Of a DNA stretch of 64,000 nt, positions 1-64,000 are shown one piece after another. The stretch lies in contig DDWQ01000003.1 of the NCBI GenBank assembly GCA_002345745.1, positions 6,028 to 70,027 of the forward strand, written 5' to 3'. Made by a program: the position numbers and the translations under genes. A model generated the notes under the pieces. The model was given only the letters and a program-made list of their open reading frames with translations. It had not been told where the DNA came from and searched no databases. The first letter of the stretch is position 1; the number at the start of each line of letters is the position of its first letter. The DNA comes from Candidatus Moranbacteria bacterium UBA2282 (GTDB lineage: Bacteria > Patescibacteriota > Minisyncoccia > Moranbacterales > UBA2206).

Positions 1-156
1 ACATGCCTCATAATAAATTAATTTCAATGGACGCCTATCTTTCGTAGATTCAACTTGTCCTTTCTGGTGGAGCTCAAATCTTAATTTTAAATTTTTAGTA
101 TAACCAATATATCGTTTGTTATCTTTTTTACTTAATAACACGTAGACATAATACAT
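1..156 (-). CDS. GIY-YIG nuclease superfamily protein (YhbQ/UPF0213-like), N-terminal fragment; continues beyond the window start
   Basis: Minus-strand translation starting at the ATG at 154-156 reads MYYVYVLLSKKDNKRYIGYTKNLKLRFELHQKGQVESTKDRRPLKLIYYEAC..., matching the GIY-YIG motif pattern (YVYvL ... YIGyT.NL..R...H..G ... RRP..L.Y.E). The frame is open to the window edge. Confidence 0.45.
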   Translation of the reverse strand, partial: MYYVYVLLSKKDNKRYIGYTKNLKLRFELHQKGQVESTKDRRPLKLIYYEAC

Positions 157-246
157 ATTCGTAGAAAATTTAAAATTATTTAACGGGGTGAATTTACAGT
201 GTTATTATATCACTACCCTAATTATCGTCAAGCCCATTTTGTAAAA

Positions 247-279
247 AACAAAAACCCGCCTTTTCAGCGGGTTTTTAAG
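247..279 (-). terminator. Rho-independent terminator hairpin downstream of the PPIase gene; bidirectional in form
   Basis: aacccgc-cttttca-gcgggtt stem-loop at 253-273, with an A-run on one side and a T-run on the other. Confidence 0.5.
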
Positions 280-295
280 ATTAACCAAGATTTTT

Positions 296-1048
296 TTATT
301 TCTCCAAAAGTTCTATACCAGTGATCACCACATCTTCCACTGGACGGTCACCTGGGACAGTTTTTACGTTTTCAATCTTGAGAGCCACGTCCATGCCGGA
401 AACGACTTTTCCAAAAACAGTGTAGCTAGCTGGCAAGGGCGCTTCTGGGCTAGCGGTGACGATGAAAAATTGTGAACCATTTGTGTTTGGTCCGGCGTTA
501 GCCATCGCCAAAGTTCCTTGTGGATATTTTTCGGTGCCTTTCAATTCATCATTGAAGCGATAATCTGGTCCGCCCATTCCCCAATTAGCAACATTTGTTC
601 CTTTGGAGTTTGGATCGCCACCTTGAATCATGAAACCTTTGATCACACGGTGAAATTTCAGGTCATCATAGAAGCCAGCGCTAGCTAGTTTCAAGAAATT
701 ACCCACTGTGATTGGTGTGGCGACATTATTGAACTGGAAGGTGATGTCTCCCAGGCTGGTCTTCAAAACCGCTCCAGTATATTTTTTCACCAATGGTGAA
801 TTGTCCCCCAGTGTTTTTGCTACGTCTCCCATAGATTTATTTTCATTAAGTGTATTATTTAACCTTTCATTTTCCTGAGCTGTTGAGTTTTCAATGTTTT
901 GTTGCATATTATTTTTCAGATCGATCATATCAGCAGCGTTTCCAACTGGATCCGTAATTGGATTGGCAATCCCAGCTTTATTGTCGCTTGAACAGCCTGC
1001 TAACACCAGAATTCCTAACAATAATAATATTATTTTACTCTTTTGCAT
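296..1048 (-). CDS. ppiB: Peptidyl-prolyl cis-trans isomerase, cyclophilin type; lipoprotein (signal peptide with lipobox LAGC)
   Basis: Cyclophilin signature FHRVIKGFMIQGGDP with GSQFFI. N-terminal LLLLGILVLAGCSS is a lipoprotein signal. Confidence 0.9.
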   Translation of the reverse strand: MQKSKIILLLLGILVLAGCSSDNKAGIANPITDPVGNAADMIDLKNNMQQNIENSTAQENERLNNTLNENKSMGDVAKTLGDNSPLVKKYTGAVLKTSLGDITFQFNNVATPITVGNFLKLASAGFYDDLKFHRVIKGFMIQGGDPNSKGTNVANWGMGGPDYRFNDELKGTEKYPQGTLAMANAGPNTNGSQFFIVTASPEAPLPASYTVFGKVVSGMDVALKIENVKTVPGDRPVEDVVITGIELLEK

Positions 1049-1308
1049 AGTTTCTTGACCCGTTAAATTTTCATGTAATGAAACGATTTAACTGGGTTTG
1101 TTTTTAAATTTTTTATTTACTACTCCGTCTATTATATCGCAAGAATCAATATTACAAAAGGGTGGATACTTAGATGGATATTTAGATTGTGAGTTCAAAA
1201 GAAGAAAAATGATGCCTGAAAATTTCCAAAATTAGAAGTGTTCTTAAAGCTGAGCTTTTTGAGTGGCTGCAACTCTTAGGATATTCAAAGCCAGTGCAAT
1301 TCTGCCGA

Positions 1309-1362
1309 GCAAATTCAAATCTCTCTCTTGAATCTGCTGGGTGGAACTGTGTTGGTTTTTTT
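1309..1362. repeat. Direct repeat copy 1 (~45-50 bp; caaatt..ctcttgaatctgctgggtggaaCtgtgttggttttttt)
   Basis: Near-identical to 1989-2035 with one C/T difference in the core. No self-complementarity, so it is not a hairpin terminator. Confidence 0.6.
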
Positions 1363-1443
1363 ATTTAATTTATTTTTTAATTTTGACTACGTGAGTTATT
1401 TTTGGTTTTTTATGAAATATGCTATATTTTTAGTCACATAGCA

Positions 1444-1472
1444 TTGACATTTTTCCTCAGCTATGCTATAAT
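1444..1472 (+). promoter_or_regulatory. Consensus sigma70-type promoter (TTGACA-17 nt-TATAAT) with an overlapping 7-bp inverted repeat (atgctat..atagcat)
   Basis: ttgaca at 1444-1449 and tataat at 1467-1472 with an exact 17-nt spacer. The inverted repeat atgctat/atagcat at ~1430-1447 overlaps the -35. Downstream SD GGGAGG precedes the ATG at 1581. Confidence 0.5.
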
Positions 1473-1580
1473 GCTTAGTCAAGTTGAGAAAGCAAAAAAC
1501 AATTTGACACTGTTCTTAAAAAATATTTTCGCCTCAGCTCATTTCGAGCGAGGAAAAAAATAGCCTGGGAGGGCACGAAT

Positions 1581-1868
1581 ATGCAAAACATAGATGCCGA
1601 CAACACCAAACTTGTTGTTTACGACTACGGCACTGGGAAAATTATTCTCCACGGTGTAGATTATCCCTGCAATCATCACATGATTGTGGATTTACGGGAT
1701 ATTAAAGAGAGAAGATGTGGTGGATTAAAGGCTACCATTATAATCAAATGTTTTGAATGCAAAACGGAGGAGCAAAGAATTATGAATTTCCACCCAGATC
1801 TTGGGAGGAATATTCACCTCGGAGTAAAAAGAGTTATGAAAGACACTGGGGAAGATGTCATTTCCTAA
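1581..1868 (+). CDS. Small hypothetical protein (95 aa) with four Cys (possible zinc-ribbon-like C..C..CxxC), driven by a consensus promoter
   Basis: ORF with strong SD (gggaggg) 7 nt upstream; Cys at C30, C46, C57, C60. No recognisable family. Confidence 0.45.
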   Translation: MQNIDADNTKLVVYDYGTGKIILHGVDYPCNHHMIVDLRDIKERRCGGLKATIIIKCFECKTEEQRIMNFHPDLGRNIHLGVKRVMKDTGEDVIS

Positions 1869-1942
1869 CTCTTACGGGGATTCAACGGTCACGGAGAGCG
1901 CCTGGCAATCTTGCCGAAGCTCTCCACCTCAACTTAGATTTT

Positions 1943-1958
1943 ATTCGCCGCGGCGAAT
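1943..1958. repeat. Perfect 16-bp GC-rich palindrome attcgccgcggcgaat
   Basis: Exact reverse-complement symmetry. Lies just downstream of the small ORF. Confidence 0.5.
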
Positions 1959-1988
1959 GAAACTTGGGAGAGAGGTGAAAAATATAAT

Positions 1989-2035
1989 CCAAATTTTCTC
2001 TTGAATCTGCTGGGTGGAATTGTGTTGGTTTTTTT
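1989..2035. repeat. Direct repeat copy 2 (ctcttgaatctgctgggtggaaTtgtgttggttttttt)
   Basis: Matches 1309-1362. Confidence 0.6.
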
Positions 2036-2110
2036 GATGGAAGTAATAGAAATTCTCACTTCTATTGCAAATTATATAAACTACTCGTTATGTTCAGCAT
2101 TACTAGCAGT

Positions 2111-2572
2111 TCACGCTTCTAGAGTTATCCTCCTTTGATTCTCATCCAACCATTCAAACTTAATTCTGACCGCCTCCTTCGGCAGGATTTTTTTAATGCG
2201 TTCTGACCATTCTACTATAATAATATTTTTTGGATCTGCAATTATCTCTTCCCAACCAAGATTCAGCAAATCCTGAGCCTCAATACGATATGCGTCTATA
2301 TGGTAAACTTTTTTGATTTTATTTGAAATTTGAAATTTGTCTGCCGTGGCGGATGAAATTTTTGTCTCGTATTCCTTCATTATCAAAAAAGTTGGGCTTG
2401 TGTATGGGCCTTTTGCACCCAAACCTTGCAGTAATCCTTGGGTGAACGTAGTTTTGCCGGCACCCAATTCACCATCCAAGCACAAAACTTCCCCACCGCG
2501 AAGTTCCAGCGCTAACAATTCGCCCAGCTTTTGTGTTTCTTTATGATTATTCGTGATAAACTCTTTATTCAT
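2111..2572 (-). CDS. tsaE: tRNA threonylcarbamoyladenosine biosynthesis ATPase TsaE (YjeE)
   Basis: P-loop GELGAGKTTFTQGLLQGLG and ~150 aa size are typical of TsaE. Confidence 0.85.
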   Translation of the reverse strand: MNKEFITNNHKETQKLGELLALELRGGEVLCLDGELGAGKTTFTQGLLQGLGAKGPYTSPTFLIMKEYETKISSATADKFQISNKIKKVYHIDAYRIEAQDLLNLGWEEIIADPKNIIIVEWSERIKKILPKEAVRIKFEWLDENQRRITLEA

Positions 2573-2721
2573 AAGTTTTATGAGGATTATTCAAAGATAG
2601 GACTTATGCCATTACAACGCATAATCATCAAAAAGTCAAGGATTCAAGCCAAATATTTGACATACCTCCATTGCCTTGCTATCATATAAAACTAACTTAA
2701 CTAGTAGAAATTTTCATATAT

Positions 2722-3852
2722 ATGAGCCTCGAACCGCAAGAACAATTTAAGAATTTTGTAGAAAAATCTAAGGATGTTTTGATTTTGATTCCGGAAAATC
2801 CCAGTGGTGATGCAGTTGGCAGTGCTTGGGCACTCTATTTCTTTTTGAAGAAAAAAGAGATCAATGCCACAATCGCCTTTTCTAATCATCTTTCAGAAAA
2901 ATATGATTTTCTGCCCAAACCAGAAGGAATTCTGACAGAAATTTCCGGTGCTCGTGATTTTGTTCTATCTTTCAACACCGCCTACAACAAAATAACCAAT
3001 GTTCGCACTGAAAAACTTGATGATAAATTAAACATCTATCTAACACCAGAAAAAGGAGCTTTAAATCCACGAGACTTTTCTTTTATTCTGGCTAAATTTA
3101 AATATGATTTAATGATTGTTATCGACAGTCCTGATCTTGAAAGACTTGGAGCTATCTATGAAAAAAATCCGGATCTCTTTTTTGAAGTTCCAATTATTAA
3201 TATTGACCATCGTAGCAATAATGATAATTTTGGACAAATAAATTTAGTAGACATTACCGCTTCATCTTGCAGTGAAATTTTGAGCTCAGTGCTAGATCAT
3301 ATAAACTATAACTTGGTGGACAAAGATATTGCCGATTGTCTTTTAACTGGCATCATCAGTGCAACCGAAAGTTTTCAGAAGAAAAATACTACACCTAAAG
3401 CTCTTTTGGCAGCAGCCACTCTTATGGACAAAGGCGCTGACCAACAAACGATTATCCGCTGGCTCTACAAGACACAACCTTTGCATATTTTGAAATTATG
3501 GGGTCGTGCTATGGCTAATCTGAATTGGGACGAACATTCTAAGCTTATTTGGACAAATCTAAGTGTGGAAGATTTCGTACAAAGTCGTGCCAGTCAAGCT
3601 GATGTGTTGTTGATTCTCGAAAAATTGCAGGAAAACTATAGTGAAGGCAAGCTATTTATGGCTCTCTATAATGATACTCCGCTTTCAACCGTGGCTTTAA
3701 TAAAATCAGCTGACATTGCTCTATTGAAAAAAATTCAGCCACTTTTCAATAGCACTCTTAAACGAGATACGCTTGAAATTAAATCTGAAATTAAAAATCT
3801 CTTTGAAGCTGGCGAGCTAATTTCTAAAAAAATAAAAGAGGTCAACAATTAA
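2722..3852 (+). CDS. DHH-family phosphoesterase-like protein (NrnA-like; motifs partly degenerate)
   Basis: NIDHRSNNDNFG resembles the DHH motif region. Overall layout resembles NrnA/DHH-DHHA1 proteins, but the GGGH motif is not evident. Confidence 0.45.
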   Translation: MSLEPQEQFKNFVEKSKDVLILIPENPSGDAVGSAWALYFFLKKKEINATIAFSNHLSEKYDFLPKPEGILTEISGARDFVLSFNTAYNKITNVRTEKLDDKLNIYLTPEKGALNPRDFSFILAKFKYDLMIVIDSPDLERLGAIYEKNPDLFFEVPIINIDHRSNNDNFGQINLVDITASSCSEILSSVLDHINYNLVDKDIADCLLTGIISATESFQKKNTTPKALLAAATLMDKGADQQTIIRWLYKTQPLHILKLWGRAMANLNWDEHSKLIWTNLSVEDFVQSRASQADVLLILEKLQENYSEGKLFMALYNDTPLSTVALIKSADIALLKKIQPLFNSTLKRDTLEIKSEIKNLFEAGELISKKIKEVNN

Positions 3853-4003
3853 ATCTGGCCTTTAGATTCAGATGGTAATGCCAAAATGGATTTCAAGCCT
3901 AGTAAAGCAAAGAATTGAAAAATACGACTGCAAGTTGATTTCTGTTTGAGCCTATGATAACCTAACATTAGGTTTAAATATAAGTTAAATTATAAAAAAT
4001 ATT

Positions 4004-4603
4004 ATGAACAAGAAAAAAACCGTTATTGTCGTAATAGTTGCAATTATTATCCTTGCTATTGGATCGGGTATTTGGATATGGGAGAAAAATGAAATAAAAA
4101 AACAGGAACAAGTTAAAATTCAACAAATTAAACAGGAGGAAGATCAAATACAACAACAATTGGAACAACAGTCGATACAAATCAATACTCAGCAAGTTGT
4201 TGATTTAGGTGAGTGGAAAACATATCGAAGTGAGAAATATGGATTTGAGGTTAAGTATCCTGATGACTGGGAGTTAAAAATATTAAATACCGAATTTAAT
4301 AAAAGTGGCGATGATATGTTCTTTTTTGCGAAGGATGATAGAAACAGCTTCGCTGTTTTTCCTAAAGGTGGATTCGGTCATGGCATACAAGAACCAAAAA
4401 AAGTTACCCAGGATAATTTCAAGGGAAGAAATGCAAAAATGTTTTGGTATGATTATCCCTTTCCACCTTACACATATATCATTAGTGATCTTCCAAAAAA
4501 TTGGGGGGTTGAAAATGTTATTGAAATTAAAATTTCCAATAATGATCAGGGTTTAATATGTGATTTTCAGGTGATATATGATAGTTTTAATTTTATTGAT
4601 TAG
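4004..4603 (+). CDS. Membrane-anchored hypothetical protein (N-terminal TM, Q-rich coiled-coil segment)
   Basis: Hydrophobic N-terminus VIVVIVAIIILAIGSGIWIW followed by a Q/E-rich repeat. Confidence 0.45.
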   Translation: MNKKKTVIVVIVAIIILAIGSGIWIWEKNEIKKQEQVKIQQIKQEEDQIQQQLEQQSIQINTQQVVDLGEWKTYRSEKYGFEVKYPDDWELKILNTEFNKSGDDMFFFAKDDRNSFAVFPKGGFGHGIQEPKKVTQDNFKGRNAKMFWYDYPFPPYTYIISDLPKNWGVENVIEIKISNNDQGLICDFQVIYDSFNFID

Positions 4604-4718
4604 ATAGGACTGATAATCTGTAGTTTTTTAACAATTTTATAAAAAGGAGGGACACGAAAGGTATAGGTAATGTGGATGAAGTAAATGATAATAAACTTAT
4701 ACAGAGGGAGGATTTGGA

Positions 4719-5828
4719 ATGCTAAAAATAGTATTTGAGGCGCTTTTAGCGGTAGTTGTTATGCTTTCGTTAAGCTCGATGGCTTTCAGCTATACGGATG
4801 AAGAGCAGTATGTTTATGATAATCTCTATTTGCAATTGCCCTGGGAGCCAGCAAGGTATATCAAGCTAACGCAGGAGAATAGAGATACGCCAACCCATTC
4901 CGTTGGTGGTGTTGATGAATACGCATTGGATTTTGGTTTTATAGAAAGCACTCCCGTCACCGCAGCTGAATCAGGTGTTGTATATGTGTATAGGGTTGAC
5001 AATACCAATGCGTCTGCCTATGGTAATCATATAAAAATTGATCACGGACATTTTTATACTTTGTATGCTCATCTGTCTACAATAGAAGACGGCATCGATG
5101 GCTCTGAGGTTAAAAAGGGTGATGTAATTGGATTGTCTGGACACACTGGAGTAGGTTCTGGTTCTCATTTACACTTCGGTCTTTATTACGGATATGCCTA
5201 TAACGACGGGTACAGCTATTCTGTGCAGAGCAAGATTGTGTCTGCCAATGAAGGCACTGGTCCGTATCAAACCCTTCAAAGTTTGCAATTTAATAATGGG
5301 CAGTTCTATTTATCAGGCAATTTTAAATCTGGTCAGGAGGGGATAATAGTTTGTGAAAGTAATGGATGCTATGTGGACACAAGCTCTGGAGTTGGAGGAA
5401 ATGGAAGTCTCCCCGACTTCATCACCAAAAAAATCTGGTTCTCTAACTCATCAGGCAATCCAAAAACCGTGTTCAAACCAGGCGAAGCTATGCAAATTCA
5501 CATTGAGGTGAAAAATGTGGGAGCCGATACTCCCTCGGGCATTGATGTTGACTATTTTCGTTCAAATGGGCTTTACAAAGATTCAGATCCTAAAAATATT
5601 GGAACTGATTTTATTCACAAAGATGATCTCGAAGGAGGCGAGACGCACAATGAGTTAAAAAACACAACCGCACCAATAACTAAGGGCAGATACAATTTTG
5701 TGGCTTGTCCGGATCCTGATCATAATGTTGCCGAAGAACATGAAAACAATAACTGTTCCGACGAAGCTGTTTTCAAAGTTGATGATCTCAAATGGCTTAA
5801 TCCAATTATTAATTATATTTTAGATTGA
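4719..5828 (+). CDS. M23 family metallopeptidase (LytM domain) with a C-terminal CARDB-like beta domain; secreted
   Basis: HIKIDHG...YAHLS...GLSGHTGVGSGSHLHFGL is the M23 HxxxD/HxH signature. N-terminal signal peptide; SD agggagg upstream. Confidence 0.85.
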   Translation: MLKIVFEALLAVVVMLSLSSMAFSYTDEEQYVYDNLYLQLPWEPARYIKLTQENRDTPTHSVGGVDEYALDFGFIESTPVTAAESGVVYVYRVDNTNASAYGNHIKIDHGHFYTLYAHLSTIEDGIDGSEVKKGDVIGLSGHTGVGSGSHLHFGLYYGYAYNDGYSYSVQSKIVSANEGTGPYQTLQSLQFNNGQFYLSGNFKSGQEGIIVCESNGCYVDTSSGVGGNGSLPDFITKKIWFSNSSGNPKTVFKPGEAMQIHIEVKNVGADTPSGIDVDYFRSNGLYKDSDPKNIGTDFIHKDDLEGGETHNELKNTTAPITKGRYNFVACPDPDHNVAEEHENNNCSDEAVFKVDDLKWLNPIINYILD

Positions 5829-5838
5829 AGGGGGAGAT

Positions 5839-6198
5839 ATGAAAAAAGCATTGGTGATTTTTTCTATAATGATTTTTGCTGTTTTTTGTCAGACAATTAC
5901 AGCTGAGGCTACTGAATATGTAGTGTGGGATACAGTACTCTCAATATATGGGCAAAGTGAGCAAGAAAGTTCAGCACATCTGATTAGATCTTCTAAGGGA
6001 ATATATAATAATGGCATGCACCCATGGTGCGGTGATCGTGCCTATATTTTACTAACTGATAAGGCACTATATGCTACAGCCTTAGCATCTTCAATGGCTG
6101 AAAAGCATGTGAATTTCATCTATGAAGATGCGGCACCGTCAAAAACAGCTAGAGATCACATTACATTTGGCTGTAAGGTTATAAGTATTTTCTGGTAA
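5839..6198 (+). CDS. Small secreted hypothetical protein
   Basis: Signal peptide MKKALVIFSIMIFAVFCQTITAEA. Confidence 0.45.
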   Translation: MKKALVIFSIMIFAVFCQTITAEATEYVVWDTVLSIYGQSEQESSAHLIRSSKGIYNNGMHPWCGDRAYILLTDKALYATALASSMAEKHVNFIYEDAAPSKTARDHITFGCKVISIFW

Positions 6199-6372
6199 AA
6201 ACAATTTCTACGTGAAACATGAAAAAAGTTTACATTGGTTTAGTATTGATTTATGATTTCAAATTGGAATGAAAAAAATTATGTTCAATAGACAGTGGCT
6301 AAATTAGTGAAAATGCAGTAAAATAAATTTATAAAATAGATTTCTCTAATAGACCTATCCCAAAAAAATATT

Positions 6373-9300
6373 ATGATAAAAATACTTTCAAAAAAATCAT
6401 CCACCCATCAAGATAATGAAACAAAAAAAGATCTGGCTACAGAAAAAGTTCTGTCCAAATTGCGTCACCAATCTGAAGAGGAACAAACATCTGCTTTTGC
6501 GGCTATGATTGGAATAAATTATATTGACACTAATCTCATTCCGATTGATTCAGACAGCATTAAGTTAATACCCGAAGAAGATTCCAGAAAATTCAATCTA
6601 GCTGCAATTGCCAAAACTGGAAAAAAAGTTACTCTCATTGCTACTAATCCAACTACTCCCGAGACAATCGCCTATTTAGGAAATCTTCGCGAAACAAATG
6701 GTTGGGAATTAAATCTTTTTATCGTTTCCGAATACAATCTAGGAAGAGTTTGGGAGCGTTACAAAAAAATTGTATTTACCGACATTCTATCTCAACTTAG
6801 TGTAAACCTGACAGGAGAAGATTTAAAAAAATTTGATGAATACCTAAAAGACCTGACCACACTCAAACAAAGAATTAATGAATTGCCAACTACCCAAGTT
6901 CTTAATGTAATTATGGGAGGAGCTTACAAGTTAGGTGCTAGTGACATTCATATTGAACCACAAGAAAAAGATTTTCGTCTACGCTACCGCATTGATGGCA
7001 TCCTGCATGATGTAGCTTTTCTGCCTCTCAATATCTTCAAGTCCATTACTAATCGTGTAAAAATGATGTCTGATATGAAATTAAACTTACGCGATATTGC
7101 TCAAGATGGAACTTTTGAAGTAAATATTAGTGAAAAGAAAATTTCAATTCGTGCTTCTATTATTCCTGGCAACTATGGCGAGAGCATTGTAATGCGTCTG
7201 CTTGATCCAGAGTCTATTCAAGTCTCAGTTGAAAATTTAGGCTTGCGTGGACTTGCCTATGAAATAGTTCAAAAACAAATTACAGCTCCCAGTGGAATGG
7301 TGCTGACAACTGGACCAACTGGTTCTGGAAAAACAACTACGCTCTATGCTATTGTGCATAAGCTCAATAATCCTGAAACAAAAATAATCACTATTGAAGA
7401 CCCAATTGAATATGAATTGGTCGGCATTTCTCAAACGCAAGTTGAAAATTCTCGTGGTTACACTTTTGCTTCTGGCTTGCGTTCTATTGTCCGTCAAGAT
7501 CCAGATGTAATTCTAGTTGGTGAAATTCGTGATGAAGAAACAGTTGATATCGCTATTAATTCAGCCCTGACAGGACATCTTGTTCTTTCCACTATTCACA
7601 CCAACAGTGCTATTGCGACAGTTTCCAGAATGATTGAAATGGGAGTCAAACCAACTTTAATCGCTCCTGCGTCCAACGCATTTATCGGTCAACGACTTGT
7701 GCGTAAATTATGTGAATGCAAAGAAGAATATATACCCGCCAGAGAATCGTTGGAATCTTTAAAGAAAATTTTATCTATTATTTCTCCTAAAGCTAAATTA
7801 GATATACCCAAAGAGATTACAAAACTCTATCGACCCAAGGGTTGTCCAAAATGCAATAACCTTGGATATAAGGGTCGCATTGGAATTTTTGAGGTTTTTA
7901 TTATTAATGAAGAAATTGAAAAACTTATTGTTAACTTTGGTTCTGAAACAGAAATCACAATGGCGGCTTTGGAAAGTGGACTGATTACAATGTTGCAAGA
8001 TGGTATTTTGAAAGCACTAGAAGGCATTACATCTATTGAAGAGGTGCGACGCACAACAGGTGAAGGAGATTTTCTGCAAGATATTTATGAAAAATTAATG
8101 TCTTCCACACTTGGACGCGGAATACTAATTGATCCAGAAAATTATACTAAAGCGCTTACGAATATTAAAAATTTCCAACAATTGCAAGAAATAGTTTCCA
8201 GTGCAACAACCAAAGATATTAATAAGATTGTTTTTGCGGCGGCTTCAATCTTGCATACTGGTGACATTCATATTGAACCAGGACCAGCTGATGTAAAAAT
8301 TAGATTCCGTATCGACGGCATTCTGCAAACCATCCTTACTTTTCCTCTCAGTGAATATCCGAATATTTTAGGAGAAATAAAGATTCTCTCGGGAGTTAAG
8401 ACTGAAGTTCGCGAAGGAGTTATTGATAGTCGTTTCACTATTAAATTTGATGAGGAAATTCCTGACATCCAAGAAAAATCAGTAGATGTGCGTGTTTCAA
8501 TTATATTAGGCGGTTATGGCGAAACTGTTGTAATGCGACTTCTGAGTAAAGCCTCCCAAGAATTAGATATTAACAAACTTGGAATTAATGAACAAAATAA
8601 GAAAAAAATTCTAACTGAAATTTCCAAACCCAACGGAGTTTTTCTCAACACCGGTCCAACTGGTTCTGGCAAGACCACAACACTCTATTCTATTATTAAT
8701 ATTCTTAATAAACCTGAAGTAAAAATCATTACAGTTGAAGATCCGATTGAATATCAAATTGAAGGTATATTGCAAACGCCTACCAATGATAAGGAGGGAT
8801 ATACTTTTTCCACAGCTTTGCGAGCACTTTTGCGTCAAAATCCTGATATTATGATGATTGGTGAAATTCGTGATGATGAAACTGCACAAATTGCCGTGCA
8901 AGCTGCTTTGACTGGACATGTAGTGCTTTCCACTATTCATACTAATGACGCTGTTGGAGCCGTACAGCGTATGCTTAATATGGGTGTTTCGCCGTCAGAT
9001 ATCGCTTCCGCCGTTAATGCTTTTATGGCACAACGGCTCGTGCGAAAATTATGTGATTGCAAAGAAGAAATTTCTCCGACACTCGAAGAAAAAGAAAAAA
9101 TCGAAATAGTATTAAAAACCATTTCCTCTAAGGCTGGCGTAGAAGTTCCAGCTATTGGCAAAATTTATAAACCCAAAGGCTGTGAGAAATGCAATAATCT
9201 TGGTTATAAAGGCCGAACTACTATTAGCGAAATTTTTGTACTTGACCGCACAATCAAAGAATTAATTAATCATAGTGCCAGCACTACTGAGCTTTCTGAC

Positions 9301-9405
9301 AAAGCTGTGGAAAACGGTATGCTCACGATGGCACAAGATGGCATTCTGAAGGTTTTAAATGGCGAAACAACGATGGAAGAAGTTGCAAGAGTTACTGATA
9401 TTTAA
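6373..9405 (+). CDS. Tandem-duplicated GspE/PilB-type type IV pilus assembly ATPase (two complete ATPase modules in one 1010-aa polypeptide)
   Basis: N-terminal T2SSE_N-like domain. Module 1 has Walker A GPTGSGKTTTLYA, Asp box IITIEDPIEY, His box LVLSTIHTNSA and a C4 zinc finger (CECK...CPKC). Module 2 has GPTGSGKTTTLYS, IITVEDPIEY, VVLSTIHTNDA and CDCK...CEKC. Confidence 0.9.
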   Translation: MIKILSKKSSTHQDNETKKDLATEKVLSKLRHQSEEEQTSAFAAMIGINYIDTNLIPIDSDSIKLIPEEDSRKFNLAAIAKTGKKVTLIATNPTTPETIAYLGNLRETNGWELNLFIVSEYNLGRVWERYKKIVFTDILSQLSVNLTGEDLKKFDEYLKDLTTLKQRINELPTTQVLNVIMGGAYKLGASDIHIEPQEKDFRLRYRIDGILHDVAFLPLNIFKSITNRVKMMSDMKLNLRDIAQDGTFEVNISEKKISIRASIIPGNYGESIVMRLLDPESIQVSVENLGLRGLAYEIVQKQITAPSGMVLTTGPTGSGKTTTLYAIVHKLNNPETKIITIEDPIEYELVGISQTQVENSRGYTFASGLRSIVRQDPDVILVGEIRDEETVDIAINSALTGHLVLSTIHTNSAIATVSRMIEMGVKPTLIAPASNAFIGQRLVRKLCECKEEYIPARESLESLKKILSIISPKAKLDIPKEITKLYRPKGCPKCNNLGYKGRIGIFEVFIINEEIEKLIVNFGSETEITMAALESGLITMLQDGILKALEGITSIEEVRRTTGEGDFLQDIYEKLMSSTLGRGILIDPENYTKALTNIKNFQQLQEIVSSATTKDINKIVFAAASILHTGDIHIEPGPADVKIRFRIDGILQTILTFPLSEYPNILGEIKILSGVKTEVREGVIDSRFTIKFDEEIPDIQEKSVDVRVSIILGGYGETVVMRLLSKASQELDINKLGINEQNKKKILTEISKPNGVFLNTGPTGSGKTTTLYSIINILNKPEVKIITVEDPIEYQIEGILQTPTNDKEGYTFSTALRALLRQNPDIMMIGEIRDDETAQIAVQAALTGHVVLSTIHTNDAVGAVQRMLNMGVSPSDIASAVNAFMAQRLVRKLCDCKEEISPTLEEKEKIEIVLKTISSKAGVEVPAIGKIYKPKGCEKCNNLGYKGRTTISEIFVLDRTIKELINHSASTTELSDKAVENGMLTMAQDGILKVLNGETTMEEVARVTDI

Positions 9406-9470
9406 ATCAGAACCACATGATTAGCACCTGAACACGCATGATTTCACTGAAAAAAATCCACATAAAAAAA

Positions 9471-9495
9471 CAGACTTCAAAAGTCTGTTTTTTTA
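9471..9495. terminator. Bidirectional rho-independent terminator (cagactt-caa-aagtctg flanked by A-run and T-run)
   Basis: Perfect 7-bp stem at 9471-9487 with T8 downstream and A7 upstream. It would terminate pilB (+) and any minus-strand transcript arriving from the right. Confidence 0.7.
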
Positions 9496-9544
9496 TTCAT
9501 GTGTATTCAGAAAAATCAGTGAAAATCAGTGGTTCTGACAATAA

Positions 9545-9745
9545 TCTGCAGGCAAATCCCAAGAGTTAGACTCTCGGGGAAGGAACAGTATCGAGGTACG
9601 GTCCAGCTTCACCCCGCACCATTTTCAACAACATTTTGTGGTATAGATTTTAATTAAGAGCGAAGCGGCTTCGCCTTAAATTTCCTACACTACCACAGCT
9701 TGTTCCGAAAAATGGTGCGGGGCGGGACCAAACCGCCCATATCTG
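9545..9745 (-). ncRNA. Candidate structured ncRNA: GC-rich extended imperfect hairpin (6S-like or SRP-like?); strand uncertain
   Basis: GC-rich island in AT-rich intergenic DNA. Arm 9600-9646 (ggtccagcttcaccccgcaccattttcaacaacattttgtggtatag) pairs with arm 9688-9732 (ctacactaccacagcttgttccgaaaaatggtgcggggcgggacc) around an apical hairpin gcgaagc/gcttcgc. No ORF. The minus-strand reading contains AUACCACAAAAUGUUG, reminiscent of the E. coli 6S AUACCACAAGAAUGUGG segment. Only the minus orientation has a terminator (9471-9487). Confidence 0.35.
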
Positions 9746-9934
9746 GATAAAAAGTTCCCGAAATTGATGACAAAAGATAGAAGTCACCAATTGCCTACAG
9801 TTTACTGATAACCATATAAACGACATATTTCAGTCACTTTCATATGATTGGTTATCTTAGCACATCTTTCTTTTCTTGTCAAATGATGATATACTAGGTC
9901 TAAAGACCTTAAGTTTTAAATTTAAAATTGCTCA

Positions 9935-10984
9935 ATGTTAATAGATTCTTCTGAACAATTTGCCGCGATTGATTCCATAGTTGCACCAAAAGAAACTCCT
10001 GATGATCATAATCTGGATAACACTTTGCGTCCGCAAAATTTTACTGAATATATCGGACAGAGCAAAGTTAAAAAAAATTTGCATTTTCTAATTCAAGCAG
10101 CTAAAGAAAGAAAAGAGCCTATTGAACATATTTTGCTCTATGGTCCCGCCGGACTTGGCAAAACTACTTTGGCTAACATCATCGCTAAAGAAATGGGAGT
10201 TAATATTAAAACCACTTCTGGACCAGCCATTGAACGCGTCGGCGATTTTGGTTCCATTCTCACCAACCTACAAGATGGCGACATTCTTTTTATTGATGAA
10301 ATTCACCGTCTCAACAAATCAATCGAAGAAATTCTCTATCCCGCTATGGAAGATTTCAAGTTAGACATTATCATTGGCAAAGGACCATCGGCACGCACTA
10401 TTCAACTGGATTTGCCAAGATTCACCCTCATTGGTGCTACCACGAAACTTGGTTCACTTACTAATCCATTGCGTAATCGTTTTGGTGCAACCTATCGTTT
10501 GGAATTCTATGAAAAAGAAGATATTCAAAAAATAATTAGTCGCTCCAGCAAAATTCTCGGAGTGGACATTCATTCTACGGGACTGGAAAAAATTGCCAGC
10601 TGTGCTAGACAAACACCGCGTATTGCTAATCGTCTTTTGAAACGCGTACGTGATTTTTCTCAAATCAAAAATCATAAAATGGTAGATGGTGTTGTTGCCC
10701 AAGAAGCATTAGAGATGATCGACATTGATCCAATTGGGTTGGAACCTTCTGACCGACACATTCTGCGCACCATTATTGAAAAATTTAATGGCGGACCAGT
10801 TGGACTCGGCACAATTGCAGCGGCTACCAGTGAAGAAATAAAAACTATTGAGGATGTCTATGAACCATACTTACTACAAATCGGTTTTATGACCAGAACA
10901 CCACGCGGACGAATGATCACAGAACACGCCTACAAACATCTCGGGATTCCCTATTCCCATAAAACACCAGATGCTTTATTATAG
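9935..10984 (+). CDS. ruvB: Holliday junction branch-migration helicase RuvB
   Basis: [22 protein letters not shown] Walker A, AAA+ RuvB-like sequence throughout, ~349 aa. Confidence 0.9.
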
Positions 10985-11251
10985 AGATACAAATTGTTAA
11001 GCAAAAAAAATGATCAATCTGATATTGTTATCGCTCTATTCAATTATTATTCTTATTTATATAATAGTTTCTTTTTTTATTGTTTATCATCTAGTTAAAT
11101 ATTCTATCAATTCTGAACTAAAAATAATAATGCTTTTTTTCTTTGTTCTTGTGTCTGCCGGATTGCTTATTTCAAATTTAGCTTTATTCTTTTCTATTGA
11201 TTGGAATGCTATCATAGCGGAAATATTGCCCTAATTTGTTATGAATTAATT

Positions 11252-11851
11252 ATGAACATCAATCACAAGTTTCACTTTATGGGTCAAAAAGATGATGAAC
11301 TAGTCATTATGATTATTCGTCGACATTGGTTTAATATTTTGCAACAATTATTTCTAGTTTTTCTAATGATATTTTTTCTCTTTGGCAGCCTTATCTATTT
11401 ACCGACTCTCTTTCCGATTCTTAGCACTTCCTCCGCTCAATCACTGTTTATATTTCTAGAAAATTCTTTTGCTTTAGTTATTTGGATAATTTTTTTCCTA
11501 ATTTGGATCGACTACTATTTTGATGTGTGGATCATAACTACACACCGAGTTGTAAATATTAATCAAAAAGGGTTGTTTGTTCGGACTGTCAGTGAATTGG
11601 AATTTAATAAAATTCAAGATGTGACTACAGAAGTTATGGGGGTTATTGGAACTTTTCTAAATTTTGGCGATGTTTTTATTCAAACAGCTGGTGAAAAAGA
11701 ACGTTTCGTCTTTCGACAAGTGCCTAATCCCTATGCCATCAAAGACCTTATTATGAATTTAGAAGAAAAGGAAGAGCAGGTTGATGCCAGTAAAAAAGCT
11801 CATGATGAGGCTAGAGCGTTAAAAGATGTTTTGCAAAATAGACCACTTTAA
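11252..11851 (+). CDS. Membrane protein with bacterial PH-like (YdbS/YdbT-type) domain; start chosen at an internal Met
   Basis: Two TM helices followed by a soluble domain (VVNINQKGLFVRTVSELEFNKIQDV...GDVFIQTAGEKERFVFRQVPNPYAIKDLI) typical of bPH_2. The longer ORF start at 11201 overlaps a doubtful small ORF. Confidence 0.45.
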   Translation: MNINHKFHFMGQKDDELVIMIIRRHWFNILQQLFLVFLMIFFLFGSLIYLPTLFPILSTSSAQSLFIFLENSFALVIWIIFFLIWIDYYFDVWIITTHRVVNINQKGLFVRTVSELEFNKIQDVTTEVMGVIGTFLNFGDVFIQTAGEKERFVFRQVPNPYAIKDLIMNLEEKEEQVDASKKAHDEARALKDVLQNRPL

Positions 11852-13865
11852 TCGTGAGTTACAAACAAAAAATAAAGTTCGGGTGAAAAATAAAAATAAA
11901 TGTGGTTTGCTTTTATTTTTTCCCTGCCTCATTGCAGGGTTTTTTGTTTTTGCAAAAAATACAATTGCAGTAACAAATCATCTGCTCATAACTGAGGTGC
12001 AAATTGCCGATAAACTTTCTACAAATCATGATTTTATAGAAATATATAATCCTACAGATTCTATTATTAATCTTAAAGGCTATCGCTTAGTAAAAAGATC
12101 TGATAAAATTACTTCTCCAGAAACTAGCATAAAATCATGGGATTCGGATGCATTTATAAACCCAGAATCATACATACTCTGGGCTTTTAACTCCAGTGCT
12201 GATAATTTTGCAAATATGTTAAAAGCTGATTTTTGGACGGGTTCCATAATTTCTCCCAAAAATGGGATTGCTATTCGATTAGGCAAAGAAAATGAAGGCA
12301 CAATTATTGATAGTGTTGGTTGGGGTGCTGATTGTAAAAATATTTTTTGTGATAACCCATTTATAGATGTCATTGATGACACCCATACTATCAATAGAAA
12401 AATGGCAGATGGAGAATTTATTGATACAAATAATGATTCAGCTGATTTTGTATTGGGAATACCATCTCCTAAGAAAGAAACTGTTGAAATAGCTATGCCA
12501 GAACCAAAAATTTATTCTAACAATATAACACTCAATGAAATCCTACCTTACCCATCTAATGGTGACAATGAATTTATTGAGCTGTATAATCCAAGCACAG
12601 AAAACTCCGATCTATCAGCTTGGATTTTGCGAGATGGATCTAAGACTGGAAAATATATTTTTCCTGCAGACACCACAATCCTAGCTCAAGATTATTTAGT
12701 TGTTTATAAAAAAGATTTTAAATTTGCACTCAATAATTCCGGTCTTGAATCAGTCATGCTCTACAATCCGGAGGAAAAAATAATTTCTACTCTCACCTAC
12801 ACTAGCGCCAAAAAAGATATTTCTTATAATTTTGACGGCTCATCTTGGCGCTGGAGCAAGTTTCTAACACCTGGCGCCATAAATATTTTCAATAATCTAC
12901 CCACCAGCAAAACTGAGGTGCCCAAAAAAATCTACAAAAATACTTACGCGGATTTTTCGGCTGCAGGTGCTGACGAAGACAATGATAATCTGAAATATAC
13001 CTGGGATTTTGGTGATGGCCACAAAAGTTATCTGCCAGAAACGCACCATAAATATGAAAAAACTGGCAATTATGCCGTTACGCTGAAAATTTTTGACGGT
13101 AGTGAAGAAGATCTTAAAACTTTCGAAGTTGCAGTAGAAAATTTTCCTGCGCTAGATGTGAATATTATTGGTCTATCACCTAATCCAGCGGGCGCCGACA
13201 CTGATGTGGAATATATTCTCCTAAAAAATGCCACCAAGAAAAAAATCAATCTGAACGGCTGGAGCATTGCTACTGCCAGCAAAAAAGATTTCACAAACCA
13301 CCCAATTAATCTAGATCTAATCCTGAAACCGAAACAAGAATTCAAACTCACGCATCTTTATTCCAAATTCAGCCTCAACAACACTAGTGCCAAAATCGAA
13401 CTGCGCTACCCCAATGGCAAAGTCGCCTCCAAGACTTCTTACAAATCTCCCGTCAAATCAATTCCGGATGATGCGACTTATGAAAAAATTAAAGGTGGTT
13501 GGACTTGGAAATTTCCAATCATCAAATCTAAAAATCCCACAGCAGTAGCTTCCATAGAGCCTTCTATAGAGGCCTCTATCCAACAACCACCAGAAAAAAC
13601 CGCCGAGCAATTAGAACAAGAATTGGAAGCAGCAAAAAATCTAGGCAATTTTTCACCCACTCCAGAAATTGAAAATAAAAAACAAACCAAATTTTCTCTC
13701 TTAAATTTTGGTCTGCACATTACTACTGTGAAGGCTTTTTCCGAAACAGTCTCCATCTCTAATCATACGAAAACACAAGACTCCCCCATTTGCAAACATT
13801 GGCTTACACAATTGTGTGATAATTTGTTTTTCAAATTTAATTTTTGGTTGAATGGTGTTTTATAG
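11826..13865 (+). CDS. Secreted protein with three lamin-tail-domain (LTD) repeats and a PKD domain
   Basis: HDFIEIYNPTDSIINLKGYRL, NEFIELYNPSTENSDLSAWILRD and VEYILLKNATKKKINLNGWSIA are LTD signatures. YTWDFGDGHKS is the PKD WDFGDG motif. N-terminal hydrophobic anchor. Confidence 0.7.
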   Translation: MFCKIDHFNRELQTKNKVRVKNKNKCGLLLFFPCLIAGFFVFAKNTIAVTNHLLITEVQIADKLSTNHDFIEIYNPTDSIINLKGYRLVKRSDKITSPETSIKSWDSDAFINPESYILWAFNSSADNFANMLKADFWTGSIISPKNGIAIRLGKENEGTIIDSVGWGADCKNIFCDNPFIDVIDDTHTINRKMADGEFIDTNNDSADFVLGIPSPKKETVEIAMPEPKIYSNNITLNEILPYPSNGDNEFIELYNPSTENSDLSAWILRDGSKTGKYIFPADTTILAQDYLVVYKKDFKFALNNSGLESVMLYNPEEKIISTLTYTSAKKDISYNFDGSSWRWSKFLTPGAINIFNNLPTSKTEVPKKIYKNTYADFSAAGADEDNDNLKYTWDFGDGHKSYLPETHHKYEKTGNYAVTLKIFDGSEEDLKTFEVAVENFPALDVNIIGLSPNPAGADTDVEYILLKNATKKKINLNGWSIATASKKDFTNHPINLDLILKPKQEFKLTHLYSKFSLNNTSAKIELRYPNGKVASKTSYKSPVKSIPDDATYEKIKGGWTWKFPIIKSKNPTAVASIEPSIEASIQQPPEKTAEQLEQELEAAKNLGNFSPTPEIENKKQTKFSLLNFGLHITTVKAFSETVSISNHTKTQDSPICKHWLTQLCDNLFFKFNFWLNGVL

Positions 13866-14002
13866 ATGAGCTCTTTTTTATTTTTGATTAGTTCTTATTG
13901 TACACAAATGTACAGCTCTGCAAAATAAATCCAGACAAAAAATTCACTTCTACTATTGCAAAGAAATAAAATGTATGATATAATGGAAATACATTAACAA
14001 TA

Positions 14003-14590
14003 ATGTTAATCTTTATGTCTAATGTCACAAAAAGAATATTAAAACTAACTTCCTCCCCTAAAACCGTCTTTACAGTGGCTGATTTAGCTATTTTTTGGGA
14101 AACAGAAAATAAAAATGTTCTACGCGTGACTATTTCTAGAGCCAAAAGTGCTGGCTATTTACAATCTATACAAAGAGGCCTGTATGCTCTAACTAACGCC
14201 AATATTGACCTGTTTGAATTGGCTGGCAAGCTCAAAAAACATTCCTACATAAGTTTTGAGACTGTCCTAACTCAATCCGGGGTAATCTTTCAATGGCATA
14301 ATGAAATCATTTCAGCTAGTGACAATGGGTTTGAAACAGAAAATAGTTATGGAAAGTTTACCTATCGAAAATTGCCAGAAAGCGCTCTTTTAGACAATAT
14401 TGGAATCATCAATACTGAAAATTATTTTATTGCTTCAGCTGAAAGAGCACTGTGTGATAAGATATACAAAGATGGTTTAGTTTATTTTGACGATTTGAGC
14501 GGAGTAGATGGAAAGCTCGCAATGAAAATTTCCAAAATATATCATAACAAACGTCTAGAGAAAGACATTAAAAAATTATTTTCATTATGA
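14003..14590 (+). CDS. abiEi: AbiEi-family antitoxin / transcriptional regulator (type IV TA, abortive infection AbiE)
   Basis: ~195-aa protein immediately upstream of, and overlapping by 4 nt (ATGA) with, an AbiEii-family nucleotidyltransferase gene. The operon layout is classical AbiE. The N-terminal wHTH assignment is inferred. Confidence 0.55.
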   Translation: MLIFMSNVTKRILKLTSSPKTVFTVADLAIFWETENKNVLRVTISRAKSAGYLQSIQRGLYALTNANIDLFELAGKLKKHSYISFETVLTQSGVIFQWHNEIISASDNGFETENSYGKFTYRKLPESALLDNIGIINTENYFIASAERALCDKIYKDGLVYFDDLSGVDGKLAMKISKIYHNKRLEKDIKKLFSL

Positions 14591-15309
14591 TTATCAACAA
14601 ACAACAACATAAAAAAATGATGCTAGATATTTTATCAGACATATCTTCTGATCCAATTTTAGCTATCAATCTTGGCTTCAAAGGCGGAACTTGTGTCTAT
14701 TTTTTATACAGCTTAGACCGTTTTTCTGTTGACTTGGATTTTGACTTATTAGATATTGAAAAGAAGGAAGAAGCTCTCAACAGACTAGATCTCCTCTTGG
14801 TAAAATATGGGAAGGTGAGCACAGATGGAACTATGCGTCGAAAAGTTAAATATTCAGAGGAATCTGCCACTCTCAAGGTTGACGTTTCTGATCGGATTGA
14901 GATAAATGCTCTGAATACATACGAAGTAAAAGATATTGTATCTGGAGTGCCACTCAAAATACTATCCAAAAAAGATATTTTCGCTCACAAGTTAGTCGCT
15001 ATATCTAATCGCTATAACAATAAAACAACCAACAAAGTCATTACCAATCGGGATCTATATGATGTTAATTTCTTTTTTGACAATAAGTGGGCTTTCAATG
15101 AAAAAATTATTGAGTTGCGCGTAGGAAAGAAAGCTGTCGAATATTTAGCTGACTTGAAAAAACTTATTGAAGATAAAGTTGATGCCAAGAAAATTCTAGA
15201 TGGCATTGGAGCATTGGTTGACGACAAAAAAAGACTTTGGGTTCGCAGAAATCTGAAACAAGAGGTGCTAAAAAAACTATCCCTGCAAATAGAATCAATG
15301 CGAGAATAG
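14587..15309 (+). CDS. abiEii: AbiEii/AbiGii-family nucleotidyltransferase toxin (DUF1814)
   Basis: LGFKGGTCVYFLYSLDRFSVDLDFDL matches the AbiEii GG[TS]..-R.S.D[IL]DF nucleotidyltransferase motifs. Confidence 0.75.
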   Translation: MIINKQQHKKMMLDILSDISSDPILAINLGFKGGTCVYFLYSLDRFSVDLDFDLLDIEKKEEALNRLDLLLVKYGKVSTDGTMRRKVKYSEESATLKVDVSDRIEINALNTYEVKDIVSGVPLKILSKKDIFAHKLVAISNRYNNKTTNKVITNRDLYDVNFFFDNKWAFNEKIIELRVGKKAVEYLADLKKLIEDKVDAKKILDGIGALVDDKKRLWVRRNLKQEVLKKLSLQIESMRE

Positions 15310-15392
15310 AAATTTAAATTTATTTATAAATACTTTTCTTGCTCCTAAAATTACTTTAGAATAATTATTTCTAAAAAATTGTTATTATTGCC

Positions 15393-15429
15393 CATAAAAA
15401 AGAGCAGGTGGTAAATTCACACCTGCTCT
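15393..15429 (-). terminator. Rho-independent terminator (agagcaggtg/cacctgctct 10-bp stem) oriented for the minus-strand gene at 15467-15805
   Basis: Perfect 10-bp stem at 15401-15410/15420-15429 with a 9-nt loop. The T-run follows on the minus strand (A6 at 15395-15400 on plus). Confidence 0.6.
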
Positions 15430-15466
15430 GAAGTGAGGTTAATAAATTTGATTGTTACAATCTCAT

Positions 15467-15805
15467 TTAATTTTGTTTTTTCTTGTCCAAACAATCATCA
15501 CAGATGAAGCTACAATGCGATTTAATACACCATACCATAATTGCCAATGCAATCTGCGTCATCGGTGACTCATTTATATCTACTGGTTTTGAATCAGCAT
15601 CCGCAAGGCTTTCTATATCAATGCTCCCGATATATCCAATGCCATAAACAATTTTCTTGCAGTTATCACACTCATTTTTTACCCATGGGTAAGTTTCATT
15701 TTTTTGAACATACACAATGAAAACTTTCTCTCCGCTTTCATTAAAAATATCAAACATCTTATCATTAACTTTTTCAGCTCTTAAGTTTATTTTTGTTTCT
15801 GCCAT
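15467..15805 (-). CDS. Hypothetical Cys-containing protein (start at internal Met with strong SD)
   Basis: AAGGAG sits 6 nt upstream of the ATG encoding MAETKINLRAEKV. The longer ORF start at 15865 lacks an SD. Confidence 0.45.
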   Translation of the reverse strand: MAETKINLRAEKVNDKMFDIFNESGEKVFIVYVQKNETYPWVKNECDNCKKIVYGIGYIGSIDIESLADADSKPVDINESPMTQIALAIMVWCIKSHCSFICDDCLDKKKQN

Positions 15806-16090
15806 CGCATCTCCTTTTTCCCGATATTTGTTCATTGGCCTCGGATAATGGCAACTATATTGCATTAGAAAAGAACCAGCGTCTAATTTTAATCTATTTT
15901 AGCTTTCTTAATCTTATTATACACGCTAGTCTAACAAAATAAAAATGTCAATAAATTATATAAGATGCGCACCTAGAAGTAAATTTTTCTCCCATACTCC
16001 CACCGCAAAATAAGGCATAACAATCGGCTGAATATTACTCATAGAAAGATCTGGGACGCGCATTTTCTCACTCCAATCAACTCGCCACTA

Positions 16091-16128
16091 CCATACTTAA
16101 ATTATGGCAATTGCAATATATTAAGTAT
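16091..16128. repeat. ~38-bp palindromic element, copy A (atacTtaa-attatggcaattgcaatatat-ttaAgtat)
   Basis: 8-bp perfect inverted arms around a 21-bp core containing the palindrome gcaattgc. Repeated at 16812-16849. Confidence 0.6.
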
Positions 16129-16176
16129 GTTGTTAAAATGGAGATACTCTTTTTTTAATTATTTCATTATTCACAA

Positions 16177-16782
16177 ATGACGCCAGAAAATAGTTTGCAA
16201 AAAATTGTAGATGACTTTCGTTATTCCGACAGTGTGCCAGCCACCGCTGCTAAATTTATTCTGGCAGCATTGGCCGCTGGACCGGTTATTGTTTCTGCTG
16301 CAGCTTTTCCTGGTTTATTTTCAGAATTAAATCGTACCAGTAAGAAAAATAAATATTCGCGAGACCAATTTAAACGAGCTTATCAAAACTTAAAATATAA
16401 AAAGCTCATCCAAATTGTACAGGAGGATAATGAAAAATTTGAAGTACAGCTGACTAATAGTGGCATTGCGCGAGTTAAAACCTTTTATTTCAAAACACTA
16501 AAAATACAAAAACCAAAAAAATGGGACAAGAAATGGCGAATTTTTATTTTTGACATCCCCGCCAAACCAAAAGCATATCATCAAGCACGCGAAGCGTTAC
16601 GCAAGAAAATTAAAGATCTGGGATTTTATCAAATGCAAAAAAGTGTCTGGGTCTATCCCTATGAATGCGAGGATGAAATTCTTTTTGTGGCTGAACTATT
16701 TTATGTGCAAAAATATATTGAAATCCTCACCGTTGAAAAGCTGCTTCATGAAGAAAAAATTAAAAAAATTTTCAATTTATAA
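16177..16782 (+). CDS. Hypothetical regulator-like protein: winged-helix-like middle region plus C-terminal Cas2-like/PaaX_C-like domain
   Basis: C-terminus KKWRIFIFDIPAKPKAYHQAREALRKKIKDLGFYQMQKSVWVYPYE resembles the Cas2/PaaX C-terminal fold pattern (IF.FDIP...R..LR..L...G...Q.SV...P). Flanked by the palindromic repeats. The Cas2/PaaX fold call is a motif resemblance only, not a database or structure result. Confidence 0.45.
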   Translation: MTPENSLQKIVDDFRYSDSVPATAAKFILAALAAGPVIVSAAAFPGLFSELNRTSKKNKYSRDQFKRAYQNLKYKKLIQIVQEDNEKFEVQLTNSGIARVKTFYFKTLKIQKPKKWDKKWRIFIFDIPAKPKAYHQAREALRKKIKDLGFYQMQKSVWVYPYECEDEILFVAELFYVQKYIEILTVEKLLHEEKIKKIFNL

Positions 16783-16811
16783 ACTATAGCTAGTTTTTAT
16801 ACTTATTTTTT

Positions 16812-16849
16812 ATTTCCTACATACTCAAATTATGGCAATTGCAATATAT
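16812..16849. repeat. ~38-bp palindromic element, copy B (atacTCaa-attatggcaattgcaatatat-ttGAgtat)
   Basis: Same core as copy A. The arm changes t>c and a>g are compensatory and preserve the inverted repeat. Confidence 0.6.
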
Positions 16850-16884
16850 TGAGTACTCTGTGCGTATTTATAATTTTTAATTTA

Positions 16885-16920
16885 AAAAAGCCAGAACCGT
16901 AATAGGCTTTGGCTTTTTTT
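16885..16920. terminator. Bidirectional terminator hairpin (aaaaaagcca...tggcttttttt)
   Basis: aagcca/tggctt stem with an A-run on the left and a T-run on the right, between the convergent genes at 16177-16782 (+) and 17130-17378 (-). Confidence 0.5.
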
Positions 16921-17129
16921 AAATACTACACTTTCAAGAAAGTTAATACCTCCTTTTTAACAGAACTAGTTTAAAATCCGCATCTATACATCCACCCTCC
17001 TTTAGCCAAAAACGAGCACCATTGAAAGCTGTAACGGGATACAATCATCCACCCCTGCCGATCCTGTTATCAAAAAACTTTTTCTCTTCTTCGGTTTCGG
17101 GTTCGAAATGAAGATCCAAACAACCCTCT

Positions 17130-17378
17130 TTAAGGACACATGTCGTTTTCATCTTGAGCTACCTCCCTTCTGTGTTTTTTATATTCAACGACTACGCAAG
17201 AATCACGCTGTGGCATCATACCCCCACCCATAACCAATCCTTGATAATGCACTTGATTTTCAATCCACCAATCTACAATTTCCACATCACCCAATTCATC
17301 TTCGATTGCATTGCTCACATTCCTATCATCTGGCGCAAAATTTCGAATAACAATGCGATGTTGATGTATTTTTTTCAT
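17130..17378 (-). CDS. Small hypothetical protein (82 aa)
   Basis: ORF only; no recognisable motif. Confidence 0.3.
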   Translation of the reverse strand: MKKIHQHRIVIRNFAPDDRNVSNAIEDELGDVEIVDWWIENQVHYQGLVMGGGMMPQRDSCVVVEYKKHRREVAQDENDMCP

Positions 17379-17561
17379 AGCAATCTCCTTTTTTCATTGT
17401 TAAAGTTCTGGGTTAATATTAAGCGATCACGGTAATAGCTTAATGACAAAGTATATGCTAAAGAAAAATTATTGTCCTAATTTAGGTTATTTAATTGTAA
17501 TTGTTGACAATCTGTGGCTTATTTGATAGATTATATTTAGCGACCTTTTTGGCGTCATTTT

Positions 17562-18296
17562 ATGATAATTGAAGATTTAATGACAATTGGCTTGGACAAA
17601 AAAGAAGCACAACTTTATTTGTGCCTACTTGAACTTGGAGAAACTAATATAGCCCGTATCGTTAAAAAATCCGGTATCAAGCGTACTACCTGCTATGATG
17701 TGATTGAATCTCTCAAGGAAAAAGGTCTTATTTCCATCATCGTAAAAAAAGCTAAAATTTTCTATTTCGCTGAAGACCCCCGAAAATTGGAGCGCCAATT
17801 GGATGAAAAAAAACATCTTCTCTCCCACATCCTTCCTCAACTCCTGTCCGTCGCCAACCTGATTGATAAAAAGCCAACTATCCGCTATTTCGAAGGCGTT
17901 GAGGGCATCAAAGATGTTTATCGCGATACGCTGAATCATCCTAAACAAGAACTTTTAGCCTGGATTTCCGACGACGCGGTGGATTATTTTGACATCGATT
18001 GGCTGTGGAATTTTTATGTCACCAAAAGAGTAGAGAAAAAAATTTGGTCCAGGTCAATTGCGCCGGATGTTCCCTATCTGAAAAACGTAAAGACCTTTGA
18101 TCAAGAGCATCTGCGCCAAAGCAGACTAATCTCACCGAAAGAATTTCCTTTTCAGGTAGAAATAAACTTATATAGCAATGACAAGATAGGTATCATGTCT
18201 TTCCGCGAACAGTTTGGCTTGGTTATCGAAAGTAAAAAAATTTACACCACCCTCAAAAGCATCTTTGAGGCGCATTGGAAATCACTCAATAGTTAA
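17562..18296 (+). CDS. TrmB-family transcriptional regulator
   Basis: N-terminal HTH LGLDKKEAQLYLCLLELGETNIARIVKKSGIKRTTCYDVIESLKEKGLI is typical of TrmB. A TTGACA promoter-like hexamer lies at ~17505. Confidence 0.75.
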   Translation: MIIEDLMTIGLDKKEAQLYLCLLELGETNIARIVKKSGIKRTTCYDVIESLKEKGLISIIVKKAKIFYFAEDPRKLERQLDEKKHLLSHILPQLLSVANLIDKKPTIRYFEGVEGIKDVYRDTLNHPKQELLAWISDDAVDYFDIDWLWNFYVTKRVEKKIWSRSIAPDVPYLKNVKTFDQEHLRQSRLISPKEFPFQVEINLYSNDKIGIMSFREQFGLVIESKKIYTTLKSIFEAHWKSLNS

Positions 18297-18468
18297 AAAT
18301 TAAAAAATCGATCTTCGAGCTGCTCTGAGACAATCTGCCGGAAGTGAAAACAAAAGTTGAACTTACCGTCTCAAAATGCTAGACTTATACTATACTAATA
18401 TACTTAACACCTATCGTAGACATGAAACGCTAATAATGACGCGCGATTCACGCTCTACGCTCAACGAT

Positions 18469-19188
18469 ATGTCAGGACATAGCAAATGGTCAACCATTAA
18501 GCGCAAGAAAGGGATTAATGATACGAAACGAGGGCAGGTTTTTACCAAACATGCCACGATGATTACAATCACTGCTCGTGATGGTGGTGGCAATCCAGAA
18601 ATGAATTTTCAATTACGCTTGGCGATTGACCGTGCGCGTTTGGACAATATGCCCAAGGAAGGTATTGACCGAGCTATCAAGAAAGGCACTGGCGAACTCA
18701 AGGATGGTGCTGAAATCGTGGAAATTATCTATGAAGGCGTGGGACCGGGTGGCGTGATGATGCTAATCAAAACTGCTACGGACAATCGGAATCGCACCGT
18801 TGGTGAGGTTAAAAGCATTTTTACTAAGGCTGGATACAAACTCGGCGAAATGGGTAGTGCGATGTGGAATTTCAAAAAAGTCGGCAGTCTCAGTGTTGCC
18901 ACTCCGTCCGGTATGACGCAAGATGAACTTGAAGAAAAGGCTATTGATGCTGGTGCAGAAGATATGATTTATGTCGACAATATCCTAGCGGTTTATACTG
19001 CACCAGAAGAATTGAAAAGCGTCCAAGAAAGTCTAGAGAAAGCTGGTCTGAAAATTGAAGATGCCGGTTTTGACTATCTCCCCTTGCAAAAAGCAATTCT
19101 TTCCGCGGATGAGCAAGTTGCATATGATAACCTCTTGGAAACATTGGACGATCAAGCTGATGTGCAGGAAATTTTTGACAATTTATAA
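18469..19188 (+). CDS. yebC: YebC/PmpR-family DNA-binding transcriptional regulator
   Basis: MSGHSKWSTIKRKKGINDTKRGQVFTK is the hallmark YebC N-terminus. Start taken at that Met, not the upstream one in the ORF track. Confidence 0.9.
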   Translation: MSGHSKWSTIKRKKGINDTKRGQVFTKHATMITITARDGGGNPEMNFQLRLAIDRARLDNMPKEGIDRAIKKGTGELKDGAEIVEIIYEGVGPGGVMMLIKTATDNRNRTVGEVKSIFTKAGYKLGEMGSAMWNFKKVGSLSVATPSGMTQDELEEKAIDAGAEDMIYVDNILAVYTAPEELKSVQESLEKAGLKIEDAGFDYLPLQKAILSADEQVAYDNLLETLDDQADVQEIFDNL

Positions 19189-19196
19189 TTTTATAT

Positions 19197-19694
19197 ATGG
19201 TAAAAGTTCTTGGCATTGATCCCGGCACAGCCACGGTTGGTTGGGCTATAATTGAGGAAAAAAAAGGAATTTTGCGTCCCGTGGCTTTCGGACACATTGC
19301 AACTAGCAAGGAAAATTCGGAAGAAAATCGTTTAATGGAGATTTCAGCTGACATTTCTGCAATTATTAAGAAGCATCAACCAAGTGAAGCAGCTGTGGAA
19401 CAACTTTTCTTTTTCAAAAATAAAAAGACCATTATTCAAGTTGGCCAAGCTCGCGGGGCAATTATCTTGACACTAGAGCAAAAAGGTGTTAAGATATCCA
19501 GTTACACACCATTGCAAGTCAAGCAGTCTGTAACCGGTTATGGCAAAGCTGAAAAAAAACAAGTGCAACTGATGGTAAAAAACATTCTGAAACTCAAGGC
19601 CATTCCAAAACCAGATGACACTGCCGATGCGCTAGCTTTGGCCATTTGTCACATTAACAGTCGTAAAATTGCAGATTTAGTTTCTAATTTATAA
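19197..19694 (+). CDS. ruvC: Holliday junction resolvase RuvC
   Basis: VLGIDPGTATVGWAII RNase H-like N-terminus, ~165 aa, in the yebC-ruvC neighbourhood. Confidence 0.9.
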   Translation: MVKVLGIDPGTATVGWAIIEEKKGILRPVAFGHIATSKENSEENRLMEISADISAIIKKHQPSEAAVEQLFFFKNKKTIIQVGQARGAIILTLEQKGVKISSYTPLQVKQSVTGYGKAEKKQVQLMVKNILKLKAIPKPDDTADALALAICHINSRKIADLVSNL

Positions 19695-19709
19695 ATAATT
19701 ATCACTTCT

Positions 19710-20366
19710 ATGGAAACAGCTATCAGTCCAATAATTCGTTTTTTTATAACCGAGGGTGTCCCATTTCAAACTATAATTCTGCTTTTAATGTTGCCCGTTA
19801 TTGCGACTTTTATTGCTTTTTTGCGACAAGTCGTTGGAATTAAAGCTTTCGGTATTTATACTCCCCTCATTACAACCTTTGCTTTTCTAGCTACTAATGG
19901 CCTACGCTATGGCGTAGCTATTTTCTTGGTTGTTATCTTTGTTGGAATGCTAATGCGATTTATTCTAAAACCCTTTCGCCTGCTCTATCTTCCACGTGTA
20001 GCGATTATGCTTACCGTAGTTTCCCTAATTATTTTAACAATGCTTGTCTTTGGTGGAAACTTGCGCCGAACAGGGCTCGCTTCCGTTTCAATTTTTCCAA
20101 TTTTAATTATGATAACCCTAGTGGAAAAATTTGTAGCCACCCAAATTGAAAAAGGCAATAAAGCAGCTCTTGTTTTGGCGTTTGAAACTTTAATTATTTC
20201 TATTCTTGGTTTCTTCATTGCCAGCTGGGAAGGATTAATTGGATTGCTTATTGCTCATCCTTGGACAATTCTTCTCACACTTCCAATTAATATCATCATT
20301 GGAAAATGGACTGGCCTGCGAGTTAGCGAATATTTCCGTTTCCGCAGTATTATTAAAAAACTTTAG
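19710..20366 (+). CDS. Polytopic membrane protein (6-7 TM) associated with the ATP-grasp ligase system (7TM partner-like)
   Basis: 218 aa and almost entirely hydrophobic helices. Immediately upstream (3-bp gap) of the alpha-L-glutamate-ligase-like gene. Confidence 0.55.
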   Translation: METAISPIIRFFITEGVPFQTIILLLMLPVIATFIAFLRQVVGIKAFGIYTPLITTFAFLATNGLRYGVAIFLVVIFVGMLMRFILKPFRLLYLPRVAIMLTVVSLIILTMLVFGGNLRRTGLASVSIFPILIMITLVEKFVATQIEKGNKAALVLAFETLIISILGFFIASWEGLIGLLIAHPWTILLTLPINIIIGKWTGLRVSEYFRFRSIIKKL

Positions 20367-20369
20367 CGT

Positions 20370-21776
20370 ATGTTTGAATTTTTCAAAAACAGTCAAAAGC
20401 TTTTAGGAATGAACTCAAGAAATCTTGAATTCATTCGGCCTTTTAATCGTACGCGAGCCAAACGATTAGCTGATGATAAATTGCTTAGCAAAAGAATTCT
20501 CAAAAAAAATAATATTGCTGTGCCGAAATTAATTGCTACTATAAAGACTGTTGAAGAATTAGAAAATTTCGATTGGCAATCGCTGCCTTCTAGCTTTGCG
20601 CTGAAACCTAATCGTGGTTTTGGTGGTGAAGGTATTATCGTAGTTTATGGCAAAAAAAAGAATCACACTGATTATTGGATCAAAGCTGATCGCTCACTGA
20701 TAACAGTTGATGATTTGCGCAGTCATGTTCGCAATATTTTGGATGGCTCATTTTCACTTTCCGGCACGCCGGATGTTGCTTTTTTTGAAGAAAGGTTGCA
20801 ACTACTAAAATTATTTAAACCCTATGCCTATAAAGGCATCCCTGATATTCGTATTATTGTTTTCAATAAAGTTCCCGTGATGGCAATGTTGCGCTTGCCG
20901 ACTAAAGAATCTGGTGGTAAAGCTAATTTGCAACAAGGTGCTGTTGGAACTGGAATCGATATGGCAACTGGCGTCACAACCACAGCTATTCACGGAAAAA
21001 ATGGCTTTATTGAAAAAATTCCTGGCACGCAACTTTCCACTAGCGGTTTGCGCATTCCGCATTGGAAAAGTATGCTTCTTTTGGCTGCTAAAGCGCAAGA
21101 GGTTTCCAATTTAGGTTTTTTAGGCGTTGATATTGCCATCGATAGCAAGAATGGTCCAGAAATTTTGGAACTCAATGCTCGCCCAGGACTTTCTATTCAA
21201 ATTGCTAATCTAGCCGGACTAAAAGAAAGACTCAACCGAGTTCGCGGTATCAAAATCAAAACCATCGAGAAAGGCGTGCGTGTAGGAATGGATCTTTTCG
21301 GTGGAGAAATTGAGGAAGAGTTGGAAGAAATCTCTGGAAAGAAAATAATCGGTACTGTAGAAAAGGTGAAATTAATTGGAAAAAATGGAAAAGAAATTGA
21401 AGTTGAGGCTAGGATAGATACTGGTGCTGGAATATCTTCAATTGATAAAGCTCTAGCTGAAGAATTAGGCTTTGGCGAAGCAGTGAAACTTTGGGAAGAT
21501 TTTCATTTAGATAAAATATTAAGCACCAGCGAGATCGCAGAGTTGAGCAAAAATAAAACTTGGAAAGAACTAGAAAAACACCCAGACATAGTCGGTGTTG
21601 CCAAGACTTTTTCTGCCCATGGCGCAACTTATCGCATTGAGATAAAAGTTACGCTAATTTTAGACTCACTGCCGATTGTGTCCAAGCTATCAATCGCTAA
21701 TAGAACAGGATTGATCTACCCACTACTTGTTGGAAGAAGAGACTTAAGAAAATTTTTAATTGATGTAAATAAATGA
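20370..21776 (+). CDS. Alpha-L-glutamate ligase-like ATP-grasp enzyme (RimK-related) fused to a C-terminal retropepsin-like putative protease domain (RimB/Zn_protease family)
   Basis: The N-terminus LLGMNSRNLEFIRPFNRTRAKRLADDK and the ATP-grasp core (ALKPNRGFGGEGIIVV...GVDIAIDSKNGPEILELNARPGLS) were recalled from memory as TIGR02291-like alpha-L-glutamate-ligase; no search was run. The C-terminal ~150 aa carries ARIDTGAGISSID, which contains the retropepsin DTGA signature. Confidence 0.75.
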   Translation: MFEFFKNSQKLLGMNSRNLEFIRPFNRTRAKRLADDKLLSKRILKKNNIAVPKLIATIKTVEELENFDWQSLPSSFALKPNRGFGGEGIIVVYGKKKNHTDYWIKADRSLITVDDLRSHVRNILDGSFSLSGTPDVAFFEERLQLLKLFKPYAYKGIPDIRIIVFNKVPVMAMLRLPTKESGGKANLQQGAVGTGIDMATGVTTTAIHGKNGFIEKIPGTQLSTSGLRIPHWKSMLLLAAKAQEVSNLGFLGVDIAIDSKNGPEILELNARPGLSIQIANLAGLKERLNRVRGIKIKTIEKGVRVGMDLFGGEIEEELEEISGKKIIGTVEKVKLIGKNGKEIEVEARIDTGAGISSIDKALAEELGFGEAVKLWEDFHLDKILSTSEIAELSKNKTWKELEKHPDIVGVAKTFSAHGATYRIEIKVTLILDSLPIVSKLSIANRTGLIYPLLVGRRDLRKFLIDVNK

Positions 21777-21844
21777 TAAAAAATCACCCCTAACAACAAT
21801 CTTGTAGAGAGAGTTACTAAATAATTTATCTAAATAATATTCTT

Positions 21845-22822
21845 ATGCTTAAACTTTTATCTGAAATCAAACATGGTGGTTTTCATTCTCTTATCAAAAG
21901 GGCTGATGAACTCCATATTACTGTAAAAACCTTTACTGCTGAACCAAAATTATTAGAGCTTAAATACAAAGGCAAATCTGTTTTTATTCGCAAGGGGCAA
22001 ACTCCAGTACTGCGCAGAATGGGAAACTTTACTAGAAACAAGCAGTTTACTAAGTTTTTATTAAATACCATTGGCATTAAAACTCCCGTTGGCATTCTAG
22101 CCACATCATATCGCGAAGCACTGCCACTTATTAGAAAAGCGCAGTTATCTTATCCTTTAATTATTAAACCTCTGGATGGATCACTGGCACGGGGTGTTTC
22201 TTGGAATATTCAATCACTATCAGAACTAAAAACAGCTGTTTTATTCTTTGAAAAAACCAAAAGCTCAGAAAAATCAAAATTTTTAGTTGAAGAAATGTAT
22301 GTTGGTGATGAATTCCGAGTTCTAGTTTTTAACGATACAGTTGTTTCTTGTGTTAAAAAAGTTCCAGCTACTATTATTGGTGATGGTCAAACAACTATTC
22401 AGGAATTAGTGAAGACTTTCAATAAAACTCGAAACAAGGGTTTTGAAATAAAACTTGATGAAACCGCATTAGCGACAATAGCTCAAAATAAATTTACATT
22501 AAAATCTATTCTTCCTAAAGACTATGTTCTCAAGCTGCGTAATAATCTTAATATGTCTGATGGCGGAAGATCTATTGAGTGTACCAAACAAATGAGTGAC
22601 TATTTAAAAAAGGTTTGTATCAAAGCAACTGCTGCTGCTGGACTAACTTACAGCGGACTTGATTTGATGACAAACAATATAGGCACCAAAAAAAATGATT
22701 ATGTAATTTTAGAAATTAATCCCAATCCCTTCTATAATATGCATGAGAAACCATTGGTTGAAGGTAAGGGTGTGGATGTTTCCAAAAAAATATTACAACA
22801 TCTATTTCCTGGCCTAAAATAA
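21845..22822 (+). CDS. Second ATP-grasp ligase (RimK/cyanophycin-synthetase-like)
   Basis: FLVEEMYVGDEFRVLVFNDTVVSCV and SGLDLMTNNIGTKKNDYVILEINPNPF are ATP-grasp C-terminal motifs. Confidence 0.7.
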   Translation: MLKLLSEIKHGGFHSLIKRADELHITVKTFTAEPKLLELKYKGKSVFIRKGQTPVLRRMGNFTRNKQFTKFLLNTIGIKTPVGILATSYREALPLIRKAQLSYPLIIKPLDGSLARGVSWNIQSLSELKTAVLFFEKTKSSEKSKFLVEEMYVGDEFRVLVFNDTVVSCVKKVPATIIGDGQTTIQELVKTFNKTRNKGFEIKLDETALATIAQNKFTLKSILPKDYVLKLRNNLNMSDGGRSIECTKQMSDYLKKVCIKATAAAGLTYSGLDLMTNNIGTKKNDYVILEINPNPFYNMHEKPLVEGKGVDVSKKILQHLFPGLK

Positions 22823-22944
22823 TTCTATCCTTAATGAGTTGATAAAACCCAAAAAATCTTGTAAAATAGTAATTAACTTTGCGGATATTGCCGTAATAAA
22901 TTAAAAAGGCGTTGGTTAGCCTTAATAAGTATTAATTCTATTTT

Positions 22945-25467
22945 ATGAAAAATATATTTACTATTTTTAGAACTTTCAAACGCGCACCGTGGCCAATTCG
23001 TTGGAAAATGCTGGGTAAATTGGCATTATATGCACTTGCTGTTTTTACTTTGCTAGCAATTGGAACTTTTGCCTATTTCGCCAAAGATTTGCCAGATGCA
23101 AGTGGCATTAGCAAGCGAGCAGTGACAGAATCAACAAAAATTTATGATCGTACTGGCGACCATTTGCTCTATGACATTCACGGTGAAGAAAAAAGAACTA
23201 AAATTGAATTTGCCAGTATGCCAGACACGGTTAAGTTTGCAACAATCTCACTCGAAGACAAAAGCTTCTATTCTCATCCAGGCTTTGATGTTAAAGGTCT
23301 TCTTAATGCTGTTTTGTCTAATATTACACGCAGTGGCGGTGGTCGTGGCGGATCGACTATCACTCAACAATTTGTTAAAAATTCTATTCTAACTAGCGAA
23401 CGATCTCTTTCCCGAAAAATTAAAGAGTTAATTCTAGCCATTGAATTGGAATTTAAATTTTCTAAAGACGAAATCTTGGCAATGTACCTTAATGAAATTC
23501 CTTATGGCTCCAACGCCTATGGCGTGGAAGCGGCATCACAAACTTTTTTTGGTAAACACGCATCAGAATTAACATTGGACGAATCTGCACTACTTGCCTC
23601 CCTACCACAAGCTCCGTCATATTACTCACCCTATGGAAATAACACGGATGCTTTGCGTGGACGCCAAGTTTTTGCGCTAAATGAAATGGCTAAATTAGGT
23701 TATATAACCCAAGAGCAATCTGATGCCGCCAAAGAGGTGGATATTTTAGCTAAAATAAAACCCTCTTCTGAAAATATTACTGCTCCACATTTTGTGATGT
23801 ATGTCAAAGAATATTTAGAAAAAACTTATGGGCAAGCTCTATTGGAAAAAGGCGGGCTTAGGGTTTATACCACCCTCGATTGGGATAAGCAACAAATAGC
23901 GGAGCTTGCAGTCAAAGAAGGTGCTGTTTCTAATACAGCTAAATATAAAGCTGAGAATGCCTCCCTTGTTGCGATGGATCCACGCACAGGACAAATAATC
24001 GCTATGGTAGGTAGCAAAAATTATTTTGACAAATCCATTGATGGTCAAGTCAATGTTGCCATTCGTGATCGCCAACCAGGCTCATCATTCAAGCCCTTTG
24101 TCTATTTGACCGCCTTCCAAAAAGGCTATACACCCGAAACGCAATTATGGGATGTAGATATAAACTTCTCGACTGACGACGGCAAAACTTACAATCCAAA
24201 AAATTATGATGGCAAAAACCGCGGACCATTAGAAATGAAAAATGCCTTGGCAATGTCTCTTAATGTTCCTGCAGTGGAAACACTCTATTTAGCTGGCGTC
24301 AAAGATTCTATTACCACTGCTAAATCACTCGGTATTACTGGACTAAATAAACCCGATGATTATGGTCTTTCTTTGGTTTTGGGTGGTGGCGAAGTGACAC
24401 TTCTAGATCACACTAATGCTTATGGCACTCTAGCTACGGGTGGCATTCACCATGATAAAGTTGCTATTTTAAAAGTTCTTGATGCTGATGGTAAAAAATT
24501 AGAGGAATATAAAGAAGAATCTGGGCAAAGAGTAGTGGAAGAAAAATATGTTGCTATGCTTGATTCTGTTATCTCGGATAATTCTTTGCGTGCCCCCGTA
24601 TTTGGTACCAACAATCCATTTAATTTTACTGACCGACCTGTGGCTGCTAAAACTGGAACGACTAATGAATGGCGCGATGGTTGGGCAATGGGTTACACTC
24701 CATCAATTGTGACTGGGGTTTGGGCTGGTAATAATGACAATTCTATTATGACACCCGGTGCTGATGGAATTTTTGTAGCTGCCCCTATTTGGAGAAAATT
24801 TATGGATGGCGTTTTGAAAAATTATACTGTTGAACAATTTCCAAAATATGAAAAAGAAGATACCGGCAAGGCAGTTTTGGATGGCACACTTGATCCAATG
24901 GCAAAAATTGAAGTGTGCAAAATCAAAAAAGACAACTATTGCCTAGCTAGTGATGCTTGCCCGAAAGGTTATTCTGAAGAAAAAACTTTCTTTTCAGGTC
25001 ACAACATTCTGTGGTATGTTAACAAAGATGATCCACGCGGAGATTTTCCGAAACACCCAGAAGATGATCCACAATTTAAAAATTGGGAAAAAGCAGTGCA
25101 AAAATGGGCTGAAAATAGCAAGGATTTTTCCAAAAATGTCGCTCCAACCGAAGAATGTAAGGTTAGTGATTTTGCCAATATTGCTCCCGAAGTTAAAATC
25201 TCTGCCCCTGCTGATGGTGCTACTATATCCTCCAATTCCATTACCATTGAAGCCTCAGCGTCATCTGATTTCGGCATAGAAAAAATTTCTATCGCCGTTA
25301 ATGGCACAGAAATAGATTCCAAAAATGACGCGTCTATCAGTGCTAATTATTTAATCTCTTCTCCTGGTTCTGATTTAAAAATTACTGCCACAGCAATTAG
25401 TAAAAATGGTAGCTCCAAGGCGATATCTATTACCGTAAAGACTACCACACCAACACCAGAGCTATAA
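22945..25467 (+). CDS. Class A penicillin-binding protein (PBP1A-type glycosyltransferase + transpeptidase) with a C-terminal extension
   Basis: GT51 motif RGGSTITQQFVKN; transpeptidase SSFKP (SxxK) and KTGT motifs; N-terminal TM anchor. Confidence 0.9.
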   Translation: MKNIFTIFRTFKRAPWPIRWKMLGKLALYALAVFTLLAIGTFAYFAKDLPDASGISKRAVTESTKIYDRTGDHLLYDIHGEEKRTKIEFASMPDTVKFATISLEDKSFYSHPGFDVKGLLNAVLSNITRSGGGRGGSTITQQFVKNSILTSERSLSRKIKELILAIELEFKFSKDEILAMYLNEIPYGSNAYGVEAASQTFFGKHASELTLDESALLASLPQAPSYYSPYGNNTDALRGRQVFALNEMAKLGYITQEQSDAAKEVDILAKIKPSSENITAPHFVMYVKEYLEKTYGQALLEKGGLRVYTTLDWDKQQIAELAVKEGAVSNTAKYKAENASLVAMDPRTGQIIAMVGSKNYFDKSIDGQVNVAIRDRQPGSSFKPFVYLTAFQKGYTPETQLWDVDINFSTDDGKTYNPKNYDGKNRGPLEMKNALAMSLNVPAVETLYLAGVKDSITTAKSLGITGLNKPDDYGLSLVLGGGEVTLLDHTNAYGTLATGGIHHDKVAILKVLDADGKKLEEYKEESGQRVVEEKYVAMLDSVISDNSLRAPVFGTNNPFNFTDRPVAAKTGTTNEWRDGWAMGYTPSIVTGVWAGNNDNSIMTPGADGIFVAAPIWRKFMDGVLKNYTVEQFPKYEKEDTGKAVLDGTLDPMAKIEVCKIKKDNYCLASDACPKGYSEEKTFFSGHNILWYVNKDDPRGDFPKHPEDDPQFKNWEKAVQKWAENSKDFSKNVAPTEECKVSDFANIAPEVKISAPADGATISSNSITIEASASSDFGIEKISIAVNGTEIDSKNDASISANYLISSPGSDLKITATAISKNGSSKAISITVKTTTPTPEL

Positions 25468-25482
25468 ATTTCTACTAATAAT

Positions 25483-25515
25483 AAAAGCCGTTTCAAATTG
25501 CGAAGCGGTTTTTTT
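25483..25515. terminator. Bidirectional terminator between the convergent PBP gene and the DUF721 gene
   Basis: gccgtttc-aaattgc-gaagcggt hairpin (with G-U pairs) followed by T7. Confidence 0.5.
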
Positions 25516-25538
25516 ATTGCGATGTATTCACGCTCATT

Positions 25539-25820
25539 TTATTTAACCTTGATGCCGTCAATTGAACCTTCACCCAATTCTGCATTCAACTTGCGCACAA
25601 TGCGTGCCTTATTAGTCCAAAGCTCTGAAGCCCAAGTAGAGCTCTCTGATTTTATAAAGAGAACTTTATTTTTATAATAATCTGGAATGAGTTTCTCCGC
25701 ACCAACATTGCCAAATTCTTCTTTAATAACTTTTTTAAAAACATAAAAAATCGTCTGATCATCCAAAGTCCGTTTTTGAAAAATATTCTTTTTAGCTAAA
25801 TAATTTTTGAGTATTTTCAT
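25539..25820 (-). CDS. DUF721 (DciA-like) protein
   Basis: ~93 aa with SSTWASELWTNKARIVRKLNAELG, typical of DUF721 proteins found near dnaN/dnaA. Confidence 0.65.
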   Translation of the reverse strand: MKILKNYLAKKNIFQKRTLDDQTIFYVFKKVIKEEFGNVGAEKLIPDYYKNKVLFIKSESSTWASELWTNKARIVRKLNAELGEGSIDGIKVK

Positions 25821-25867
25821 AATTTTAACACAAACACTGCTTTAATTTGAGCTATTTTAACCACCTA

Positions 25868-26806
25868 TTATTTTTTCAAATAATTAAAAATACTGCGTGC
25901 AGCAATTGCACCTTCCGCTGCGGCCGTGATAACTTGGCGAAATTTATCAGAACCATTCGTAATGTCACCAGCCGCCCACACGCCAGAAATGGATGTGGCA
26001 CTATCGGCTTGAATTTTAATATAGTTTTTTTCGTCAATCTCTAATTGTAAATCTCTAGCAAAATCAACATTTGGATCGGAGCCAATTTCAATAAACACGC
26101 CGTCCACAGCAATTTCGTCGCTGTCTTTATATTTTTTATCCAGTACAACCTTTTCCACTTTGACCTGTCCAGAAATCTCCTTTAAATTAGTGTTATAAAC
26201 AACTTCGATCTTGGAATTTTTCTCAATTAATTTTTGCCAATATGGCTCACAACGCAACTGATCTTTACGATAAATTAAATAAACTTTTTCTGCGATATCA
26301 GCCAGATATACAGTGGCGCCAGCAGCACTATCGCTGCCACCGATTACTGCTATGGTTTTATTACGATAAAAAAAACCATCACAGGTTGCACAATGCGAAA
26401 CACCCTTGCCAAGAAATTCTTCTTCGCCTTTCACACTAAGTTTACGCCGTTTCGTGCCTGTCGCTAGAAGAATTGTTTTGGCTTCTAGAATGTTACCGTT
26501 GTCTAACTTCAGTTCGAATAGATTATTTTCTTTCGTGATAGTTTTCACGGTTGTTGGTATAATTTCGGTACCATATTTTTGTGCATGATGCCCCAGCTTC
26601 TGTGAAAAATCAAAACCCGTCGCATCTTCAATGCCGGGATAATTATCAATCAAGTGTGTTTCAGAAATTTGTCCACCAAGAAGACTGCCAACAATGATAT
26701 GTGCGACTCCATAACGGGAGGCATAGATTGAAGCAGTCAGACCAGCGGGACCAGCACCAACGATTACTAGATCATAGTTTTTTTCTGGTTCATTTTTATT
26801 TTCCAT
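25868..26806 (-). CDS. trxB: Thioredoxin-disulfide reductase
   Basis: FAD motif DLVIVGAGPAGLTASIYASRY and redox-active CATCDG. Start set at MENKNE, not the upstream Met. Confidence 0.9.
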   Translation of the reverse strand: MENKNEPEKNYDLVIVGAGPAGLTASIYASRYGVAHIIVGSLLGGQISETHLIDNYPGIEDATGFDFSQKLGHHAQKYGTEIIPTTVKTITKENNLFELKLDNGNILEAKTILLATGTKRRKLSVKGEEEFLGKGVSHCATCDGFFYRNKTIAVIGGSDSAAGATVYLADIAEKVYLIYRKDQLRCEPYWQKLIEKNSKIEVVYNTNLKEISGQVKVEKVVLDKKYKDSDEIAVDGVFIEIGSDPNVDFARDLQLEIDEKNYIKIQADSATSISGVWAAGDITNGSDKFRQVITAAAEGAIAARSIFNYLKK

Positions 26807-26947
26807 AATATTATAATTAAGGTCTATTTTAAAAAAATTTAATAACCAAAAACCAAGAAAGCAATAACCAAACAACTTACAAATCTCAAACTTTGAATTT
26901 TTGTTTATTGAATATTGCTTGGTTATTGTATCTTGTTTCTTGGTGTT

Positions 26948-27280
26948 TTACTGAATTTCTGCTTCTAATTCTGATTTAAAGGCATCTTTTGGACGGAAAC
27001 CGACAAAATCTTTGGCGACCTGTCCTTTTTTAAAAAGCTTCATATTGGGAATGCTTTGAATTTGATATTGCCCAGCAATAGCTTGATTGCTTGCATCTTC
27101 CACATCCAACTTAGCAATCACAACTTTACCAGCTAATTCTTCTGCCAATTCATCTAGAACTGGAGCCATCATTCGGCAGGGTCCACACCACGGTGCCCAA
27201 AAATCAACCAACACTGGCAACTCCGCTTGTAAAACTTCTTTTTCGAAATTTTCACTTGTTAGTACAATAACTTTACTCAT
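26948..27280 (-). CDS. trxA: Thioredoxin
   Basis: WAPWCGPCRMMAP active site, 110 aa. Confidence 0.9.
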   Translation of the reverse strand: MSKVIVLTSENFEKEVLQAELPVLVDFWAPWCGPCRMMAPVLDELAEELAGKVVIAKLDVEDASNQAIAGQYQIQSIPNMKLFKKGQVAKDFVGFRPKDAFKSELEAEIQ

Positions 27281-27322
27281 ATGATTAAAAATTTAATTTA
27301 ATTAACTTCTTACGCCACAGAT

Positions 27323-27604
27323 CTAATTTATTTTGAATAATGTCTGCAAAAATTTTTCGTCAATTTCTTGATGTGTTTTTCGTTTGCACAAAAATTCATC
27401 TTTCAAAAGTTCAATCCCCAGCACGGTCACCGCTTGCCGAATCGCCGATATTTGCTGGATAATATCTACACATTCTCTTTTTGATTCCAACATCCGGCGA
27501 ATACCCGCCACCTGCCCTTCAATCCGCGCAATTCTTTTTAAAACTTTTTCTCGCGTAACTTTCTTTGTTTCTGTTTTATTTTTTAGCTCTTTTTTCTTTT
27601 GCAT
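27323..27604 (-). CDS. CsoR/RcnR/CstR-family (DUF156) repressor, two-Cys type lacking the metal-site His
   Basis: RIARIEGQVAGIRRMLESKRECVDIIQQISAIRQAVTVLG matches the CsoR family helix pattern. Cys at the x and z positions, but the His (y) position is Asp. Confidence 0.8.
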   Translation of the reverse strand: MQKKKELKNKTETKKVTREKVLKRIARIEGQVAGIRRMLESKRECVDIIQQISAIRQAVTVLGIELLKDEFLCKRKTHQEIDEKFLQTLFKIN

Positions 27605-27618
27605 ATTTTTGAAATTTG

Positions 27619-27632
27619 TCCGCCGTGGCGGA
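27619..27632. repeat. Perfect 14-bp GC-rich palindrome tccgccgtggcgga in the 5' leader of the CsoR-family gene
   Basis: Exact dyad symmetry, 14 nt upstream of the start codon on the minus strand. Confidence 0.5.
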
Positions 27633-27650
27633 TAGATTTTGGAATTACAA

Positions 27651-27671
27651 GTATACTACCCCACAGTATAC
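27651..27671. promoter_or_regulatory. Candidate CsoR/RcnR-type operator (gtaTACT-accccac-AGTAtac; TACT-N7-AGTA with a C/G-tract spacer)
   Basis: 7-bp inverted arms around a C4/G4 tract. On the opposite strand it reads TACTgtGGGGtAGTA, close to the RcnR-type site TACT-G6-N-AGTA. Located ~50 bp upstream of the repressor start. Confidence 0.55.
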
Positions 27672-27732
27672 CGCAATCGCTCCCCACCTGTCAAGGCAAA
27701 TAAAAAAACAAAATTGATGTGTCTTTTTTAAC

Positions 27733-28188
27733 TTAAAAATTCTCACTATGTGCCCGTTCATAAAACCCGCGTAAAATTGTCCTTTCAATGATGTGTCCTT
27801 CCATCATTTTACGAATGGTTTTTTTATTTAATGCTGGATCAAGTGGTAACAAAATATCAAGCGCATATAATTTAAAAAGATAGACATGCGTTCCAATAGG
27901 CGGACATGGTGCAATATATTCTGACTTTCCCATTTGCGAACAACCTATAATTATTCCATCTGGTACACTATTTCTTTTAATAATTTGATTTTTAGGTTCA
28001 ATATTCCACACCAGCCAGTGAATAAAACTACCACCAGGAGCATCCGGATCATCAACAATCAATACTAAGCTTTTGGTGCTTTCCGGCACTTCAGAAATTT
28101 CCAACTCTGGTCTATCCCCATCCCCATCACAAGTAAAAGCCATTGGAATAGCCTGTCTATTTTCAAAATCAGAGCTTTGTAGTTTCAT
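27733..28188 (-). CDS. PEBP/YbhB-YbcL-family (Raf kinase inhibitor-like) protein
   Basis: LVLIVDDPDAPGGSFIHWLVWNI is the PEBP signature. Confidence 0.8.
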   Translation of the reverse strand: MKLQSSDFENRQAIPMAFTCDGDGDRPELEISEVPESTKSLVLIVDDPDAPGGSFIHWLVWNIEPKNQIIKRNSVPDGIIIGCSQMGKSEYIAPCPPIGTHVYLFKLYALDILLPLDPALNKKTIRKMMEGHIIERTILRGFYERAHSENF

Positions 28189-28225
28189 AAATTTTTATTT
28201 AATTTATTTCTCTATACAAATCTAC

Positions 28226-29380
28226 CTAGCTTTTAATCGGCATCACAATATAAGTATAATCTTCCACAATTTCACCACTTTTCTCATTTATTTCCTTAAT
28301 AGCTACCGGTGAAGATTCACTATTCATCAAAATAGCCACTTTTGAAGTGGTAATAGTATTTATTCCATCTAGTAGGTATTTTGAATTAAAAACTATTTCC
28401 TGAGATGCTCCTACAATATCCACAACGACTTCAGAAGAGTTTTCACCTGACTCTACACTCCTTGCCTCAATGAGGGTTTTTTTATTGTCTGCGTCGATTT
28501 TAAGCACAATTTCATTAGTTTTACCATTTGCAAAAATACTTGATATTTTAATTGCACCTTGAATTATATTTTTTTCACCAACTATATTTGTTTTAAATTC
28601 TGTTGGCATAATGTGCTTATACTCGGGATATTTTCCGTTAATTAAGCGAGAAACTATCTGTACGCCATCTAATTCAAAAAATATTTGACCATCTTCAATT
28701 GCAATTTTCACTTCCTGATCAATATCCCCTGCTATTATTCTCGCTAATTCCACAAAAGTGTTTGCTGGAATAATTAGCGTGTCTTTTTTGTTTATAAAAG
28801 CAACATATTCACTATTAATATTTTTATCCTCTAATTTTAATTTATCTTCTACTAGGCGAAAACTATCTGTTGAAGCAAATATAATTTCGTTTTCCTTTAA
28901 AATTAAATTTATTCCTGTTAATTCTTGACGAGTTTCATTAAAAGCTACACAAGTTATAACTTTCGCAATTATATTTTTTAATTTTAAGCTTGATATAGTT
29001 AAAATAAATTCTGTGCTTTTTTTAGGTAATAATGGGAAATCATCTGCAGGTAACCCTTTTATTATAGCTTTAGCTAAACCACTTTGAATTTTAAGATTTT
29101 GATCAACTACCTCTAGACTAATATTCTCGCCTTGTGGAAGATTATTCGTAAAATTACTAATTAGTTTTGCTGGTATTGTTATTTTCCCTTCTCTTTCTAT
29201 TTTAGCTCCGATTTGAACAGAAACACCTATCTCAAGATTAGTTGCTGAAAGTTTTAAACGACCTTTTTCTGTTTCAAATAAAATATTATTTAAAATAGGT
29301 AGGGTATTTTGTTTAGAAACCATTCTTTCAGAATTAAAGATAGCTTTTTTAAAATTTTCCTGAGTACAAATTAATTTCAT
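28226..29380 (-). CDS. dnaN: DNA polymerase III beta sliding clamp
   Basis: MKLICTQENFKKAIFNSERMVSKQNTLPILNNILFE N-terminus, 384 aa, directly downstream of dnaA. Confidence 0.9.
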   Translation of the reverse strand: MKLICTQENFKKAIFNSERMVSKQNTLPILNNILFETEKGRLKLSATNLEIGVSVQIGAKIEREGKITIPAKLISNFTNNLPQGENISLEVVDQNLKIQSGLAKAIIKGLPADDFPLLPKKSTEFILTISSLKLKNIIAKVITCVAFNETRQELTGINLILKENEIIFASTDSFRLVEDKLKLEDKNINSEYVAFINKKDTLIIPANTFVELARIIAGDIDQEVKIAIEDGQIFFELDGVQIVSRLINGKYPEYKHIMPTEFKTNIVGEKNIIQGAIKISSIFANGKTNEIVLKIDADNKKTLIEARSVESGENSSEVVVDIVGASQEIVFNSKYLLDGINTITTSKVAILMNSESSPVAIKEINEKSGEIVEDYTYIVMPIKS

Positions 29381-29439
29381 AGTAGTTTATGTAAATAGAT
29401 TATTTAAATATATATTAAGTTATTGTTTATTATATAGTA

Positions 29440-29654
29440 ATTAAAATTCTGTGGATATCTTCTTTTTTTGGCTGTATGTAAATAAATTATATGTGGATAA
29501 TTATGTGTTTAATATATAATCTCAAGCTTGGTTTTAGGTGGAACAATGTATAAAATATTATTATTTGTTTTATAAAACACAGGTTATTGGAAAATAAATA
29601 CAGGGTTGTTAGGTATGTTGTTCCTGTCTCAAATAACAACTTATACACAGATTA
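29440..29654. promoter_or_regulatory. Candidate oriC segment (dnaA-dnaN intergenic) with DnaA boxes
   Basis: tgtggataa at 29492-29500 is a perfect reverse complement of TTATCCACA. tgtggatat at 29450-29458 and ttatacaca at 29641-29649 each have one mismatch. The region is very AT-rich. Confidence 0.55.
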
Positions 29655-31028
29655 TTAGATAATCGCATACAAGCGTTCCTTGAGAGTATTTATTTCAGAA
29701 ATTAATTTTTCATTATATTCTAATTCTTTAGATATTTTGTCATAAGCATGAATTGCGGTAGTATGATCGCGTCCGCCTAATTTCTCACCTATGCCGGGGT
29801 ATGAATATTGTAGTTCGCTCCGCATAAGATACATTGCAATTTGTCTTGGTTTGGCAATTTCTTTTTTTCTATTTTTTATTATTAAATCATTTGGCTCAAT
29901 ATCATAAAAGGAAGAAACAGTATCTATAATATGTTTATGGGTGATATTTTTCTTTTTTCCACTAGCAATAAGCTCGGAAAGTAGGGATTTTACGTAAGGC
30001 AAGTCTAATTCCTTATTACTAAGCTGTGCTGAAACAAAAACACGATTAAGTGCCCCTTCAAGCTCGCGGATATTATGGGTAATGTTTTGAGCAATAAAGC
30101 TTAATGCCTCGATTGAAATAGAAATATTTTCATCAGACACTTTTTTATTTAAGATAGCCATTCTTGTTTCAAGATCAGCCTTAGAAACATCAGCAATCAT
30201 ACCTCCTTCAAATCTAGATCGCAAACGTTCCTCAAGTGTGGGAATAGCTTTAGGTGCGCGATCACTGCTAAGTACAATTTGTTTGTTTAATTGATAGAGA
30301 TAATTAAATATATGAAAAAATTCTTCTTGCGTTTTTTCTTTGCCAGAGAGAAATTGTACATCATCAATAATTAAAAGATCTATTTTTTGGTAATGTTCTT
30401 TAAATTCATTTATTTTTTGCGTGCGGATTGAGTCAATAAGTTCATTAGTAAAACGCTCAGAAGTAATATATTTTACTTTCTTATAGGGATTATGTTTAAG
30501 AATTTCATTGCCAATAGATTGTAATAAATGAGTCTTTCCTAAACCAACACCACCATAAATAAAAAGCGGATTATATATTCTTCCAAGACTTTGTGAGACT
30601 GCATAACAAGCAGCACGCGCCAATTCATTACTGCCACCAACAATAAAATTTTCAAAAGTATATTTTAGATTAAGGTTATTCTCTTGGCTTATATCATGGT
30701 TTTTTTCGGAAAAAGAGATCGGTGAACTTATTTTTTTAGGAGGGCGTATCGCATCTATATTATTTTTCTTTATGTTGCTATGACTAGTTTCTATAGCACA
30801 AGAAACCTCCTTAATATCGCTTTGAATATTTTTTAATGCACGCAAAATATAGACATTATATTTATTTTCAAGCCATTCTTTAGCAAAGCCATTAGGAACG
30901 CTAATGATAACACAGCCATTAGCACTGGAAAGGATAGAAGTATTTTTAAACCATGTAATAAAATTAGCTTTCGAAATTGAAAGTTCTATTTCCCCTAAAG
31001 CGGCTTGCCAGAGCTCTTCGTTGGTCAT
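29655..31028 (-). CDS. dnaA: Chromosomal replication initiator DnaA
   Basis: AAA+ Walker A GGVGLGKTHLLQSIGNE; C-terminal DNA-binding domain; 457 aa. Confidence 0.9.
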   Translation of the reverse strand: MTNEELWQAALGEIELSISKANFITWFKNTSILSSANGCVIISVPNGFAKEWLENKYNVYILRALKNIQSDIKEVSCAIETSHSNIKKNNIDAIRPPKKISSPISFSEKNHDISQENNLNLKYTFENFIVGGSNELARAACYAVSQSLGRIYNPLFIYGGVGLGKTHLLQSIGNEILKHNPYKKVKYITSERFTNELIDSIRTQKINEFKEHYQKIDLLIIDDVQFLSGKEKTQEEFFHIFNYLYQLNKQIVLSSDRAPKAIPTLEERLRSRFEGGMIADVSKADLETRMAILNKKVSDENISISIEALSFIAQNITHNIRELEGALNRVFVSAQLSNKELDLPYVKSLLSELIASGKKKNITHKHIIDTVSSFYDIEPNDLIIKNRKKEIAKPRQIAMYLMRSELQYSYPGIGEKLGGRDHTTAIHAYDKISKELEYNEKLISEINTLKERLYAII

Positions 31029-31302
31029 AAAAAGTGAAATTTAAAAATAAGACCCCTCTGTAGATTAGATTATATCACGCCGAAAAACAGATGTCTAAGT
31101 TAAATGTGTATAAAGGTGTTAATAAACTGTGTTTAATTTAAAGAATGAGTACTAATTAAGGTATATTACGAATTTATAAATAATGCAAGTCTTTATTTAA
31201 GGGAGCATTAAAATATCTTTGATGACAAGCCTTTCATTGACTTTAGTATAAATAATTGATAAACTTTTTAATAGAGACATAATTTATAAAGCACTTAATG
31301 TT

Positions 31303-31440
31303 ATGAGTCAAACATATCAACCATCAAGCAAGAGAAGAAACAATAGAAACGGATTTCGTAAAAGAAACGAAACAGCGACGGGACAAGCAATCCTAAAAAG
31401 ACGCAGAACTAAAGGAAGAAAACGACTTACAACAGCTTAA
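31303..31440 (+). CDS. rpmH: 50S ribosomal protein L34
   Basis: Not in the ORF track (45 aa). Translation MSQTYQPSSKRRNNRNGFRKRNETATGQAILKRRRTKGRKRLTTA matches the L34 pattern (TYQPS.KRR...GFR.R......G...L..RR.KGR..L). A TTGACT-17-TAAACT promoter lies upstream. Confidence 0.8.
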   Translation: MSQTYQPSSKRRNNRNGFRKRNETATGQAILKRRRTKGRKRLTTA

Positions 31441-31459
31441 TTAATTTTAACTTTCAACA

Positions 31460-31813
31460 ATGCTTCCTTTTAAAAATAGGCTAGTAAAGCGGAAAGAACA
31501 CGAACAAGTTCAAAAACTTGGTAATTTTACTTCTTCAAAAAATATAGCTATAAAGGCTATGAAGAATAATTCACAGGAAACGCGGATTGGTGTTATTGTT
31601 GGTCTTAAATATTCCAAGAAAGCCGTTGAAAGAAATCAAGTAAAAAGAGCATTGCGTGATATTGTTCAACCAGAATTGAAAAACATCGTAAGAGGCTATG
31701 ATATTGTGATTATGGCGAGAAAAAAAGAAGAAGAGAAAACGCGAAGCATTAATTTTAAAAAAAATATTCTAGAAGCACTAGAAAAAGGCCAGTTATTGAT
31801 AAATAAAAAATAA
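31460..31813 (+). CDS. rnpA: RNase P protein component
   Basis: 117-aa basic protein immediately after rpmH with N-terminus MLPFKNRLVKRKE (RnpA-like). Confidence 0.8.
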   Translation: MLPFKNRLVKRKEHEQVQKLGNFTSSKNIAIKAMKNNSQETRIGVIVGLKYSKKAVERNQVKRALRDIVQPELKNIVRGYDIVIMARKKEEEKTRSINFKKNILEALEKGQLLINKK

Positions 31814-31826
31814 ATAAAATAAACTA

Positions 31827-32588
31827 ATGGGAACACTGTTTCATATTACTATCTACCAACCAATATATAATTTGTTAGTTTTCGTTTACAATATTGTTCC
31901 TGATTTTGGCATAGCTATCATCATAATAACGATTTTTATAAAATTTTTATTAATACCCTTAAGTCGCAAGCAGATTGAATCCCAAAAGAAAATGCAGGAA
32001 CTGCAGCCGAAAATCAAGGAATTGCAGGCTAAATATAAAAATGACAAAGAAAAACAAAGTCGTGCAATGGTGGAATTGTATAAAGAGAGTAAATCCAATC
32101 CATTTTCCGGTTGTTTGCCGATGATTATTCAATTAATTTTTTTAATTGCCATCTATCGCGTGTTATTTAATATTTCCGAGGCTGGTTTAATAATTAACCC
32201 AATAGATTTATACAGCTTTATTCCAAATCCAGGTCAAATTAACAAGATGTTTCTAGGAATGGTGGATCTTTCATCTGCTTTGAATTTTTCCAGTCTAGCT
32301 CTAAGTAGTCTGCCACACATTATATTAGTGCTCTTAGCTGCTGGATCACAGTTTATTCAAACAAAAATGTTAATGGCGAAGCAAATAAATAATACAAACA
32401 AAAAAAATGAAGATGATTTTGCTCAAATAATGTCGAAACAAATGTTATTTTTAGGTCCAATTCTGACATTGTTTATCGGAATTAAATTTCCAGCCGGACT
32501 TGCTCTATATTGGCTTATTTCAACTGTATTTATGATTGTGCAACAAAAACAGATGGAAAAAGGGGAAACATTGGAAATTACAAAATAA
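31827..32588 (+). CDS. yidC: Membrane protein insertase YidC (short form)
   Basis: IAIIIITIFIKFLLIPLSRKQ...MQELQPKIKELQAKYK...NPFSGCLPMIIQ is the conserved YidC/Oxa1 core. Confidence 0.85.
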   Translation: MGTLFHITIYQPIYNLLVFVYNIVPDFGIAIIIITIFIKFLLIPLSRKQIESQKKMQELQPKIKELQAKYKNDKEKQSRAMVELYKESKSNPFSGCLPMIIQLIFLIAIYRVLFNISEAGLIINPIDLYSFIPNPGQINKMFLGMVDLSSALNFSSLALSSLPHIILVLLAAGSQFIQTKMLMAKQINNTNKKNEDDFAQIMSKQMLFLGPILTLFIGIKFPAGLALYWLISTVFMIVQQKQMEKGETLEITK

Positions 32589-32613
32589 AGATTATCAACT
32601 AAGGTTTAAATAT

Positions 32614-33108
32614 ATGGAACAGAAACAAGAAGACCTAGAGGAAATAGTAAAAGAAACTGTAAGCGAGTTGTTGGAAAAGCTTGGTTTTAAATGTGAAATT
32701 GAGGTTACGAGAGAAATTGAAGAAGAATCTAATGAAGCGAGAGAAGTTGTTGTGTGTAACATTAAAACAGAAGAATCAAATTTTCTAATCGGACAATATG
32801 GTGTTAATCTTCAATCATTGCAACACATCGCTAGAATGTTAGTGCGTAAAAAAACTGAAGATAGAGCCAATTTTATTTTAGATGTGAATTTTTATCGCAA
32901 AGAAAAAAATTCGTCCATAGTTTCCTTAGCTAAAAATATTGCACAGCAAGTAGTAACTGAAAAAAGAGCGATTATTCTTCGCCCAATGTCACCGTATGAG
33001 CGTAGATTGGTGCATATGGAACTTTCAAAAAATACAGACGTTATTACTGAAAGTATTGGTGAAGGTGAAGATCGTAAAGTTATAGTTAAGCCGGTAGAGG
33101 CAAATTAA
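32614..33108 (+). CDS. jag: Jag/KhpB-like RNA-binding protein (KH + R3H domains)
   Basis: C-terminal R3H motif YERRLVHMELSKNTDVITESIGEGEDRKVIVKP; position after yidC. Start set at MEQKQED. Confidence 0.8.
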   Translation: MEQKQEDLEEIVKETVSELLEKLGFKCEIEVTREIEEESNEAREVVVCNIKTEESNFLIGQYGVNLQSLQHIARMLVRKKTEDRANFILDVNFYRKEKNSSIVSLAKNIAQQVVTEKRAIILRPMSPYERRLVHMELSKNTDVITESIGEGEDRKVIVKPVEAN

Positions 33109-33121
33109 AAATTCCAAGCAT

Positions 33122-34546
33122 ATGGTTATTGCTAGAAAAATAGCCTATAATGTCGTTATAAGTAGTATTTCTAAAGTACTTTCGACAATCCTTGCCTTGG
33201 TTGCTATTGGTTTTATTACACGATATCTAGGCAAAGAAGGCTTTGGAAATTATGCCACTGTGTTGGCATTTTTGTCTTTTTTTGCAGCCATTTCTGATCT
33301 TGGATTATATTCTATTGTTACCCGAGAAATATCTCGCGCGGGAGCTGATGAAGAAAAGATACTCGGTAATATTTTTTCTATTCGATTGCTGGCAAGCTTA
33401 GCTATATTTTTATTTTCGCCGATTGTGATTTTCTTTTTTTCTTATCCAAAAGAAGTCAATGAAGGCATAATTATTGTAGCAGCTTCTTTGCTTTTTTCTT
33501 CTGGCTACCAAATTTTAAACGGTGTTTTTCAAAAGAATTTAGCTATGGATCGGGTAGCCATTGCGGAATTGGTTGGAAAAATTATTCAAGTTGCTATTGT
33601 AATTTTAGTTATTAATGCTAAATTAAGCTTTGCTTGGATAATTTCAGCATTACTGTTTAATATGATAACAAGTTTTAGTATTGTATTCTTTTTGGCTAAA
33701 AAATATGTGCGTATTCATTTGCGTTTTGATTTTGATTATTGGAAGATTTTTTTGAAAGAATCAATGCCAATGGGCATTGCCACGATTATAACTTTTACCT
33801 ATTTCAAAATGGACACAATTCTTCTTTCTGTGATGAAAAGCAGTTCTGACGTTGGAATTTATAACGTGGCGTATAAAGTATTGGAAAATATTACCTTTTT
33901 CCCAGCTATGATTGCTGGCTTAGTTATGCCTATTATGGCACATACCATCTTTACCAACCGGAATCGTTTTGAAGATATTTCCAATAAAACATTCAAGGTT
34001 TTTATTGTGCTAGTTGTGCCACTAATTGTAGAAACTTTGTTTTTAGCAGATGATGTTATAAGATTAATTGGCGGGGCGGGTTTTGTTGAATCTGGTCAGG
34101 TTTTACGAATTTTAGTTTTTGCGCTAGCTTTCATTTTCTTTGGACAGTTTTTTAACACATTGTTAATTGTGGGAAATATGCAGAAGCGATTAATGTGGAC
34201 GCTAAGCATTGCAGCTGTGACTAATATTGTATTAAATTTAATCTTCATTCCACAATTTTCTTATATAGCCGCGGCTTACACGTCATTAATTACAGAGTTT
34301 GCTGTAGTTTTACTTACTGCATATATGACTATAACAAAATTAAAATATACACCAAAAATAGAAAAATTACCTATGATTATTTTGGCAGGTATTCTGATGG
34401 CTGTGTTTTTGTACATATTTAATGGGTTTAACTTTTTTATGCTAGTTGTCTTAAGCTCAGCTTTGTATTTCGCACTTCTTTGGATTTTTAATGCCATTGA
34501 AACTGCTGAAATAACAAGCTTAATTAGCAAGAAAGAAGAACAATAG
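33122..34546 (+). CDS. Polysaccharide/oligosaccharide flippase (Wzx-like, MOP superfamily)
   Basis: 474 aa with ~12-14 TM helices; typical Wzx N-terminal region. Confidence 0.7.
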   Translation: MVIARKIAYNVVISSISKVLSTILALVAIGFITRYLGKEGFGNYATVLAFLSFFAAISDLGLYSIVTREISRAGADEEKILGNIFSIRLLASLAIFLFSPIVIFFFSYPKEVNEGIIIVAASLLFSSGYQILNGVFQKNLAMDRVAIAELVGKIIQVAIVILVINAKLSFAWIISALLFNMITSFSIVFFLAKKYVRIHLRFDFDYWKIFLKESMPMGIATIITFTYFKMDTILLSVMKSSSDVGIYNVAYKVLENITFFPAMIAGLVMPIMAHTIFTNRNRFEDISNKTFKVFIVLVVPLIVETLFLADDVIRLIGGAGFVESGQVLRILVFALAFIFFGQFFNTLLIVGNMQKRLMWTLSIAAVTNIVLNLIFIPQFSYIAAAYTSLITEFAVVLLTAYMTITKLKYTPKIEKLPMIILAGILMAVFLYIFNGFNFFMLVVLSSALYFALLWIFNAIETAEITSLISKKEEQ

Positions 34547-34565
34547 TAATAATAATCTAAGTAAT

Positions 34566-35426
34566 ATGCAAATATTTCCAAAAGTTTTTATTATAATTTT
34601 GAATTATAATGGCAAAGCTGTTATTAAAAACTGCTTAAAAAGTGTTTTTAAGATGACTTATCCAAATTTTGAAGTTGTTTTGGTTGATAATAACTCGACT
34701 GATGGGTCTTTGGAGCTAGCTAAGGCTAATTTTTCTAAGATAAATTTCATAAAAAATGAAGAAAATCTTGGATTTGGTACTGGAAATAATATTGGAATTC
34801 GTTTTGCTTTGGAGCGAATGGCCGAATTTGTTTTAGTATTAAACAATGACACTGAAGTAGATAAGGATTTTTTAACCAAGCTTATTGAGGTGGCACAAAT
34901 AGATGAAAAAATAGGACTTCTTAGTCCAGTCATTTTTAACGGACACACTAAACAAACTTGGTTCTCCGGTGGAAAGATTAATTGGCTAAAAATGCGAACA
35001 GAGCATATTAAATCTATTAAAACAGAAGATTATTATCCGTCTAGTTTCATAACTGGTTGCAGTATGTTGGTTCGTGCAACTGTTTTCAAAGAAATTGGCT
35101 TGTTTGATGAAGACTTTTTTCTCTATTGGGAGGATGCGGACTTCAGTCACAGAGCCAATAAAGCTGGCTTTAAGAATATGATTGTTACGGGTAGTTGGGT
35201 ATATCACTTTGAACAAAGTGAAAAATACCAAGCTAACAAAGTTTATTGGCTGGTTGTTTCGGGACTTATATTTTTTAAAAAAAATACTCCTTTTTGGTTA
35301 CGACCTTGGATTAAGATATATATAATAGGCAGAAAAACAAAAAACTGGTGGGATAATAGATTTAGAAAAAATGAAATTACAGGAATGGTAAAAAGGGCCT
35401 ATATTGATTTTAAGCGTGCTTATTAA
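34566..35426 (+). CDS. Family 2 glycosyltransferase
   Basis: VFIIILNYNGKAV...VVLVDNNSTDGS...LVLNNDTEV...YWEDADFSHRA are GT2 motifs. Confidence 0.8.
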   Translation: MQIFPKVFIIILNYNGKAVIKNCLKSVFKMTYPNFEVVLVDNNSTDGSLELAKANFSKINFIKNEENLGFGTGNNIGIRFALERMAEFVLVLNNDTEVDKDFLTKLIEVAQIDEKIGLLSPVIFNGHTKQTWFSGGKINWLKMRTEHIKSIKTEDYYPSSFITGCSMLVRATVFKEIGLFDEDFFLYWEDADFSHRANKAGFKNMIVTGSWVYHFEQSEKYQANKVYWLVVSGLIFFKKNTPFWLRPWIKIYIIGRKTKNWWDNRFRKNEITGMVKRAYIDFKRAY

Positions 35427-36212
35427 ATGCAAAATTCTAACAAACTCTCGGTTATAATTGTAAATTATGCGAGCAAGCACTATCTTATTGCTTGCATTGC
35501 TTCTATTTACGATAAAATCGGTTGTGACAATCTGGAAATTATAGTAGTTAACAATGATTGTCGAGAAGATTTGGGTTTTCTTAGCCAATATCAAAACTTA
35601 ACTGTTGTTAATTTGGCAAATAATGTTGGCTTTGGAACGGCTAATAATATCGGAGTAAAAAAAGCAACTGGAAAATATATTCTATTTCTTAATCCAGACA
35701 CAATTATTGACACTGCCAACATAAAAGCAGTGTTTGAAGAAATGGAACAAGATTGCCAACTTGGAATGGTAGGCGCTAAAGTATTAGATATAAATAAAAA
35801 CATTCAAAAATGGAGCTTTGGACAGGAAGAGGTCAATTTAAGAAGCTTAATAATGGCAAATCTGCCTATTTTTAAAAATAAGCAACCAATATTTGACAAC
35901 AAGAAAGAGCTCGCTTGGGTTAGTGGCGTAGCATTTATTATGTCAAAACAACTCTTTTTGCAAATAGACGGTTTTGATGAAAAAATCTTTTTGTATTATG
36001 AAGATGTTGATTTGTGCAAGCGAGTTAAAAAGCAAGGCAAAAAAATTAAGGTTTCTTCGGAAATAGTTATAACGCATTTTGGTAGTGGAAGTCATAATGA
36101 CAAAAATAAACAAAAAATGGACTATTTTTTGGCACAAGATTACTATTTTAAAAAACATTTTGGCTTGATTATATATGTTATAGTTAAAATATTAAGGAAA
36201 ATTTTTGCATAA
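35427..36212 (+). CDS. Family 2 glycosyltransferase
   Basis: LSVIIVNYAS...IIVVNNDC...LFLNPDTII...LYYEDVDLCKRV are GT2 motifs. Confidence 0.8.
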   Translation: MQNSNKLSVIIVNYASKHYLIACIASIYDKIGCDNLEIIVVNNDCREDLGFLSQYQNLTVVNLANNVGFGTANNIGVKKATGKYILFLNPDTIIDTANIKAVFEEMEQDCQLGMVGAKVLDINKNIQKWSFGQEEVNLRSLIMANLPIFKNKQPIFDNKKELAWVSGVAFIMSKQLFLQIDGFDEKIFLYYEDVDLCKRVKKQGKKIKVSSEIVITHFGSGSHNDKNKQKMDYFLAQDYYFKKHFGLIIYVIVKILRKIFA

Positions 36213-37500
36213 AAAAATAAATATACGCGTTATGTTTGATGTTTTTATTCTAATAGTTTTATATTTGCCGTTTCAGTTAGCATTAAATCCGGCAACGGGT
36301 GTTGATTTGGCCTCTATTCGCGTTTTAATTATTTTGTTGTTTGCTTTTTGGTTAGCACAAGGATTAAAAAGAAAAAATATTCAAATAAAGAATAATTTGC
36401 AAACCTGGCTAATCATATCATTTTTATTTTTAAATACTTTTTCTATTCTTGTCGCTAAAAACAGCGATTGGTCTATACGAAAATTGCTGTTTCTTTTTTC
36501 CATTTTTCCTATTTTTTTTGTGGCGAGCCAGCTAATTTCAACCAAAAATAGGGCATTGCGAGTTGTTAATGTTCTTGTTGGGAGTGCAACAGTGATTGCA
36601 GGAATTGGCATATTGCAATTTTTATTACAATTTCTGCTCGGTCTGGACGCCGTATATGATATTTGGGCTAATTTTGTAATTAGTCCATTTTTAGGGACTA
36701 GTTTGAGTGAGGCAGTCCTAAAAAATCCAAGTTGGCTGGTGAATATTTCTGGTCAAACATATTTGCGGGCAACGTCCCTTTTTCCAGACCCGCATATGCT
36801 GGCATTTTATTTAGGTCTTTCGTTGCCCCTTGCTGGGGGGTTGTGGTTTTCAGATAAAAGCCGAAAATGGCTAATAATAAGCAGTTTCAATCTTATTTTA
36901 ATAGCAGATCTCTTAACGTTTTCGCGAGGTGGTTATATGGGATTATTCGCCGGATTAATTTTTCTGGGATTATTTTTTTCTAAAAATATTTTCCAAAAGT
37001 ATAAAAAAATAGTTATACTTGTTTTTTGTCTCGGTGTAGCGTTTATAATTATTCCATCACCAATTTCACAGAGATTTTTTTCTAGTTTTAATGTGAAAGA
37101 AGGCTCTAATCAAGGTCGAATGGTGATGTGGGAAAAAGCTGTAGCGGTAGCACTCGCACATCCGCTAATGGGTGTTGGTATTGGCAATTTCCCCCTAGAG
37201 GTCAAAGCAACAGCAACTTATCGCGAGCCTATTTATGCACATAACACATATTTAGATATTGCAGTTGAAACTGGTTTGGTTAATATGCTTGTTTGGGTGG
37301 GTATTTTAGCAACAACTATGTGTGGTTTTTGGAAAAAGACTAAAAAAGACAATTTTTTTCTTGCCACTCTAGTTAGTTTAGTTATTTTTTCCACCCATTC
37401 CCTAGTTGAAACAGCCATCTATTCTCCTGTTGTGTTAACACTTTTTCTGATTATAATAAGTTTATATAATTTAAAAACAGAAAATGAAGAAATTTCTTAA
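36205..37500 (+). CDS. O-antigen ligase/polymerase-like (Wzy_C) polytopic membrane protein
   Basis: ~10-12 TM helices; an O-antigen-ligase-like loop region (AHNTYLDIAVETGLV). Confidence 0.6.
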   Translation: MHKKINIRVMFDVFILIVLYLPFQLALNPATGVDLASIRVLIILLFAFWLAQGLKRKNIQIKNNLQTWLIISFLFLNTFSILVAKNSDWSIRKLLFLFSIFPIFFVASQLISTKNRALRVVNVLVGSATVIAGIGILQFLLQFLLGLDAVYDIWANFVISPFLGTSLSEAVLKNPSWLVNISGQTYLRATSLFPDPHMLAFYLGLSLPLAGGLWFSDKSRKWLIISSFNLILIADLLTFSRGGYMGLFAGLIFLGLFFSKNIFQKYKKIVILVFCLGVAFIIIPSPISQRFFSSFNVKEGSNQGRMVMWEKAVAVALAHPLMGVGIGNFPLEVKATATYREPIYAHNTYLDIAVETGLVNMLVWVGILATTMCGFWKKTKKDNFFLATLVSLVIFSTHSLVETAIYSPVVLTLFLIIISLYNLKTENEEIS

Positions 37501-38656
37501 ATTAGAAAATTTTATTTATTTGACGATAGTTTCGCTACCGCTATATTTGATTCGCTTTTCTATTTTTGGTTTGCCAACTAATGTTTTTGAAATAATGGCA
37601 TTGGCGTCAATAATAATGTTTTTTATAAGCGCTAGGAGCCTAAAAAATGAGCTGAGAGCTTACTCCAAATATTTTATACCCATTGGACTGATAATCGGAG
37701 GACTGGTGCTCTCAATGCTGTTTAATGGTTCATATCGCACAGGGCTAGGTGTTATAAAAAGTTGGTTTATCATCCCATTGATATTTGCTTTTATTGCCAC
37801 AGTCAGCTTGCAAGAGGAAAAAAAGAAAACAATCTTTAGTGCTATATATATTTCAGCTTTTTTAGTCGCTTGCGTAGCGTTGGGTTATTTTTTGCTAGGC
37901 AAAATTACTTTTGACGGTCGCTTGCAAGCAATTTTTAATTCGCCAAATTACTTGGCTATGTATTTATCACCAGCCATTATAATTGGTTTGGTTAATTTTA
38001 AAAAAAATAAAAAAAGCTACACCTTTTCGTTACTTATTATCGCAAGCGTGCTATATCTTACTTTTTCGTATGCTGCATGGTTGGCAGCATTAATTTCATT
38101 GGGATTAATTTGGTTTTTGCAAAAAAGAATTGGTAAGAAGTCAAAAAATATAAGCTGGATTATTATAGGTATGATAATTGTGATATTTTGGCAACTTGGA
38201 ACAGTGAAGATGACAAATTTAATCCATTTGACCGAGCGATCATCTTTGGCATCGCGAATGATGATTTGGCGGTCAGCCGGCAAAATGATAATAGATAATC
38301 CAATAATAGGTATTGGTCCGGGTAATTTTCAAACTAAATATCTGGCATATCAAAAATATTTTCCACCATATTTAGAATGGGCTGTTCCCGAGCCACATAA
38401 TCTTCTACTAGCCTTTTGGTTGCAAACTGGAATAATAGGTTTAGTGGGTTTTATAACTTTAATGTTTATGTGGTTTAAGGCGCTGGCAAAAGAAATAAAT
38501 AATTTGTCAGAAAATACACTTATAGCGTTGGCTATTGTAGCAATGGTGCTTGTCCACGGTTTTTTGGATACAACATATTTCAAAAATGACCTAGCTGTTT
38601 TGTTTTGGTTAACCTTTTTAGCTTTGAAAAAGAATCGAAGCCGTAGCGAGTATTAA
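37484..38656 (+). CDS. Second O-antigen ligase/polymerase-like membrane protein
   Basis: Polytopic, with PHNLLLAFWLQTGIIGLV, an O-antigen-ligase-like motif. Confidence 0.6.
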   Translation: MKKFLKLENFIYLTIVSLPLYLIRFSIFGLPTNVFEIMALASIIMFFISARSLKNELRAYSKYFIPIGLIIGGLVLSMLFNGSYRTGLGVIKSWFIIPLIFAFIATVSLQEEKKKTIFSAIYISAFLVACVALGYFLLGKITFDGRLQAIFNSPNYLAMYLSPAIIIGLVNFKKNKKSYTFSLLIIASVLYLTFSYAAWLAALISLGLIWFLQKRIGKKSKNISWIIIGMIIVIFWQLGTVKMTNLIHLTERSSLASRMMIWRSAGKMIIDNPIIGIGPGNFQTKYLAYQKYFPPYLEWAVPEPHNLLLAFWLQTGIIGLVGFITLMFMWFKALAKEINNLSENTLIALAIVAMVLVHGFLDTTYFKNDLAVLFWLTFLALKKNRSRSEY

Positions 38657-38670
38657 ATTAAAAAATCTTC

Positions 38671-39819
38671 CTAGAGCGAAAGCTGATAGAGTTTTCCATC
38701 AATTCTGTTTACAAAAAACAAACTACTTTCATCCGGACTTAAAAATAATTCTGTTGCATCATAGGCTTGATCTATTTTGTCTAGGGTAATTATGCGAGTT
38801 TTTTCACCAGTAGTAACATCAACTTTCCAAAATGTATCACTGGTGTTGAATTTTGCATCATTATAATCATTGGGCATTGTTGCACCAGCAGGAATTGAAC
38901 TAGGTAGTGCATAATAAATAGTGGTGTTGTTTTTTGACCAAGCACATTTAGAAACCATTGTTGGAATGCCAAGCGTTTTATATTCTCCACCAACGCTGTT
39001 CATAACACTAAGTTGCAGTTTTGTTACATCTGTTGTTTCTATGCTGCTTTCAAGTAAAAAACTGCCATCAGAACTCCATAAATAGTCAGCTCCAAATTTA
39101 CCTTGAGTAATTGTTTTTATTTCTTCACCAAAAACTGGCACAGACGACATAGTCGCTTGTGTAAGGGAATCTGGCTTATTCCAAAAAGAAACCAAGCCCG
39201 TTTTTGGAATAATAGCAACACGAGCATCGCCATTAGGCAGGGTGATTATTTTTTTCCAATTAGAGCCATCCGGATCAGCGACATTAAGCGTTTGTTTATC
39301 TGTTGTTGACTTGGAATATTTATAAATAATTTTATTGTTGTTTTGCCAAATAAGATCAGCTATGCCATCTGCCAGTCCAACATTTTTGTTTTGCAGATAA
39401 TCATAAGAAGAAAATTTGGAGGATAAACTATCTTTTGGAAAACGGGAAACAACCTTGTTTGTGTCTGGCGACCAAATAATATCGGATAAATTTAGGAGTT
39501 CTGCCGAAGAAAGTGTTTTTTTGTTGTGGCTCAATATATCAACTTCAAAAGCATTGCCAGTTGCTTTTGCATAATATTTTATAGAATCACCAGTCGGAGA
39601 AATTATTGGTGCTAAAATAGGTTCATCTGTCAGTGCTGTAATCGTGGCATTTTTTGAAATTATTGGTTGCTCAGAAGGTTTTTCCGAGGTTGTTGTTGCT
39701 ATCTCTGAATCACTTGATGAAGGTGTTTGTTTGAAAGAAAGCAAATAAACCCCCCAAAGAAGCAGGATAACAATAAGTGCAATGGTGGAGGTGATAAAAA
39801 TTTTTTTAGGTAAGGACAT
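38671..39819 (-). CDS. Membrane-anchored extracytoplasmic protein, beta-propeller-like (TolB/PD40-like repeats?); last gene of the T4SS-like operon
   Basis: N-terminal TM IFITSTIALIVILLLWGVYLL; repeated WSPD/LSPD-type motifs. Assignment is weak. Confidence 0.4.
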   Translation of the reverse strand: MSLPKKIFITSTIALIVILLLWGVYLLSFKQTPSSSDSEIATTTSEKPSEQPIISKNATITALTDEPILAPIISPTGDSIKYYAKATGNAFEVDILSHNKKTLSSAELLNLSDIIWSPDTNKVVSRFPKDSLSSKFSSYDYLQNKNVGLADGIADLIWQNNNKIIYKYSKSTTDKQTLNVADPDGSNWKKIITLPNGDARVAIIPKTGLVSFWNKPDSLTQATMSSVPVFGEEIKTITQGKFGADYLWSSDGSFLLESSIETTDVTKLQLSVMNSVGGEYKTLGIPTMVSKCAWSKNNTTIYYALPSSIPAGATMPNDYNDAKFNTSDTFWKVDVTTGEKTRIITLDKIDQAYDATELFLSPDESSLFFVNRIDGKLYQLSL

Positions 39820-39840
39820 CTTTTATGGGCTGAATAATAA

Positions 39841-40536
39841 TTAAGTTTTTTTGATAAATTTTTTGTAAATAATCCAGAGAAGAGCAAAGAAGAACACTAT
39901 TATGATAATGATTATTATCACGGAATAAGATGATGTTGTGATTTGTGAGACAGGTTGTTGGACAGGTTGTGGAGTAGATTGTGTAAGTAAAATTTGTCCA
40001 GTAACAGGGTCTTTTATGACGCCACTATTTTTATTAAGCAGATCAGTCGTTTGCTGGCTGTATTCTGGTTTGCTGGTTGCGCAATCCCCTAGGCAATTTT
40101 GCGCCGTTTCACCTTTTTCGTATTCGCATATACCATTGCCATTGCAAACGGAAAATTTAGACAGATCAGTGTTCAGCAACTCTTTGTTGCCTAATTTTTC
40201 CAACACCTTAAGTTCGGTGGCCAAACTAAAATAAGGTATGTTTAGATTGAAAGCACCATCTTGTTTATTAAATTCGGTTGAAACAATCTTTTTTCCGTCT
40301 GCCTCATAAAGTTCCAATATAAATTCACCAGATGTTTTATTTTGTGCAAATTCAACGATGGAAATGTCTTTAGTGGTGTCATGAATAACATTTTCCGGAA
40401 CAGATTTATCAAAAGACAATGTGTTGGTTTTTGCAGCGTAGTAAAAGTATATCGTAAAAGCATCTGAAGCTTTGGATATTAATGGAGAGGCAAACAATGC
40501 AATTGTTATTGCAAAGAGGATGATTTTTTTCTTCAT
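39841..40536 (-). CDS. Secreted protein with N-terminal signal peptide and C-terminal TM anchor
   Basis: Signal MKKKIILFAITIALFASPLISKA; C-terminal hydrophobic IIIIIIIVFFFALLWIIY followed by KKFIKKT. Confidence 0.45.
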   Translation of the reverse strand: MKKKIILFAITIALFASPLISKASDAFTIYFYYAAKTNTLSFDKSVPENVIHDTTKDISIVEFAQNKTSGEFILELYEADGKKIVSTEFNKQDGAFNLNIPYFSLATELKVLEKLGNKELLNTDLSKFSVCNGNGICEYEKGETAQNCLGDCATSKPEYSQQTTDLLNKNSGVIKDPVTGQILLTQSTPQPVQQPVSQITTSSYSVIIIIIIIVFFFALLWIIYKKFIKKT

Positions 40537-40542
40537 ATTTTT

Positions 40543-41370
40543 TTATAAGCTAGCATAAGAATTTAAAACCCGAGTACAATAATTATCAGTGGTTTTAGCA
40601 CAATTATTAGGCTTGCCAGAATTATAACAAGACGCAACTTGTTGGATATCAGTCATTGGACAACGACTATTGTTGCTTTTGATGAGCCAAGCCGCACAAT
40701 TAGCATCTAGTTGTGGATCATTTTGAATTGCTAGACAGCTAGTCGTGGCATCGCCTGGGATGCCACAAGCTGTTCTTATCGCGGGCAAGGCTTGGGAATA
40801 TCCGCAGGAACCATAACCATCTGTCGATAAGCTTTTATTGCAACCTTCACCACCATCTATTATAGCCTTTAGAGTTTTTGGATCTACACCAGAAGAATTG
40901 TTATTAATCGCGTCATTCATACTACTACATTTAGAGTCTGTAACGGGTGCTCCAGTTGGGGTTGTGGGAGTTGTTATAGGAACTGGTTGAGTGGCAATAG
41001 TAGCAACAGTCCCGCTATCTAACCGAACTAAATTTGGGTTGATTTCATATAGCAACAAATAGGAAATCAATGCTAATATCAAACCAATAATAGCATCAGT
41101 AATAACTGCCTTAGATTTGTCGACGCTGGCAACGTTGGCAGCTGAAGAAATATACATATAACCGCCAATAGTGATCATCAGCAAAGCCGAAACTCCAACA
41201 CCCCAAATGCCAAATTTATAAACAGCAGCAATGTAATTGTAAAAATTACCATCCGTTGCAAAACCAGGAATTTGTTCCATCGGAGTATAACTAAAAGAAG
41301 CTGCCCAAGTTATTACGGGTAGGAACAAAAATAAAAAAATAGCGATGGTTAATATTTTTTTTGTATTCAT
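40543..41370 (-). CDS. TrbC/VirB2-like pilin-topology protein (signal peptide + two TM helices) with a Cys-rich C-terminal extracellular domain
   Basis: Signal peptide, then IWGVGVSALLMITIGGYMYI and AIIGLILALISYLLLYEI hydrophobic hairpin as in T4SS pilins. The C-terminal ~150 aa contain 14 Cys. Assigned from topology only. Confidence 0.4.
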   Translation of the reverse strand: MNTKKILTIAIFLFLFLPVITWAASFSYTPMEQIPGFATDGNFYNYIAAVYKFGIWGVGVSALLMITIGGYMYISSAANVASVDKSKAVITDAIIGLILALISYLLLYEINPNLVRLDSGTVATIATQPVPITTPTTPTGAPVTDSKCSSMNDAINNNSSGVDPKTLKAIIDGGEGCNKSLSTDGYGSCGYSQALPAIRTACGIPGDATTSCLAIQNDPQLDANCAAWLIKSNNSRCPMTDIQQVASCYNSGKPNNCAKTTDNYCTRVLNSYASL

Positions 41371-41408
41371 TTTGTACAGATTATTGATAATATAAGTATA
41401 GCACAGTT

Positions 41409-44168
41409 TTAAATTTGTTTTTGTTCGGGGAAAAGTGAAAACAAAGTGCGAACCAAGAAGAGAATCAATAACATTGTTAGTGCGATGCGGAAAAGAAAGT
41501 TAATGTAGCTTGGTATGGCAGAAAATAAACTAGCGAGAATTTTTTGTTGCGGATTTTTATTTTGACCCGTAATAATTGCTGTACCACTAAGATTATTCAC
41601 CATTTTAATTTCAATTGTTTGTGAAATAGATTTTTCATAAAAATTAGTTTGAGGAACTTTCCAAATAGTGAAGAGTGCTTTCTTAACTAAATTTGGTTGA
41701 GTGTAAAGTGCACTAAGAGTAATGTCATATTTTTCTCCTACAGGCTTATTGGCAGTGAATACAAGTGTGCCATTAGCTTCAATCGCAGTGATTCCAAGGG
41801 AAGCCATATTGTCGGTGGTTACTTGGATGCCATCAAAAATCCACGAGGCATTGTCTCCAGGAATGAGTGTATTGGAAGATGATTTTATTTTAACAACTTC
41901 GCCTGACAAAGCTTCAAATTTATCAAGGCTAAAATCTGGCCAGGCACTAGAAGTCATACCAGAAACTGGATTAGGATTAACATTGATTGGATCAATATAA
42001 TAGCCTAATAGAGTTGGCGCACAGGTATCTGTAGTGGTAGAGGTTATGAATATTGCTGGGTCAACTACACGAAATGTTTTAGATAAAATTATTTTCTCTC
42101 CCGTTGTTTTATTAAGAGCCTCTAATGATAATATATGTTGAGAATCTCTTCCTCCCAAGATTGGAATATAGGCGATGTTCTGTTTGGTTTCAGTAAGAGG
42201 TGCATTATCAAAAGACCATAAAAAATCATAACCAGATGGATTGGCAATATCAACCTTAACTCCAATTATCTCATTTTTTACGACTGGACAGATAGCAGAC
42301 TCTATTCCAACATTGCAACGCTCAGTAGCGTTATTTAAACCAAGAGTTAGACTGTCAGAAACGCTGGCCGAAAAAACCTTAATAGCACTCGATGATAACT
42401 GAATTGGAATAATGATAGTTCCGACACCCTCTTTTTTTCCTTCGATTGCTCGGAGGATAATTTTAGCATAAAAAGTTTTTTGGTTAGATTTTAATGCAGG
42501 AAGACTAGCTTTAAAATTCAAATTCATTTTAAGAGAATCAATACCGATGCCAGACAATTTTTTTAAACCAGTTTGGGATTCTAATTGTGCTAATGTCAAC
42601 ATTTTCCAATCCTTATCTTCGGCTGCAATATCCGAACTAAGATATATTTGCCAAGCATATTTCAAAAAAGACTTATTCTCCACCCCCATAATAGAAGACT
42701 GAACAATCAATTGATCGGCACTATCTGCAGATTCAGAATTCATTGGTGATTTGGGTTGATAAGACAAGGAAACTTCCATTTTTTCATCAGAGTTTCCTTC
42801 GCTAGGTTCGATGAAGCCGTCTAGAAGAGTGGTGTTGACGTCTTCGATAGTAATATTTGCTTCTGTTTCATCACTCATTCTTCCTACGAAGTCACCGCAT
42901 TCTCCACCTGCTATACAGACAGTGCAACTTTCAGAATGATCGCCACTAAGAAGAACAACTAGATGTGGAGGAAAAGCTTCATTATCAGAAAGAGGTTTCC
43001 AAAGAAAACTAGCTCCCCCTGCACCTTCCTCATAGCGAGTGGCTCCATCAGGAATGCTGTGGGATTCTACTGTGCCTGAGCAAGTCACATTAACCGTAAC
43101 AGGTCCTCCATAGGAACTACCAGGCTGGGAAAAACTATATACTAATCTATCATCCGTAGAACCACTATCCTCCTCCGATTTAATCTCTGGATTTCCACTA
43201 ATAGCCCATGTAATTTTATAGGAAGAGTCATCATAATTAGTTGATTCTACTGAAATTCCTTCCACTGCAACACCAATTTCGTCACCCGTTACATAATTCC
43301 AAGTAAGTGTGTTTCTTCCGAATCCAGCAACAGCGGCCTCATCCATCACCCCGCTATTGGTAGTGTCTTTTGAATTTGGGTTCGTGTGCCAAAATTCTTC
43401 TTCATTCAAATTAAATTTGCCGTCGCCAGTTTCTTCGTCAGGTGCGTTTGGAAATAAATGGTTTTCACATTTAATTTCAGTTTCATTGCCAGTTGCAACG
43501 TGGTGGACATAACAATGATTGGCTTTCCCTTTTTGGTCATCACCACCAAAAGAAGCCTCATACCCATCACCATCAGCAGGATCTTTCGCCACCTTGTATT
43601 GATTAGGCGCATTGCAATAATCAAGATTTGGTTGATCATCACAAATTGGAGCATCTTTTCCCATCGCTCTTTGCCAATCAAAATCACCACTAGCAACAAG
43701 ACGCATAGCTTCAATTTTATAATCCTCAATATCAACATTATCATCATTGTTTAAATCGCAACGAGAAACATAATCTGTATTATATCCATCATCACCTTTG
43801 TCGATAGTTTTGCAGTAACCACGTTTCAAATACCAACCGTAATAGAGAAGCGCGGGATCATTCATAAAATATGTAGCACTAGCTGAGGCAGTAATTTGCA
43901 TCCCTGGGACAGGACTGCTAGGTGTAAAGGTTAGTTTCACTTGGGGTGGGGTTTTTTTCTGACGAGCGACATTTACGTATTGAACAGTTTCTTTAAGTGC
44001 AGTTTGATCGACTCCGAAATAACTCATCATATCACTGAGTGCCTTTTCGGTAACGGCTGCCGATATCGGATCTAGACCTACCATTTCAGCATAAATAGCC
44101 GGTGCTCCCGAGGAAAAAATAATAGTCGAGATGAATAATAGTATAAGTGATTTTCGCAAAAAATTCAT
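41409..44168 (-). CDS. Large (919 aa) secreted surface protein with C-terminal TM anchor; T4SS-operon-encoded putative adhesin or surface component
   Basis: N-terminal signal peptide, Cys-rich segments, C-terminal TM INFLFRIALTMLLILFLVRTLF. Confidence 0.5.
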   Translation of the reverse strand: MNFLRKSLILLFISTIIFSSGAPAIYAEMVGLDPISAAVTEKALSDMMSYFGVDQTALKETVQYVNVARQKKTPPQVKLTFTPSSPVPGMQITASASATYFMNDPALLYYGWYLKRGYCKTIDKGDDGYNTDYVSRCDLNNDDNVDIEDYKIEAMRLVASGDFDWQRAMGKDAPICDDQPNLDYCNAPNQYKVAKDPADGDGYEASFGGDDQKGKANHCYVHHVATGNETEIKCENHLFPNAPDEETGDGKFNLNEEEFWHTNPNSKDTTNSGVMDEAAVAGFGRNTLTWNYVTGDEIGVAVEGISVESTNYDDSSYKITWAISGNPEIKSEEDSGSTDDRLVYSFSQPGSSYGGPVTVNVTCSGTVESHSIPDGATRYEEGAGGASFLWKPLSDNEAFPPHLVVLLSGDHSESCTVCIAGGECGDFVGRMSDETEANITIEDVNTTLLDGFIEPSEGNSDEKMEVSLSYQPKSPMNSESADSADQLIVQSSIMGVENKSFLKYAWQIYLSSDIAAEDKDWKMLTLAQLESQTGLKKLSGIGIDSLKMNLNFKASLPALKSNQKTFYAKIILRAIEGKKEGVGTIIIPIQLSSSAIKVFSASVSDSLTLGLNNATERCNVGIESAICPVVKNEIIGVKVDIANPSGYDFLWSFDNAPLTETKQNIAYIPILGGRDSQHILSLEALNKTTGEKIILSKTFRVVDPAIFITSTTTDTCAPTLLGYYIDPINVNPNPVSGMTSSAWPDFSLDKFEALSGEVVKIKSSSNTLIPGDNASWIFDGIQVTTDNMASLGITAIEANGTLVFTANKPVGEKYDITLSALYTQPNLVKKALFTIWKVPQTNFYEKSISQTIEIKMVNNLSGTAIITGQNKNPQQKILASLFSAIPSYINFLFRIALTMLLILFLVRTLFSLFPEQKQI

Positions 44169-44172
44169 AGAA

Positions 44173-44832
44173 TTACTTAAATAAATAAATTATATAGGTG
44201 TCTAGGATTATTAAAAAAAATAAACTCATTAAATAGGAATATAAAAAAGAGCGACTTTTGTAGGTGACGACTCCTCCCGTGAAGGATAATATTATAAGAG
44301 GAGCTAATTTCCAGGTTAGATCGTTGGTAAATAGCAGAAAAAAGGTAAAAATTAAAGCTTGTATAATAGCTACTGCAAAGCCAAATTTTTCAGAAAATAA
44401 AAATAAAATAAAACCTTTGAAAAAAAACTCTTGTATGAATAAAAGAATATTTACCAAAATAAGTTCATATAATAAAAATATGCCAAAATTTTGGGCTAGA
44501 TAGGCTGGAAGCAGATATTTGTTTTCAAAATCAAAAAAATGTATCAGAATAAAAATTATTAGTGCTGATACAAAAAACATTCCAATTGCCCAGATAATGC
44601 CAATTTTTGTGTTTTGCAGATTGAAACCAAAATTACGCAAATCTTTTTTCAGAATAAGTTTTATATATAGAATTGGCAGGAGAAAAAAGAAAAATAAATT
44701 AAGACTGAATTTTTGTGAAATGTCTTGGGTTGGAAAAAAAATAATCAGCAACAAACAAGCCAAAATGACAACGGAGCTGATTAGTTCTGTTTTCCAAGCG
44801 GAAATAAATTGTTTTGCTTTTTCTTGTGTCAT
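44173..44832 (-). CDS. Polytopic membrane protein (possible degenerate CPBP-like)
   Basis: Six or more TM helices. QEFFFKGF weakly resembles CPBP motif 1 (EExxxRG); other CPBP motifs are not found. Confidence 0.35.
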   Translation of the reverse strand: MTQEKAKQFISAWKTELISSVVILACLLLIIFFPTQDISQKFSLNLFFFFLLPILYIKLILKKDLRNFGFNLQNTKIGIIWAIGMFFVSALIIFILIHFFDFENKYLLPAYLAQNFGIFLLYELILVNILLFIQEFFFKGFILFLFSEKFGFAVAIIQALIFTFFLLFTNDLTWKLAPLIILSFTGGVVTYKSRSFLYSYLMSLFFLIILDTYIIYLFK

Positions 44833-44841
44833 TTTTTTGTA

Positions 44842-45426
44842 TTAAGCAGGTGTTGCATCTGCAATGCTTTGATTGATTGCTTGTGTTTGTGCATTTTTAA
44901 CAGCGACAGCTTCTTTTGCTTTTTCTGCATTTAATTTTCTTTCTTCCAAGGTCATTTTAAAAATAAAATAAACAGAAATAGCCTCTAGGGGCATTAGGTC
45001 TATGATAGGAATAATTTCTACGAGAGTCATTCCAGCTAAAAGCAAAAGTTTTCGCAATAGTGGACTAATTTTTATTTTAGCTTTTCCAGCTTTTGTTCGA
45101 GCTTCTTTAGTTTTGCTATAAGATCCAGTTAAAAATATGGTTATAATAATTACTGCGGAAGCCATCAAGGTAAAAATGAAAATTAGCACAGCGCCAATGC
45201 CACCAGCAGCAATTAAAGCTGTGTTGACAATATCTAGAATATCTTTGAGTAGGGCTGCCATAAAAGCGATAGCAAACAACCAATCCAGAAAAGGATTAAT
45301 CTGTGCCATAAGCGATACTGCACCTATGGTTGTCTTGGCACCTTTTTTAATCTGACTCACTGACTTTTTCAATGTGCCTGCACGGGAGGTTTTTAAATTG
45401 TTGGCATGATCTTGTTGATTAGCCAT
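44842..45426 (-). CDS. T4SS-associated membrane protein (3 TM)
   Basis: Hydrophobic segments; located immediately downstream of virB4. Confidence 0.4.
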   Translation of the reverse strand: MANQQDHANNLKTSRAGTLKKSVSQIKKGAKTTIGAVSLMAQINPFLDWLFAIAFMAALLKDILDIVNTALIAAGGIGAVLIFIFTLMASAVIIITIFLTGSYSKTKEARTKAGKAKIKISPLLRKLLLLAGMTLVEIIPIIDLMPLEAISVYFIFKMTLEERKLNAEKAKEAVAVKNAQTQAINQSIADATPA

Positions 45427-45461
45427 AATACGTATTAGACTTATTAAGTAACAAGTCTATT

Positions 45462-47300
45462 TTACATCTCATCTTCTTCAAAATCTTTTTTGGCTTGCTC
45501 TATTTCTAGCAGTTGTGAAGGGTCGGTCGTGATAATCTGGTCTTCACTATAGGAGGCAACGACTTTGATGGCGACGTGTTTGGTGCCAGCAAAGAAAATT
45601 CCCTCTCCCACATTACTTTCTAGTAACAAAAATTTTTCTTGGTCAGTCAGATAGAATGTATCAGTGATAACATCAATAGCGGCTGGAGATTGTTTGAGCA
45701 AAAGCTGAATTGATGAATTGGTTACAATCGGTTTGCCATAACGAGATGAAAGAAAATCATTAACATCTTGCGTGATGGTTGTAAGTCCAGTATAGTATTT
45801 TCTGCAACGTTTTGCAATTCCAAAAAGGAAAGAAGCAGCGTCATCAGACTTCATCATTACCCAAGCTTCATCTACTAAAACCATACGACGCTTAACATTG
45901 GTACGCATCTCATTCCAAATAAATTGTAAGATAATATACATTGCTACGGGTCGCAGGTCATCTTCCATATCGCGAATATTAAAAACGACTAGTTTATTGT
46001 CAACTTTAATATTGGTAGTGCTATTAAGAAAGCCGGCAAAAATTCCTTCAGTATATTTTTCTAGTCGTATAGCTAAATTTTCACCACCGTCCATATTACG
46101 CAAAACTTGATGCAAATCTGCCATCGTTGGATACGCTTCTTTGGTCAGGGAATTAAAATCAGTCTTTCCGTTAATATCGCGAATATCATATGTTTCATGC
46201 ACGGCTCGATCAAGAATAGAATCCTCTTCTGGTGTAATATTACCCAGCATCAAATGCAAAAGACCTAATAAACTCGCAATATTATTGCGTAGAATATCCT
46301 CTGGATCATCATCATCACCTACCATCGGAAGATCAAATGGGTTTAAATGATTTCTTGAGTTAAGGGATATTTTAATGAAAGACCCATCAACGGTATCACA
46401 GAGATGTTTATATTCATTCTCTGGATCAATAATAATAACATCTGTTCCAATCATAAGGGAGCGTAAAACTTCTAGTTTTACGGCATAGCTTTTTCCACTT
46501 CCTGATTTGGCAAAAACCACCATATTAGCATTTTCCATTTTGAAACGATCAAAAAGAATTAAGCTATTATTGTGCCTATTGATGCCATATAAAATACCTT
46601 CATCATTAGAGAGAGTCGAGGAAACAAAGGGAAATGTTGTTGAAAGTGGGGCAGAATTCATATTTGTGCCAACATTTAATTCATCGTTTGCGAGGGGAAT
46701 AGTTGAATTGAATCCTTGCTCGGTTTTAAAAATAGCTGGTTTGATATAAACCAATTGTGCTTCTAGAATTGATTCAATACTGCGGGTAGTTTTGTCTAGC
46801 TCAGACTCAGTTTGACCATAAACAGTTACATATAAACCAAAACGAAAGAACTTTTCTGTTCCTTGTTGTAATTTATCGCGAAGTTCATCGATATCTTGCA
46901 TAGCTGTTTCCAACGCTGGGTCGCGAATCAGTCCCTTTTCTTGCTCAATATGCAGTTGGGATTGAACTTGTGTAGCACTTTTTCGCAAAGTCTTGAGGAT
47001 GTCGTATGTTTCAATAGGGTGAATAAACATAGAAATATCAATAGACATATCGATATTTATGATTGGAGAAAACCAATTACTATTCAAATAACGCGGATAG
47101 GAAATAACAAAAATAGTTCGTGCCAGCGTTTCGCCAAGTTGAATTGATTTAGGTAGGATTTTTATGGCCGCCGGCGCTAAAAGATCTTGTAATTTAGCAA
47201 TACCTTCTTGATAGTTTTTTTCAGATTGCATAAAATCATCAAGTTGTTCTTGACTTTGTGGTTGTTGTCCAGTATTTTTTTTATGCAGAAAATCAAACAT
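45462..47300 (-). CDS. virB4: VirB4/TrbE/TcpF-family T4SS ATPase, C-terminal ATPase part
   Basis: Walker A VVFAKSGSGKSYAV, Walker B RMVLVDEAWVMM, and the CagE/TrbE/VirB4-like region upstream. Confidence 0.85.
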   Translation of the reverse strand: MFDFLHKKNTGQQPQSQEQLDDFMQSEKNYQEGIAKLQDLLAPAAIKILPKSIQLGETLARTIFVISYPRYLNSNWFSPIINIDMSIDISMFIHPIETYDILKTLRKSATQVQSQLHIEQEKGLIRDPALETAMQDIDELRDKLQQGTEKFFRFGLYVTVYGQTESELDKTTRSIESILEAQLVYIKPAIFKTEQGFNSTIPLANDELNVGTNMNSAPLSTTFPFVSSTLSNDEGILYGINRHNNSLILFDRFKMENANMVVFAKSGSGKSYAVKLEVLRSLMIGTDVIIIDPENEYKHLCDTVDGSFIKISLNSRNHLNPFDLPMVGDDDDPEDILRNNIASLLGLLHLMLGNITPEEDSILDRAVHETYDIRDINGKTDFNSLTKEAYPTMADLHQVLRNMDGGENLAIRLEKYTEGIFAGFLNSTTNIKVDNKLVVFNIRDMEDDLRPVAMYIILQFIWNEMRTNVKRRMVLVDEAWVMMKSDDAASFLFGIAKRCRKYYTGLTTITQDVNDFLSSRYGKPIVTNSSIQLLLKQSPAAIDVITDTFYLTDQEKFLLLESNVGEGIFFAGTKHVAIKVVASYSEDQIITTDPSQLLEIEQAKKDFEEDEM

Positions 47301-47986
47301 TATTTTAATTCTAGATTGTTAATATCTCCAATCGTAGTATCCATAAAAAGATTAGGATTGTAGGAATTGTAAATTAATTCAATAAGCTCTTGAGTTCCTA
47401 GCATCGTCATACGCGTGCCAATTCCAGATAGTGCGGCTTCAATGTGGTCAGCTCTTTGCAGTAGTTGGTTTTTGTAGGTTTCAAAATTTTCTCTTTTTTG
47501 CATAATATCTTTGCGGGCATTGTTTCTGCTAAAAAGATTACCCAAAAAGCTTTTTTCTGTATTCTCGACGGGGGCAAAAGGCACAATTATATAAAAACTT
47601 TTATCCATTATATTTGAGACGGAAACTAATTGACGGATGAAATTTTTATATTCAGCAGTTTGCAGACGCAGAAGTTCATTAGTTTGTTCTTTTTCCTTTT
47701 TTTCAACAAACTCCATATATTTATTAACATTCATTTTTCGCGAACTGATGAGGATTTGAATCGGAAAGTCGAGGGAGTTTAGAAAATTTTGATATTGGGC
47801 AATAATTGCTTCTTGCTCATCGCTAGATTTTAGATCAAAATTAATAGCTGATACGGCAAGGATGGCTCGCAATGAACCATTTTTAAGAACAATAACATCT
47901 TCTTCAATTTCGGCAATATCAAGAAACTGCTGAGTAGCAGAGGTCGTTGTTTGTTTGGTTATTTTACTTGAATTTAATGATTCCAT
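47300..47986 (-). CDS. VirB4 N-terminal domain encoded as a separate ORF (split virB4), translationally coupled (TAATG overlap)
   Basis: LKNGSLRAILAVSAINFDLKSSDEQEAIIAQYQNFLNSL resembles the N-terminus of Gram-positive VirB4 homologues (TcpF/PrgJ/Orf16: ..DG....L.V..INF.L.S..E...I). Its stop shares one nucleotide with the ATG of the ATPase ORF. Confidence 0.55.
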   Translation of the reverse strand: MESLNSSKITKQTTTSATQQFLDIAEIEEDVIVLKNGSLRAILAVSAINFDLKSSDEQEAIIAQYQNFLNSLDFPIQILISSRKMNVNKYMEFVEKKEKEQTNELLRLQTAEYKNFIRQLVSVSNIMDKSFYIIVPFAPVENTEKSFLGNLFSRNNARKDIMQKRENFETYKNQLLQRADHIEAALSGIGTRMTMLGTQELIELIYNSYNPNLFMDTTIGDINNLELK

Positions 47987-48387
47987 TATCTTTTATTTAT
48001 CTCTAATAGTTTTGATATTTCTTCAATTTTTTGGCTAGAAAGTTCTTTTTTGGAAATTGCTGGAACAGTTTTTTTAACAGAGGATTTAACAGTGCTTATC
48101 TGGTCAGGCAATCTTTTCCACATATATATCTTTGGCTTGGTGAAAAAAGAAATAGCGGAAAGGATAAACATTATTAGTGGTTGGCTATGCGGTCGATAGA
48201 AAGCCAGGGCACCGAAAAGTATCGATAGTATGATGGCGATGACAATAAAGGCGGAGGTATCTAGAAAGCTCCAACAGAAAAGAAGAATAACACCATCCAG
48301 AGCCAACCAACCTAATTGCTTTGCAGTTAGCGGACCGACAATTTTGTCTTCAATATCAATAAATTGTGGGACGTTGAATAGGGACAT
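47986..48387 (-). CDS. VirB3/PrgI/TcpE-like small two-TM membrane protein
   Basis: 133 aa with two TM helices, directly upstream of virB4 as in Gram-positive T4SS loci; N-terminus FNVPQFIDIEDKIVGPLTAKQLGWL. Confidence 0.5.
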   Translation of the reverse strand: MSLFNVPQFIDIEDKIVGPLTAKQLGWLALDGVILLFCWSFLDTSAFIVIAIILSILFGALAFYRPHSQPLIMFILSAISFFTKPKIYMWKRLPDQISTVKSSVKKTVPAISKKELSSQKIEEISKLLEINKR

Positions 48388-48466
48388 AATGAATTTTTAT
48401 TTGGTGTTTATATATGTTTCATTCATAAAGTCAGTGTAATCATTTTAATCAGGGATAATCAGTGGT

Positions 48467-49804
48467 TCAGATATCTTTCAAGTTTACCACATTTTTGCCA
48501 AAAGTTTTTTTGATTGGCATATTGGTGCTTATTTGTGGTCTATTAACGGCTGGGATAAATTTTTGGGGTTGTGTTTGTTCCTTGTTTGTTCTTTCATAGG
48601 ACAACTTTTGTGGTGATGAGAAACTTATTTTATTGGCGGACAATGGATACTGATGTAGAGACAGATCTGATTCTTCTATTTTCTCAAGATGAGCTCTCAA
48701 AGGTTCTTGAGAAGATTCCATAGATTGATTTCTATCGTTTGTAGAAACAATGCTTGTTTTTTGAATATCTTGATTTTCATTTTTGTTTGAAATCGCGGTT
48801 ATTTGTGTGTTAAAAACTATTTGTTGTGCATTTGTGTCAATATCAATTGGCAAATCTAGATCTAATGATTTTAAAATAATTGCCAATCGTTGCCTTTCTG
48901 TATTGGAAAGTCTTTTGGTGTTTTCACTATTGAATAAGTAGCTTCCACGATTCATTTCTGAATGAGCACCTTGCCCATATATTTGATGGTAGTCTGCGAG
49001 CCAGTTTTTTATAGATGGTCGGACTGGAGAGGAAGAATATTGTAATTTGAGAGGTTGAGATGTGATTAGCTGTTCTCCGAGTTTATCAAATTTATGTAGA
49101 CCTTCGGAAAGAAGGATTTGAATTGTTTTGTGAGTAGCAGGCTTCATTTCAGGTTGAATGGGTGATGTGCTTATATCTTTACTTGGTTCATTGACGTTGT
49201 AAATGGAGTTGTTTCCAATTTCTGATTGAATGAGTACTTTTCCAGCAGATGTTGGTGTGAATGCAAGCACGTTGTCATATGTATGCAATAAATCTTTAAC
49301 TTGATTTTTTTCATTAGAATTTAGTGTGGATGCTTGTGTATTGGTGGAAATAAATTCTATTGGAGCTGAGTCAGTTCGAGTTTTGGTTGGAAAAAGCTTT
49401 TCAAAATTAGTTATCCATTGACTGATAGATAGATTTCCAATTTTTTGTTGATTTTCCAAAATTGCTCGACGAAGTTTTTTACGTAAATTATCGCGTGGTA
49501 TTTCAGGGATAAGAAAGAGTTTTCCGGTAAGTTGATTTTCCATTGAAATTTGCATATGGAAAGATTCTAAATAGTGATTGCGTAAAATGTCAGCCACTTC
49601 TTCATCAGAAATTTGGGATAAGGCTACGATTTTGAGGTTTACAATAGCACTTTGTAGTTTTTTAAATAATTCTGGATTAGAATTTTTAATATCTTGAGAT
49701 TCAATGAATGTGCTTATTTCTTTTAGAGTTTTGCGTGCTTCAACATCATCAATGTGATTGATGGCAAAATGATAGTTAGCTGTGATTTCTTTGATATCTA
49801 ACAT
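48467..49804 (-). CDS. Hypothetical soluble protein (445 aa) of the T4SS-like operon
   Basis: ORF with operon context only; no recognised motif. Confidence 0.45.
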   Translation of the reverse strand: MLDIKEITANYHFAINHIDDVEARKTLKEISTFIESQDIKNSNPELFKKLQSAIVNLKIVALSQISDEEVADILRNHYLESFHMQISMENQLTGKLFLIPEIPRDNLRKKLRRAILENQQKIGNLSISQWITNFEKLFPTKTRTDSAPIEFISTNTQASTLNSNEKNQVKDLLHTYDNVLAFTPTSAGKVLIQSEIGNNSIYNVNEPSKDISTSPIQPEMKPATHKTIQILLSEGLHKFDKLGEQLITSQPLKLQYSSSPVRPSIKNWLADYHQIYGQGAHSEMNRGSYLFNSENTKRLSNTERQRLAIILKSLDLDLPIDIDTNAQQIVFNTQITAISNKNENQDIQKTSIVSTNDRNQSMESSQEPLRAHLEKIEESDLSLHQYPLSANKISFSSPQKLSYERTNKEQTQPQKFIPAVNRPQISTNMPIKKTFGKNVVNLKDI

Positions 49805-49817
49805 TTGAGTTTATATT

Positions 49818-52010
49818 TTAGGGAGTACCTCCTCCACCTGCAGGAGCACCACTTGCAGCAGTAGCCGTAGCTGCGGCAGCAATACCAGCAATACCACGAC
49901 GCTCCCTTAGTTTATTAATGAAGGCAGTTATATTAGCACTTTGTTCAGGCGTAACATCTGGTCCAGTAGCATATGTTTCCATGTTTGCTAAGTTTGCATC
50001 GCTGGCCAAGTTTTTTATGAAATCTGGTCTAACTCTACTTAGAACATCAACTTCTTGTTGAGAAACATTGCGTAATTGAGCCAGTCCGATCGCATGTAAT
50101 CCTCCAGCACGACTTCCATCCGTTAGATTGCCATTAGTATCTCGATTTGGAATTTCTGTAAGAAATGAATTCCAATGCCAGGTGTCAGCCTTGGTTTGAA
50201 CTTTAATATTGTTAGCCTTGCCAATTGCTGCTGCTGCTTGATCAGGATCTTCATTTTTTTGATATTTTTGTTTTTTAACATTCCAACTGGCCATAGCATA
50301 ATTGGCAAAATTTCCCTTGGAGTTTGCGATTTCACCCAGATCAGCCATTTGACGCAGTGCCTCTTGCTCATTCATGCCACCTTCCGTAAATTGTTTAAGT
50401 ATGTAATTTTTCATAGCAAAAGGATCGACATCTTGATTATTAAGCTTCATAAATTCATTTTGGTCATTATTATTAAACATAATGCGCAAAACGGCAGACA
50501 TTTTTTCAGTGTCTTTCGCTACTTTGGCTTTGGTAAATTCATCTACTAAAATTTCAGATTCACTAGCAAATTCAGATAATTCTTTTTGTTTTTTGAGCAC
50601 GTTAGTTTGAATAGCTGCTTGTTGGTTTCTAGTTTTATCTTTGCCAAGACTGAACGCTGAATTCCAGCGATCATGCCAGATGCCAGTTGATTCTTCCAGT
50701 GCTTTTCTTTCGGATTCTGCAGATTGTTTTTTCCAACCAGAGATAATTCCTCGAGGACGTAAACCCTTTGGTATAACATTTCTTTCAAAAGCCTTGAGTC
50801 CTGCAATGGCAGCATATTTTGCACCAGACTTCACACCACCACCCATCATTCTCGGCAACCAAGTACTAGCTTTTTGTGCAGCACCCATAACTGTGCTGGC
50901 GCCCTCAATCCCCATCTTCTGTGCAATGCCCATTCCCATCCACAAAATGACAATCGGGATAGCCATATTTGCCATAGAGGTTATGACACTGTCTTGCTGG
51001 GCGAGCTCAAATGATTCGCCGATAGCCGTCATTGTGAAAATAGCGATATGCAAAACAAAAACCATAATCGGTCCAAAAAAAGAATATTTGATTATATTAT
51101 CCCACCAGCCGAAATCTTTGCCGGCGATGTTACCAACGAAAGCTACGGGTGAAATTATAATCAAAATAGCTAGTGCAACGATTCTCACTAAAAATAGAAC
51201 AGCTAGAGCTAGAAATGTGACAGCTAGTAGAAAAGTAAAAAATATAGCGGCAAAAAGTTGCGGGTAGGAGGCATCAGTATTGGTTTGAAGAATATTTTTG
51301 ATGTCCCCTCCAGTAGTTATTCCAGTTAAAATGGAAGTTGGATCTGTAGCTGAATTTGGAAAAAATTGCGTAAGCATAGTGTACATCAAGGAGTTAGAAA
51401 TATCTACAATGAAGCGGGCGATGGGAAAACTAAAATTGACCAACAGCGCCATCAAAACAATTGTCAGAATTATTTTTTTCTCACCAAATTTGCCTCCAAT
51501 TTGAAAAATGATAGAAAAAGCGGAATAGAGCAGAAAGAGAATGAAAGCGATGTTGAGAAAATCACGCACTTCCATCCAGACTGTGTAGAGTGCTGGACTT
51601 GCCACAACATCTTGCAATTTTTTAGCATCAACAACAACGCCAAACAGTGCTGCTGATGCACCAAGCAACATACCATTGAATTTAAGAATGCCTACAAGAA
51701 GACAACTACCATTTGCAATGTCTCCTATACCGCATCCGAGAATAGTGCCTCCCTCAGTATTTACCTGCTGTGGAGTTTTGCCTGCCTTGCTAGGGTCAAT
51801 AGCTCGAACTTCTATTGCCTTTGTATTATCAATAGGACCAGCTGAAGACGGCAGGCTGGAAAGCCCTGTTGGATTAAATGTAGTTGGTTCTGCAGCATTT
51901 GCTGTGGGAGTGTTGGATATTTGCAGATTAATTAAACCACCAAAAACAATCATAAAAATGATAATGGCAGAAAAAAAACTAGCGACTTTTTTTTGAAATT
52001 TGTTTTTCAA
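49818..52010 (-). CDS. VirB6/TrbL-like polytopic membrane protein with a long hydrophilic C-terminal extension
   Basis: N-terminal signal/TM, central block of ~6-7 TM helices, C-terminal ~350 aa soluble region ending in an Ala/Gly-rich tail. Confidence 0.55.
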   Translation of the reverse strand: MKNKFQKKVASFFSAIIIFMIVFGGLINLQISNTPTANAAEPTTFNPTGLSSLPSSAGPIDNTKAIEVRAIDPSKAGKTPQQVNTEGGTILGCGIGDIANGSCLLVGILKFNGMLLGASAALFGVVVDAKKLQDVVASPALYTVWMEVRDFLNIAFILFLLYSAFSIIFQIGGKFGEKKIILTIVLMALLVNFSFPIARFIVDISNSLMYTMLTQFFPNSATDPTSILTGITTGGDIKNILQTNTDASYPQLFAAIFFTFLLAVTFLALAVLFLVRIVALAILIIISPVAFVGNIAGKDFGWWDNIIKYSFFGPIMVFVLHIAIFTMTAIGESFELAQQDSVITSMANMAIPIVILWMGMGIAQKMGIEGASTVMGAAQKASTWLPRMMGGGVKSGAKYAAIAGLKAFERNVIPKGLRPRGIISGWKKQSAESERKALEESTGIWHDRWNSAFSLGKDKTRNQQAAIQTNVLKKQKELSEFASESEILVDEFTKAKVAKDTEKMSAVLRIMFNNNDQNEFMKLNNQDVDPFAMKNYILKQFTEGGMNEQEALRQMADLGEIANSKGNFANYAMASWNVKKQKYQKNEDPDQAAAAIGKANNIKVQTKADTWHWNSFLTEIPNRDTNGNLTDGSRAGGLHAIGLAQLRNVSQQEVDVLSRVRPDFIKNLASDANLANMETYATGPDVTPEQSANITAFINKLRERRGIAGIAAAATATAASGAPAGGGGTP

Positions 52011-52034
52011 TTTTTTGACTATATTTTTAAAAAA

Positions 52035-53090
52035 TCAGTTTTTAAATAATGAACCGATGCCACTTTGGGAAGCTTGGGTGTTGAGTCCGGACATAGCTTT
52101 GTCTGTCGTATTTTGTGCAGAAGACTTTGCCTGTCCAATTCCATATTGAATAGTATTGGTAATCAATGATTGTACAGTCGCTGTTATTATTTCTCCGGGA
52201 TTTGTAGCTGTGGCTAGTGTTGTATACGCAGTATTTAAAGCATTAGAAACGGCATCTTTAGTAATAATCCCTGGTGTGACAACTTTATCACCCGCTTCAG
52301 CAAATCCGGAACCAGCTTGAGCCTTATTTTCTGCTTTTTTTGTTTCTTCTGTTAGGAGCCTATCATAAGTTCTTTGTGCATTGATGGCATAGTCCCATTG
52401 ATCATTTATACCAGAATAAGATAATTGCAAGTTTGCAAAATTATTACTAGCATCAGCAATATCTTCTCCATTGTAAGTAATTGTGGGTTCTTTTCTTTCG
52501 CTAGTGAGAGCTTTGCCCATTTCTTGAAGTTCAAATGCATTGGTTGCTGCTGACCTATAGACATCAAGGTCAGAAGCTGCTTGGGCAAAATAAGAAAACT
52601 TGCCATAGCTAGGATTATTCATTGCTAGACCATAATTGAAAGACCCTTTGCCAAAACCTTCATAGTTGTCTGCAAGGAGACTGGCGGAAGCCGCGGAGAT
52701 ATAACCTGAAGCAGAACCTCTTCCCTGACTGATTGTTTGGCTTAGATAATCATTCATCAAAATATTAGCAGATTCTTTTGGTTGGTTTACTAAAAAATCT
52801 TGCCAATTTACGATAAATTTAGCAGATTGAGAGGAAGATCCACCGACAATATCCCCCAATGCACTATTAATTGCTTTGATTGCTGCTGTCTTTAAGCCAC
52901 CTCTAATCATTCCCTGCAGGGAAGCTGTCAGTTGCTCTTCGAGAGTTTTATAAATTTGTGCTGGAAATTCCCCCCACAAAGCCTGTGCTTTTGGAGCGTT
53001 GATTGGAGTAATAGTTAAAGAAAAAAGCAAAAACAAAGCAAGAATAATTGTTTTTGATTTGGAATAATTAAGTTTTTTTAAAAAATTCAT
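52035..53090 (-). CDS. Secreted hypothetical protein (signal peptide) of the T4SS-like operon
   Basis: Signal peptide IILALFLLFSLTITPINAPKAQA. Confidence 0.45.
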   Translation of the reverse strand: MNFLKKLNYSKSKTIILALFLLFSLTITPINAPKAQALWGEFPAQIYKTLEEQLTASLQGMIRGGLKTAAIKAINSALGDIVGGSSSQSAKFIVNWQDFLVNQPKESANILMNDYLSQTISQGRGSASGYISAASASLLADNYEGFGKGSFNYGLAMNNPSYGKFSYFAQAASDLDVYRSAATNAFELQEMGKALTSERKEPTITYNGEDIADASNNFANLQLSYSGINDQWDYAINAQRTYDRLLTEETKKAENKAQAGSGFAEAGDKVVTPGIITKDAVSNALNTAYTTLATATNPGEIITATVQSLITNTIQYGIGQAKSSAQNTTDKAMSGLNTQASQSGIGSLFKN

Positions 53091-53091
53091 T

Positions 53092-54126
53092 TTATTGAGA
53101 TAATTTTTGAACTAGGTCGTCGCTTGGCAGATCCATCCCATAGGAACTCAGTTTGTTTTGCAGAGAATCATCAAAGGTCAAGTCATAGGAATCAATTTTT
53201 GCTGTCATATCATCTGAAAATGCAGAAGCATAGCTCATAAAGCCTAATACTTTAGAAAAATTAGCAATACTTGTGAGTGGGTCTGTCGGATTGGGTGCAA
53301 AAAGAGTGTTGAGATTTTGTGCATATTCAGTTATTTGCAATGCTTCAATATGCAAATCAGCCAAATCTTCTGGCACGGGGATGCTTTTCATCTGTTCTAT
53401 AATTTTTTGGTCAGTAGCAAGAATGTCTGCGATGGCTTTCGGATCTTGCGATGTAATGGCTGTTGTAAAACTCTGAGTAATGGAATTAGAAAGCGTTGAA
53501 ATGTCAGAAGTTGAGGTGACGGGAGTTGGTGAGTTGCTAGACAGCACATAGGAAACTCCCACAATATAATCAGTGAGATCATCTTTTTTTGCTGCTGTGA
53601 TTTGCTCGTCATTTAAACCTTTAAAATCGTCTTGTTTAATGATGATGTCATCTTTCGTGACTACTGGCATTTCATCTGAAGAAACTTGAGTATTGAGGGA
53701 ATCATCGACTAGTGAATTGACTTGTTCTAGGGTAACATCTTTGTTGGCAGGATCACTGCTACTGAGCATAGTCGCTATTTTTTGGGTAACATTAATAGTA
53801 AGGTTTTCTTGTGCAGAATCTACAGGTGTTTCTGTAGTTGCATTTGCAATGGTCGGAATTATTTTATCACCAGGTGACGGTTTGGTGGGATCATAGCCAG
53901 ATTGAACTTCAGCTCCATCGGAATAACCATCGCCATCACTATCTGCTTTTTGTGGATCAGTACCATAGGTTGTTTCTTCCGCATCAGAAAGACCATCTTG
54001 GTCGTTATCAAGAAAAATGTTTTTAGTTGTTGTCGCTTGTTCTTGTGCCGTTGCAAAAAAAGAAAAGCTTGCAATAACTAGCGCAAATAAAACTATTAAA
54101 GATAATTGAATTTTTTTTATTTTCAT
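53092..54126 (-). CDS. Secreted protein with thrombospondin-type-3-like Ca-binding Asp-rich repeats; first gene of the operon
   Basis: Signal peptide MKIKKIQLSLIVLFALVIASFSFFATA, then DNDQDGLSDAEETTYGTDPQKADSDGDGYSDGAEVQSGYDP (DxDxDG repeats). Confidence 0.5.
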   Translation of the reverse strand: MKIKKIQLSLIVLFALVIASFSFFATAQEQATTTKNIFLDNDQDGLSDAEETTYGTDPQKADSDGDGYSDGAEVQSGYDPTKPSPGDKIIPTIANATTETPVDSAQENLTINVTQKIATMLSSSDPANKDVTLEQVNSLVDDSLNTQVSSDEMPVVTKDDIIIKQDDFKGLNDEQITAAKKDDLTDYIVGVSYVLSSNSPTPVTSTSDISTLSNSITQSFTTAITSQDPKAIADILATDQKIIEQMKSIPVPEDLADLHIEALQITEYAQNLNTLFAPNPTDPLTSIANFSKVLGFMSYASAFSDDMTAKIDSYDLTFDDSLQNKLSSYGMDLPSDDLVQKLSQ

Positions 54127-54319
54127 TTCGTATACGAAAAACGCATTAGGACAACACACATTCAAATAGTCGTAAGAGATTATTATTAACTCAGTACACT
54201 AAAATTATACCATAAAAAAACAAGTTTGATAAAGGTCTGTTGGCTGTGTATAACTTTTTGAGTTATTTTATTGCAAAACATTAGTTGCTAAAAAGTAGTA
54301 AGACTGATAAATTAGAAAT

Positions 54320-55963
54320 ATGAATAGATTTAAAAAAGCAGTAACAGGGTTGAATAAAGTTATAGAAAGTGTGTTTGCTCTAAAGATTGGAACGACTACA
54401 CTGGCTTTGAATTTTCTCGGAATTATTATTTTGCGTGTTTTTGAAGAACGGTTTCTAGCATCCACTGATAATGCTGTCTATGGGGCTATTGCAGGATTTT
54501 TATATAACTTTTTCTTCTTTATTGTTTTATATTTATTAATTTGGCTTTTGCTGACTTGGATTCTCAAGATGAAGCCAATGCAATTAACTGGCGTTCTCCT
54601 GTGGTCATTCTGGCTAGTTCTGTTGCCACCTATCTTGGATATGATAAAAACTGGCGGTAGCGTTTATTGGAGTTTCTATACATTAGACAGTCTCGTGGGT
54701 TTGTGGCAGGAATTTATTACTTTTTTTGGGCACTTGCCATCAGGCATTGTCTATTTTGGAACCAAAATTGTTTTTGTGCTGACAATCTTTCTAGTTGGCG
54801 GATTGGTTTTTTTGAAAACAAAAAACTTCTTTAAAACTATTTTCAGTGCATTTTTTGCGTATGTTTTAATGTTTGTTTTGGGAACACTGCCATCCTGGCT
54901 CACAATGATTTATTATTTTTTTCAAGGTTCTAAAAAAATAACGGAAGTCAATGCAATTAACATTGTGCAATTATTTGGTTCTATGCATCCAATTTTTGGA
55001 ATTGAAAATGATAATATGAAATATACTTTCGTAAACAATCTAAATGGCGTATATTTTCTATTACTTTTATTTTTTCTTGGTATCATTTTCTTTTTGGAAA
55101 GTCGAGAAAAATTATGGGCAACCATAAAAAATGCGCGCTTGCCTCAAATAGCCTACCACACAGGACTTTTGTTAGTAGGTATGGGTCTCGGCAGTTTTAT
55201 TTATCCGCAAAATTGGCATTTGAATGTGTTCTCTAGTATTTCATTTCTCGTAATTTTGAGTAGTGTTCTATTATCCTGGAAAGCTTCAGTCATCGTCAAT
55301 GATTTGAATGATTATAAAATTGATAAAATAACCAATAATTGGAGGCCATTACAAAAAAATATTTTCACACAAAAAGAATATATTAATTTAGGTATAATTT
55401 TATTTTGCTTGGCACTACTCGGTGGCTTGGTTGTCGGTTTAAAATTCGCAATGTTTTTGATTGTCTATCAAACATTAGCGTGGTTTTATTCAGCTCGACC
55501 ATATAGACTGAAAAAATTTCCCATCATTGCTACTTTTTTTAGTGCATTAGCCTCAATCACTGTAATATTTATTGGCTATAGCCTATTTTCTGGAGATGAG
55601 AATATTAAATTATTTCCGTGGAGAATAATTATTATGATGCTTATGACACTAACATTATCCTTGCCAATTAAGGATTTCAAAGATATTGCGGGAGATAGGG
55701 CTGACGGCGTTTGGACTATTCCGGCATTATTTGGGATGGAAATGGGCAAGCTGATTGTTGGTTCCGGCATTTTTATTTCTTTTATGTCGAGTGTGTTTTT
55801 CTTGAATGAGCACAAACTTTTCTGGTGGGCATTGCTTTTTGGTGGCATCAGTTTTCTAGCTATGACAAGCAAAAAAACAAAACCATATCAAATGATATGG
55901 TCAGTTTTTGGTGCGGTGCTTGTCTATGCTGTGATTTTGATAAAAATAGTTTTTCTAAAATAA
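54320..55963 (+). CDS. UbiA-family prenyltransferase fused to an N-terminal ~290-aa polytopic membrane domain
   Basis: The C-terminal half carries both UbiA Asp-rich motifs: NDLNDYKIDKITN (NDxxDxxxD) and KDFKDIAGDRADGVWTIPALFG (DxxxD/GDR..G). Confidence 0.65.
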   Translation: MNRFKKAVTGLNKVIESVFALKIGTTTLALNFLGIIILRVFEERFLASTDNAVYGAIAGFLYNFFFFIVLYLLIWLLLTWILKMKPMQLTGVLLWSFWLVLLPPILDMIKTGGSVYWSFYTLDSLVGLWQEFITFFGHLPSGIVYFGTKIVFVLTIFLVGGLVFLKTKNFFKTIFSAFFAYVLMFVLGTLPSWLTMIYYFFQGSKKITEVNAINIVQLFGSMHPIFGIENDNMKYTFVNNLNGVYFLLLLFFLGIIFFLESREKLWATIKNARLPQIAYHTGLLLVGMGLGSFIYPQNWHLNVFSSISFLVILSSVLLSWKASVIVNDLNDYKIDKITNNWRPLQKNIFTQKEYINLGIILFCLALLGGLVVGLKFAMFLIVYQTLAWFYSARPYRLKKFPIIATFFSALASITVIFIGYSLFSGDENIKLFPWRIIIMMLMTLTLSLPIKDFKDIAGDRADGVWTIPALFGMEMGKLIVGSGIFISFMSSVFFLNEHKLFWWALLFGGISFLAMTSKKTKPYQMIWSVFGAVLVYAVILIKIVFLK

Positions 55964-56066
55964 TGCCGAATAAATTTGAGACGTGTTACATCGCCAAGGC
56001 TTCACCTCAGCGGGGCTAATTTCCAGTAGAGGTGAATACTTTGACAGGAAAATGGTATCGTTTGAA

Positions 56067-56894
56067 TTAACTTAGTATAAGCTCGCTAACCTTTTTCCAA
56101 TCAACAATAGTCAGTTCTTGTGCACGTACGTTTTCATGAAGTGAAAGCGTTTTTAATTTTTCGCAAATATCTTTTTTGTCTAATTGTAGGCTATTTCCGA
56201 GGTTATTAGGAAGAGTTTTTCTTTTAGCGGAAAAGCCAGCTTTGACAACGCGAAAGAATTTTTTGTCAGTTATTTTATTGAATTTACGAATAGGCGTTAT
56301 TTTTATAATAGCGCTGTCCACTTTTGGTATGGGGAAAAAAGAATCCTTGCTAACTTCAAACAAAATTTTTACTTCGGCATAATATTGAATTGCAACAGAA
56401 AGAAGGCTCATTTGACCTGCAGTAGCTACAATTCTTTTTGCTACTTCTTTTTGCACCATCAAGATAATTTCTTTTGGTTGAATGACTTGTTCAAGAAATA
56501 GTCGGATGATGGGAGAAGTTATGTAATATGGAATGTTAGCGACTAGTTTGTAATTTAGAATCGGTGCCGAAATGGGGACACTGGGTGTCCCTTTGGACAC
56601 CCAGTGTCCAAGTAACTCGGGTAAATTTATGTTTAAAATATCAGCGTGAACAATTTCCACGTTAGCTGTGTTTTTGAATTTTTCATTAAGCACGGGAATC
56701 AATCTATCATCAAGTTCAATCGCGATGACTTTTTTGGTATGTTTAGCCAATTGTTCTGTGAGCACGCCTTCTCCGGGACCAATCTCAATCACAAAATCTT
56801 CTGAATTCAATTCAGCTACTGTAATAATTTTTTGCAAAACTTGCTCATCGCGGAGAAAATTTTGACCCAATGATTTTTTTGGCTTATTTTCCAT
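56067..56894 (-). CDS. rsmA: 16S rRNA (adenine1518/1519-N6)-dimethyltransferase
   Basis: KKSLGQNFLRDEQVLQKII and IEIGPGEGVLTEQL SAM-binding motifs. Confidence 0.9.
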   Translation of the reverse strand: MENKPKKSLGQNFLRDEQVLQKIITVAELNSEDFVIEIGPGEGVLTEQLAKHTKKVIAIELDDRLIPVLNEKFKNTANVEIVHADILNINLPELLGHWVSKGTPSVPISAPILNYKLVANIPYYITSPIIRLFLEQVIQPKEIILMVQKEVAKRIVATAGQMSLLSVAIQYYAEVKILFEVSKDSFFPIPKVDSAIIKITPIRKFNKITDKKFFRVVKAGFSAKRKTLPNNLGNSLQLDKKDICEKLKTLSLHENVRAQELTIVDWKKVSELILS

Positions 56895-57701
56895 TTAATT
56901 TAATATAGCCTCAACTTTAACGCCAATTACTCCGGCACCAAGCGAAGCAATGCTAGTGAAGGCAACTTTATCAAGATCAATTATGCGTCCTTTGCCTTGG
57001 GGTCCATAGTCATTAATTTGTACGACTACTGACTTACCATTCTCTAGATTAGTTACTCTAGCATAAGAACCCCTAGGAAGGGAAGTGCTAGCAGCAAACA
57101 TACCGCCCTTGAAGGCATACCAAGTCCCTTGGCCAGTACTGGCTTTGCCGAGCTTCATATATGTTCCTTGAATGACAATTTCTGTCACAGGATCACTAAC
57201 GATATTTTTTTCCAGGGGTATGCGTGAAATTTCCTGGCCATTTTTGTAAGTTATACTATATTTTATTTCTTTTTTTCCAAGCTCGCCTTTTTGTTCAACT
57301 TTTTTTTCATGCCAACCAAGTTTGGCATCTTCTTTGGTAATTGTTTTGAATGCAATATCTTCGGTAATAATTTTTTCTTCAATATTTATGCGCGTAACAA
57401 TAATTTTTTCATTGGAATGAGGTTGCCAATTAATAGGTGGTGAAACTTTGTCTAGTCTGCCTAAGAGTATTTTATTTTCATTAAGTATGCCACCAATTGT
57501 TTTTTCAGCGGAATAATTTTCGATAATTTGATCGTCAGCATTTAATTGAAATTTGATAGCACGATCAATAGTAATCAGTATTCCAGGATATAGTGTTGTT
57601 TCTTTAGGCGGAATAATTAAATCATATTCATTGAGAATAATATTTTTTTCTTGTAATAAATTTGCAATAGTAGTTGCCTCGGTTTTTATTTCAAAAATCA
57701 A
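56895..57701 (-). CDS. RlpA-like double-psi beta-barrel (DPBB/3D-like) protein with an N-terminal G5-like region
   Basis: C-terminus GKASTGQGTWYAF...LPRGSYARVTNLENGKSVVVQINDYGPQG..RIIDLD matches the RlpA DPBB pattern. Confidence 0.65.
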   Translation of the reverse strand: MIFEIKTEATTIANLLQEKNIILNEYDLIIPPKETTLYPGILITIDRAIKFQLNADDQIIENYSAEKTIGGILNENKILLGRLDKVSPPINWQPHSNEKIIVTRINIEEKIITEDIAFKTITKEDAKLGWHEKKVEQKGELGKKEIKYSITYKNGQEISRIPLEKNIVSDPVTEIVIQGTYMKLGKASTGQGTWYAFKGGMFAASTSLPRGSYARVTNLENGKSVVVQINDYGPQGKGRIIDLDKVAFTSIASLGAGVIGVKVEAILN

Positions 57702-57862
57702 GCCGTTGTCGTTGAGAGTTATTATTTTTTCTGAGTTAAAATTTAATATTCTGGATGGATTATGAAAAAAAGTAAAAAGACCATAACCTATTAGTGCTAT
57801 GCAGATAAAAAAACTGAATTTTATAATTTTTAATTTTATAATTTTGTAAATAAATTGCGATA

Positions 57863-59389
57863 CTAATCTGCCTTAAAGCGATATTGAATAGCTTCGGCAA
57901 TGTGTGTTGGTTGTATTTCAGAAACCCCAGCCAAATCTGCAATAGTTCTGGCAACTTTAATAATACGATAATAAGCACGAGCACTCAAGTGCAATGAATT
58001 AACCGCACTTTTCATAAGAGCAGTGCAAGCGGGATTGATCTGACAAAATTTTTTCATTTCTTGTCCATTCATTTCGCTATTGGTGATAATTGCAGAGGCA
58101 TAAAAACGTTCGGCTTGGATAATGCGGGCTTTTTCTACACGCTCTCGGATTGATTGGGAGTTTTCAGCTAGAGAATCTTCGGCAAGTTTTTCAAATTTTA
58201 TACGTGGAACTTCCACATGCAAATCTATGCGATCTAAAATTGGTCCAGAAATCTTTCTTTGATAGCGTATAATTTGAGCTGGATTGCAGGAGCAAGCCTT
58301 TTCTGGATCAGTAGCGTTGCCACAAGGGCAAGGGTTCATCGCTGCCACAAGAGTGAAACGCGCAGGGAATTCTAGTGTGCCTTGCGCTCGGGACACTGTG
58401 ATAATGCCATCTTCGAGTGGTTGACGTAAATTTTCTAAAACTGCTCGAGAAAACTCAGGAAATTCATCGAGAAATAGCACGCCACGGTGCGACAAACTAA
58501 TTTCTCCCGGCTTCGGATAGGTTCCACCCCCTACAAGGGAAACAGCACTAGCACTGTGATGTGGAGAACGAAATTGGCGAGTTGTCATAAGGGCAGTTTC
58601 TTTGGGTAATTTTCCAGAAACAGAAAATATTTTAGTAATTTCAAGTGCTTCCGGAATAGTTAGGCGTGGCAAGATAGAAGGCATTGTTTTCGCTAGTAAA
58701 CTTTTGCCTGAACCAGGGGGTCCATTTAGAATGACATTGTGTCCACCAGCCGCTGCAATTTCCAAAGCACGCTTAGCATGTTCTTGTCCTTTAACAAAAG
58801 CCATTTCACAAGCATATTCTTCTTGCACAAACAAATCAGCTAGATTTATGGGAGGAAATAGAGCAATTTTTTGTTGACCAGTGAGGTGTGCGATAAGTGA
58901 AAGAAGATTAGCAACTGGATAAATATTTAAGCCTGCAATAACTGATGCTTCAGCAGCATTTTCTTGAGGAACAAAAATATCTTGAATACCCATCTTTGTA
59001 GCTAGAATTGCCATTGGTAAAACCCCTTTAACAGGTCTGACTGTTCCGTCTAGTGCCAGTTCACCTAAAAATATTTTATTTGTGTAATCAAATTTTATCT
59101 GCCGAGTAGTTAAAAGAAAACCTAGTGCAATCGGCAAATCATAAACAGGACCTTCTTTTTTAAGGTCAGCTGGGGCAAGATTGACCGTAATTCGTCCGCA
59201 TTGATGTGGTGGTTTGAATTTACTATTGCGAATAGCAGCCGCAACTCGATCCCGAGCTTCTTTGACGGCTGCATCAGGCAAACCAACAATATTAAATTGA
59301 TGCAGTCCCGCTGAGACGGCATCAACTTCAATTTCAATTAATTCACTTTTCAGTCCAATGGTAGCGGCGGATAATATTTTTGAAGACAA
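57863..59389 (-). CDS. comM: YifB/ComM-family Mg-chelatase-like AAA+ ATPase
   Basis: N-terminal Lon-like domain MSSKILSAATIGLKSELIEIEVD; Walker A LNGPPGSGKSLLA; 508 aa. Confidence 0.9.
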   Translation of the reverse strand: MSSKILSAATIGLKSELIEIEVDAVSAGLHQFNIVGLPDAAVKEARDRVAAAIRNSKFKPPHQCGRITVNLAPADLKKEGPVYDLPIALGFLLTTRQIKFDYTNKIFLGELALDGTVRPVKGVLPMAILATKMGIQDIFVPQENAAEASVIAGLNIYPVANLLSLIAHLTGQQKIALFPPINLADLFVQEEYACEMAFVKGQEHAKRALEIAAAGGHNVILNGPPGSGKSLLAKTMPSILPRLTIPEALEITKIFSVSGKLPKETALMTTRQFRSPHHSASAVSLVGGGTYPKPGEISLSHRGVLFLDEFPEFSRAVLENLRQPLEDGIITVSRAQGTLEFPARFTLVAAMNPCPCGNATDPEKACSCNPAQIIRYQRKISGPILDRIDLHVEVPRIKFEKLAEDSLAENSQSIRERVEKARIIQAERFYASAIITNSEMNGQEMKKFCQINPACTALMKSAVNSLHLSARAYYRIIKVARTIADLAGVSEIQPTHIAEAIQYRFKAD

Positions 59390-59407
59390 CGTGTTGGAAA
59401 TTAAAAA

Positions 59408-59905
59408 TTATAAAATTTGTTTATGTTTATAAATTGACACTACTGTTATTATAACACCAATTGAAATAAAAACATCAGCCAGATTAAATATTGGTCCAAT
59501 AGGTTGATTAATAAAGTCAATAACGCAACCAAATTGCAGTCGGTCGATGACATTTGAAAGTGCTCCAGAAAGAATTAATAAAATTCCAAAATCCAAATTC
59601 CAAGGTACAAACACCTTGCCTACCGGCAGGCAGGAATTCCAACTCTCAAAATCCAAAATCCAAAATCGCTTTGCGGCTTGAATATTTGAATTTGTAATTT
59701 GTTTGTTGTTTGTTTTTTGGTGCTTGTTTTTTAGGATAATATAAATAATTGTAGTGGTTATCATGAGCCACAAAGCCCAAAAAACAATTGGGTTTATGTG
59801 CAATCCAAAAGATATACCCTCATTGCAAATATAAAATCCGCCCTCGTGGCGGACTAAATATTTACTCAGTTGATCAATAAAAATAAGCAGTAATAGCAAA
59901 AACAT
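59408..59905 (-). CDS. lspA: Lipoprotein signal peptidase II
   Basis: NEGISFGL, SNVIDR and NLADVFISIGVI conserved LspA boxes. Confidence 0.8.
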   Translation of the reverse strand: MFLLLLLIFIDQLSKYLVRHEGGFYICNEGISFGLHINPIVFWALWLMITTTIIYIILKNKHQKTNNKQITNSNIQAAKRFWILDFESWNSCLPVGKVFVPWNLDFGILLILSGALSNVIDRLQFGCVIDFINQPIGPIFNLADVFISIGVIITVVSIYKHKQIL

Positions 59906-60262
59906 TTATTTGCAGGTTATACAGGTTTGTGCAGATGGATTAGCTTGTAATCTTTCAATAGCAATTTCTTTTTTGCAATTATCGCAAATGCCATAAGTTC
60001 CTTCTTCCATTTTAGCTAGTGCAACAATAATTGCTTGTAATTTTTTTTCTAGAGCAATTTCCACTGGTAAATTATCAGTGTATTCTTCGACTTCAGTGGT
60101 GTTGTCCTCTCGATCATTACCAACTTCAGTAAAAGTGGCTTCATAGTCACCAGTCTCTGCATCAACGGGTTTAGCAATTCTATTAAGACTGCTTTCTAGC
60201 TCAGTTTTTTCAACTAAAAGTGCTTGTTTAAGTTCAGCTAGTGTTTTTAAATCAATGACCAT
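59906..60262 (-). CDS. DksA/TraR-family C4 zinc-finger protein
   Basis: C-terminal CDNCKKEIAIERLQANPSAQTCITC; coiled-coil N-terminus; 118 aa. Confidence 0.75.
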   Translation of the reverse strand: MVIDLKTLAELKQALLVEKTELESSLNRIAKPVDAETGDYEATFTEVGNDREDNTTEVEEYTDNLPVEIALEKKLQAIIVALAKMEEGTYGICDNCKKEIAIERLQANPSAQTCITCK

Positions 60263-60333
60263 AATGTTAAAATTACGAATTATTTGTTCATTTATTAAGC
60301 TAATTTAATTATATCAATTTAGCTGCAAAATGT

Positions 60334-60717
60334 CTACAAGCTTTTAATATGCTTTATTTTGGCTATGCGGGTAGTATAATCTAGCCAAACAGAAACAGCA
60401 TCAAAGCGGTAGCTGGAATCAACTAAATGGTGTTTTCGCAAATAAAATGTTGCTATTTTGTTTAGTTTGCGGAGCTTTTGGTGAGTTATGTTTTCTTCGG
60501 GCAAAGTATCTTTGTATTTGCTATACTCGCGCGTCTTGACTTCAATAAAAACAATTTCATTTTGCACGCTGTCTTTGGCAACGATATCTATCTCACCCAG
60601 TCTGCGTCCCGAATTATTCTTAAAATTCATATCCAAAATTTCATAATTTTTGCTTCTGAGAAAATTAGCTACAACTTGCTCGCCTGTTTGCCCAGTTGTA
60701 ATGTTGTCATTTGCCAT
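60334..60717 (-). CDS. yraN: YraN-family (UPF0102) endonuclease
   Basis: VANFLRSKNYEILDMNFKNNSGRRLGEIDIVAKD...IVFIEVKTR is the YraN pattern. Confidence 0.8.
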   Translation of the reverse strand: MANDNITTGQTGEQVVANFLRSKNYEILDMNFKNNSGRRLGEIDIVAKDSVQNEIVFIEVKTREYSKYKDTLPEENITHQKLRKLNKIATFYLRKHHLVDSSYRFDAVSVWLDYTTRIAKIKHIKSL

Positions 60718-60758
60718 AAAAATTTGTCCTATACGTCTAATTAGTCCAAGTATAGCAT

Positions 60759-60788
60759 TTTAAAAACAAAAAAACACCATAACGGTGT
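60759..60788 (-). terminator. Minus-strand-oriented rho-independent terminator (acacc-ataac-ggtgt, then U-run on the minus strand)
   Basis: Hairpin at 60774-60788 with A14 immediately to its left on plus (= U-run on minus). Lies upstream of the yraN start, implying a separate minus-strand transcript ends here. Confidence 0.5.
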
Positions 60789-61583
60789 ATGTATGTGACA
60801 ATATGATATAGAAACCTAGGGTGTTGACTATGTGGCCCAATATAATAATATATGGCTATTTGACAACACCCTAAGGTGTTCGTCAATATGTACGCGTTAG
60901 CTTTTTTTGAACCTTTTGGTTCCGGGTGAGGAAACCATATTGCCACATAAAGAGCTGGCGTGTAATTGTTATTACTTTACATATTGTTTTTTTATATTCT
61001 TCTGTAGAATACTTTTTCTCTCTCAACCATTCTCTGGCGTATTGCCTTTTGGTTGCGGCCAGTAACTACCTAGAAGAGCATTTAACATAATTGCTACTCG
61101 AGGTAGTTACCAACCTTTGTAAAGAACATTTTTTACTTTTTATTTTTATTTTTAGTAAAATTTTTTTATTTTTATTTTTTAGGGTCCTTCGATCAGAATT
61201 CGAAGGCGGTTTTAATGCGTTGATTAAAACACTTGAACAGTAGAGAGGTTTCAATCGCAAATAGGGGGAAATTGCGATTGAAACTCCTCTACCGTAGCTA
61301 TTCCTAGACTAGGTGTATTTCGTATTTAATTGTTAAGCAACAAGTCTATTATATTTATTATAGCAAGAAATTTAGCTTCGGTCAATATTATGGCTTAGTA
61401 TTACAACAATAGTGCCTATTGATGCGATAAAAAATAGTTGTGTATAAATTTTATTAAAAAACAAGTTATTTACTAAAAATAGAAAGTAATTTTCTTTTTC
61501 ACAATTGGCTTAATTGCAGGTAAAAATACTTAGTATTCACCAGGTTATCCACAGATTGTTAGCGGTCAATGTGTAATGCTATA

Positions 61584-62621
61584 TTAATCTGGAAGTTGAG
61601 AAGCGGAGGATAAGAGAACTTTATCTATGATGGAATACATAGTGCGTTGTGTTGTCCCAATTAGTAATTGATCACCAATTAACGCATAATCTATGGATAA
61701 TTCTTCAGGAGAAATAATGTTCTGGTATCTAATTGTAGTTTCTTTGTACAGGGTGTCTGTGAAAGCAGATGTTAGAAATTCACGATCAGCATTGAACAAA
61801 AGTATGCCTTTCAGGTTATTAGATAGAAATGGTTCTTCGGACAAAAGAGCGTTTCGCAAAGCAAGATCGTTTGCTATAGCAATAGATAATCCAAAATGCA
61901 TAGTGCCAGCATCATTAAAAATAAATAAGCTAAAAGGACCTGCTAAATTAGAAAGCACATCTTCAGACAAAGTAATTCCTATTTTTTGTGAAAATGTTGT
62001 AAAAGTAATCGGATTATTTTGTAAATCTGTAATAATAAATTCAACTGGCACAGTTAAGGCAGAAACTCTTATTTTTTCTGCGTAATTATTGAGAAGTTCT
62101 TGCAGTTGAGTTTTGTTTAGGTTATCAATATCTAGGGATAGATAATTAGAGTTTTCAGTAGAAAACAATAGTTCTGATGATATTAGTTCTGGGGATGGAT
62201 CTGTAATTGCTACTTCTGATTGACGAGTGATATTAAAATAATAAACACCAGCGCCTGCAATTAGTATTATTGTAATGATGGCGATAAAAGTAGTTGCAAA
62301 AGAATTGGTTTTTTTGACAGGTTCTTCTTTTAAAATAAAAGATGCTTTTTGTACAGGTGGTAAAGTATTTAATAATTTTGGTGTTAGGAAAGGGCTATTT
62401 TTTTGTGCCTCGTTAAATGAAATAGTAGCCGTGGTATCAGTTAGTTTAATTGGTGGTTGTTTAGGAACGCTAGAGTGTTCTTGCTCTTTAAGATCCTTTG
62501 CCATTGTATGAATTATGGCAGTATTAATTTTTAAATCTTTTTCCCGATTGAAATTTTGTGGGTCTGTTGGGTCTTCAATATTAATAATATTTTGATTTTT
62601 GAACATTGTTTTGTTTTTCAT
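61584..62621 (-). CDS. Hypothetical single-pass membrane protein (cytoplasmic N-terminus, TM, large extracytoplasmic domain)
   Basis: TM FATTFIAIITIILIAGAGVYYF at ~aa 107-128; no recognised domain. Confidence 0.45.
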   Translation of the reverse strand: MKNKTMFKNQNIINIEDPTDPQNFNREKDLKINTAIIHTMAKDLKEQEHSSVPKQPPIKLTDTTATISFNEAQKNSPFLTPKLLNTLPPVQKASFILKEEPVKKTNSFATTFIAIITIILIAGAGVYYFNITRQSEVAITDPSPELISSELLFSTENSNYLSLDIDNLNKTQLQELLNNYAEKIRVSALTVPVEFIITDLQNNPITFTTFSQKIGITLSEDVLSNLAGPFSLFIFNDAGTMHFGLSIAIANDLALRNALLSEEPFLSNNLKGILLFNADREFLTSAFTDTLYKETTIRYQNIISPEELSIDYALIGDQLLIGTTQRTMYSIIDKVLLSSASQLPD

Positions 62622-62641
62622 CCGATCACTCGGAGTTAATT

Positions 62642-62675
62642 TTAAAAATAAAAATAAAGACAGATTTAACTGTCT
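62642..62675 (-). terminator. Rho-independent terminator for pnp (agacag-atttaa-ctgtct)
   Basis: 6-bp stem at 62658-62675, with an A-run on plus to its left (= U-run on minus). Confidence 0.55.
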
Positions 62676-62703
62676 CTATTTTACAACAAAATTTTATTTT
62701 TGG

Positions 62704-64000
62704 CTACTCGACTTTTTTCATTGCTGCTTTCATTGAAAGGTTGATGCGTCCTTGTGCGTCAATCTCTTTGACTTTGACTGGCACAATGTCTCCTACTGCC
62801 ACAACATCTTCCACTTTTTCAACGCGTGCATCGGCTAGTTCTGAAATATGAATCAGCCCTTCTTGTCCTGGTAAAATTTCTGCAAAGGCACCGAAGGTCA
62901 TAATTTTAATAATTTTAGCTTGGAAGATTTCTCCAGCTTTGACTTCGTGAGTGAGATTGTCAATCCATTCCTGTGCTTTTTTCGCAGCCAATGCATCAGG
63001 CGAAGTGATGAAAACTGAACCATCATCTTCAATGTCGATTTGTACACCTGTTTCGTCAATAATAGCGTTGATAATCTTGCCACCTGTTCCGATGACATTT
63101 CTGATTTTTTCTGGATTGATATGCATAATGATAATTCGTGGCGCATATTGACTCATTTCTACGCGTGGAGTTGGAATAGTTGCGACGATTTTTTCCATAA
63201 TCTCCAAGCGATTAATTTTCGATTGAGCAAGCACGGCTTCAAGCATTTCTAATGTCACCCCTTGCACTTTCACATCCATTTGCAATGCGGTAATCCCCTG
63301 CGTAGTTCCGGCGGCTTTGAAATCCATATCGCCATAATGATCTTCCATACCCTGGATATCAGTCAACACTTTGAACTTTCCGTCTGTTCCGACAATAATT
63401 CCCATCGCAATTCCAGAAACTGGGCGAATGATCGGCACACCAGCGTCCATCAAGGACAAAGTGGAACCGCAAGTGGAAGCCATTGAAGATGAGCCATTAG
63501 ATTCTAGCACTTCAGAAACTAGCAAAATAGTATACGGAAAAATTTCTTTAGCTGGCAACACTGGAATTAATGCTTTTTCAGCGAGTGCGCCATGACCAAC
63601 TTCTCTTCGCCCGGGACCTCGCATTGGACGCACTTCTCCCACTGAATATGGTGGAAAATTGTAATGATGGATATATCTTTTCTTCATATCCACTTCCATC
63701 GTATCAATAACTTGTTCATCTCCCGGTGAACCTAATGTTGTTACAGTCAAAGCTTGTGTTTCACCACGAGTGAAAAGTCCGGTGCCATGCGTTCGTGGCA
63801 AAATTCCAACTTGGCAATCGATTTGTCGCAATTGATCTAATTTTCGTCCATCTGGGCGTTGTTCTTTGTCGAGGATGTTTTGGTGCACGATTTCATCAGA
63901 GGTTTCTTCGAAAACTTGTTCCGCAATTTCTTTTAGTTTATCAACATTTTCCGTAAAGTTTTCTGAAATATAGGCGTTAACCTTTTCTTTGATAAGTTTA
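62704..64000 (-). CDS. pnp: Polynucleotide phosphorylase (PNPase), C-terminal ~430 aa (second RNase PH domain + KH + S1); gene continues past the window end
   Basis: RPDGR...GSPGDEQ..., KH GKVIGKGG-like ([11 protein letters not shown]), and the S1 domain ([20 protein letters not shown]). The reading frame stays open upstream of the tracked start to position 64000. Confidence 0.9.

Follow-up and report, generated by a model that had tools for sequence, protein, structure and literature searches.

The window, that is, the whole 64,000-nucleotide stretch of DNA analysed here, comes from a member of the Moranbacteria, which are ultra-small bacteria of the candidate phyla radiation (CPR). It contains, on the forward strand, a gene that runs from ATG to stop in one open reading frame, seen both in the list of reading frames and in the translation, and encodes a protein of 1010 residues (Table 1). 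A preliminary description of the locus had recognized two complete GspE/PilB ATPase cores in this single chain, and the present analysis bears this out. The Pfam family T2SSE (PF00437) matches two stretches of the protein (E 2.6e-227, 754 bits against a cut-off of 24.9 bits), and each module qualifies individually. Module 1 (residues 155–562) and module 2 (residues 589–1008) are 48% identical over 421 columns (E 3e-139). The predicted order along the chain is N1D-N2D1-CTD1, followed by a conserved linker helix and then N2D2-CTD2.

Table 1. Features of the ATPase gene and its conserved surroundings (positions in the window)
Feature	Positions	Strand	Details and basis
Tandem-duplicated PilB/GspE-type ATPase gene, 1010 aa	6373..9405	+	Stop codon 9403-9405; Pfam T2SSE twice; full-length orthologues
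N1D, single, MshEN/T2SSE_N-like, aa 1-150	6373..6822	+	Pfam MshEN 20.2 bits; alignment with PilB 5tsg/5zfr
Module 1 N2D, aa 171-290	6883..7242	+	R260 and R275; T247 at the PilB-Gm R257 position; mapping onto 5tsg; family counts
Module 1 CTD, aa 291-565	7243..8067	+	Walker A 7312-7335; E346, E384, H402/H409; C447, C449, C491, C494 (7711-7854)
Inter-module linker, aa 566-610	8068..8202	+	Conservation; predicted helix 565-579
Module 2 N2D, aa 611-737	8203..8583	+	R687, R707, R722 invariant; module-specific insertion at about aa 693-702; family counts
Module 2 CTD, aa 738-1010	8584..9402	+	Walker A 8653-8676; E793, E831, H849/H856; C894, C896, C937, C940 (9052-9192)
A7-stem-T7 hairpin, intrinsic-terminator-like in both directions	9462..9496		57 nt past the stop codon
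DHH-family phosphoesterase gene, distantly NrnA-like	2722..3852	+	Conserved upstream neighbour
ruvB	9935..10984	+	Conserved downstream neighbour

The N-terminal domain (N1D) is present in one copy for the two modules and lies ahead of module 1, as had been described. Its match to the Pfam model MshEN/T2SSE_N stays below the cut-off of 23.1 bits, which is exceeded by orthologues. The domain can be aligned, starting at residue 27, with the N1D of the solved PilB chains. The linker between the modules begins with a conserved helix (F567, L568, Y572, E573, K574, L575, M576, and L580) that is also found in both linkers of a relative with three modules, P0003, and then runs into a stretch that looks like the linker between N1D and N2D in module 1. 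The similarity of the linker to residues 136–171 is weak (score 32 versus 23.4 ± 4.6, reached by 28 of 500 shuffles), and homology between the inter-module and the N1D-N2D linkers is only weakly suggested.

Both modules contain the Walker A motif GPTGSGKT (residues 314–321 and 761–768), the Asp box (I/V)EDPIEY, the Walker B sequence GEIRD, and the His box LTGHxVLSTIHTN. The roles of the individual residues were defined in the PilB of Geobacter metallireducens, PilB-Gm (PMC5424180), and equivalents of its residues R271, R286, T327, E357, E395, D398, E400, T411, H413, H420, and R455 occur in both modules, those of R271 and R286 being invariant across relatives. Walker A, the Asp box, the Walker B glutamate, the His box, the N2D arginines, and the four cysteines are kept in both modules by 117–119 of the 119 relatives. 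The motifs had been described as intact in each module. This holds for Walker A, the Asp box, the His box, and the four cysteines, but the first two cysteines are spaced as C-x-C (C447/C449 and C894/C896) and not as CxxC, and the same spacing is seen in 109 (module 1) and 114 (module 2) of the 119 relatives. The four cysteines of each module make up a putative zinc site, as in PilB/GspE, which is absent from PilT.

The modules differ from each other at two fixed positions. The equivalent of PilB-Gm R257 is R687 in module 2, conserved in all 119 relatives, versus T247 in module 1, where none of the 119 has an arginine. The second difference is D376 in module 1 versus N823 in module 2 (118 of 119 relatives). 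Non-equivalent active sites had been proposed for the fused chain, and these two substitutions are the sole support for that proposal. Module 1 averages 78.5% pairwise identity and module 2, which evolves slightly faster, 74.4%; N1D and the linker, at about 50%, are the least conserved segments.

It is improbable that one module is catalytically dead, or a purely structural or regulatory pseudo-ATPase, with the other module alone turning over ATP. The two fixed differences between the modules close to the active site, together with the difference in rate, would fit such a division, as would the precedent of P0140, an unrelated double protein whose first module is clearly dead (Walker A K->T, Asp box E->Q). 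However, no canonical catalytic residue is missing from either module in the doubled-PilB relatives. In addition, a residue other than arginine stands at the R257 position in 20 of the 79 single-module relatives examined, so a module that lacks the arginine need not be inactive. Under purifying selection, both modules retain the complete complement of residues for ATP binding, catalysis, nucleotide sensing, and the putative zinc site. The idea of a degenerate duplicate, raised in the preliminary description, fails on the family-wide retention in both modules of the PilB-Gm catalytic and sensing residues other than R257.

Eight independently assembled contigs from at least three samples, drawn from ENA, Logan, and other sources, encode the identical 1010-residue product. 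Over its whole length, and at 66–94% identity, the protein is covered by more than 115 database clusters of 1005–1024 residues, and the best 120 database matches are about 1005–1055 residues long with 98–100% coverage, except for one of 1460 residues. About 13 further clusters, defined at 50% identity and 978–1018 residues long, reach down to 38% identity. The preliminary description had proposed that related genomes be checked for the fusion; in all 80 of the GTDB species loci that were kept, mostly from Moraniibacteriota/Parcubacteria, both Walker A motifs lie in a single open reading frame. This is a genuine gene, conserved by vertical descent in Moraniibacteriota and related Parcubacteria.

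These numbers leave next to nothing of an assembly or annotation artefact, whether two adjacent paralogues joined by a missed stop or a frameshift, the chimera considered in the preliminary description, or a repeat made by the assembler. The origin of the sequence from a metagenome raises only a general suspicion of this kind, against which stand the eight contigs, the clusters, the 80 open frames, and the conserved linker helix. Furthermore, the modules are just 48% identical, so collapse or expansion of a repeat by the assembler is an implausible source.

Single-module CPR PilB proteins of about 560 residues (P0135, P0145, and P0156) are 44–49% identical to the doubled protein, have a similar N1D, and are encoded in the same genomic slot, in the order TsaE/DHH, PilB, RuvB-YebC-RuvC. 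The doubled gene is an orthologue of, and derived from, this conserved CPR "orphan" single-module PilB, which lies beside ruvB and apart from pilC, pilM, and pilin genes, and for which no characterization or name was found. In a neighbour-joining tree, the module-1 clade is sister to the module-2 clade. P0129, encoded in the same slot, has modules that are 74% identical and is a recent duplicate. P0003, with 1460 residues, has three modules and the same neighbourhood, and is known from one contig only, from JGI sample 3300022698. The CTD of its middle module is a mosaic that resembles module 2 at 26 of 82 informative sites, and a single breakpoint is best placed at the N2D/CTD boundary, which makes the repeated segment roughly CTD1-linker-N2D2. 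In the PilB hexamer, a segment of this kind constitutes one "packing unit" bead (PMC5424180). Within this orthologue group, modules have been duplicated repeatedly: in an old event, in a recent one, and in a three-module form.

Three candidates for other architectures were dismissed. P0160, apparently a single "module-2-only" protein, lies on a 1.9-kb contig with 1.4x coverage and has an unrelated N terminus. L076 and L078, suspected to be further triples from long tblastn spans, are normal doubles, each with another PilB-like gene behind it that is truncated where the contig ends. A search of the full-text literature, including that on pilB in Moranbacteria, found no description of a fused, tandem, or double PilB/GspE architecture.

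Comparison with curated families places the protein, as far as its sequence can indicate, in the PilB/GspE class of extension-type secretion ATPases rather than with PilT. The top NCBIfam models are those of PilB and GspE, with TIGR02533 (GspE) first for the whole protein. With TIGR02538, the PilB equivalog model (cut-off 675.65 bits), the scores are 478.8 bits for module 1 plus N1D and 408 bits for module 2; the 874 bits of the whole protein are the two modules summed, so the protein is PilB-like but is no certified PilB equivalog. For TIGR02533, the GspE equivalog model (cut-off 630.25 bits), the single modules score 468.5 and 430.3 bits, both below the cut-off. The PilT model TIGR01420 (cut-off 319.1 bits) gives far lower scores of 183.6 and 166.1 bits for the modules, and 336.6 bits for the whole protein, which exceeds the cut-off only through the addition of two modules. 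Solved PilT chains are weak matches (E about 1e-31 to 1e-33), and the closest solved structures are PilB (5zfr/5tsg), GspE (4pht), and PilF (5oiu), with E values of 1e-85 to 1e-112. An identity as a PilT/PilU retraction ATPase is contradicted by the sub-cut-off scores of the modules and the presence of the cysteine site and N1D. In an AlphaFold monomer model, the cores superimpose on those of PilB/PilF with TM scores of 0.87–0.91.

The genomic neighbourhood offers no filament machinery. The preliminary description had reported no adjacent pilC, pilM, or pilin genes, and indeed the genes checked along the 64-kb window, through their Pfam context and by direct scanning, included no member of the T2SSF/PilC, PilM, or pilin families. 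Genes for gspL, gspF, and other gsp proteins are likewise absent from the window, and PilC, PilM/N/O, pilin, and gsp genes are absent within ±10 kb in 81 related loci. A large, unannotated minus-strand cluster at 38.7–54.2 kb, considered as a pilus locus, is instead type IV secretion/conjugation-like, with VirB4/TraG P-loop, TraC-like, PrgI, and TrbL_3 proteins.

The gene had also been described as sitting alone by a bidirectional terminator. The hairpin is present, but that picture is incomplete, since the gene occupies a conserved slot next to ruvB, and this PilB/RuvB adjacency is common to the doubled gene and the single-module orthologues. The DHH phosphoesterase gene lies directly upstream of the ATPase gene in 72 of the 81 loci (median gap 157 nt); here three extra genes (4004-6198) are found between them. 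On the other side, the genes after ruvB encode a bPH_2 protein and an LTD/PKD protein, and yebC (18376) and ruvC (19197) come next. A conserved RNA element also lies downstream of the ATPase gene. The distance from the ATPase gene to ruvB is 530 nt here and has a median of 838 nt in relatives, which together with the two-way terminator makes co-transcription with ruvB unlikely.

This setting raises the possibility that the RuvB-adjacent orphan lineage, single or doubled, does not assemble filaments with a pilus cluster and instead has a distinct job in DNA uptake or processing, either ComGA-like or filament-independent. The neighbours, conserved in the 81 loci, include polA, fpg, holA, tsaE, the DHH phosphoesterase gene, ruvB, yebC, ruvC, and a gene for an LTD-domain surface protein, and the arrangement persists for the single-module orthologues in other CPR lineages. 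A ComGA model matches each module, below its cut-off. The gene order of small CPR genomes is generally conserved without functional implication, which counts against reading a job from the neighbours, as does the unlikely co-transcription with ruvB. On the side of a DNA-related job, Saccharibacteria TM7x has one pilus locus with recA/recX (PMC12206443), and CPR bacteria have been proposed to use pili and ComEC for DNA scavenging (PMC6744442; PMC9530719). Because the argument is one of guilt by association, we regard a separate job of this kind as somewhat unlikely; it is compatible with a pilus motor and does not exclude it.

PilB/GspE ATPases are normally homohexamers of separate subunits. 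We consider it fairly probable that the protein is a covalently doubled ATPase for the assembly of a pilus or competence filament, working as a hexamer-equivalent ring of three chains. Six modules from three chains would make up a single hexamer-like ring anchored by just three N1D, the trimer of dimers envisaged in the preliminary description. ATP would be bound and hydrolysed at both types of site, as in ordinary PilB, with slightly different kinetics owing to the R257-equivalent arginine, which module 2 keeps and module 1 has lost. The ring would drive a putative PilC-type platform, whose gene would lie elsewhere in the genome, to build type IV pilus or competence-type filaments, by which these cells might attach to a host and take up DNA. 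Type IV pilus systems are widespread in the CPR (PMC6744442; PMC12206443). The lack of pilC, pilM, and pilin genes in the window and the 81 loci speaks against a pilus motor, whose partner machinery is assumed.

The subunit arrangement can be approached from several sides. Only two and three modules per chain have been seen, both divisors of six; these counts and the resemblance of the P0003 repeat to one packing-unit bead weakly favour a single ring. Solved PilB hexamers are all CCOCCO, with a period of three (PMC6858323), so that a covalent dimer with a period of two has no static mapping onto this pattern, which counts against a ring of three chains. The AlphaFold model of the full chain has confident domains (mean pLDDT 77) and a pTM of 0.43, which leaves the relative placement of the modules undefined.

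Alternatively, six chains could form a stacked double ring, with the six copies of module 1 in one hexameric ring and the six copies of module 2 in a second, coaxial ring. Only one ring would then engage the membrane platform, and the other would regulate it or add power. Most natural tandem duplications of ring NTPases do stack, and the linker with its conserved helix is not a featureless tether. GspE tolerates the fusion of a hexameric ring at its C terminus (GspE-Hcp1, 4kss/4ksr, among the structure matches), so C termini can feed a second coaxial ring. Stacking would preserve six N1D per complex, and the three-module form could represent a third ring. On the other hand, the 74% identical modules of P0129 indicate that the fusion was tolerated at once, which is easier if only the linkage of subunits changes, and the module numbers and the bead-like repeat, although not decisive, also point away from stacking. 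We take a double ring to be unlikely.

A trimeric ring of doubled subunits would bear on how these motors are understood. Models of the PilB, PilT, and GspE motors assume symmetric homohexamers with six chemically identical sites, which leaves crystal states (C2 CCOCCO versus C3 OCOCOC) as the only guide to the firing order and to how many sites a motor requires. Here, two or three neighbouring ring positions would be fixed in one chain, and alternate sites would be independently mutable. If the ring is single, the number of N1D anchors is halved, which bears on the stoichiometry of PilM/GspL contacts. The conserved orphan PilB lineage beside Holliday-junction genes stands apart from the ATPases of pilus clusters and may serve the DNA uptake on which nucleotide-auxotrophic CPR cells are thought to depend. 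A more far-reaching reading, which we hold to be decidedly doubtful, combines these points in a linked-subunit rotary secretion motor with genetically distinct ring positions, three anchors, and fixed, different roles for alternate sites, the module-1 type without the arginine sensor and the module-2 type with it. The RuvB-linked lineage would then perhaps be a dedicated CPR DNA-uptake motor, set apart from ordinary pilus-cluster PilB.

Among known systems, the PilB proteins of Geobacter metallireducens/sulfurreducens (5tsg, 5tsh, 5zfr, and 6olj) share the order N1D-N2D-CTD with the protein described here. Module 1 with N1D is about 44% identical to PilB over the aligned core (E about 1e-111), and the model superimposes with TM scores of 0.87–0.89. 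Known PilBs have one N2D and CTD per chain and form homohexamers, whereas here two modules share one chain and one N1D. Unlike known PilB, the protein also has a C-x-C first cysteine pair, a module 1 without the R257 equivalent, and a gene located outside a pilus cluster.

GspE/EpsE (4pht, 1p9r, and 4kss/4ksr) is similar in fold and motifs, and no solved structure matches module 2 better (E 1e-89). CPR cells, however, are without an outer membrane and a type II secretion system (PMC6744442). The Hcp1 fusions that promote ring formation by GspE (4kss/4ksr) were engineered, whereas the covalent linkage here is natural.

PilF of Thermus thermophilus (5it5, 5oiu, and 6f8l) belongs to the PilB class, and the model core superimposes on it with TM scores of 0.90–0.91. 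Its chain is likewise enlarged by internal duplication, and the protein is needed for piliation and transformation. In PilF, however, duplication affected the N-terminal GSPII/MshEN domain, present in three copies ahead of a single ATPase core, whereas here the core is doubled and the N-terminal domain is single.

Several ATPase modules per polypeptide are also found, in another branch of the superfamily, in engineered linked ClpX, in type II AAA+ proteins (NSF/p97/ClpB), and in KaiC. Those duplicated by nature, type II AAA+ and KaiC, form two stacked rings. Covalent dimers and trimers of ClpX reportedly still gave working hexamers, and the doubled PilB would be the natural counterpart of that experiment, evidently functional in many species.

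The ATPase gene is one open reading frame in which the Pfam secretion-ATPase family T2SSE was matched twice (whole-protein E value 2.6e-227). When the first 570 residues were compared with the last 440 by BLASTP, residues 155–562 and 589–1008 were 48% identical (E value 3e-139). Each half is a full motor module of N2D and CTD, in agreement with the preliminary description of two GspE/PilB cores in a single chain. Both modules contain the Walker A motif GPTGSGKT, the Asp box (I/V)EDPIEY, the Walker B motif GEIRD, the His box LTGHxVLSTIHTN, and four cysteines. Walker A, the Asp and His boxes, and the tetracysteine had been called intact; all are present, but the first cysteine pair is C-x-C instead of the usual CxxC (109/119 and 114/119 relatives), a trait of the clade. 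There is one N-terminal domain (N1D), before the first module as described, but its Pfam MshEN/T2SSE_N score of 20.2 bits is below the cut-off of 23.1 bits. From residue 27 on, the region can nevertheless be aligned to the N1D in PilB structures, and the orthologues' N1D scores above the cut-off. The segment between the modules is ~45 residues long, leaving no room for a second N1D.

Both modules are of the PilB/GspE (extension) type and not PilT. Among NCBIfam models, GspE (TIGR02533) and PilB (TIGR02538) score highest, the solved structures that match best are those of Geobacter PilB, Vibrio GspE, and Thermus PilF, and the AlphaFold model (mean pLDDT 77) matches PilF/PilB cores with TM scores of 0.87–0.91. 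Scored singly, the modules reach 479 and 408 bits with the PilB equivalog model (cut-off 675.65) and 468 and 430 bits with the GspE model (cut-off 630.25); the whole protein exceeds these cut-offs solely because the scores of its two modules add up. The protein is therefore labeled "PilB-like" rather than certified PilB or GspE.

The identical protein, with the same neighbors, is encoded on eight contigs (ENA, Logan, and other assemblies) from at least three samples. Among the best 120 matches in 5.8 billion protein clusters, all have 1005–1055 residues except one of 1460, and the former cover 98–100% of the query at 66–100% identity. Where these 120 are named, they are "GspE/PulE family protein" or "PilB" from Candidatus Moranbacteria/Parcubacteria. 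Scanning 1.84 billion representatives without filters yielded ~13 further clusters of 978–1018 residues, with identity down to 38%. Relatives are encoded in 320 stretches of GTDB species genomes, and both Walker A motifs lie in one open frame in all 80 loci kept, so the fusion is retained in related genomes. The eight contigs, the open frames, and the full-length cluster matches exclude an assembly artefact, including the chimera or missed stop that the preliminary description had considered. The GTDB loci are labeled mostly Moraniibacteriota. Records titled "uncultured Bdellovibrionales," "Bathyarchaeia archaeon," or "Saccharibacteria" (L014, L016, L029, L045, L049, L051, L052, L073, L084, L063, and L078) have a gene and synteny of the Moranbacteria type and are probably mislabeled or contaminated bins.

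Each motif residue is kept in 117–119 of 119 relatives in both modules, which argues against a catalytic loss in one of them, the other alternative considered earlier. Residue roles in PilB from Geobacter metallireducens (McCallum et al., PMC5424180) were transferred through a HMMER alignment to structure 5tsg. The equivalents of Arg-271, Arg-286, Thr-327, Glu-357, Glu-395, Asp-398, Glu-400, Thr-411, His-413, His-420, and Arg-455 are present in both modules, and the mapped positions are essentially invariant across a wider set of two-module chains (doubles). Two differences between the modules are fixed. The position of Arg-257 is Thr-247 in module 1 (Thr in 99/119 relatives, Arg in 0/119) and Arg-687 in module 2 (119/119), and the Asp of the RQDPD motif is Asp-376 in module 1 versus Asn-823 in module 2 (118/119). 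Conservation of the double is highest in the module cores, with a mean pairwise identity of 78.5% for module 1 and 74.4% for module 2 against ~50% for the N1D and linker. This pattern indicates that selection maintains both modules as enzymes. In the linker, Phe-567, Leu-568, Tyr-572, Glu-573, Lys-574, Leu-575, Met-576, and Leu-580 are nearly invariant; the AlphaFold model has a helix at 565–579, which is found again in both linkers of the three-module relative P0003.

The gene neighborhood was compared by clustering all ORFs from 81 loci. A DHH (distantly NrnA-like) phosphoesterase gene lies directly upstream in 72 of them (median gap 157 nt) and ruvB downstream in 64, followed by genes for a bPH_2 protein and an LTD/PKD surface protein, yebC, and ruvC; polA, fpg, holA, and tsaE are conserved upstream. 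Unlike those 72 loci, the window has three extra genes between the DHH and ATPase genes. Of the genes checked across the 64-kb window, none belongs to a T2SSF/PilC, PilM, or pilin family, consistent with the earlier remark that none is adjacent, and the bidirectional terminator reported there corresponds to a hairpin. With this terminator and 530 nt between the ATPase gene and ruvB in the window, their co-transcription is unlikely.

Features of the window
Feature	Position	Strand	Remark
Three extra genes	4004–6198	+	
Membrane-anchored protein, 199 aa	within 4004–6198	+	extra gene
M23 peptidase with CARDB domain	4719–5828	+	extra gene
Secreted protein, 119 aa	within 4004–6198	+	extra gene
ATPase gene	6373–9405	+	ATG to stop, 1010 aa
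A7-stem-T7 hairpin	9462–9496	both	terminator-like
Structured RNA candidate, ~130 nt	~9540–9800	+	between ATPase gene and ruvB
Flanks of RNA candidate	9540–9613, 9727–9759	+	
Palindromic insertion, ~115 nt	9610–9724		in apical part of RNA candidate
AbiEii-family toxin gene	14587–15309	+	
AbiEii gene and overlapping upstream 195-aa gene	14003–15309		
Origin region	28226–32588		dnaN, dnaA, then rpmH, rnpA, yidC (+)
dnaN	28226–29380	-	
dnaA	29655–31028	-	
Block of mostly unannotated genes	38671–54165	-	
VirB4/TraG P-loop ATPase	45462–47300	-	
TraC-like protein	47300–47986	-	
PrgI-like protein	within 38671–54165	-	
TrbL_3	49818–52010	-	
TSP3-repeat protein	53092–54165	-	

Elsewhere in the window, the AbiEii gene and its partner, both on the plus strand, occur in only 6 of the related loci and are likely a mobile toxin-antitoxin/abortive-infection pair. 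The large minus-strand block was rejected as a pilus cluster; its genes include a type IV secretion/conjugation-like set. The ATPase gene lies ~20 kb from the chromosomal origin region, and a single-module orthologue, P0145, is encoded ~4 kb from dnaA/dnaN.

Between the ATPase gene and ruvB, the RNA candidate has homologous sites in L006–L084, ~90–1500 nt past the ATPase stop codon, and its flanks are 75–93% identical in ~40 related loci. RNAalifold on 23 loci gave 19 pairs, 10 with compensatory changes (e.g. GC9/CG6/UA3/GU2), and an invariant G-U pair identifies the plus strand as the RNA strand. For the copy in the window, the folding energy is -79.5 kcal/mol (z = -6.4), and no Rfam family matched it. 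The palindromic insertion, with arms CACCCCGCACCATTTTC and its complement, is at that site in this genome only and has no second copy in the window; similar CCCCGCAC-containing insertions lie at nearby sites in L011, L013, and L039.

All three of the closest single-module relatives looked up share the slot of the double: P0135 (565 aa; DHH, PilB, RuvB), P0145 (559 aa; PilB, RuvB-YebC-RuvC, with dnaA and dnaN nearby), and P0156 (563 aa; Fpg-exo-TsaE, PilB, RuvB). The double thus arose by internal duplication in a conserved, ruvB-linked CPR "orphan" PilB lineage. In a neighbor-joining tree built from modules, 12 divergent doubles contribute a module-1 clade and, as its sister, a module-2 clade, which indicates one old duplication; modules within these proteins are 37–52% identical. 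P0129 lies in the same slot, flanked by TsaE; its two modules share 74% identity and group as sisters, which marks it as an independent, recent duplication. P0130, with modules 54% identical, may be a further one.

P0003 (1460 aa; L091 8001–12383, JGI 3300022698, 77-kb contig) is encoded immediately downstream of the DHH gene, among the same set of neighbors. It is known from one contig, and its modules are 42–55% different, which is not something an assembler would create. Its middle module combines both types, as 137 informative sites show: linker and N2D resemble module 2 (52 sites to 3), a single breakpoint fits best at the N2D/CTD boundary, and the CTD past it is a mosaic, mostly module-1-like (56 to 26). 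An unequal crossover within a double, with roughly CTD1-linker-N2D2 repeated, would fit this pattern.

Other chain forms were also seen. The single-module relatives P0155, P0170, P0179, P0186, P0206, P0212, P0226, P0249, and P0269, of the same lineage, have an N1D and a core ending near residue 560, followed by C-terminal extensions of 150–300 residues without similarity to module 2; no Pfam domain was found in the five scanned. Right behind the doubles of L076 and L078, which are 53% identical to the query, is a second PilB-like gene (~5220–5956 and ~13218–13747, respectively), cut by the contig end and 31% identical to residues 10–250. The unrelated P0140 (1047 aa; L093 8001–11144, GCA_964384625.1, and L094), encoded downstream of an ECF sigma/anti-sigma pair, has T2SSF (PilC/GspF-like) domains fused to a dead (Walker A Lys to Thr, Asp box Glu to Gln) and a live T2SSE module. 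Its genome is non-CPR, so doubled T2SSE chains are not confined to CPR.

The PilB hexamer consists of "packing units," each formed by one chain's N2D seated on the CTD of its neighbor. The flexible N2D-CTD linker strings these units together like beads, and nucleotide binds between them (PMC5424180). In the simplest outcome, linked modules would build the usual ring out of three chains, giving it six sites and three N1D anchors. Such a ring fits the toleration of a fusion immediately after duplication (P0129), the occurrence of two- and three-module forms only, both of which divide six, a repeated unit in P0003 of about one bead, and the conservation of both site types. All solved PilBs show the CCOCCO state, which has a period of three (PMC6858323). 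A chain of period two would be forced through non-equivalent conformations as it cycles, while a triple has the matching period. The AlphaFold model of the full chain (pTM 0.43) does not fix the module arrangement. A stacked two-ring assembly, the usual arrangement of naturally duplicated ring ATPases, is a serious rival. In the open, exchange-competent interface, an arginine of the Arg-257 type forms a bridge to the Asp-box Glu; its loss from module 1 alone may make the two site types differ mildly in kinetics. From family membership and the prevalence of pili in CPR, the motor is assumed to assemble a type IV or competence-type filament through a PilC platform encoded elsewhere; the DNA-repair/recombination neighborhood hints, by association only, at DNA uptake.

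A full-text literature search covering PilB/GspE in fused, tandem, or double form, T2SSE proteins with multiple domains, and Moranbacteria pilB turned up no account of this architecture, and database names of the doubled proteins are generic. The fold, the chemistry, and the probable job are known from PilB. What is new is a motor module multiplied within one covalent chain, the conservation and recurrence of this form, and the orphan ruvB-linked lineage, and the interest would be greater if the ring were three-chained with specialized alternate sites. CPR pilus clusters have pilB-pilT-pilC-pilMNO co-localized (PMC6744442, PMC12206443), and the ruvB-linked orphan lineage is separate from them.

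Follow-up and report, generated by a model that had tools for sequence, protein, structure and literature searches.

The 64-kb stretch of DNA analysed here (the window, taken at its full length) holds a gene for a 201-residue protein bracketed by two copies of a 38-bp imperfect palindrome. This layout, which the initial annotation of the sequence had presented for one locus only, is the signature of a large gene family of Patescibacteria with several paralogs per genome, and nearly all relatives of the protein there have it. The protein most likely controls its own expression, and our best reading, which we place a little on the probable side, is that it is a minimal autoregulator of the PaaX type whose gene is flanked by two cognate operators. 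Such a palindrome-bracketed Cas2-fold regulator appears to be undescribed so far; a literature search returned no paper that ties PaaX-like or Cas2-like proteins to Patescibacteria or to palindromes of this kind.

The palindrome pair and the enclosed gene

The upstream palindrome (copy A, or U; CATACTTAAATTATGGCAATTGCAATATATTAAGTATG) lies at 16092-16129 and the downstream one (copy B, or D; CATACTCAAATTATGGCAATTGCAATATATTGAGTACT) at 16820-16857, both without assigned strand. Copy A is centred on GCAATTGC, and copy B is found 38 nt past the stop codon, in direct orientation to A. The position first given for copy A (16091-16128) was thus close to the one found, whereas the position first given for copy B (16812-16849) was 8 bp off. 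The two copies are separated by a spacing of 728 bp and are identical at 34 of 36 positions, the sole differences being a T>C change at arm position 7 and an A>G change at its partner. Since both changes fall on paired positions, stem pairing is kept in both copies, as had been noticed initially, and the outer stem is of 9 bp in copy A (CATACTTAA/TTAAGTATG) and of 7 bp in copy B (TACTCAA/TTGAGTA). The dyad contains 16 pairs out of 19 in copy A (hand count) and about 15 out of 19 in copy B. On its own, a single compensatory pair of this kind is little proof.

The 21-mer ATTATGGCAATTGCAATATAT, common to A and B, occurs exactly twice in the 64 kb, even with 3 mismatches allowed, and gave no match in 100 shuffles of the window; the window therefore has just two copies, with no REP-like dispersal there. 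When the full 64 kb were scanned for palindromes with a half of 18 and no fewer than 15 pairs, only copy A came up, together with a GC-rich palindrome at 56575-56610 that is unrelated to it; five shuffles scanned in the same way yielded none. The window-type palindrome was absent from a 12.6-kb paralog locus of the same genome, and a 23-mer scan of metagenomes found 5 loci, multi-copy in none.

Copy A overlaps the predicted promoter of the gene. This sigma-70 promoter is placed on the forward strand at 16111-16139 (TTGCAA, a 17-nt spacer and a TG-extended TAAAAT), and its -35 hexamer TTGCAA begins exactly at the centre of copy A. Immediately downstream of copy B, a bidirectional intrinsic-terminator-like element (A-tract, GC hairpin and T-tract; 16884-16920, no strand assigned) has a hairpin of -9.2 kcal/mol as DNA (z -3.4); the same hairpin recurs after an orphan palindrome in another locus (L075), and an analogous one follows the solo palindrome of locus L090 described below. 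The palindrome itself was rejected as an intrinsic terminator, being AT-rich and without T-tract, with a separate true terminator-like hairpin at 16884-16920.

The 201-aa ORF (16177-16782, forward strand) is confidently predicted to have a PaaX_M/Cas2-like fold. It matches PF20803 (PaaX_M) with an E-value of 8.6e-20 and 71 bits for a cut-off of 24, and its layout comprises an acidic N-terminal motif, a 25-residue hydrophobic segment, a winged-helix-like helix and beta-hairpin at about residues 58-105, and a Cas2-like ferredoxin-fold domain at residues 114-193. The hydrophobic segment, transmembrane-like with a Kyte-Doolittle(19) hydrophobicity of 2.04 at residues 27-45, had been overlooked in the initial annotation. 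AlphaFold2 predicts a beta-alpha-beta-beta-alpha-beta fold with strands and helices at 120-186 and a pLDDT around 90. With Foldseek, the best matches of the model are type II-A Cas2 proteins (first 5xvn_F, E 9.8e-4) at 20-27% identity, and PaaX (8a39) comes at rank 46. The structure prediction proposed as a check on the early assignment thus gave a Cas2-like ferredoxin fold. The assignment of a C-terminal Cas2/PaaX-C-like domain holds for the fold; it does not hold for PaaX_C, since the match is to PaaX_M, the central domain of PaaX. The PaaX_C effector domain PF08223 is absent from the protein, which ends 8 residues past the PaaX_M match. The curated cut-off is reached for neither family: the protein scores 19.4 bits against TIGR02277 (PaaX; cut-off 264.55) and 19.9 bits against TIGR01573 (Cas2; cut-off 24.5), and a PDB sequence search with the family profile gave nothing significant. 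The Cas2 hallmark residues (D126, Q154, S156 and others) are invariant across the family alignment, D126 being the Asp at the end of beta-1 in the Cas2-like domain.

The N-terminal winged helix of the initial annotation is at most weakly supported. When 80 family members were searched, all 80 matched PF20803, the PaaX N-terminal domain PF07848 was matched by none at E<=1, and other winged-helix families gave weak matches only (GMT-wHTH in 17/80, best E 0.004; DUF6293_C in 9/80); the AlphaFold2 confidence over this part of the protein is a pLDDT of 40-65. The Cas2 family PF09827 was matched by only 12 of the same 80 members.

Palindromes and proteins across the family

More than 440 homologs of the protein were found, and every source name or organism title given for them is Patescibacteria/CPR; within a genome the family occurs as several paralogs that are 55-70% identical. 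In a survey of 70 loci from Moranbacteria/Parcubacteria, a palindrome was present upstream of the gene in 56, downstream in 56 and on both sides in 49, and the bracket layout extends to homologs 37-43% identical from Nomurabacteria and Paceibacteria. The upstream palindrome typically lies 45-110 nt from the start codon. The palindrome centre is kept across the family as GCATATGC or GCAATTGC, and among the paralogs of genomes CAIOVI01 and CAYTIK01 the arms differ while U and D of one locus match.

The promoter position of copy A recurs in the family. Of 56 upstream palindromes, 25 are followed by a -10-like element, compared with 8-10 of 54-56 at three control positions (offsets of 19-30 nt from the palindrome centre were scanned; 22-23 nt is the commonest, and the box is often TGnTAnAAT). 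No such enrichment was found beside the downstream palindrome on either side in the family loci, and the next gene after it is co-directional in 26 and convergent in 22 of 48 loci. The idea that the downstream copy would be the operator of the next gene's promoter was discarded on these two grounds. Extra copies at other promoters, which count for an operator role, do exist: the paralog locus of this genome has one, followed by TGcTAAGAT, ahead of a lytic-transglycosylase gene, and in L072 a palindrome lies upstream of a gene read by eye as a GT4-type glycosyltransferase.

When U and D of the same locus were compared at 48 homologous loci, 35 compensatory double changes were counted, where 5.9 would be expected and none of 2000 simulations exceeded 15. 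The inference is therefore statistically sound at the family level: the dyad symmetry, on which selection had first been proposed from the window alone, is actively maintained. A family-wide process keeps each palindrome self-complementary; candidates are selection that favours a symmetric site or one prone to cruciform formation, and template-switch 'quasipalindrome correction'. G:U-type cells made up 39 of the 1995 stem pairing cells and unpaired ones 239. On the sense strand, G:T and A:C mismatches numbered 20 vs 37 in upstream copies and 34 vs 27 in downstream copies, and this lack of an excess of G:T over A:C indicates that the constraint acts on double-stranded DNA, while the lack of a G:U bias argues against an RNA hairpin. 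Pairing of U with D within one transcript (mRNA circularisation) was also rejected; it is contradicted by the 35 within-palindrome changes and fits only the 7 loci where the two copies are inverted.

The mean divergence of the protein is 0.33 in the Cas2 domain and 0.53-0.58 in the N-terminal regions. The distance between arms correlates best with the winged-helix region (rho 0.34) and the distance between centres with the Cas2 domain (rho 0.35). These correlations, which are confounded by phylogeny, weakly suggest that conservation goes together in the palindrome centre and the Cas2 domain, and variability in the arms and the N-terminus.

Autoregulation, recombination and other explanations

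In the autoregulator that we propose, both 38-bp palindromes would be cognate binding sites of the 201-aa protein. Its variable N-terminal winged-helix-like region would read the palindrome arms, and its highly conserved Cas2-fold domain would form a dimer or higher oligomer, with the C-terminal effector domain of PaaX dispensed with. Copy A covers the -35 and the spacer of the gene's own predicted promoter, so that bound protein would block RNA polymerase and regulation would be negative, as in PaaX. From the sequences we infer that the protein binds copies A and B; the negative sign is suggested by analogy with PaaX, and the size and geometry of the 38-bp palindrome, which resemble those of the E. 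coli PaaX operator, also count for this reading. Copy B, situated between the stop codon and the terminator, may be a second (auxiliary) operator of the same protein that would cooperate with A by looping the ~730-bp gene, or would act as a roadblock to transcription running in or out; it could also be one partner in a gene-deleting recombination. This operator role of copy B is conjecture, because downstream copies carry no promoter signature and are followed by convergent genes in 22 of the 48 loci. Among the three options first offered for the palindromes, the operator of a dimeric regulator is the one that fits best, a cruciform or recombination site is still a contender, and the RNA hairpin is disfavoured by the lack of G:U excess and by an upstream copy that stands 5' of the -10.

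Several observations count against the autoregulator. A homodimer that reads two half-sites does not by itself predict compensatory changes at positions where U and D of one locus differ, of which 35 were counted where about 6 are expected, so something beyond direct readout maintains self-complementarity. The invariance of all Cas2 hallmark residues exceeds the needs of dimerisation, and the weakly supported winged helix and the transmembrane-like N-terminal segment are not what this reading would favour. Finally, orthologous sites that lack the gene but carry a solo palindrome, and pairs of loci that are homologous over the cassette only, are explained at least equally well by a recombination module.

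These last data come from comparisons of loci with and without the gene. The gene is missing at eight related YebC-RuvC loci and shared by L003 only, in agreement with the accessory patch recognised in the initial annotation. At the orthologous LTD/PKD...YebC-RuvC locus, L090 carries a solo palindrome of the window's arm type without the gene and its right flank is homologous to the sequence beyond copy B, and L091 carries a solo palindrome of the L003 type. The metagenomic loci L075 and L076 contain a hybrid palindrome made of the left arm of copy A (T) and the right arm of copy B (G). Two loci of the same metagenome-assembled genome, L012 and L014, share 784 bp at 97% identity between unrelated flanks; this stretch begins 13 nt before the upstream palindrome and ends 3 nt after the downstream one. 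The L014 copy is a pseudogene adjoining a reverse-transcriptase gene; L017 and L021 are 83% identical between the palindromes only, and their flanking genes are unrelated. The gene is gained and lost as a unit. Because A and B are 36-bp direct repeats, it can be deleted by recombination, leaving a single palindrome.

It is possible, though we consider it unlikely, that the palindrome-gene-palindrome unit is a relocatable cassette in which the Cas2-fold protein directs or catalyses recombination at its own ends. The palindromes (15-bp arms and a conserved 8-bp core) would be the substrates, as hairpins or a cruciform, and a single chromosomal palindrome that gains the unit by insertion, or is left behind by its excision, would account for the bracketed and solo states, as in RAYT/REP 'REPtrons', pdif modules or integron attC cassettes. 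The cassette-limited homology of L012/L014 and L017/L021, the solo palindromes of L090 and L091 and the hybrid palindromes all agree with such a module, as do the palindrome arrays that separate other genes in L008, L036 and L070, the covariation of the stems around a conserved hairpin tip, and the invariant hallmarks of the Cas2 catalytic site. However, no known recombinase, transposase or HUH/tyrosine motif was found by Pfam, PADLOC or inspection of the alignment, with no H-x-H among the invariant columns. Active mobility in populations was not supported either: identical proteins always occur in the same context (P0041 on the 24 contigs read, P0012 on 11), and several paralogs keep conserved synteny across genomes. 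The homology of L012/L014 continues outside the palindrome, which places the crossover elsewhere than in the core; the relative orientation of U and D is mixed (11 direct, 7 inverted), and the strand-specific tolerance of G:T that single-strand hairpin substrates would predict is lacking. Moreover, ordinary deletion between 36-bp direct repeats explains the solo palindromes equally well. The stronger proposal, that of a self-contained relocatable module whose Cas2-fold protein recognises, and perhaps nicks or recombines, the hairpin- or cruciform-forming repeats bounding its own gene, and which would represent an unrecognised class of minimal Patescibacteria element or a domesticated recombination system, seems to us quite improbable.

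A structure-dependent site without mobility is improbable to the same degree. Here negative supercoiling would extrude the palindromes as cruciforms, with an AT centre clamped by G:C pairs, and the protein would bind the four-way or hairpin form, thereby coupling its own expression, or that of neighbouring DNA-repair genes, to topology or damage. Strong compensatory evolution without wobble bias is what a cruciform, with both strands pairing, predicts; the conserved GC-ATAT-GC or GC-AATT-GC centre suits a hairpin tip, and 24 of the 70 loci adjoin DNA-repair-type neighbours (Nfo/UDG, UvrA/UvrC, RecG or YebC-RuvC). On the other hand, the window copies, interrupted by 3-4 internal mismatches, form weak hairpins (single-stranded DNA, -6.6 and -5.5 kcal/mol), the inner arms are asymmetric in both copies at several loci (e.g., L028-30), and template-switch mutation yields the same pattern without any selection.

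It is very doubtful that the palindromes act as RNA hairpins, i.e., as 5' and 3' stabilisers, RNase III sites or terminators without U-tract bracketing the mRNA. Copy B would be transcribed if the terminator used were that at 16884-16920, and, of 53 downstream copies, only 6 have a canonical terminator behind them and none has one in front, so that the palindrome is the only conserved 3' structure; weak sub-threshold Rfam matches of two-hairpin shape were also obtained at 16818-16922, although nothing reached the Rfam gathering score and a known RNA family was discarded. Against this, G:U-type pairs are rare, and the sense strand shows no preference for G:T over A:C. The upstream copy, being placed ahead of the -10 box, is not part of the transcript of the gene, and no T-tract stands behind the palindromes (mean T content of 3.0-3.1 in the 8 nt following them). 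A generic REP-like dispersed repeat or chance duplicate unlinked to the gene is hardly credible and is effectively refuted for the window: orphan palindromes without an adjacent family gene do exist in other genomes (L072-L075), but the palindrome occurs twice in 64 kb and not at all in the 12.6-kb paralog locus, palindromes accompany the gene in 56 of 70 loci, the arms differ among the paralogs compared within two genomes, and not one of 100 shuffles had even a single 21-mer match.

Relationship to known systems and genomic neighbourhood

The closest described regulator is PaaX, the phenylacetyl-CoA-responsive repressor of E. coli and Pseudomonas (PDB 8A39, 3L09). Its operator in E. coli is the 39-bp inverted repeat TGATTC-N27-GAATCA; by binding there, PaaX sterically hinders RNA polymerase and so represses the promoter of its own gene, Px (PMC9493321). 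Both proteins have the central Cas2-like PF20803 domain behind a DNA-binding region, and both would have a very long inverted-repeat operator (39 bp in PaaX; 38 bp for the putative operator here). PaaX is however of ~316 aa, whereas the protein of the window has 201 aa and no PaaX_C effector domain, its N-terminus is not recognised by the Pfam PaaX model and its TIGR02277 score is far below the cut-off. The family further differs in having its sites on both sides of the gene, a conserved 8-bp centre added to the arm half-sites, several paralogs per genome and only Patescibacteria among its identified members; no paa genes were found near the window ORF nor in any locus inspected.

With Cas2 of CRISPR adaptation, the protein shares the beta-alpha-beta-beta-alpha-beta ferredoxin fold, the hallmark FDI...QxSVW residues and the association with partly palindromic repeats of 36-38 bp. 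In contrast to Cas2, it has a 110-residue N-terminal extension, falls below the TIGR01573 cut-off, is accompanied by no cas1, array or spacers, and has only two repeats, which enclose the gene itself. The initial annotation was right that no cas genes are adjacent: no cas-like ORF was found among the neighbours by Pfam and PADLOC, and Tandem Repeats Finder detected no CRISPR array in the 64-kb window.

REPtrons, in which a RAYT gene is flanked by its cognate REP palindromes, show the same bracketing of a single gene, the same tendency of each paralog to have its own palindrome class and a mostly vertical inheritance. They differ by their HUH/tyrosine motif and by hundreds of copies per gene instead of a few, and here the palindrome overlaps the promoter and has no single-strand (G:T) signature. 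Operator pairs that loop DNA around a gene are known from lambda CI (OL/OR around cI-rex) and from the auxiliary operators of lac, gal and deo. In these pairs, likewise, one repressor acts at operators that flank a gene or are spaced by several hundred bp. Looping is here a proposal, however, and nearly every family member has its second site beyond the stop codon of the regulator, a placement that to our knowledge has not been described as a general design. Gene modules bounded by sites, such as the pdif modules of Acinetobacter, integron attC cassettes and lox-type 13-8-13 sites, also have inverted arms with a central core, bracketed and single-site states, and a structure conserved above sequence, whereas the present palindromes have no linked tyrosine recombinase, a palindromic core and arms specific to the enclosed gene.

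The Patescibacteria (CPR) have tiny genomes with almost no characterised regulation, and a family of more than 440 members without described function acquires here a concrete, testable protein-site pairing for each paralog, with natural specificity variants at hand in the paralog-specific arms and covarying positions. The architecture itself is unusual: a regulator gene is bracketed by its own putative operators, and these brackets make the gene deletable, with a single palindrome as scar. If the recombination reading were true, the cassette would be a recombination module of a new kind, in which a repeat-recognising protein of the Cas2 fold is tied to cognate 36-38-bp palindromic repeats outside CRISPR, with a possible bearing on the origin of the association between Cas2 and CRISPR repeats.

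In the window the ORF has as neighbours an LTD/PKD protein, the AbiE pair (AbiEi/AbiEii, already named as a toxin-antitoxin pair in the initial annotation and confirmed here), a TrmB-like protein, YebC and RuvC. The TrmB-like winged-helix regulator gene (17562-18296, forward strand; PF01978, E 2.7e-15) is a recurrent neighbour of the cassette, a TrmB-like ORF being located at most 3 kb away in 23 of 70 loci (window counted), and it is uncertain that it forms part of the system. No second copy of the gene was found in the window by tblastn; a paralog, P0013, is carried outside the window by a contig of ~131 kb from the same metagenome sample.

Palindrome pairs around the PaaX_M family genes

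The 201-aa ORF (16177-16782) lies between two 38-bp palindromes in direct orientation, copy A at 16092-16129 (CATACTTAAATTATGGCAATTGCAATATATTAAGTATG) and copy B at 16820-16857 (CATACTCAAATTATGGCAATTGCAATATATTGAGTACT), with a spacing of 728 bp from one to the other. The initial annotation had recorded this pair, which exists, with copy B placed 8 bp too low. The 21-mer common to both copies occurs exactly twice in the 64-kb window with up to 3 mismatches allowed, and has matches in 0/100 shuffles; the many dispersed copies named in that annotation as evidence against its reading were not seen in the window. A scan of the whole window for palindromes returned copy A and one unrelated GC-rich palindrome only, and none in five shuffles. 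The latter, nested in structure (GGGACACTGGGTGTCCCTTTGGACACCCAGTGTCCA), is at 56575-56610 within the minus-strand ORF 56067-56894, in surrounding sequence of 35% GC, and comparable ones lie in or beside ORFs at the family loci L008, L009 (three copies) and L039.

More than 440 homologs were found at 55-70% identity, annotated inconsistently as PaaX, VapD, Cas2 or hypothetical; all the source names given are Patescibacteria (Moranbacteria or Parcubacteria). From species-representative genomes 69 loci were fetched, with organism titles that are also patescibacterial, barring some generic or evidently mis-assigned MAG labels. Many genomes hold 2-4 paralogs. Comparison of the 300 nt upstream and 300 nt downstream of each gene revealed two copies of a 36-40-bp palindrome around almost every family gene, and a uniform detector applied to the 69 loci and the window found the upstream palindrome (U) in 56/70, the downstream one (D) in 56/70 and both in 49/70. 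This layout extends to homologs of 37-43% identity in Nomurabacteria and Paceibacteria. The start codon typically follows the centre of U by 45-110 nt, and D is centred 30-100 nt past the end of the gene's reading frame; the median U-D distance is 770 bp. In the consensus, nTTAGTCAAaTTTnTGCATATGCAnAAAtTTGACTAAn, the centre (G16 C17 A18 .. T21 G22 C23) is conserved at >90% and C7/G32 at ~70%, and the arms vary between loci: in CAIOVI01 and CAYTIK01, the two multi-paralog genomes compared, the four paralogs have each their own arm sequence, U and D agreeing within a locus.

Further copies are found elsewhere. On a ~131-kb contig from the same metagenome sample as the window, three palindromes of a separate type are present at the locus of the paralog P0013: two flank the paralog gene, upstream and downstream, and the third, with TGcTAAGAT after it, is upstream of a lytic-transglycosylase gene. 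Third or fourth copies lie between neighbouring genes at L008, L022, L024, L026, L032, L036 and L044. A metagenome scan with the 23-mer core of the window palindromes hit five loci, all single-copy and without a family gene in the vicinity. At the comparison locus L075 a TrmB-Fic gene pair precedes the palindrome, and the window's terminator hairpin stands after it; at L072-74 the genes on either side of the palindrome are O-antigen-ligase-like and, as read by eye, GT4-type glycosyltransferase-like. A different palindrome family, AATTGTTCCACGTGGAACAATT, has three copies within ~600 bp at L058 (5800-6430), overlapping a minus-strand 344-aa ORF 2.2-2.8 kb downstream of the family gene.

The enclosed protein and its predicted promoter

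Residues 114-193 of the protein match Pfam PaaX_M ('PaaX protein central Cas2-like domain', E 8.6e-20), a match present in all 80 aligned relatives, and the AlphaFold2 model built on the 80-sequence alignment has a beta-alpha-beta-beta-alpha-beta fold at residues 120-186 with pLDDT ~90; the Cas2/PaaX-like domain initially recognized by eye is borne out by both. The best PDB matches of the model are type II-A Cas2 proteins (5xvn_F, E 9.8e-4; 20-27% identity), E. coli PaaX (8a39) being at rank 46, and the Cas2 hallmarks, an FDIP motif with D126 and a QxSVW motif, are invariant. Since the protein reaches neither the curated PaaX cut-off (19.4 vs 264.55 bits) nor that of Cas2 (19.9 vs 24.5 bits), it is an orthologue of neither, and is a two-domain PaaX relative without the effector domain. 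The winged helix-turn-helix also proposed at first is only partly recovered: residues 62-74 (helix) and 78-92 (beta-hairpin) look, in the model, like a recognition helix and wing, but the N-terminal half has pLDDT of 40-65, the Pfam PaaX N-terminal model matched 0/80 members and other winged-helix models gave weak matches only. Residues ~24-48 form a conserved Ala/Gly/Leu-rich hydrophobic stretch (pLDDT 40-46), preceded by a conserved acidic F-x-Y/D-S-D-S motif. Its Kyte-Doolittle(19) value of 2.04 (family median 2.13) exceeds the usual transmembrane threshold, and it looks like a transmembrane segment, which is unexpected in a soluble repressor.

A sigma-70-type promoter is predicted in the window (TTGCAA, 17-nt spacer, TG-extended TAAAAT), with its -35 hexamer beginning at the centre of copy A. 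When offsets of 19-30 nt from the palindrome centre were scanned, a -10-like element, often TGnTAnAAT, was found on the gene side of U in 25/56 loci, most commonly at 22-23 nt, against only 8-10 of 54-56 at the control positions (far side of U, both sides of D). This enrichment indicates that the -35 and spacer of the promoter serving the gene itself lie under U. On neither side of D was a comparable -10 signal found, and the neighbour beyond it runs co-directionally in 26 loci and convergently in 22; D therefore goes with the bracketed gene and not with a downstream promoter.

A terminator-like hairpin, AAAAAAGCCAGAACCGTAATAGGCTTTGGCTTTTTTT, lies at 16884-16920, and is nearly identical at L075 (2620-2655), from another metagenome and in an unrelated context after the Fic gene; in both it is directly 3' of the palindrome. 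An Rfam search of 15300-17700 gave nothing at the gathering score. Between this terminator and the TrmB-like gene, the only ORFs in 16921-17561 (~640 bp) are short and unsupported (minus strand, 82 aa; plus strand, 93 aa; no Pfam match for the one searched); the equivalent in L003 has a 165-aa minus-strand ORF of which no homolog is detectable in the window.

Gain and loss of the cassette

The order LTD/PKD protein, cassette, TrmB-like, YebC, RuvC is common to the window and the orthologous locus L003. Eight other relatives were found via their YebC (69-80% identical), and the family gene is absent there in 8/8 (tblastn negative), the locus containing nothing, AbiE pairs, AAA_14 ATPases or small ORFs. 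Comparative genomics, which the initial annotation had proposed, thus reveals a cassette of variable presence. In 2/8 of these gene-less relatives, L090 and L091, a solo palindrome lies just after the LTD/PKD gene. That of L090 is decayed and has arms of the type seen in the window (CATACTTAA...TGAGTACT); the sequence to its right aligns to that 3' of copy B, with a terminator hairpin after it. That of L091 has the L003 arm type. A hybrid state, with the left arm of copy A (T) and the right arm of copy B (G), is found in L075, L076 and L090.

In two cassette pairs the homology is confined to the stretch between the palindromes and the flanks are unrelated. L012 and L014 come from one metagenome-assembled genome and have 784 bp in common at 97% identity, beginning 13 nt ahead of U and ending 3 nt past D; L017 and L021 have 83% identity between palindromes. 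In the L014 copy (1808-3659, MAG JAQTLF01) the frame is cut short by a premature stop (CAA>TAA); a 372-aa reverse-transcriptase-like ORF (YADD motif) immediately precedes this copy, and dnaE comes after it. Both the presence/absence polymorphism with its solo palindromes and the homology limited to the cassettes would most simply result from recombination between the 36-bp direct repeats, or at dispersed site copies.

The AbiEi (14003-14590) and AbiEii (14587-15309) pair adjoins copy A. Together with a minus-strand 132-aa ORF (15467-15865), it is absent (14003-15865) from L003, where the upstream palindrome directly follows the LTD/PKD gene; the AbiE pair is therefore a separate insertion. The recurrence of AbiE pairs at the YebC locus of the relatives L088, L094 and L095, taken with this absence, indicates an insertion hotspot.

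Dyad symmetry and candidate mechanisms

Among 105 distinct palindromes, Watson-Crick or wobble pairs occupy 88% of cells against 57.8% when shuffled, the covariation score is 0.698 against 0.171 (reached in 0/500 shuffles), and pairing falls to 31-45% when the partner is shifted by 1-3 columns. More telling are U and D within single loci, presumably sites of one and the same protein: 35 double changes between them preserve pairing, whereas the same number of differences placed randomly gives a mean of 5.9 and a maximum of 15 (2000 simulations). The compensatory change noticed in the first reading is one of the 35: copies A and B differ by T/C and by A/G at its pairing partner, the outer stem pairing being kept. 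The constraint does not resemble one acting on RNA, since G:U-type cells are few (39/1995, with 239 unpaired) and G:T is not favoured over A:C on the sense strand (20 vs 37 in U, 34 vs 27 in D).

Of the characterised systems PaaX comes closest. The E. coli protein recognises a 39-bp inverted repeat, TGATTC-N27-GAATCA, and represses Px, its own promoter, by keeping RNA polymerase off (PMC9493321). The window palindromes, at 38 bp, share this unusual length, and copy A is rightly placed for such a mechanism. Paralog-specific arms, U matching D, and a variable N-terminus with a strongly conserved Cas2 domain (mean divergence 0.53-0.58 for the N-terminal regions vs 0.33) would fit cognate protein-site pairs; the correlations of arms with winged helix and of centre with Cas2 domain are weak. 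We propose, at about even chance, a minimal autoregulator of the PaaX type with a pair of cognate operators: protein bound at copy A would exclude RNA polymerase from its own promoter, and D, we infer, would act as a looping partner or roadblock. In kind it would best be grouped with the PaaX-type repressors that act on long inverted-repeat operators; its unusual features are a gene bracketed by its own sites, dyad symmetry maintained by compensatory change and the clean gain and loss of the cassette as a unit. A literature search in a limited collection returned no paper tying PaaX-like or Cas2-like proteins to Patescibacteria or to such palindromes. The autoregulator does not explain self-complementarity at positions where U and D differ, for which two hypotheses could be issued: (i) intrastrand pairing would matter, for example in cruciform extrusion, consistent with no wobble bias; and (ii) template-switch 'quasipalindrome correction', established in E. 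coli mutagenesis, would keep the arms matched.

A dedicated recombination module, which would also yield the solo-palindrome polymorphism and the cassette-limited homology, is the main rival, at a clearly lower probability. Against it, no recombinase motif was found and contexts are stable: identical proteins keep one context always (P0041 on all 24 contigs read, P0012 on 11) and synteny is conserved in several paralog groups (Nfo...gene...Metallophos-UDG; UvrA-gene-UvrC; RecG-gene; YchF-gene). The palindrome orientations are moreover mixed, U and D being direct in 11 loci (window included) and inverted in 7 where internal asymmetry allows reading, which argues against any strand-specific mechanism. 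Also disfavoured are an RNA hairpin, by the wobble counts, a terminator, since canonical ones come after D in only 6/53 loci (the window, by its hairpin at 16884-16920, among the six) and never between the stop codon and D, and a REP-like or chance repeat, by the 21-mer counts.

DNA-repair neighbours are found in 24/70 loci (window 18376-19694), in several independent synteny groups (Nfo/UDG, UvrA/UvrC, RecG, YebC-RuvC), and this neighbourhood may hint at what the paralogs regulate. A TrmB-like winged-helix gene (window 17562-18296) lies <=3 kb from the cassette in 23/70 loci, the window included; L077 has one on each side of the cassette, and at L008 and L036 a palindrome is also located 3' of the TrmB-like gene.

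What the first reader, a model, noticed from the sequence alone, without database searches (positions are those of the whole stretch)
19710..22822. Membrane protein + two ATP-grasp ligases, one fused to a retropepsin-like (RimB/Zn_protease-type) domain: candidate peptide-ligase modification system
The 468-aa protein has an N-terminal alpha-L-glutamate-ligase-like ATP-grasp module (LLGMNSRNLEFIRPFN start, recalled from memory as TIGR02291-like) and a C-terminal domain with the retropepsin active-site signature IDTGA. This fuses in one chain the two activities that are separate genes in the Pseudomonas rimABK system. It is preceded (3-bp gap) by a 6-7-TM membrane protein and followed by a second ATP-grasp ligase. 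The architecture matches predicted, experimentally uncharacterised amidoligase systems that may add or trim amino-acid tails on a target protein or cell-surface molecule.
Basis: partly seen in the sequence, partly recalled or inferred. Interest (0 to 1): 0.6.

Follow-up and report, generated by a model that had tools for sequence, protein, structure and literature searches.

The report
Fused peptide ligase–protease membrane system
A Moranbacteria (candidate-phyla-radiation) genome carries a compact relative of the Pseudomonas rloABC stress-tolerance operon in which the ATP-dependent amino-acid ligase and the retropepsin-like protease are one protein, beside a seven-helix membrane protein and a swappable second ligase; it is a new architectural variant of a known but poorly understood system.

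Summary
Window 19710-22822 encodes three co-directional genes:
- a 218-aa 7TM protein (PF14402);
- a 468-aa fusion of an RloC-type ATP-grasp ligase (PF14397; 42% identical to a genuine TIGR02291 protein) and a retropepsin-like domain (invariant DTGA; family profile hits RloA crystal structures at E 2.5e-8);
- a 325-aa ATP-grasp ligase resembling the G domain of cyanophycin synthetase.

The closest characterised system is rloABC of P. aeruginosa (2025), not rimABK. All three Rlo components have homologues here, but rearranged:
- the RloB homologue lacks its extracytoplasmic inactive-transglutaminase domain;
- the RloA homologue has no signal peptide or cysteines and is fused to the cytoplasmic ligase.

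Across species-representative Moranbacteria genomes the 7TM gene sits immediately upstream of the fusion gene in 77/77 loci. The third gene is a variable accessory: its own type occurs in 13/71 loci, and at least one extra ATP-grasp in 68/71. Other relatives fuse a MATCAP carboxypeptidase onto the same protein.

Most likely this is a membrane-docked, cytoplasmic machine that extends and trims acidic peptide chains. Substrate and product are unknown. A ligase-retropepsin fusion (RimBK) is already documented, so this is a new variant of a known kind, of moderate interest.

The parts
19710..20366 (+). 218-aa seven-helix membrane protein, homologous to the 7TM module of RloB only; it has no inactive-transglutaminase ectodomain. 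Predicted N-out/C-in; the cytoplasmic loops and C-tail are nearly invariant.
   Evidence: PF14402 E 3.4e-29. It matches only positions 312-507 of the 508-position RloB model NF052267. 29% identity, E 2e-15, to residues 305-496 of a canonical 502-aa RloB. K+R count is 14 in odd loops and the tail against 4 in even loops. Homologues of about 218 aa are at least 73% identical; invariant columns are listed. AF2 pLDDT 76, pTM 0.73; no solved-structure fold match.
20370..21299 (+). Residues 1-310 of the 468-aa fusion protein: RloC-type (TIGR02291-like, PF14397) ATP-grasp carboxylate-amine ligase module.
   Evidence: PF14397 229.5 bits; TIGR02291 288.7 bits (cut-off 314.2). 42% identity, E 3e-75, to a genuine TIGR02291 protein from a canonical rloABC operon. 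ATP-grasp motif residues K79, E140/E141, D254, E267, N269 and R271 are invariant in 55 homologues. Foldseek best matches are ArgX/LysX, Ddl, RimK and CphA1.
21300..21335 (+). Residues 311-322: acidic inter-domain linker GGEIEEELEEIS, predicted disordered. It is conserved in Moranbacteria but loses its acidity in distant relatives.
   Evidence: pLDDT below 50 for residues 312-326. The LFGGEIEEE[LVI]E[ED]ISG pattern is seen in nearly all of 120 homologues. The acidity decays in the 50%-identity representatives. Net charge -6.
21336..21776 (+). Residues 323-468 plus stop: retropepsin-like (RloA/RimB family, PF05618) aspartic peptidase domain. The catalytic D350-T-G-A353 is at nt 21417-21428. There is no signal peptide, no TM segment and no Cys, so it is predicted to be cytoplasmic.
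   Evidence: PF05618 30 bits against a cut-off of 27. Profile A1 hits 9g58 at E 2.5e-8, 9g59 at 8.8e-7 and 2pma at 6.7e-4. hhalign probability 98% to a canonical RloA. D350, T351, G352, A353, R422 and R445 are invariant. R348/R422/R445 align with RloA K46/R114/R137, the poly-Glu-coordinating residues, with the D-to-R spacings of 66 and 89 reproduced in 9g58. No hydrophobic segment and zero Cys.
21845..22822 (+). 325-aa stand-alone ATP-grasp ligase resembling the G domain of cyanophycin synthetase and the GshB-like half of GshAB. It is a variable accessory ligase of the locus.
   Evidence: TIGR02068 194.3 bits over model positions 163-472 only (cut-off 850). PDB 7txv/7lg5 CphA1 E 2.1e-32; 8fxh E 7e-28; GshAB 3ln6 E 6e-25. 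Orthologous cluster c3 is present in 13/71 loci, and any CphA-G-like ligase in 32/71.
19197..19694 (+). Context only: ruvC, which ends 15 bp before the 7TM gene. It is a conserved upstream anchor and is not claimed to be functionally part of the system.
   Evidence: PF02075 E 9.5e-51. RuvC lies upstream in 73/73 eligible loci, and also in a distant triple-fusion locus, L084.
22945..25467 (+). Context only: class A penicillin-binding protein (PBP1A), the downstream anchor that bounds the variable ligase cassette in Moranbacteria.
   Evidence: TIGR02074 524 bits. Present downstream in 61/62 eligible loci, but absent downstream in the more distant locus L084.

Best explanation
This is the Moranbacteria (CPR) form of the Rlo/Rim type of system, in which an ATP-grasp ligase builds a peptide chain and a retropepsin cuts it.

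Proposed mechanism:
- The 468-aa enzyme sits in the cytoplasm, probably docked on the highly conserved cytoplasmic loops and tail of the 7TM protein.
- Its RloC-type ATP-grasp half uses ATP to add alpha-linked acidic residues (most likely Glu) to a carboxylate acceptor, making a poly-acidic chain.
- Its retropepsin half, active as a homodimer, cleaves such chains endoproteolytically.
- Chain length is therefore set by synthesis against trimming. As in RimK-RimB, the protease partner may also stimulate the ligase.
- The 325-aa cyanophycin-synthetase-G-like ligase is an exchangeable accessory that adds a further residue to a peptide C-terminus.
- The product is handed to, or acts through, the 7TM protein at the membrane or envelope.

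What is shown: domain identities, conserved catalytic and poly-Glu-binding residues, predicted cytoplasmic location and topology, and strict 7TM-fusion synteny.

What is inferred: Glu specificity, the acceptor, docking on the 7TM protein, any export, and the physiological role.
For: All three Rlo components have homologues in one co-directional cluster:
- RloB 7TM module, E 2e-15;
- RloC, 42% identity, E 3e-75;
- RloA, hhalign probability 98%, and profile hits to RloA structures.

Catalytic residues are preserved:
- ATP-grasp residues are invariant, and the fold matches peptide/protein C-terminus ligases ArgX/LysX and RimK.
- DTGA is invariant, as are R422 and R445. These align with RloA R114 and R137, whose mutation abolishes poly-Glu cleavage and complementation.

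Location: the protease domain has no signal peptide, no TM segment and no Cys, whereas a canonical RloA has a lipoprotein signal.

Synteny: the 7TM gene is immediately upstream in 77/77 loci and also in a distant lineage.

Recurrent fusions and neighbours support a write/trim logic:
- further ligases, a MATCAP carboxypeptidase or YdjC are fused onto the same protein;
- the same families occur as neighbours;
- DTG decays where MATCAP is fused (9/53 intact, against 28/48 in the 400-640-aa fusion representatives), as expected if the peptidases are functionally interchangeable.

Precedent: RloA cleaves runs of 8 or more Glu, and rloB/rloC deletions suppress the triple rloA deletion (PMC12239564). 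RimB stimulates poly-alpha-Glu synthesis by RimK, and the RimBK hybrid is proteolytically active (PMC11957791).
Against: - No RloC-type ligase has a demonstrated substrate or product, so Glu specificity is extrapolated from RimK and from the protease's conserved Arg residues.
- TIGR02291 is missed by 25 bits.
- The 7TM fold matches nothing solved (best E 1.7), so export, docking and sensing cannot be told apart.
- The AF2 model gives no reliable inter-domain geometry (pTM 0.59, disordered linker).
- The flap region of the protease carries a helical insert of about 45 residues not seen in RloA, so specificity may differ.
- No encoded poly-acidic target or rpsF lies in the window.
- In Pseudomonas the protease works outside the cytoplasm, so the logic may not transfer.
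Confidence: 0.5

Rival explanations
1. Envelope or peptidoglycan tailoring. The ligases add amino acids to a cell-wall precursor (stem peptide, cross-bridge or a glycopolymer-linked peptide) on the cytoplasmic face. The 7TM protein acts as the membrane platform or flippase-like partner, and the protease edits mis-extended precursors.
For: - PBP1A lies downstream in 61/62 Moranbacteria loci.
- The variable slot sometimes holds Mur-ligase-like proteins, GT4 glycosyltransferases and YdjC deacetylases.
- Relatives carry extracytoplasmic PKD domains on the 7TM protein.
- Pfam names the ligase family 'sugar-transfer associated'.
- Pseudomonas rlo mutants have cell-shape, beta-lactam and hypo-osmotic phenotypes that the authors tentatively link to peptidoglycan.
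Against: - PBP1A adjacency is lost in the more distant locus L084, whereas 7TM-fusion linkage persists.
- GT4, YdjC and Mur-ligase genes are each present in only 5-7 of 71 loci, and none is in this window.
- The protease keeps the residues used by RloA to bind poly-Glu, not a stem-peptide-like substrate.
- Two loci have the core pair with an empty slot.
Confidence: 0.2
2. Cytoplasmic storage or osmolyte peptide metabolism. The ligases make a free poly-amino acid or a short peptide (poly-alpha-Glu, a cyanophycin-like polymer or an NAGGN-like dipeptide) and the protease remobilises it. The 7TM protein senses membrane tension or osmolarity and regulates the enzyme rather than transporting anything.
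For: - Gene 3 resembles cyanophycin synthetase G domains and N-acetylglutaminylglutamine synthetase.
- One relative has a full CphA-like 853-aa protein, and others have split Mur-ligase-like M domains.
- GNAT genes occur in some slots.
- A canonical rloABC operon sits beside an MscS-type channel and a Glu symporter.
- The Rlo phenotype is hypo-osmotic sensitivity, and free poly-Glu or Glu as an osmolyte was raised by the authors.
- RimK-RimB makes free poly-alpha-Glu.
Against: - Nothing shows that the 7TM protein is a sensor.
- Extracytoplasmic PKD or transglutaminase-like domains on its relatives point to an outward-facing role.
- The suppression genetics in Pseudomonas imply that the RloB/RloC product reaches the compartment where the secreted protease acts.
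- The window lacks the M domain and GNAT partners needed for cyanophycin or NAGGN.
Confidence: 0.15
3. RimK-like ribosome modification. [quoted passage not shown]
For: - The ligase and protease are cytoplasmic and fused, as in the proteolytically active RimBK hybrid.
- The retropepsin domain is in the RimB family.
- The fold resembles RimK.
Against: - The ligase fails the RimK family model (48.7 bits against 143.4) and is much closer to RloC.
- Domain order is the reverse of RimBK.
- The 7TM gene is immediately upstream in 77/77 loci with a 3-bp gap here, which is not incidental.
- Up to four extra ligases and extra peptidases in the locus have no counterpart in the Rim system.
- rpsF is not in the window, so its tail could not be examined.
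Confidence: 0.07

Closest known systems
rloABC operon of Pseudomonas aeruginosa/fluorescens (Lormand et al., mBio 2025, PMC12239564)
   Same: It has the same three protein families in one operon:
- a 7TM_transglut membrane protein (RloB);
- a TIGR02291/PF14397 ATP-grasp ligase (RloC; 42% identical to the window's ligase module);
- a PF05618 retropepsin-like peptidase with DTGA and the poly-Glu-coordinating Arg residues (RloA).
   Different: - Here RloA is fused to the C-terminus of RloC and lacks the signal peptide and disulfide cysteines, so it is predicted to be cytoplasmic rather than periplasmic.
- The RloB homologue lacks the whole inactive-transglutaminase ectodomain of about 300 residues.
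- Gene order is B-(C::A), not A-B-C.
- An extra, variable ATP-grasp ligase follows.
- The host is a CPR bacterium, whereas RloB was reported as 96% proteobacterial.
RimK-RimB and the RimBK hybrid (Little et al., JBC 2025, PMC11957791)
   Same: A cytoplasmic ATP-grasp alpha-L-glutamate ligase is paired with, or fused to, a retropepsin-like endopeptidase that cuts poly-Glu. The protease partner stimulates the ligase. The hybrid protein is proteolytically active.
   Different: - The ligase here is not RimK family (48.7 bits against a 143.4 cut-off).
- Domain order is ligase-protease, the reverse of RimBK, which points to an independent fusion.
- There is an obligate 7TM partner gene.
- There is no RimA, and no evidence for S6 as the target.
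Cyanophycin synthetase CphA1 G domain, CphA2 and the GshAB C-terminal ligase (for the 325-aa third gene)
   Same: It has the same ATP-grasp subfamily fold and motifs. These enzymes activate a peptide C-terminal carboxylate and add an amino acid (E 2e-32 to 7txv).
   Different: It is a stand-alone G-like domain with no N domain and no Mur-ligase M domain (194 bits against an 850 cut-off), so it is not a cyanophycin synthetase. It is interchangeable with other ATP-grasp subfamilies in relatives.
Tubulin TTL/TTLL ligases versus MATCAP/CCP peptidases (eukaryotic tail write/erase cycle); analogy only
   Same: ATP-grasp ligases add C-terminal or branch amino acids, and dedicated peptidases remove them. 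Relatives of the window's protein carry a fused MATCAP-family (PF08014) domain, and some neighbouring ligases hit the TTL model.
   Different: This is bacterial and membrane-associated, and no tubulin-like target is known. The window itself has no MATCAP gene.

Membership tests
rloABC system | RloC: cytoplasmic ATP-grasp ligase of the PF14397 / TIGR02291 family | tested here: met
   PF14397 229.5 bits (cut-off 31.4). 42% identity, E 3e-75, to a protein that scores 439.7 bits on TIGR02291 and lies in a canonical rloABC operon.
rloABC system | Passes NCBIfam TIGR02291 (hypothetical equivalog) trusted cut-off | tested here: not met
   288.7 bits against a cut-off of 314.2. The match stops at model position 291 of 317, because the C-terminal end is replaced by the linker and protease domain.
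rloABC system | RloB: 7TM_transglut membrane module | tested here: met
   PF14402 E 3.4e-29; 29% identity, E 2e-15, to RloB residues 305-496.
rloABC system | RloB: N-terminal extracytoplasmic inactive-transglutaminase domain | tested here: not met
   The protein is only 218 aa. It matches only positions 312-507 of the 508-position RloB model (82 bits against a cut-off of 900). A canonical RloB has PF14400 plus PF14402.
rloABC system | RloA: retropepsin-like peptidase with DTG(A) and Arg/Lys residues lining a poly-Glu channel | tested here: met
   PF05618 is above its cut-off. The family profile hits RloA structures at E 2.5e-8. DTGA, R422 and R445 are invariant and align with RloA D48, R114 and R137.
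rloABC system | RloA is a separate, secreted protein (signal peptide, conserved disulfide) | tested here: not met
   It is fused to the ATP-grasp module, with no hydrophobic segment and zero Cys in the domain. The canonical RloA in L086 has a lipoprotein signal.
rloABC system | Protease cleaves runs of 8 or more Glu; loss of RloB/RloC suppresses loss of the proteases | not testable with these tools
   These are biochemical and genetic properties reported in PMC12239564. Only residue conservation could be checked here.
RimK / RimB / RimBK | Ligase belongs to the RimK family (TIGR00768) | tested here: not met
   48.7 bits against a cut-off of 143.4.
RimK / RimB / RimBK | Cytoplasmic PF05618 retropepsin partner, optionally fused with the protease N-terminal to the ligase | tested here: inconclusive
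   The PF05618 domain is present and predicted to be cytoplasmic, but the domain order is the reverse of RimBK.
RimK / RimB / RimBK | Target is the C-terminal Glu of ribosomal protein S6 | not testable with these tools
   No rpsF in the 64-kb window.
Cyanophycin synthetase (third gene) | N domain + ATP-grasp G domain + Mur-ligase M domain in one protein | tested here: not met
   Only the G-domain region matches (model positions 163-472; 194 bits against a cut-off of 850). The protein is 325 aa.
Known anti-phage defence systems (PADLOC) | Any of the three proteins matches a defence-system model | tested here: not met
   No credible hit; the only match is a spurious Csn2 at E 0.0027.

The most novel reading that the evidence does not exclude
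The invariant pair (7TM protein + ligase-protease fusion) is the core of a membrane-coupled, non-ribosomal poly-amino-acid assembly and export machine. It would build an anionic peptide polymer or peptide decoration on the surface of CPR cells. The swappable cassette next to it holds 0 to 4 extra ATP-grasp ligases plus Mur-ligase-like, MATCAP, GNAT, GT4 and YdjC genes. That cassette would diversify the polymer between closely related species, in the way O-antigen or capsule loci do. The retropepsin would act as the chain-length or release determinant.
Probability: 0.15. Interest if true: 0.75.

Novelty: new variant of a known kind. Interest (0 to 1): 0.45.

Why it matters
The in vivo substrate and product of the Rlo system are unknown, although the operon matters for osmotic tolerance, beta-lactam sensitivity, biofilm formation and cell shape in Pseudomonas.

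The Moranbacteria version reduces the system to a 218-aa membrane module and one bifunctional enzyme. Ligase and protease are forced into the same compartment. This has three consequences:
- It argues that the ligase product is the protease substrate.
- It shows that the ectodomain of RloB and secretion of RloA are dispensable for some core function.
- It offers a minimal two-protein system for in vitro reconstitution.

The system is retained at high conservation in genomes as reduced as those of CPR bacteria. The ligase/peptidase cassette next to it turns over quickly between species. Together these suggest a function that is important for this lineage's envelope or physiology and varies between its species.

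Tried and rejected
1. Self-cleavage or pseudo-substrate role of the acidic linker GGEIEEELEEIS. It is conserved in Moranbacteria. However, its acidity decays in distant fusions, leaving only an amphipathic pattern. It has at most three contiguous Glu, whereas RimB needs 6 or more and RloA 8 or more. This is kept only as a minor note.
2. Anti-phage defence: no PADLOC match.
4. Confirmation of the retropepsin fold from the full-length model: the Foldseek list was filled by ATP-grasp hits, so I relied on profile-sequence and profile-profile tests instead.
5. Search for targets in the window: no rpsF, no run of 6 or more D/E, and only one ORF with an acidic C-terminus (45462-47300, minus strand), which was not pursued.
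6. Promoter and terminator scans in this AT-rich DNA were uninformative. There is no convincing terminator between ruvC and gene 3.
7. Iyer et al. 2009 (PMC3268129), which I recall as the original prediction of such amidoligase-peptidase-7TM contexts, is not held. Nothing is cited from it.
8. Literature searches for PF14402, PF14397, TIGR02291 and for a MATCAP/DUF1704 link to ATP-grasp enzymes found nothing relevant.


Full report
**Observation.** The window region 19710-22822 holds three co-directional ORFs exactly as described:
- a 218-aa protein (19710-20366);
- a 468-aa protein starting 3 bp later (20370-21776);
- a 325-aa protein after a 68-bp gap (21845-22822).

Upstream lie yebC and ruvC; ruvC ends 15 bp before the first gene. 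Downstream lies a class A PBP. No convincing terminator separates ruvC from the third gene, although consensus scans are weak evidence in this DNA of about 37% G+C.

**Domain assignment.**
- Gene 1 is PF14402 7TM_transglut (E 3.4e-29). It matches only the last 196 positions of the 508-position NCBIfam model for RloB.
- Gene 2, residues 17-292, is PF14397 ATPgrasp_ST (E 5.8e-68). Its best NCBIfam hit is TIGR02291 at 288.7 bits, under the 314.2 cut-off.
- Gene 2, residues 327-467, passes PF05618 (30.0 bits against 27) and touches the RloA3 model.
- Because that protease hit is marginal, I built a profile of the C-terminal domain from 19 homologues (A1). It hits the RloA crystal structures 9g58 (E 2.5e-8) and 9g59 (8.8e-7), the Legionella homologue 2pma (6.7e-4), and faintly Ddi1. 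It aligns to a canonical RloA with hhalign probability 98%.
- Gene 3 is an ATP-grasp ligase. It is closest to the G domain of cyanophycin synthetase (7txv, E 2.1e-32), then an ATP-grasp protein deposited as 'RimK domain-containing protein' (8fxh), and then the GshB-like half of GshAB.

**Organism and conservation.** The exact 468-aa protein is in public MAG data. The best 120 homologues are at least 69% identical, carry the same two domains, and are named Candidatus Moranbacteria or Parcubacteria where a name is given.
- Among GTDB species representatives, 258 stretches encode a relative. The best 80 are all full-length.
- In 55 aligned homologues the ligase half has about 100 invariant positions, including K79, E140/E141, D254, E267, N269 and R271. 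By alignment to RimK and my knowledge of ATP-grasp enzymes, these are the ATP- and Mg-binding motifs.
- The protease half is less conserved overall but keeps D350-T-G-A353, R422 and R445 invariant.
- In the alignments to 9g58, R348/R422/R445 fall on the positions that correspond to K46, R114 and R137 of P. aeruginosa RloA; the D-to-R spacings of 66 and 89 match. R114A and R137A abolish poly-Glu cleavage and complementation in that protein.

**Synteny.** I called ORFs in the 80 GTDB loci and matched them to the window's proteins.
- The 7TM gene is immediately upstream of the fusion gene in 77/77 loci with enough flank.
- ruvC is upstream in 73/73, and PBP1A is downstream in 61/62.
- Between the fusion gene and PBP1A lies a variable slot of 0 to about 6 kb.

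Pfam typing of the slot's gene clusters shows:
- at least seven distinct ATP-grasp subfamilies, some hitting the TTL model;
- a RimK-like ligase fused to DUF3541;
- Mur-ligase-like proteins, and one complete CphA-like 853-aa protein;
- MATCAP-family carboxypeptidases, and an unannotated 620-aa protein with an HExxH motif;
- GNAT, GT4 and YdjC proteins.

At least one extra ATP-grasp is present in 68/71 loci, usually one to three. The window's own type of third gene occurs in only 13/71, and two loci have an empty slot. So the 7TM gene and the fusion gene form the invariant core, and gene 3 is one exchangeable accessory.

**Wider family.** An exhaustive HMMER search of 1.84 billion cluster representatives found 428 clusters at E 1e-30 or better. 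Several architectures appear besides the fusions of about 470 aa:
- Many proteins are about 780-820 aa. Those typed by Pfam (P0249, P0255; also P0242 at 916 aa) carry a MATCAP domain after the protease domain.
- Other variants carry YdjC or a second ATP-grasp domain.
- Proteins of 300-330 aa score well above the TIGR02291 cut-off and are 42-44% identical to the window's ligase.

In the long forms the DTG motif is intact in only 9/53, against 28/48 of the 400-640-aa fusions and 120/120 of the close homologues. This is the pattern expected if the retropepsin is a working enzyme here and becomes dispensable when another peptidase is attached.

One triple fusion sits in the same slot: yebC-ruvC-(PKD + 7TM)-fusion, followed by three ATP-grasp genes and another MATCAP gene.

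**Comparison with the known system.** NCBIfam's RloB and RloA3 names led to Lormand et al. 2025 (PMC12239564). That paper reports the following:
- RloA proteins are secreted, dimeric, retropepsin-like enzymes that cut runs of 8 or more Glu.
- RloB is a 7TM protein with a periplasmic inactive-transglutaminase domain.
- RloC is a cytoplasmic ATP-grasp protein.
- Deleting rloB or rloC suppresses the hypo-osmotic lethality of the triple rloA mutant.

I fetched a canonical rloA-rloB-rloC operon (L086) and compared it directly:

| Window protein | Canonical counterpart | Result |
|---|---|---|
| 7TM protein | RloB residues 305-496 | 29% identity, E 2e-15 |
| Fusion, residues 11-310 | RloC | 42% identity, E 3e-75 |
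| Protease-domain profile A1 | RloA | hhalign probability 98% |

The differences are clear:
- The canonical RloA has a lipoprotein signal peptide. The window's domain has no hydrophobic segment and no cysteine, and it is fused to an ATP-using enzyme, so it should be cytoplasmic.
- The window's 7TM protein lacks the ectodomain.
- Its topology is N-out/C-in (14 against 4 K+R). This puts its most conserved segments on the cytoplasmic face, where the fusion protein is.

A ligase-retropepsin hybrid is already known. RimBK of Desulfotalea is proteolytically active, and RimB stimulates poly-alpha-Glu synthesis by RimK (PMC11957791). Here the ligase is not RimK family and the domain order is reversed, so this looks like an independent fusion of an analogous pair.

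**Structure.**
- AF2 models the fusion as two folded domains (pLDDT 77.9) joined by a disordered linker at residues 312-326.
- The ligase half resembles ArgX/LysX, Ddl, RimK, CphA1 and PsnB.
- The protease half is predicted as beta-strands with a helical insert of about 45 residues at roughly 360-401. By sequence position this is about where RloA has its flaps; that placement is my inference.
- The 7TM model (pLDDT 76) has no significant match among solved structures.

**Mechanism.** The best-supported reading is a cytoplasmic, membrane-docked write-and-trim enzyme.
- The RloC-type half extends an acidic alpha-peptide chain on a carboxylate acceptor.
- The dimeric retropepsin half cuts such chains.
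- The accessory G-like ligase adds a further residue.
- The 7TM protein receives, exports or responds to the product.

Only the homology, the residues, the predicted location and the linkage are shown. Glu specificity, the acceptor and the role of the 7TM protein are inferred. The rival readings are envelope or peptidoglycan tailoring, storage or osmolyte peptide metabolism, and S6 modification. They differ mainly in the target and are weighed in the report sections.

**Verdict.** The closest comparator is rloABC. The arrangement is a new architectural variant of a known kind: a fused, cytoplasmic protease, a membrane partner without an ectodomain, a variable ligase cassette, and a CPR host. 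Interest is moderate.

Noticed in passing
Loci L004-L083, between the fusion gene and PBP1A; in the window this slot is 21777-22944: The slot is a hypervariable cassette across Moranbacteria species. It holds 0-4 extra ATP-grasp ligases from at least 7 subfamilies, plus Mur-ligase-like, CphA-like, MATCAP, DUF3541, GNAT, GT4 and YdjC genes in changing combinations, while the flanking genes stay fixed.
   Followed up: partly
P0249, P0255, P0242 and about 50 other representatives of 640-930 aa; locus L084 3474-5876: P0249, P0255 and P0242 are triple fusions: ATPgrasp_ST + retropepsin + MATCAP-family metallocarboxypeptidase. The other long representatives were not typed individually. In the long forms as a group the retropepsin DTG motif is mostly degenerate (intact in 9/53), which suggests that the protease domain has become a scaffold there.
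   Followed up: partly
L080 6443-8026 and L084 1870-3420: In some relatives the 7TM protein carries an N-terminal PKD domain (516-527 aa). It sits in the position where proteobacterial RloB has its inactive-transglutaminase domain, so different ectodomains are attached to the same membrane module.
   Followed up: no
L086 242-8592: A canonical rloA-rloB-rloC operon is immediately followed by an AstE/AspA-type deacylase and an MscS-family mechanosensitive channel, and preceded by a glutamate symporter. This context fits the osmotic and glutamate theme of Rlo.
   Followed up: no
window 21300-21335 (residues 311-322 of the fusion): The acidic linker GGEIEEELEEIS is almost invariant among 120 Moranbacteria homologues even though it is predicted to be disordered. 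Its acidity is lost in distant fusions. Its function is unexplained; self-cleavage looks unlikely.
   Followed up: partly
L082 12200-14059 (minus strand) and five other loci (cluster c9): A protein of about 620 aa with no Pfam hit but an HEIGH (HExxH) motif recurs in the variable slot. It is possibly another metallopeptidase of the system.
   Followed up: no
window 14003-16782: An AbiEii-type nucleotidyltransferase toxin gene (14587-15309), with an upstream 195-aa partner ORF and a PaaX-like gene (16177-16782), lies between the LTD-PKD surface protein gene and trmB. The three relatives for which gene tables were seen (L001-L003) have no such genes there, so it may be an insertion.
   Followed up: no
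window 6373-9405: A 1010-aa protein shows two matched stretches of the T2SSE (type II/IV secretion ATPase) model at 754 bits, that is, an apparent tandem PilB/GspE-like ATPase.
   Followed up: no
window 18376-19188: The yebC ORF as listed (270 aa) has a 31-residue N-terminal extension that the family models do not cover. Relatives are 238-240 aa, so the real start is probably the ATG at 18469.
   Followed up: partly
L011, L015-L018, L024, L025, L039, L082 and other record titles: Several GTDB records that carry this Moranbacteria-type locus are titled 'uncultured Bdellovibrionales', 'Bathyarchaeia archaeon' or 'Micavibrio sp.'. The conserved yebC-ruvC-7TM-fusion-PBP1A synteny suggests that these labels are wrong.
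   Followed up: no
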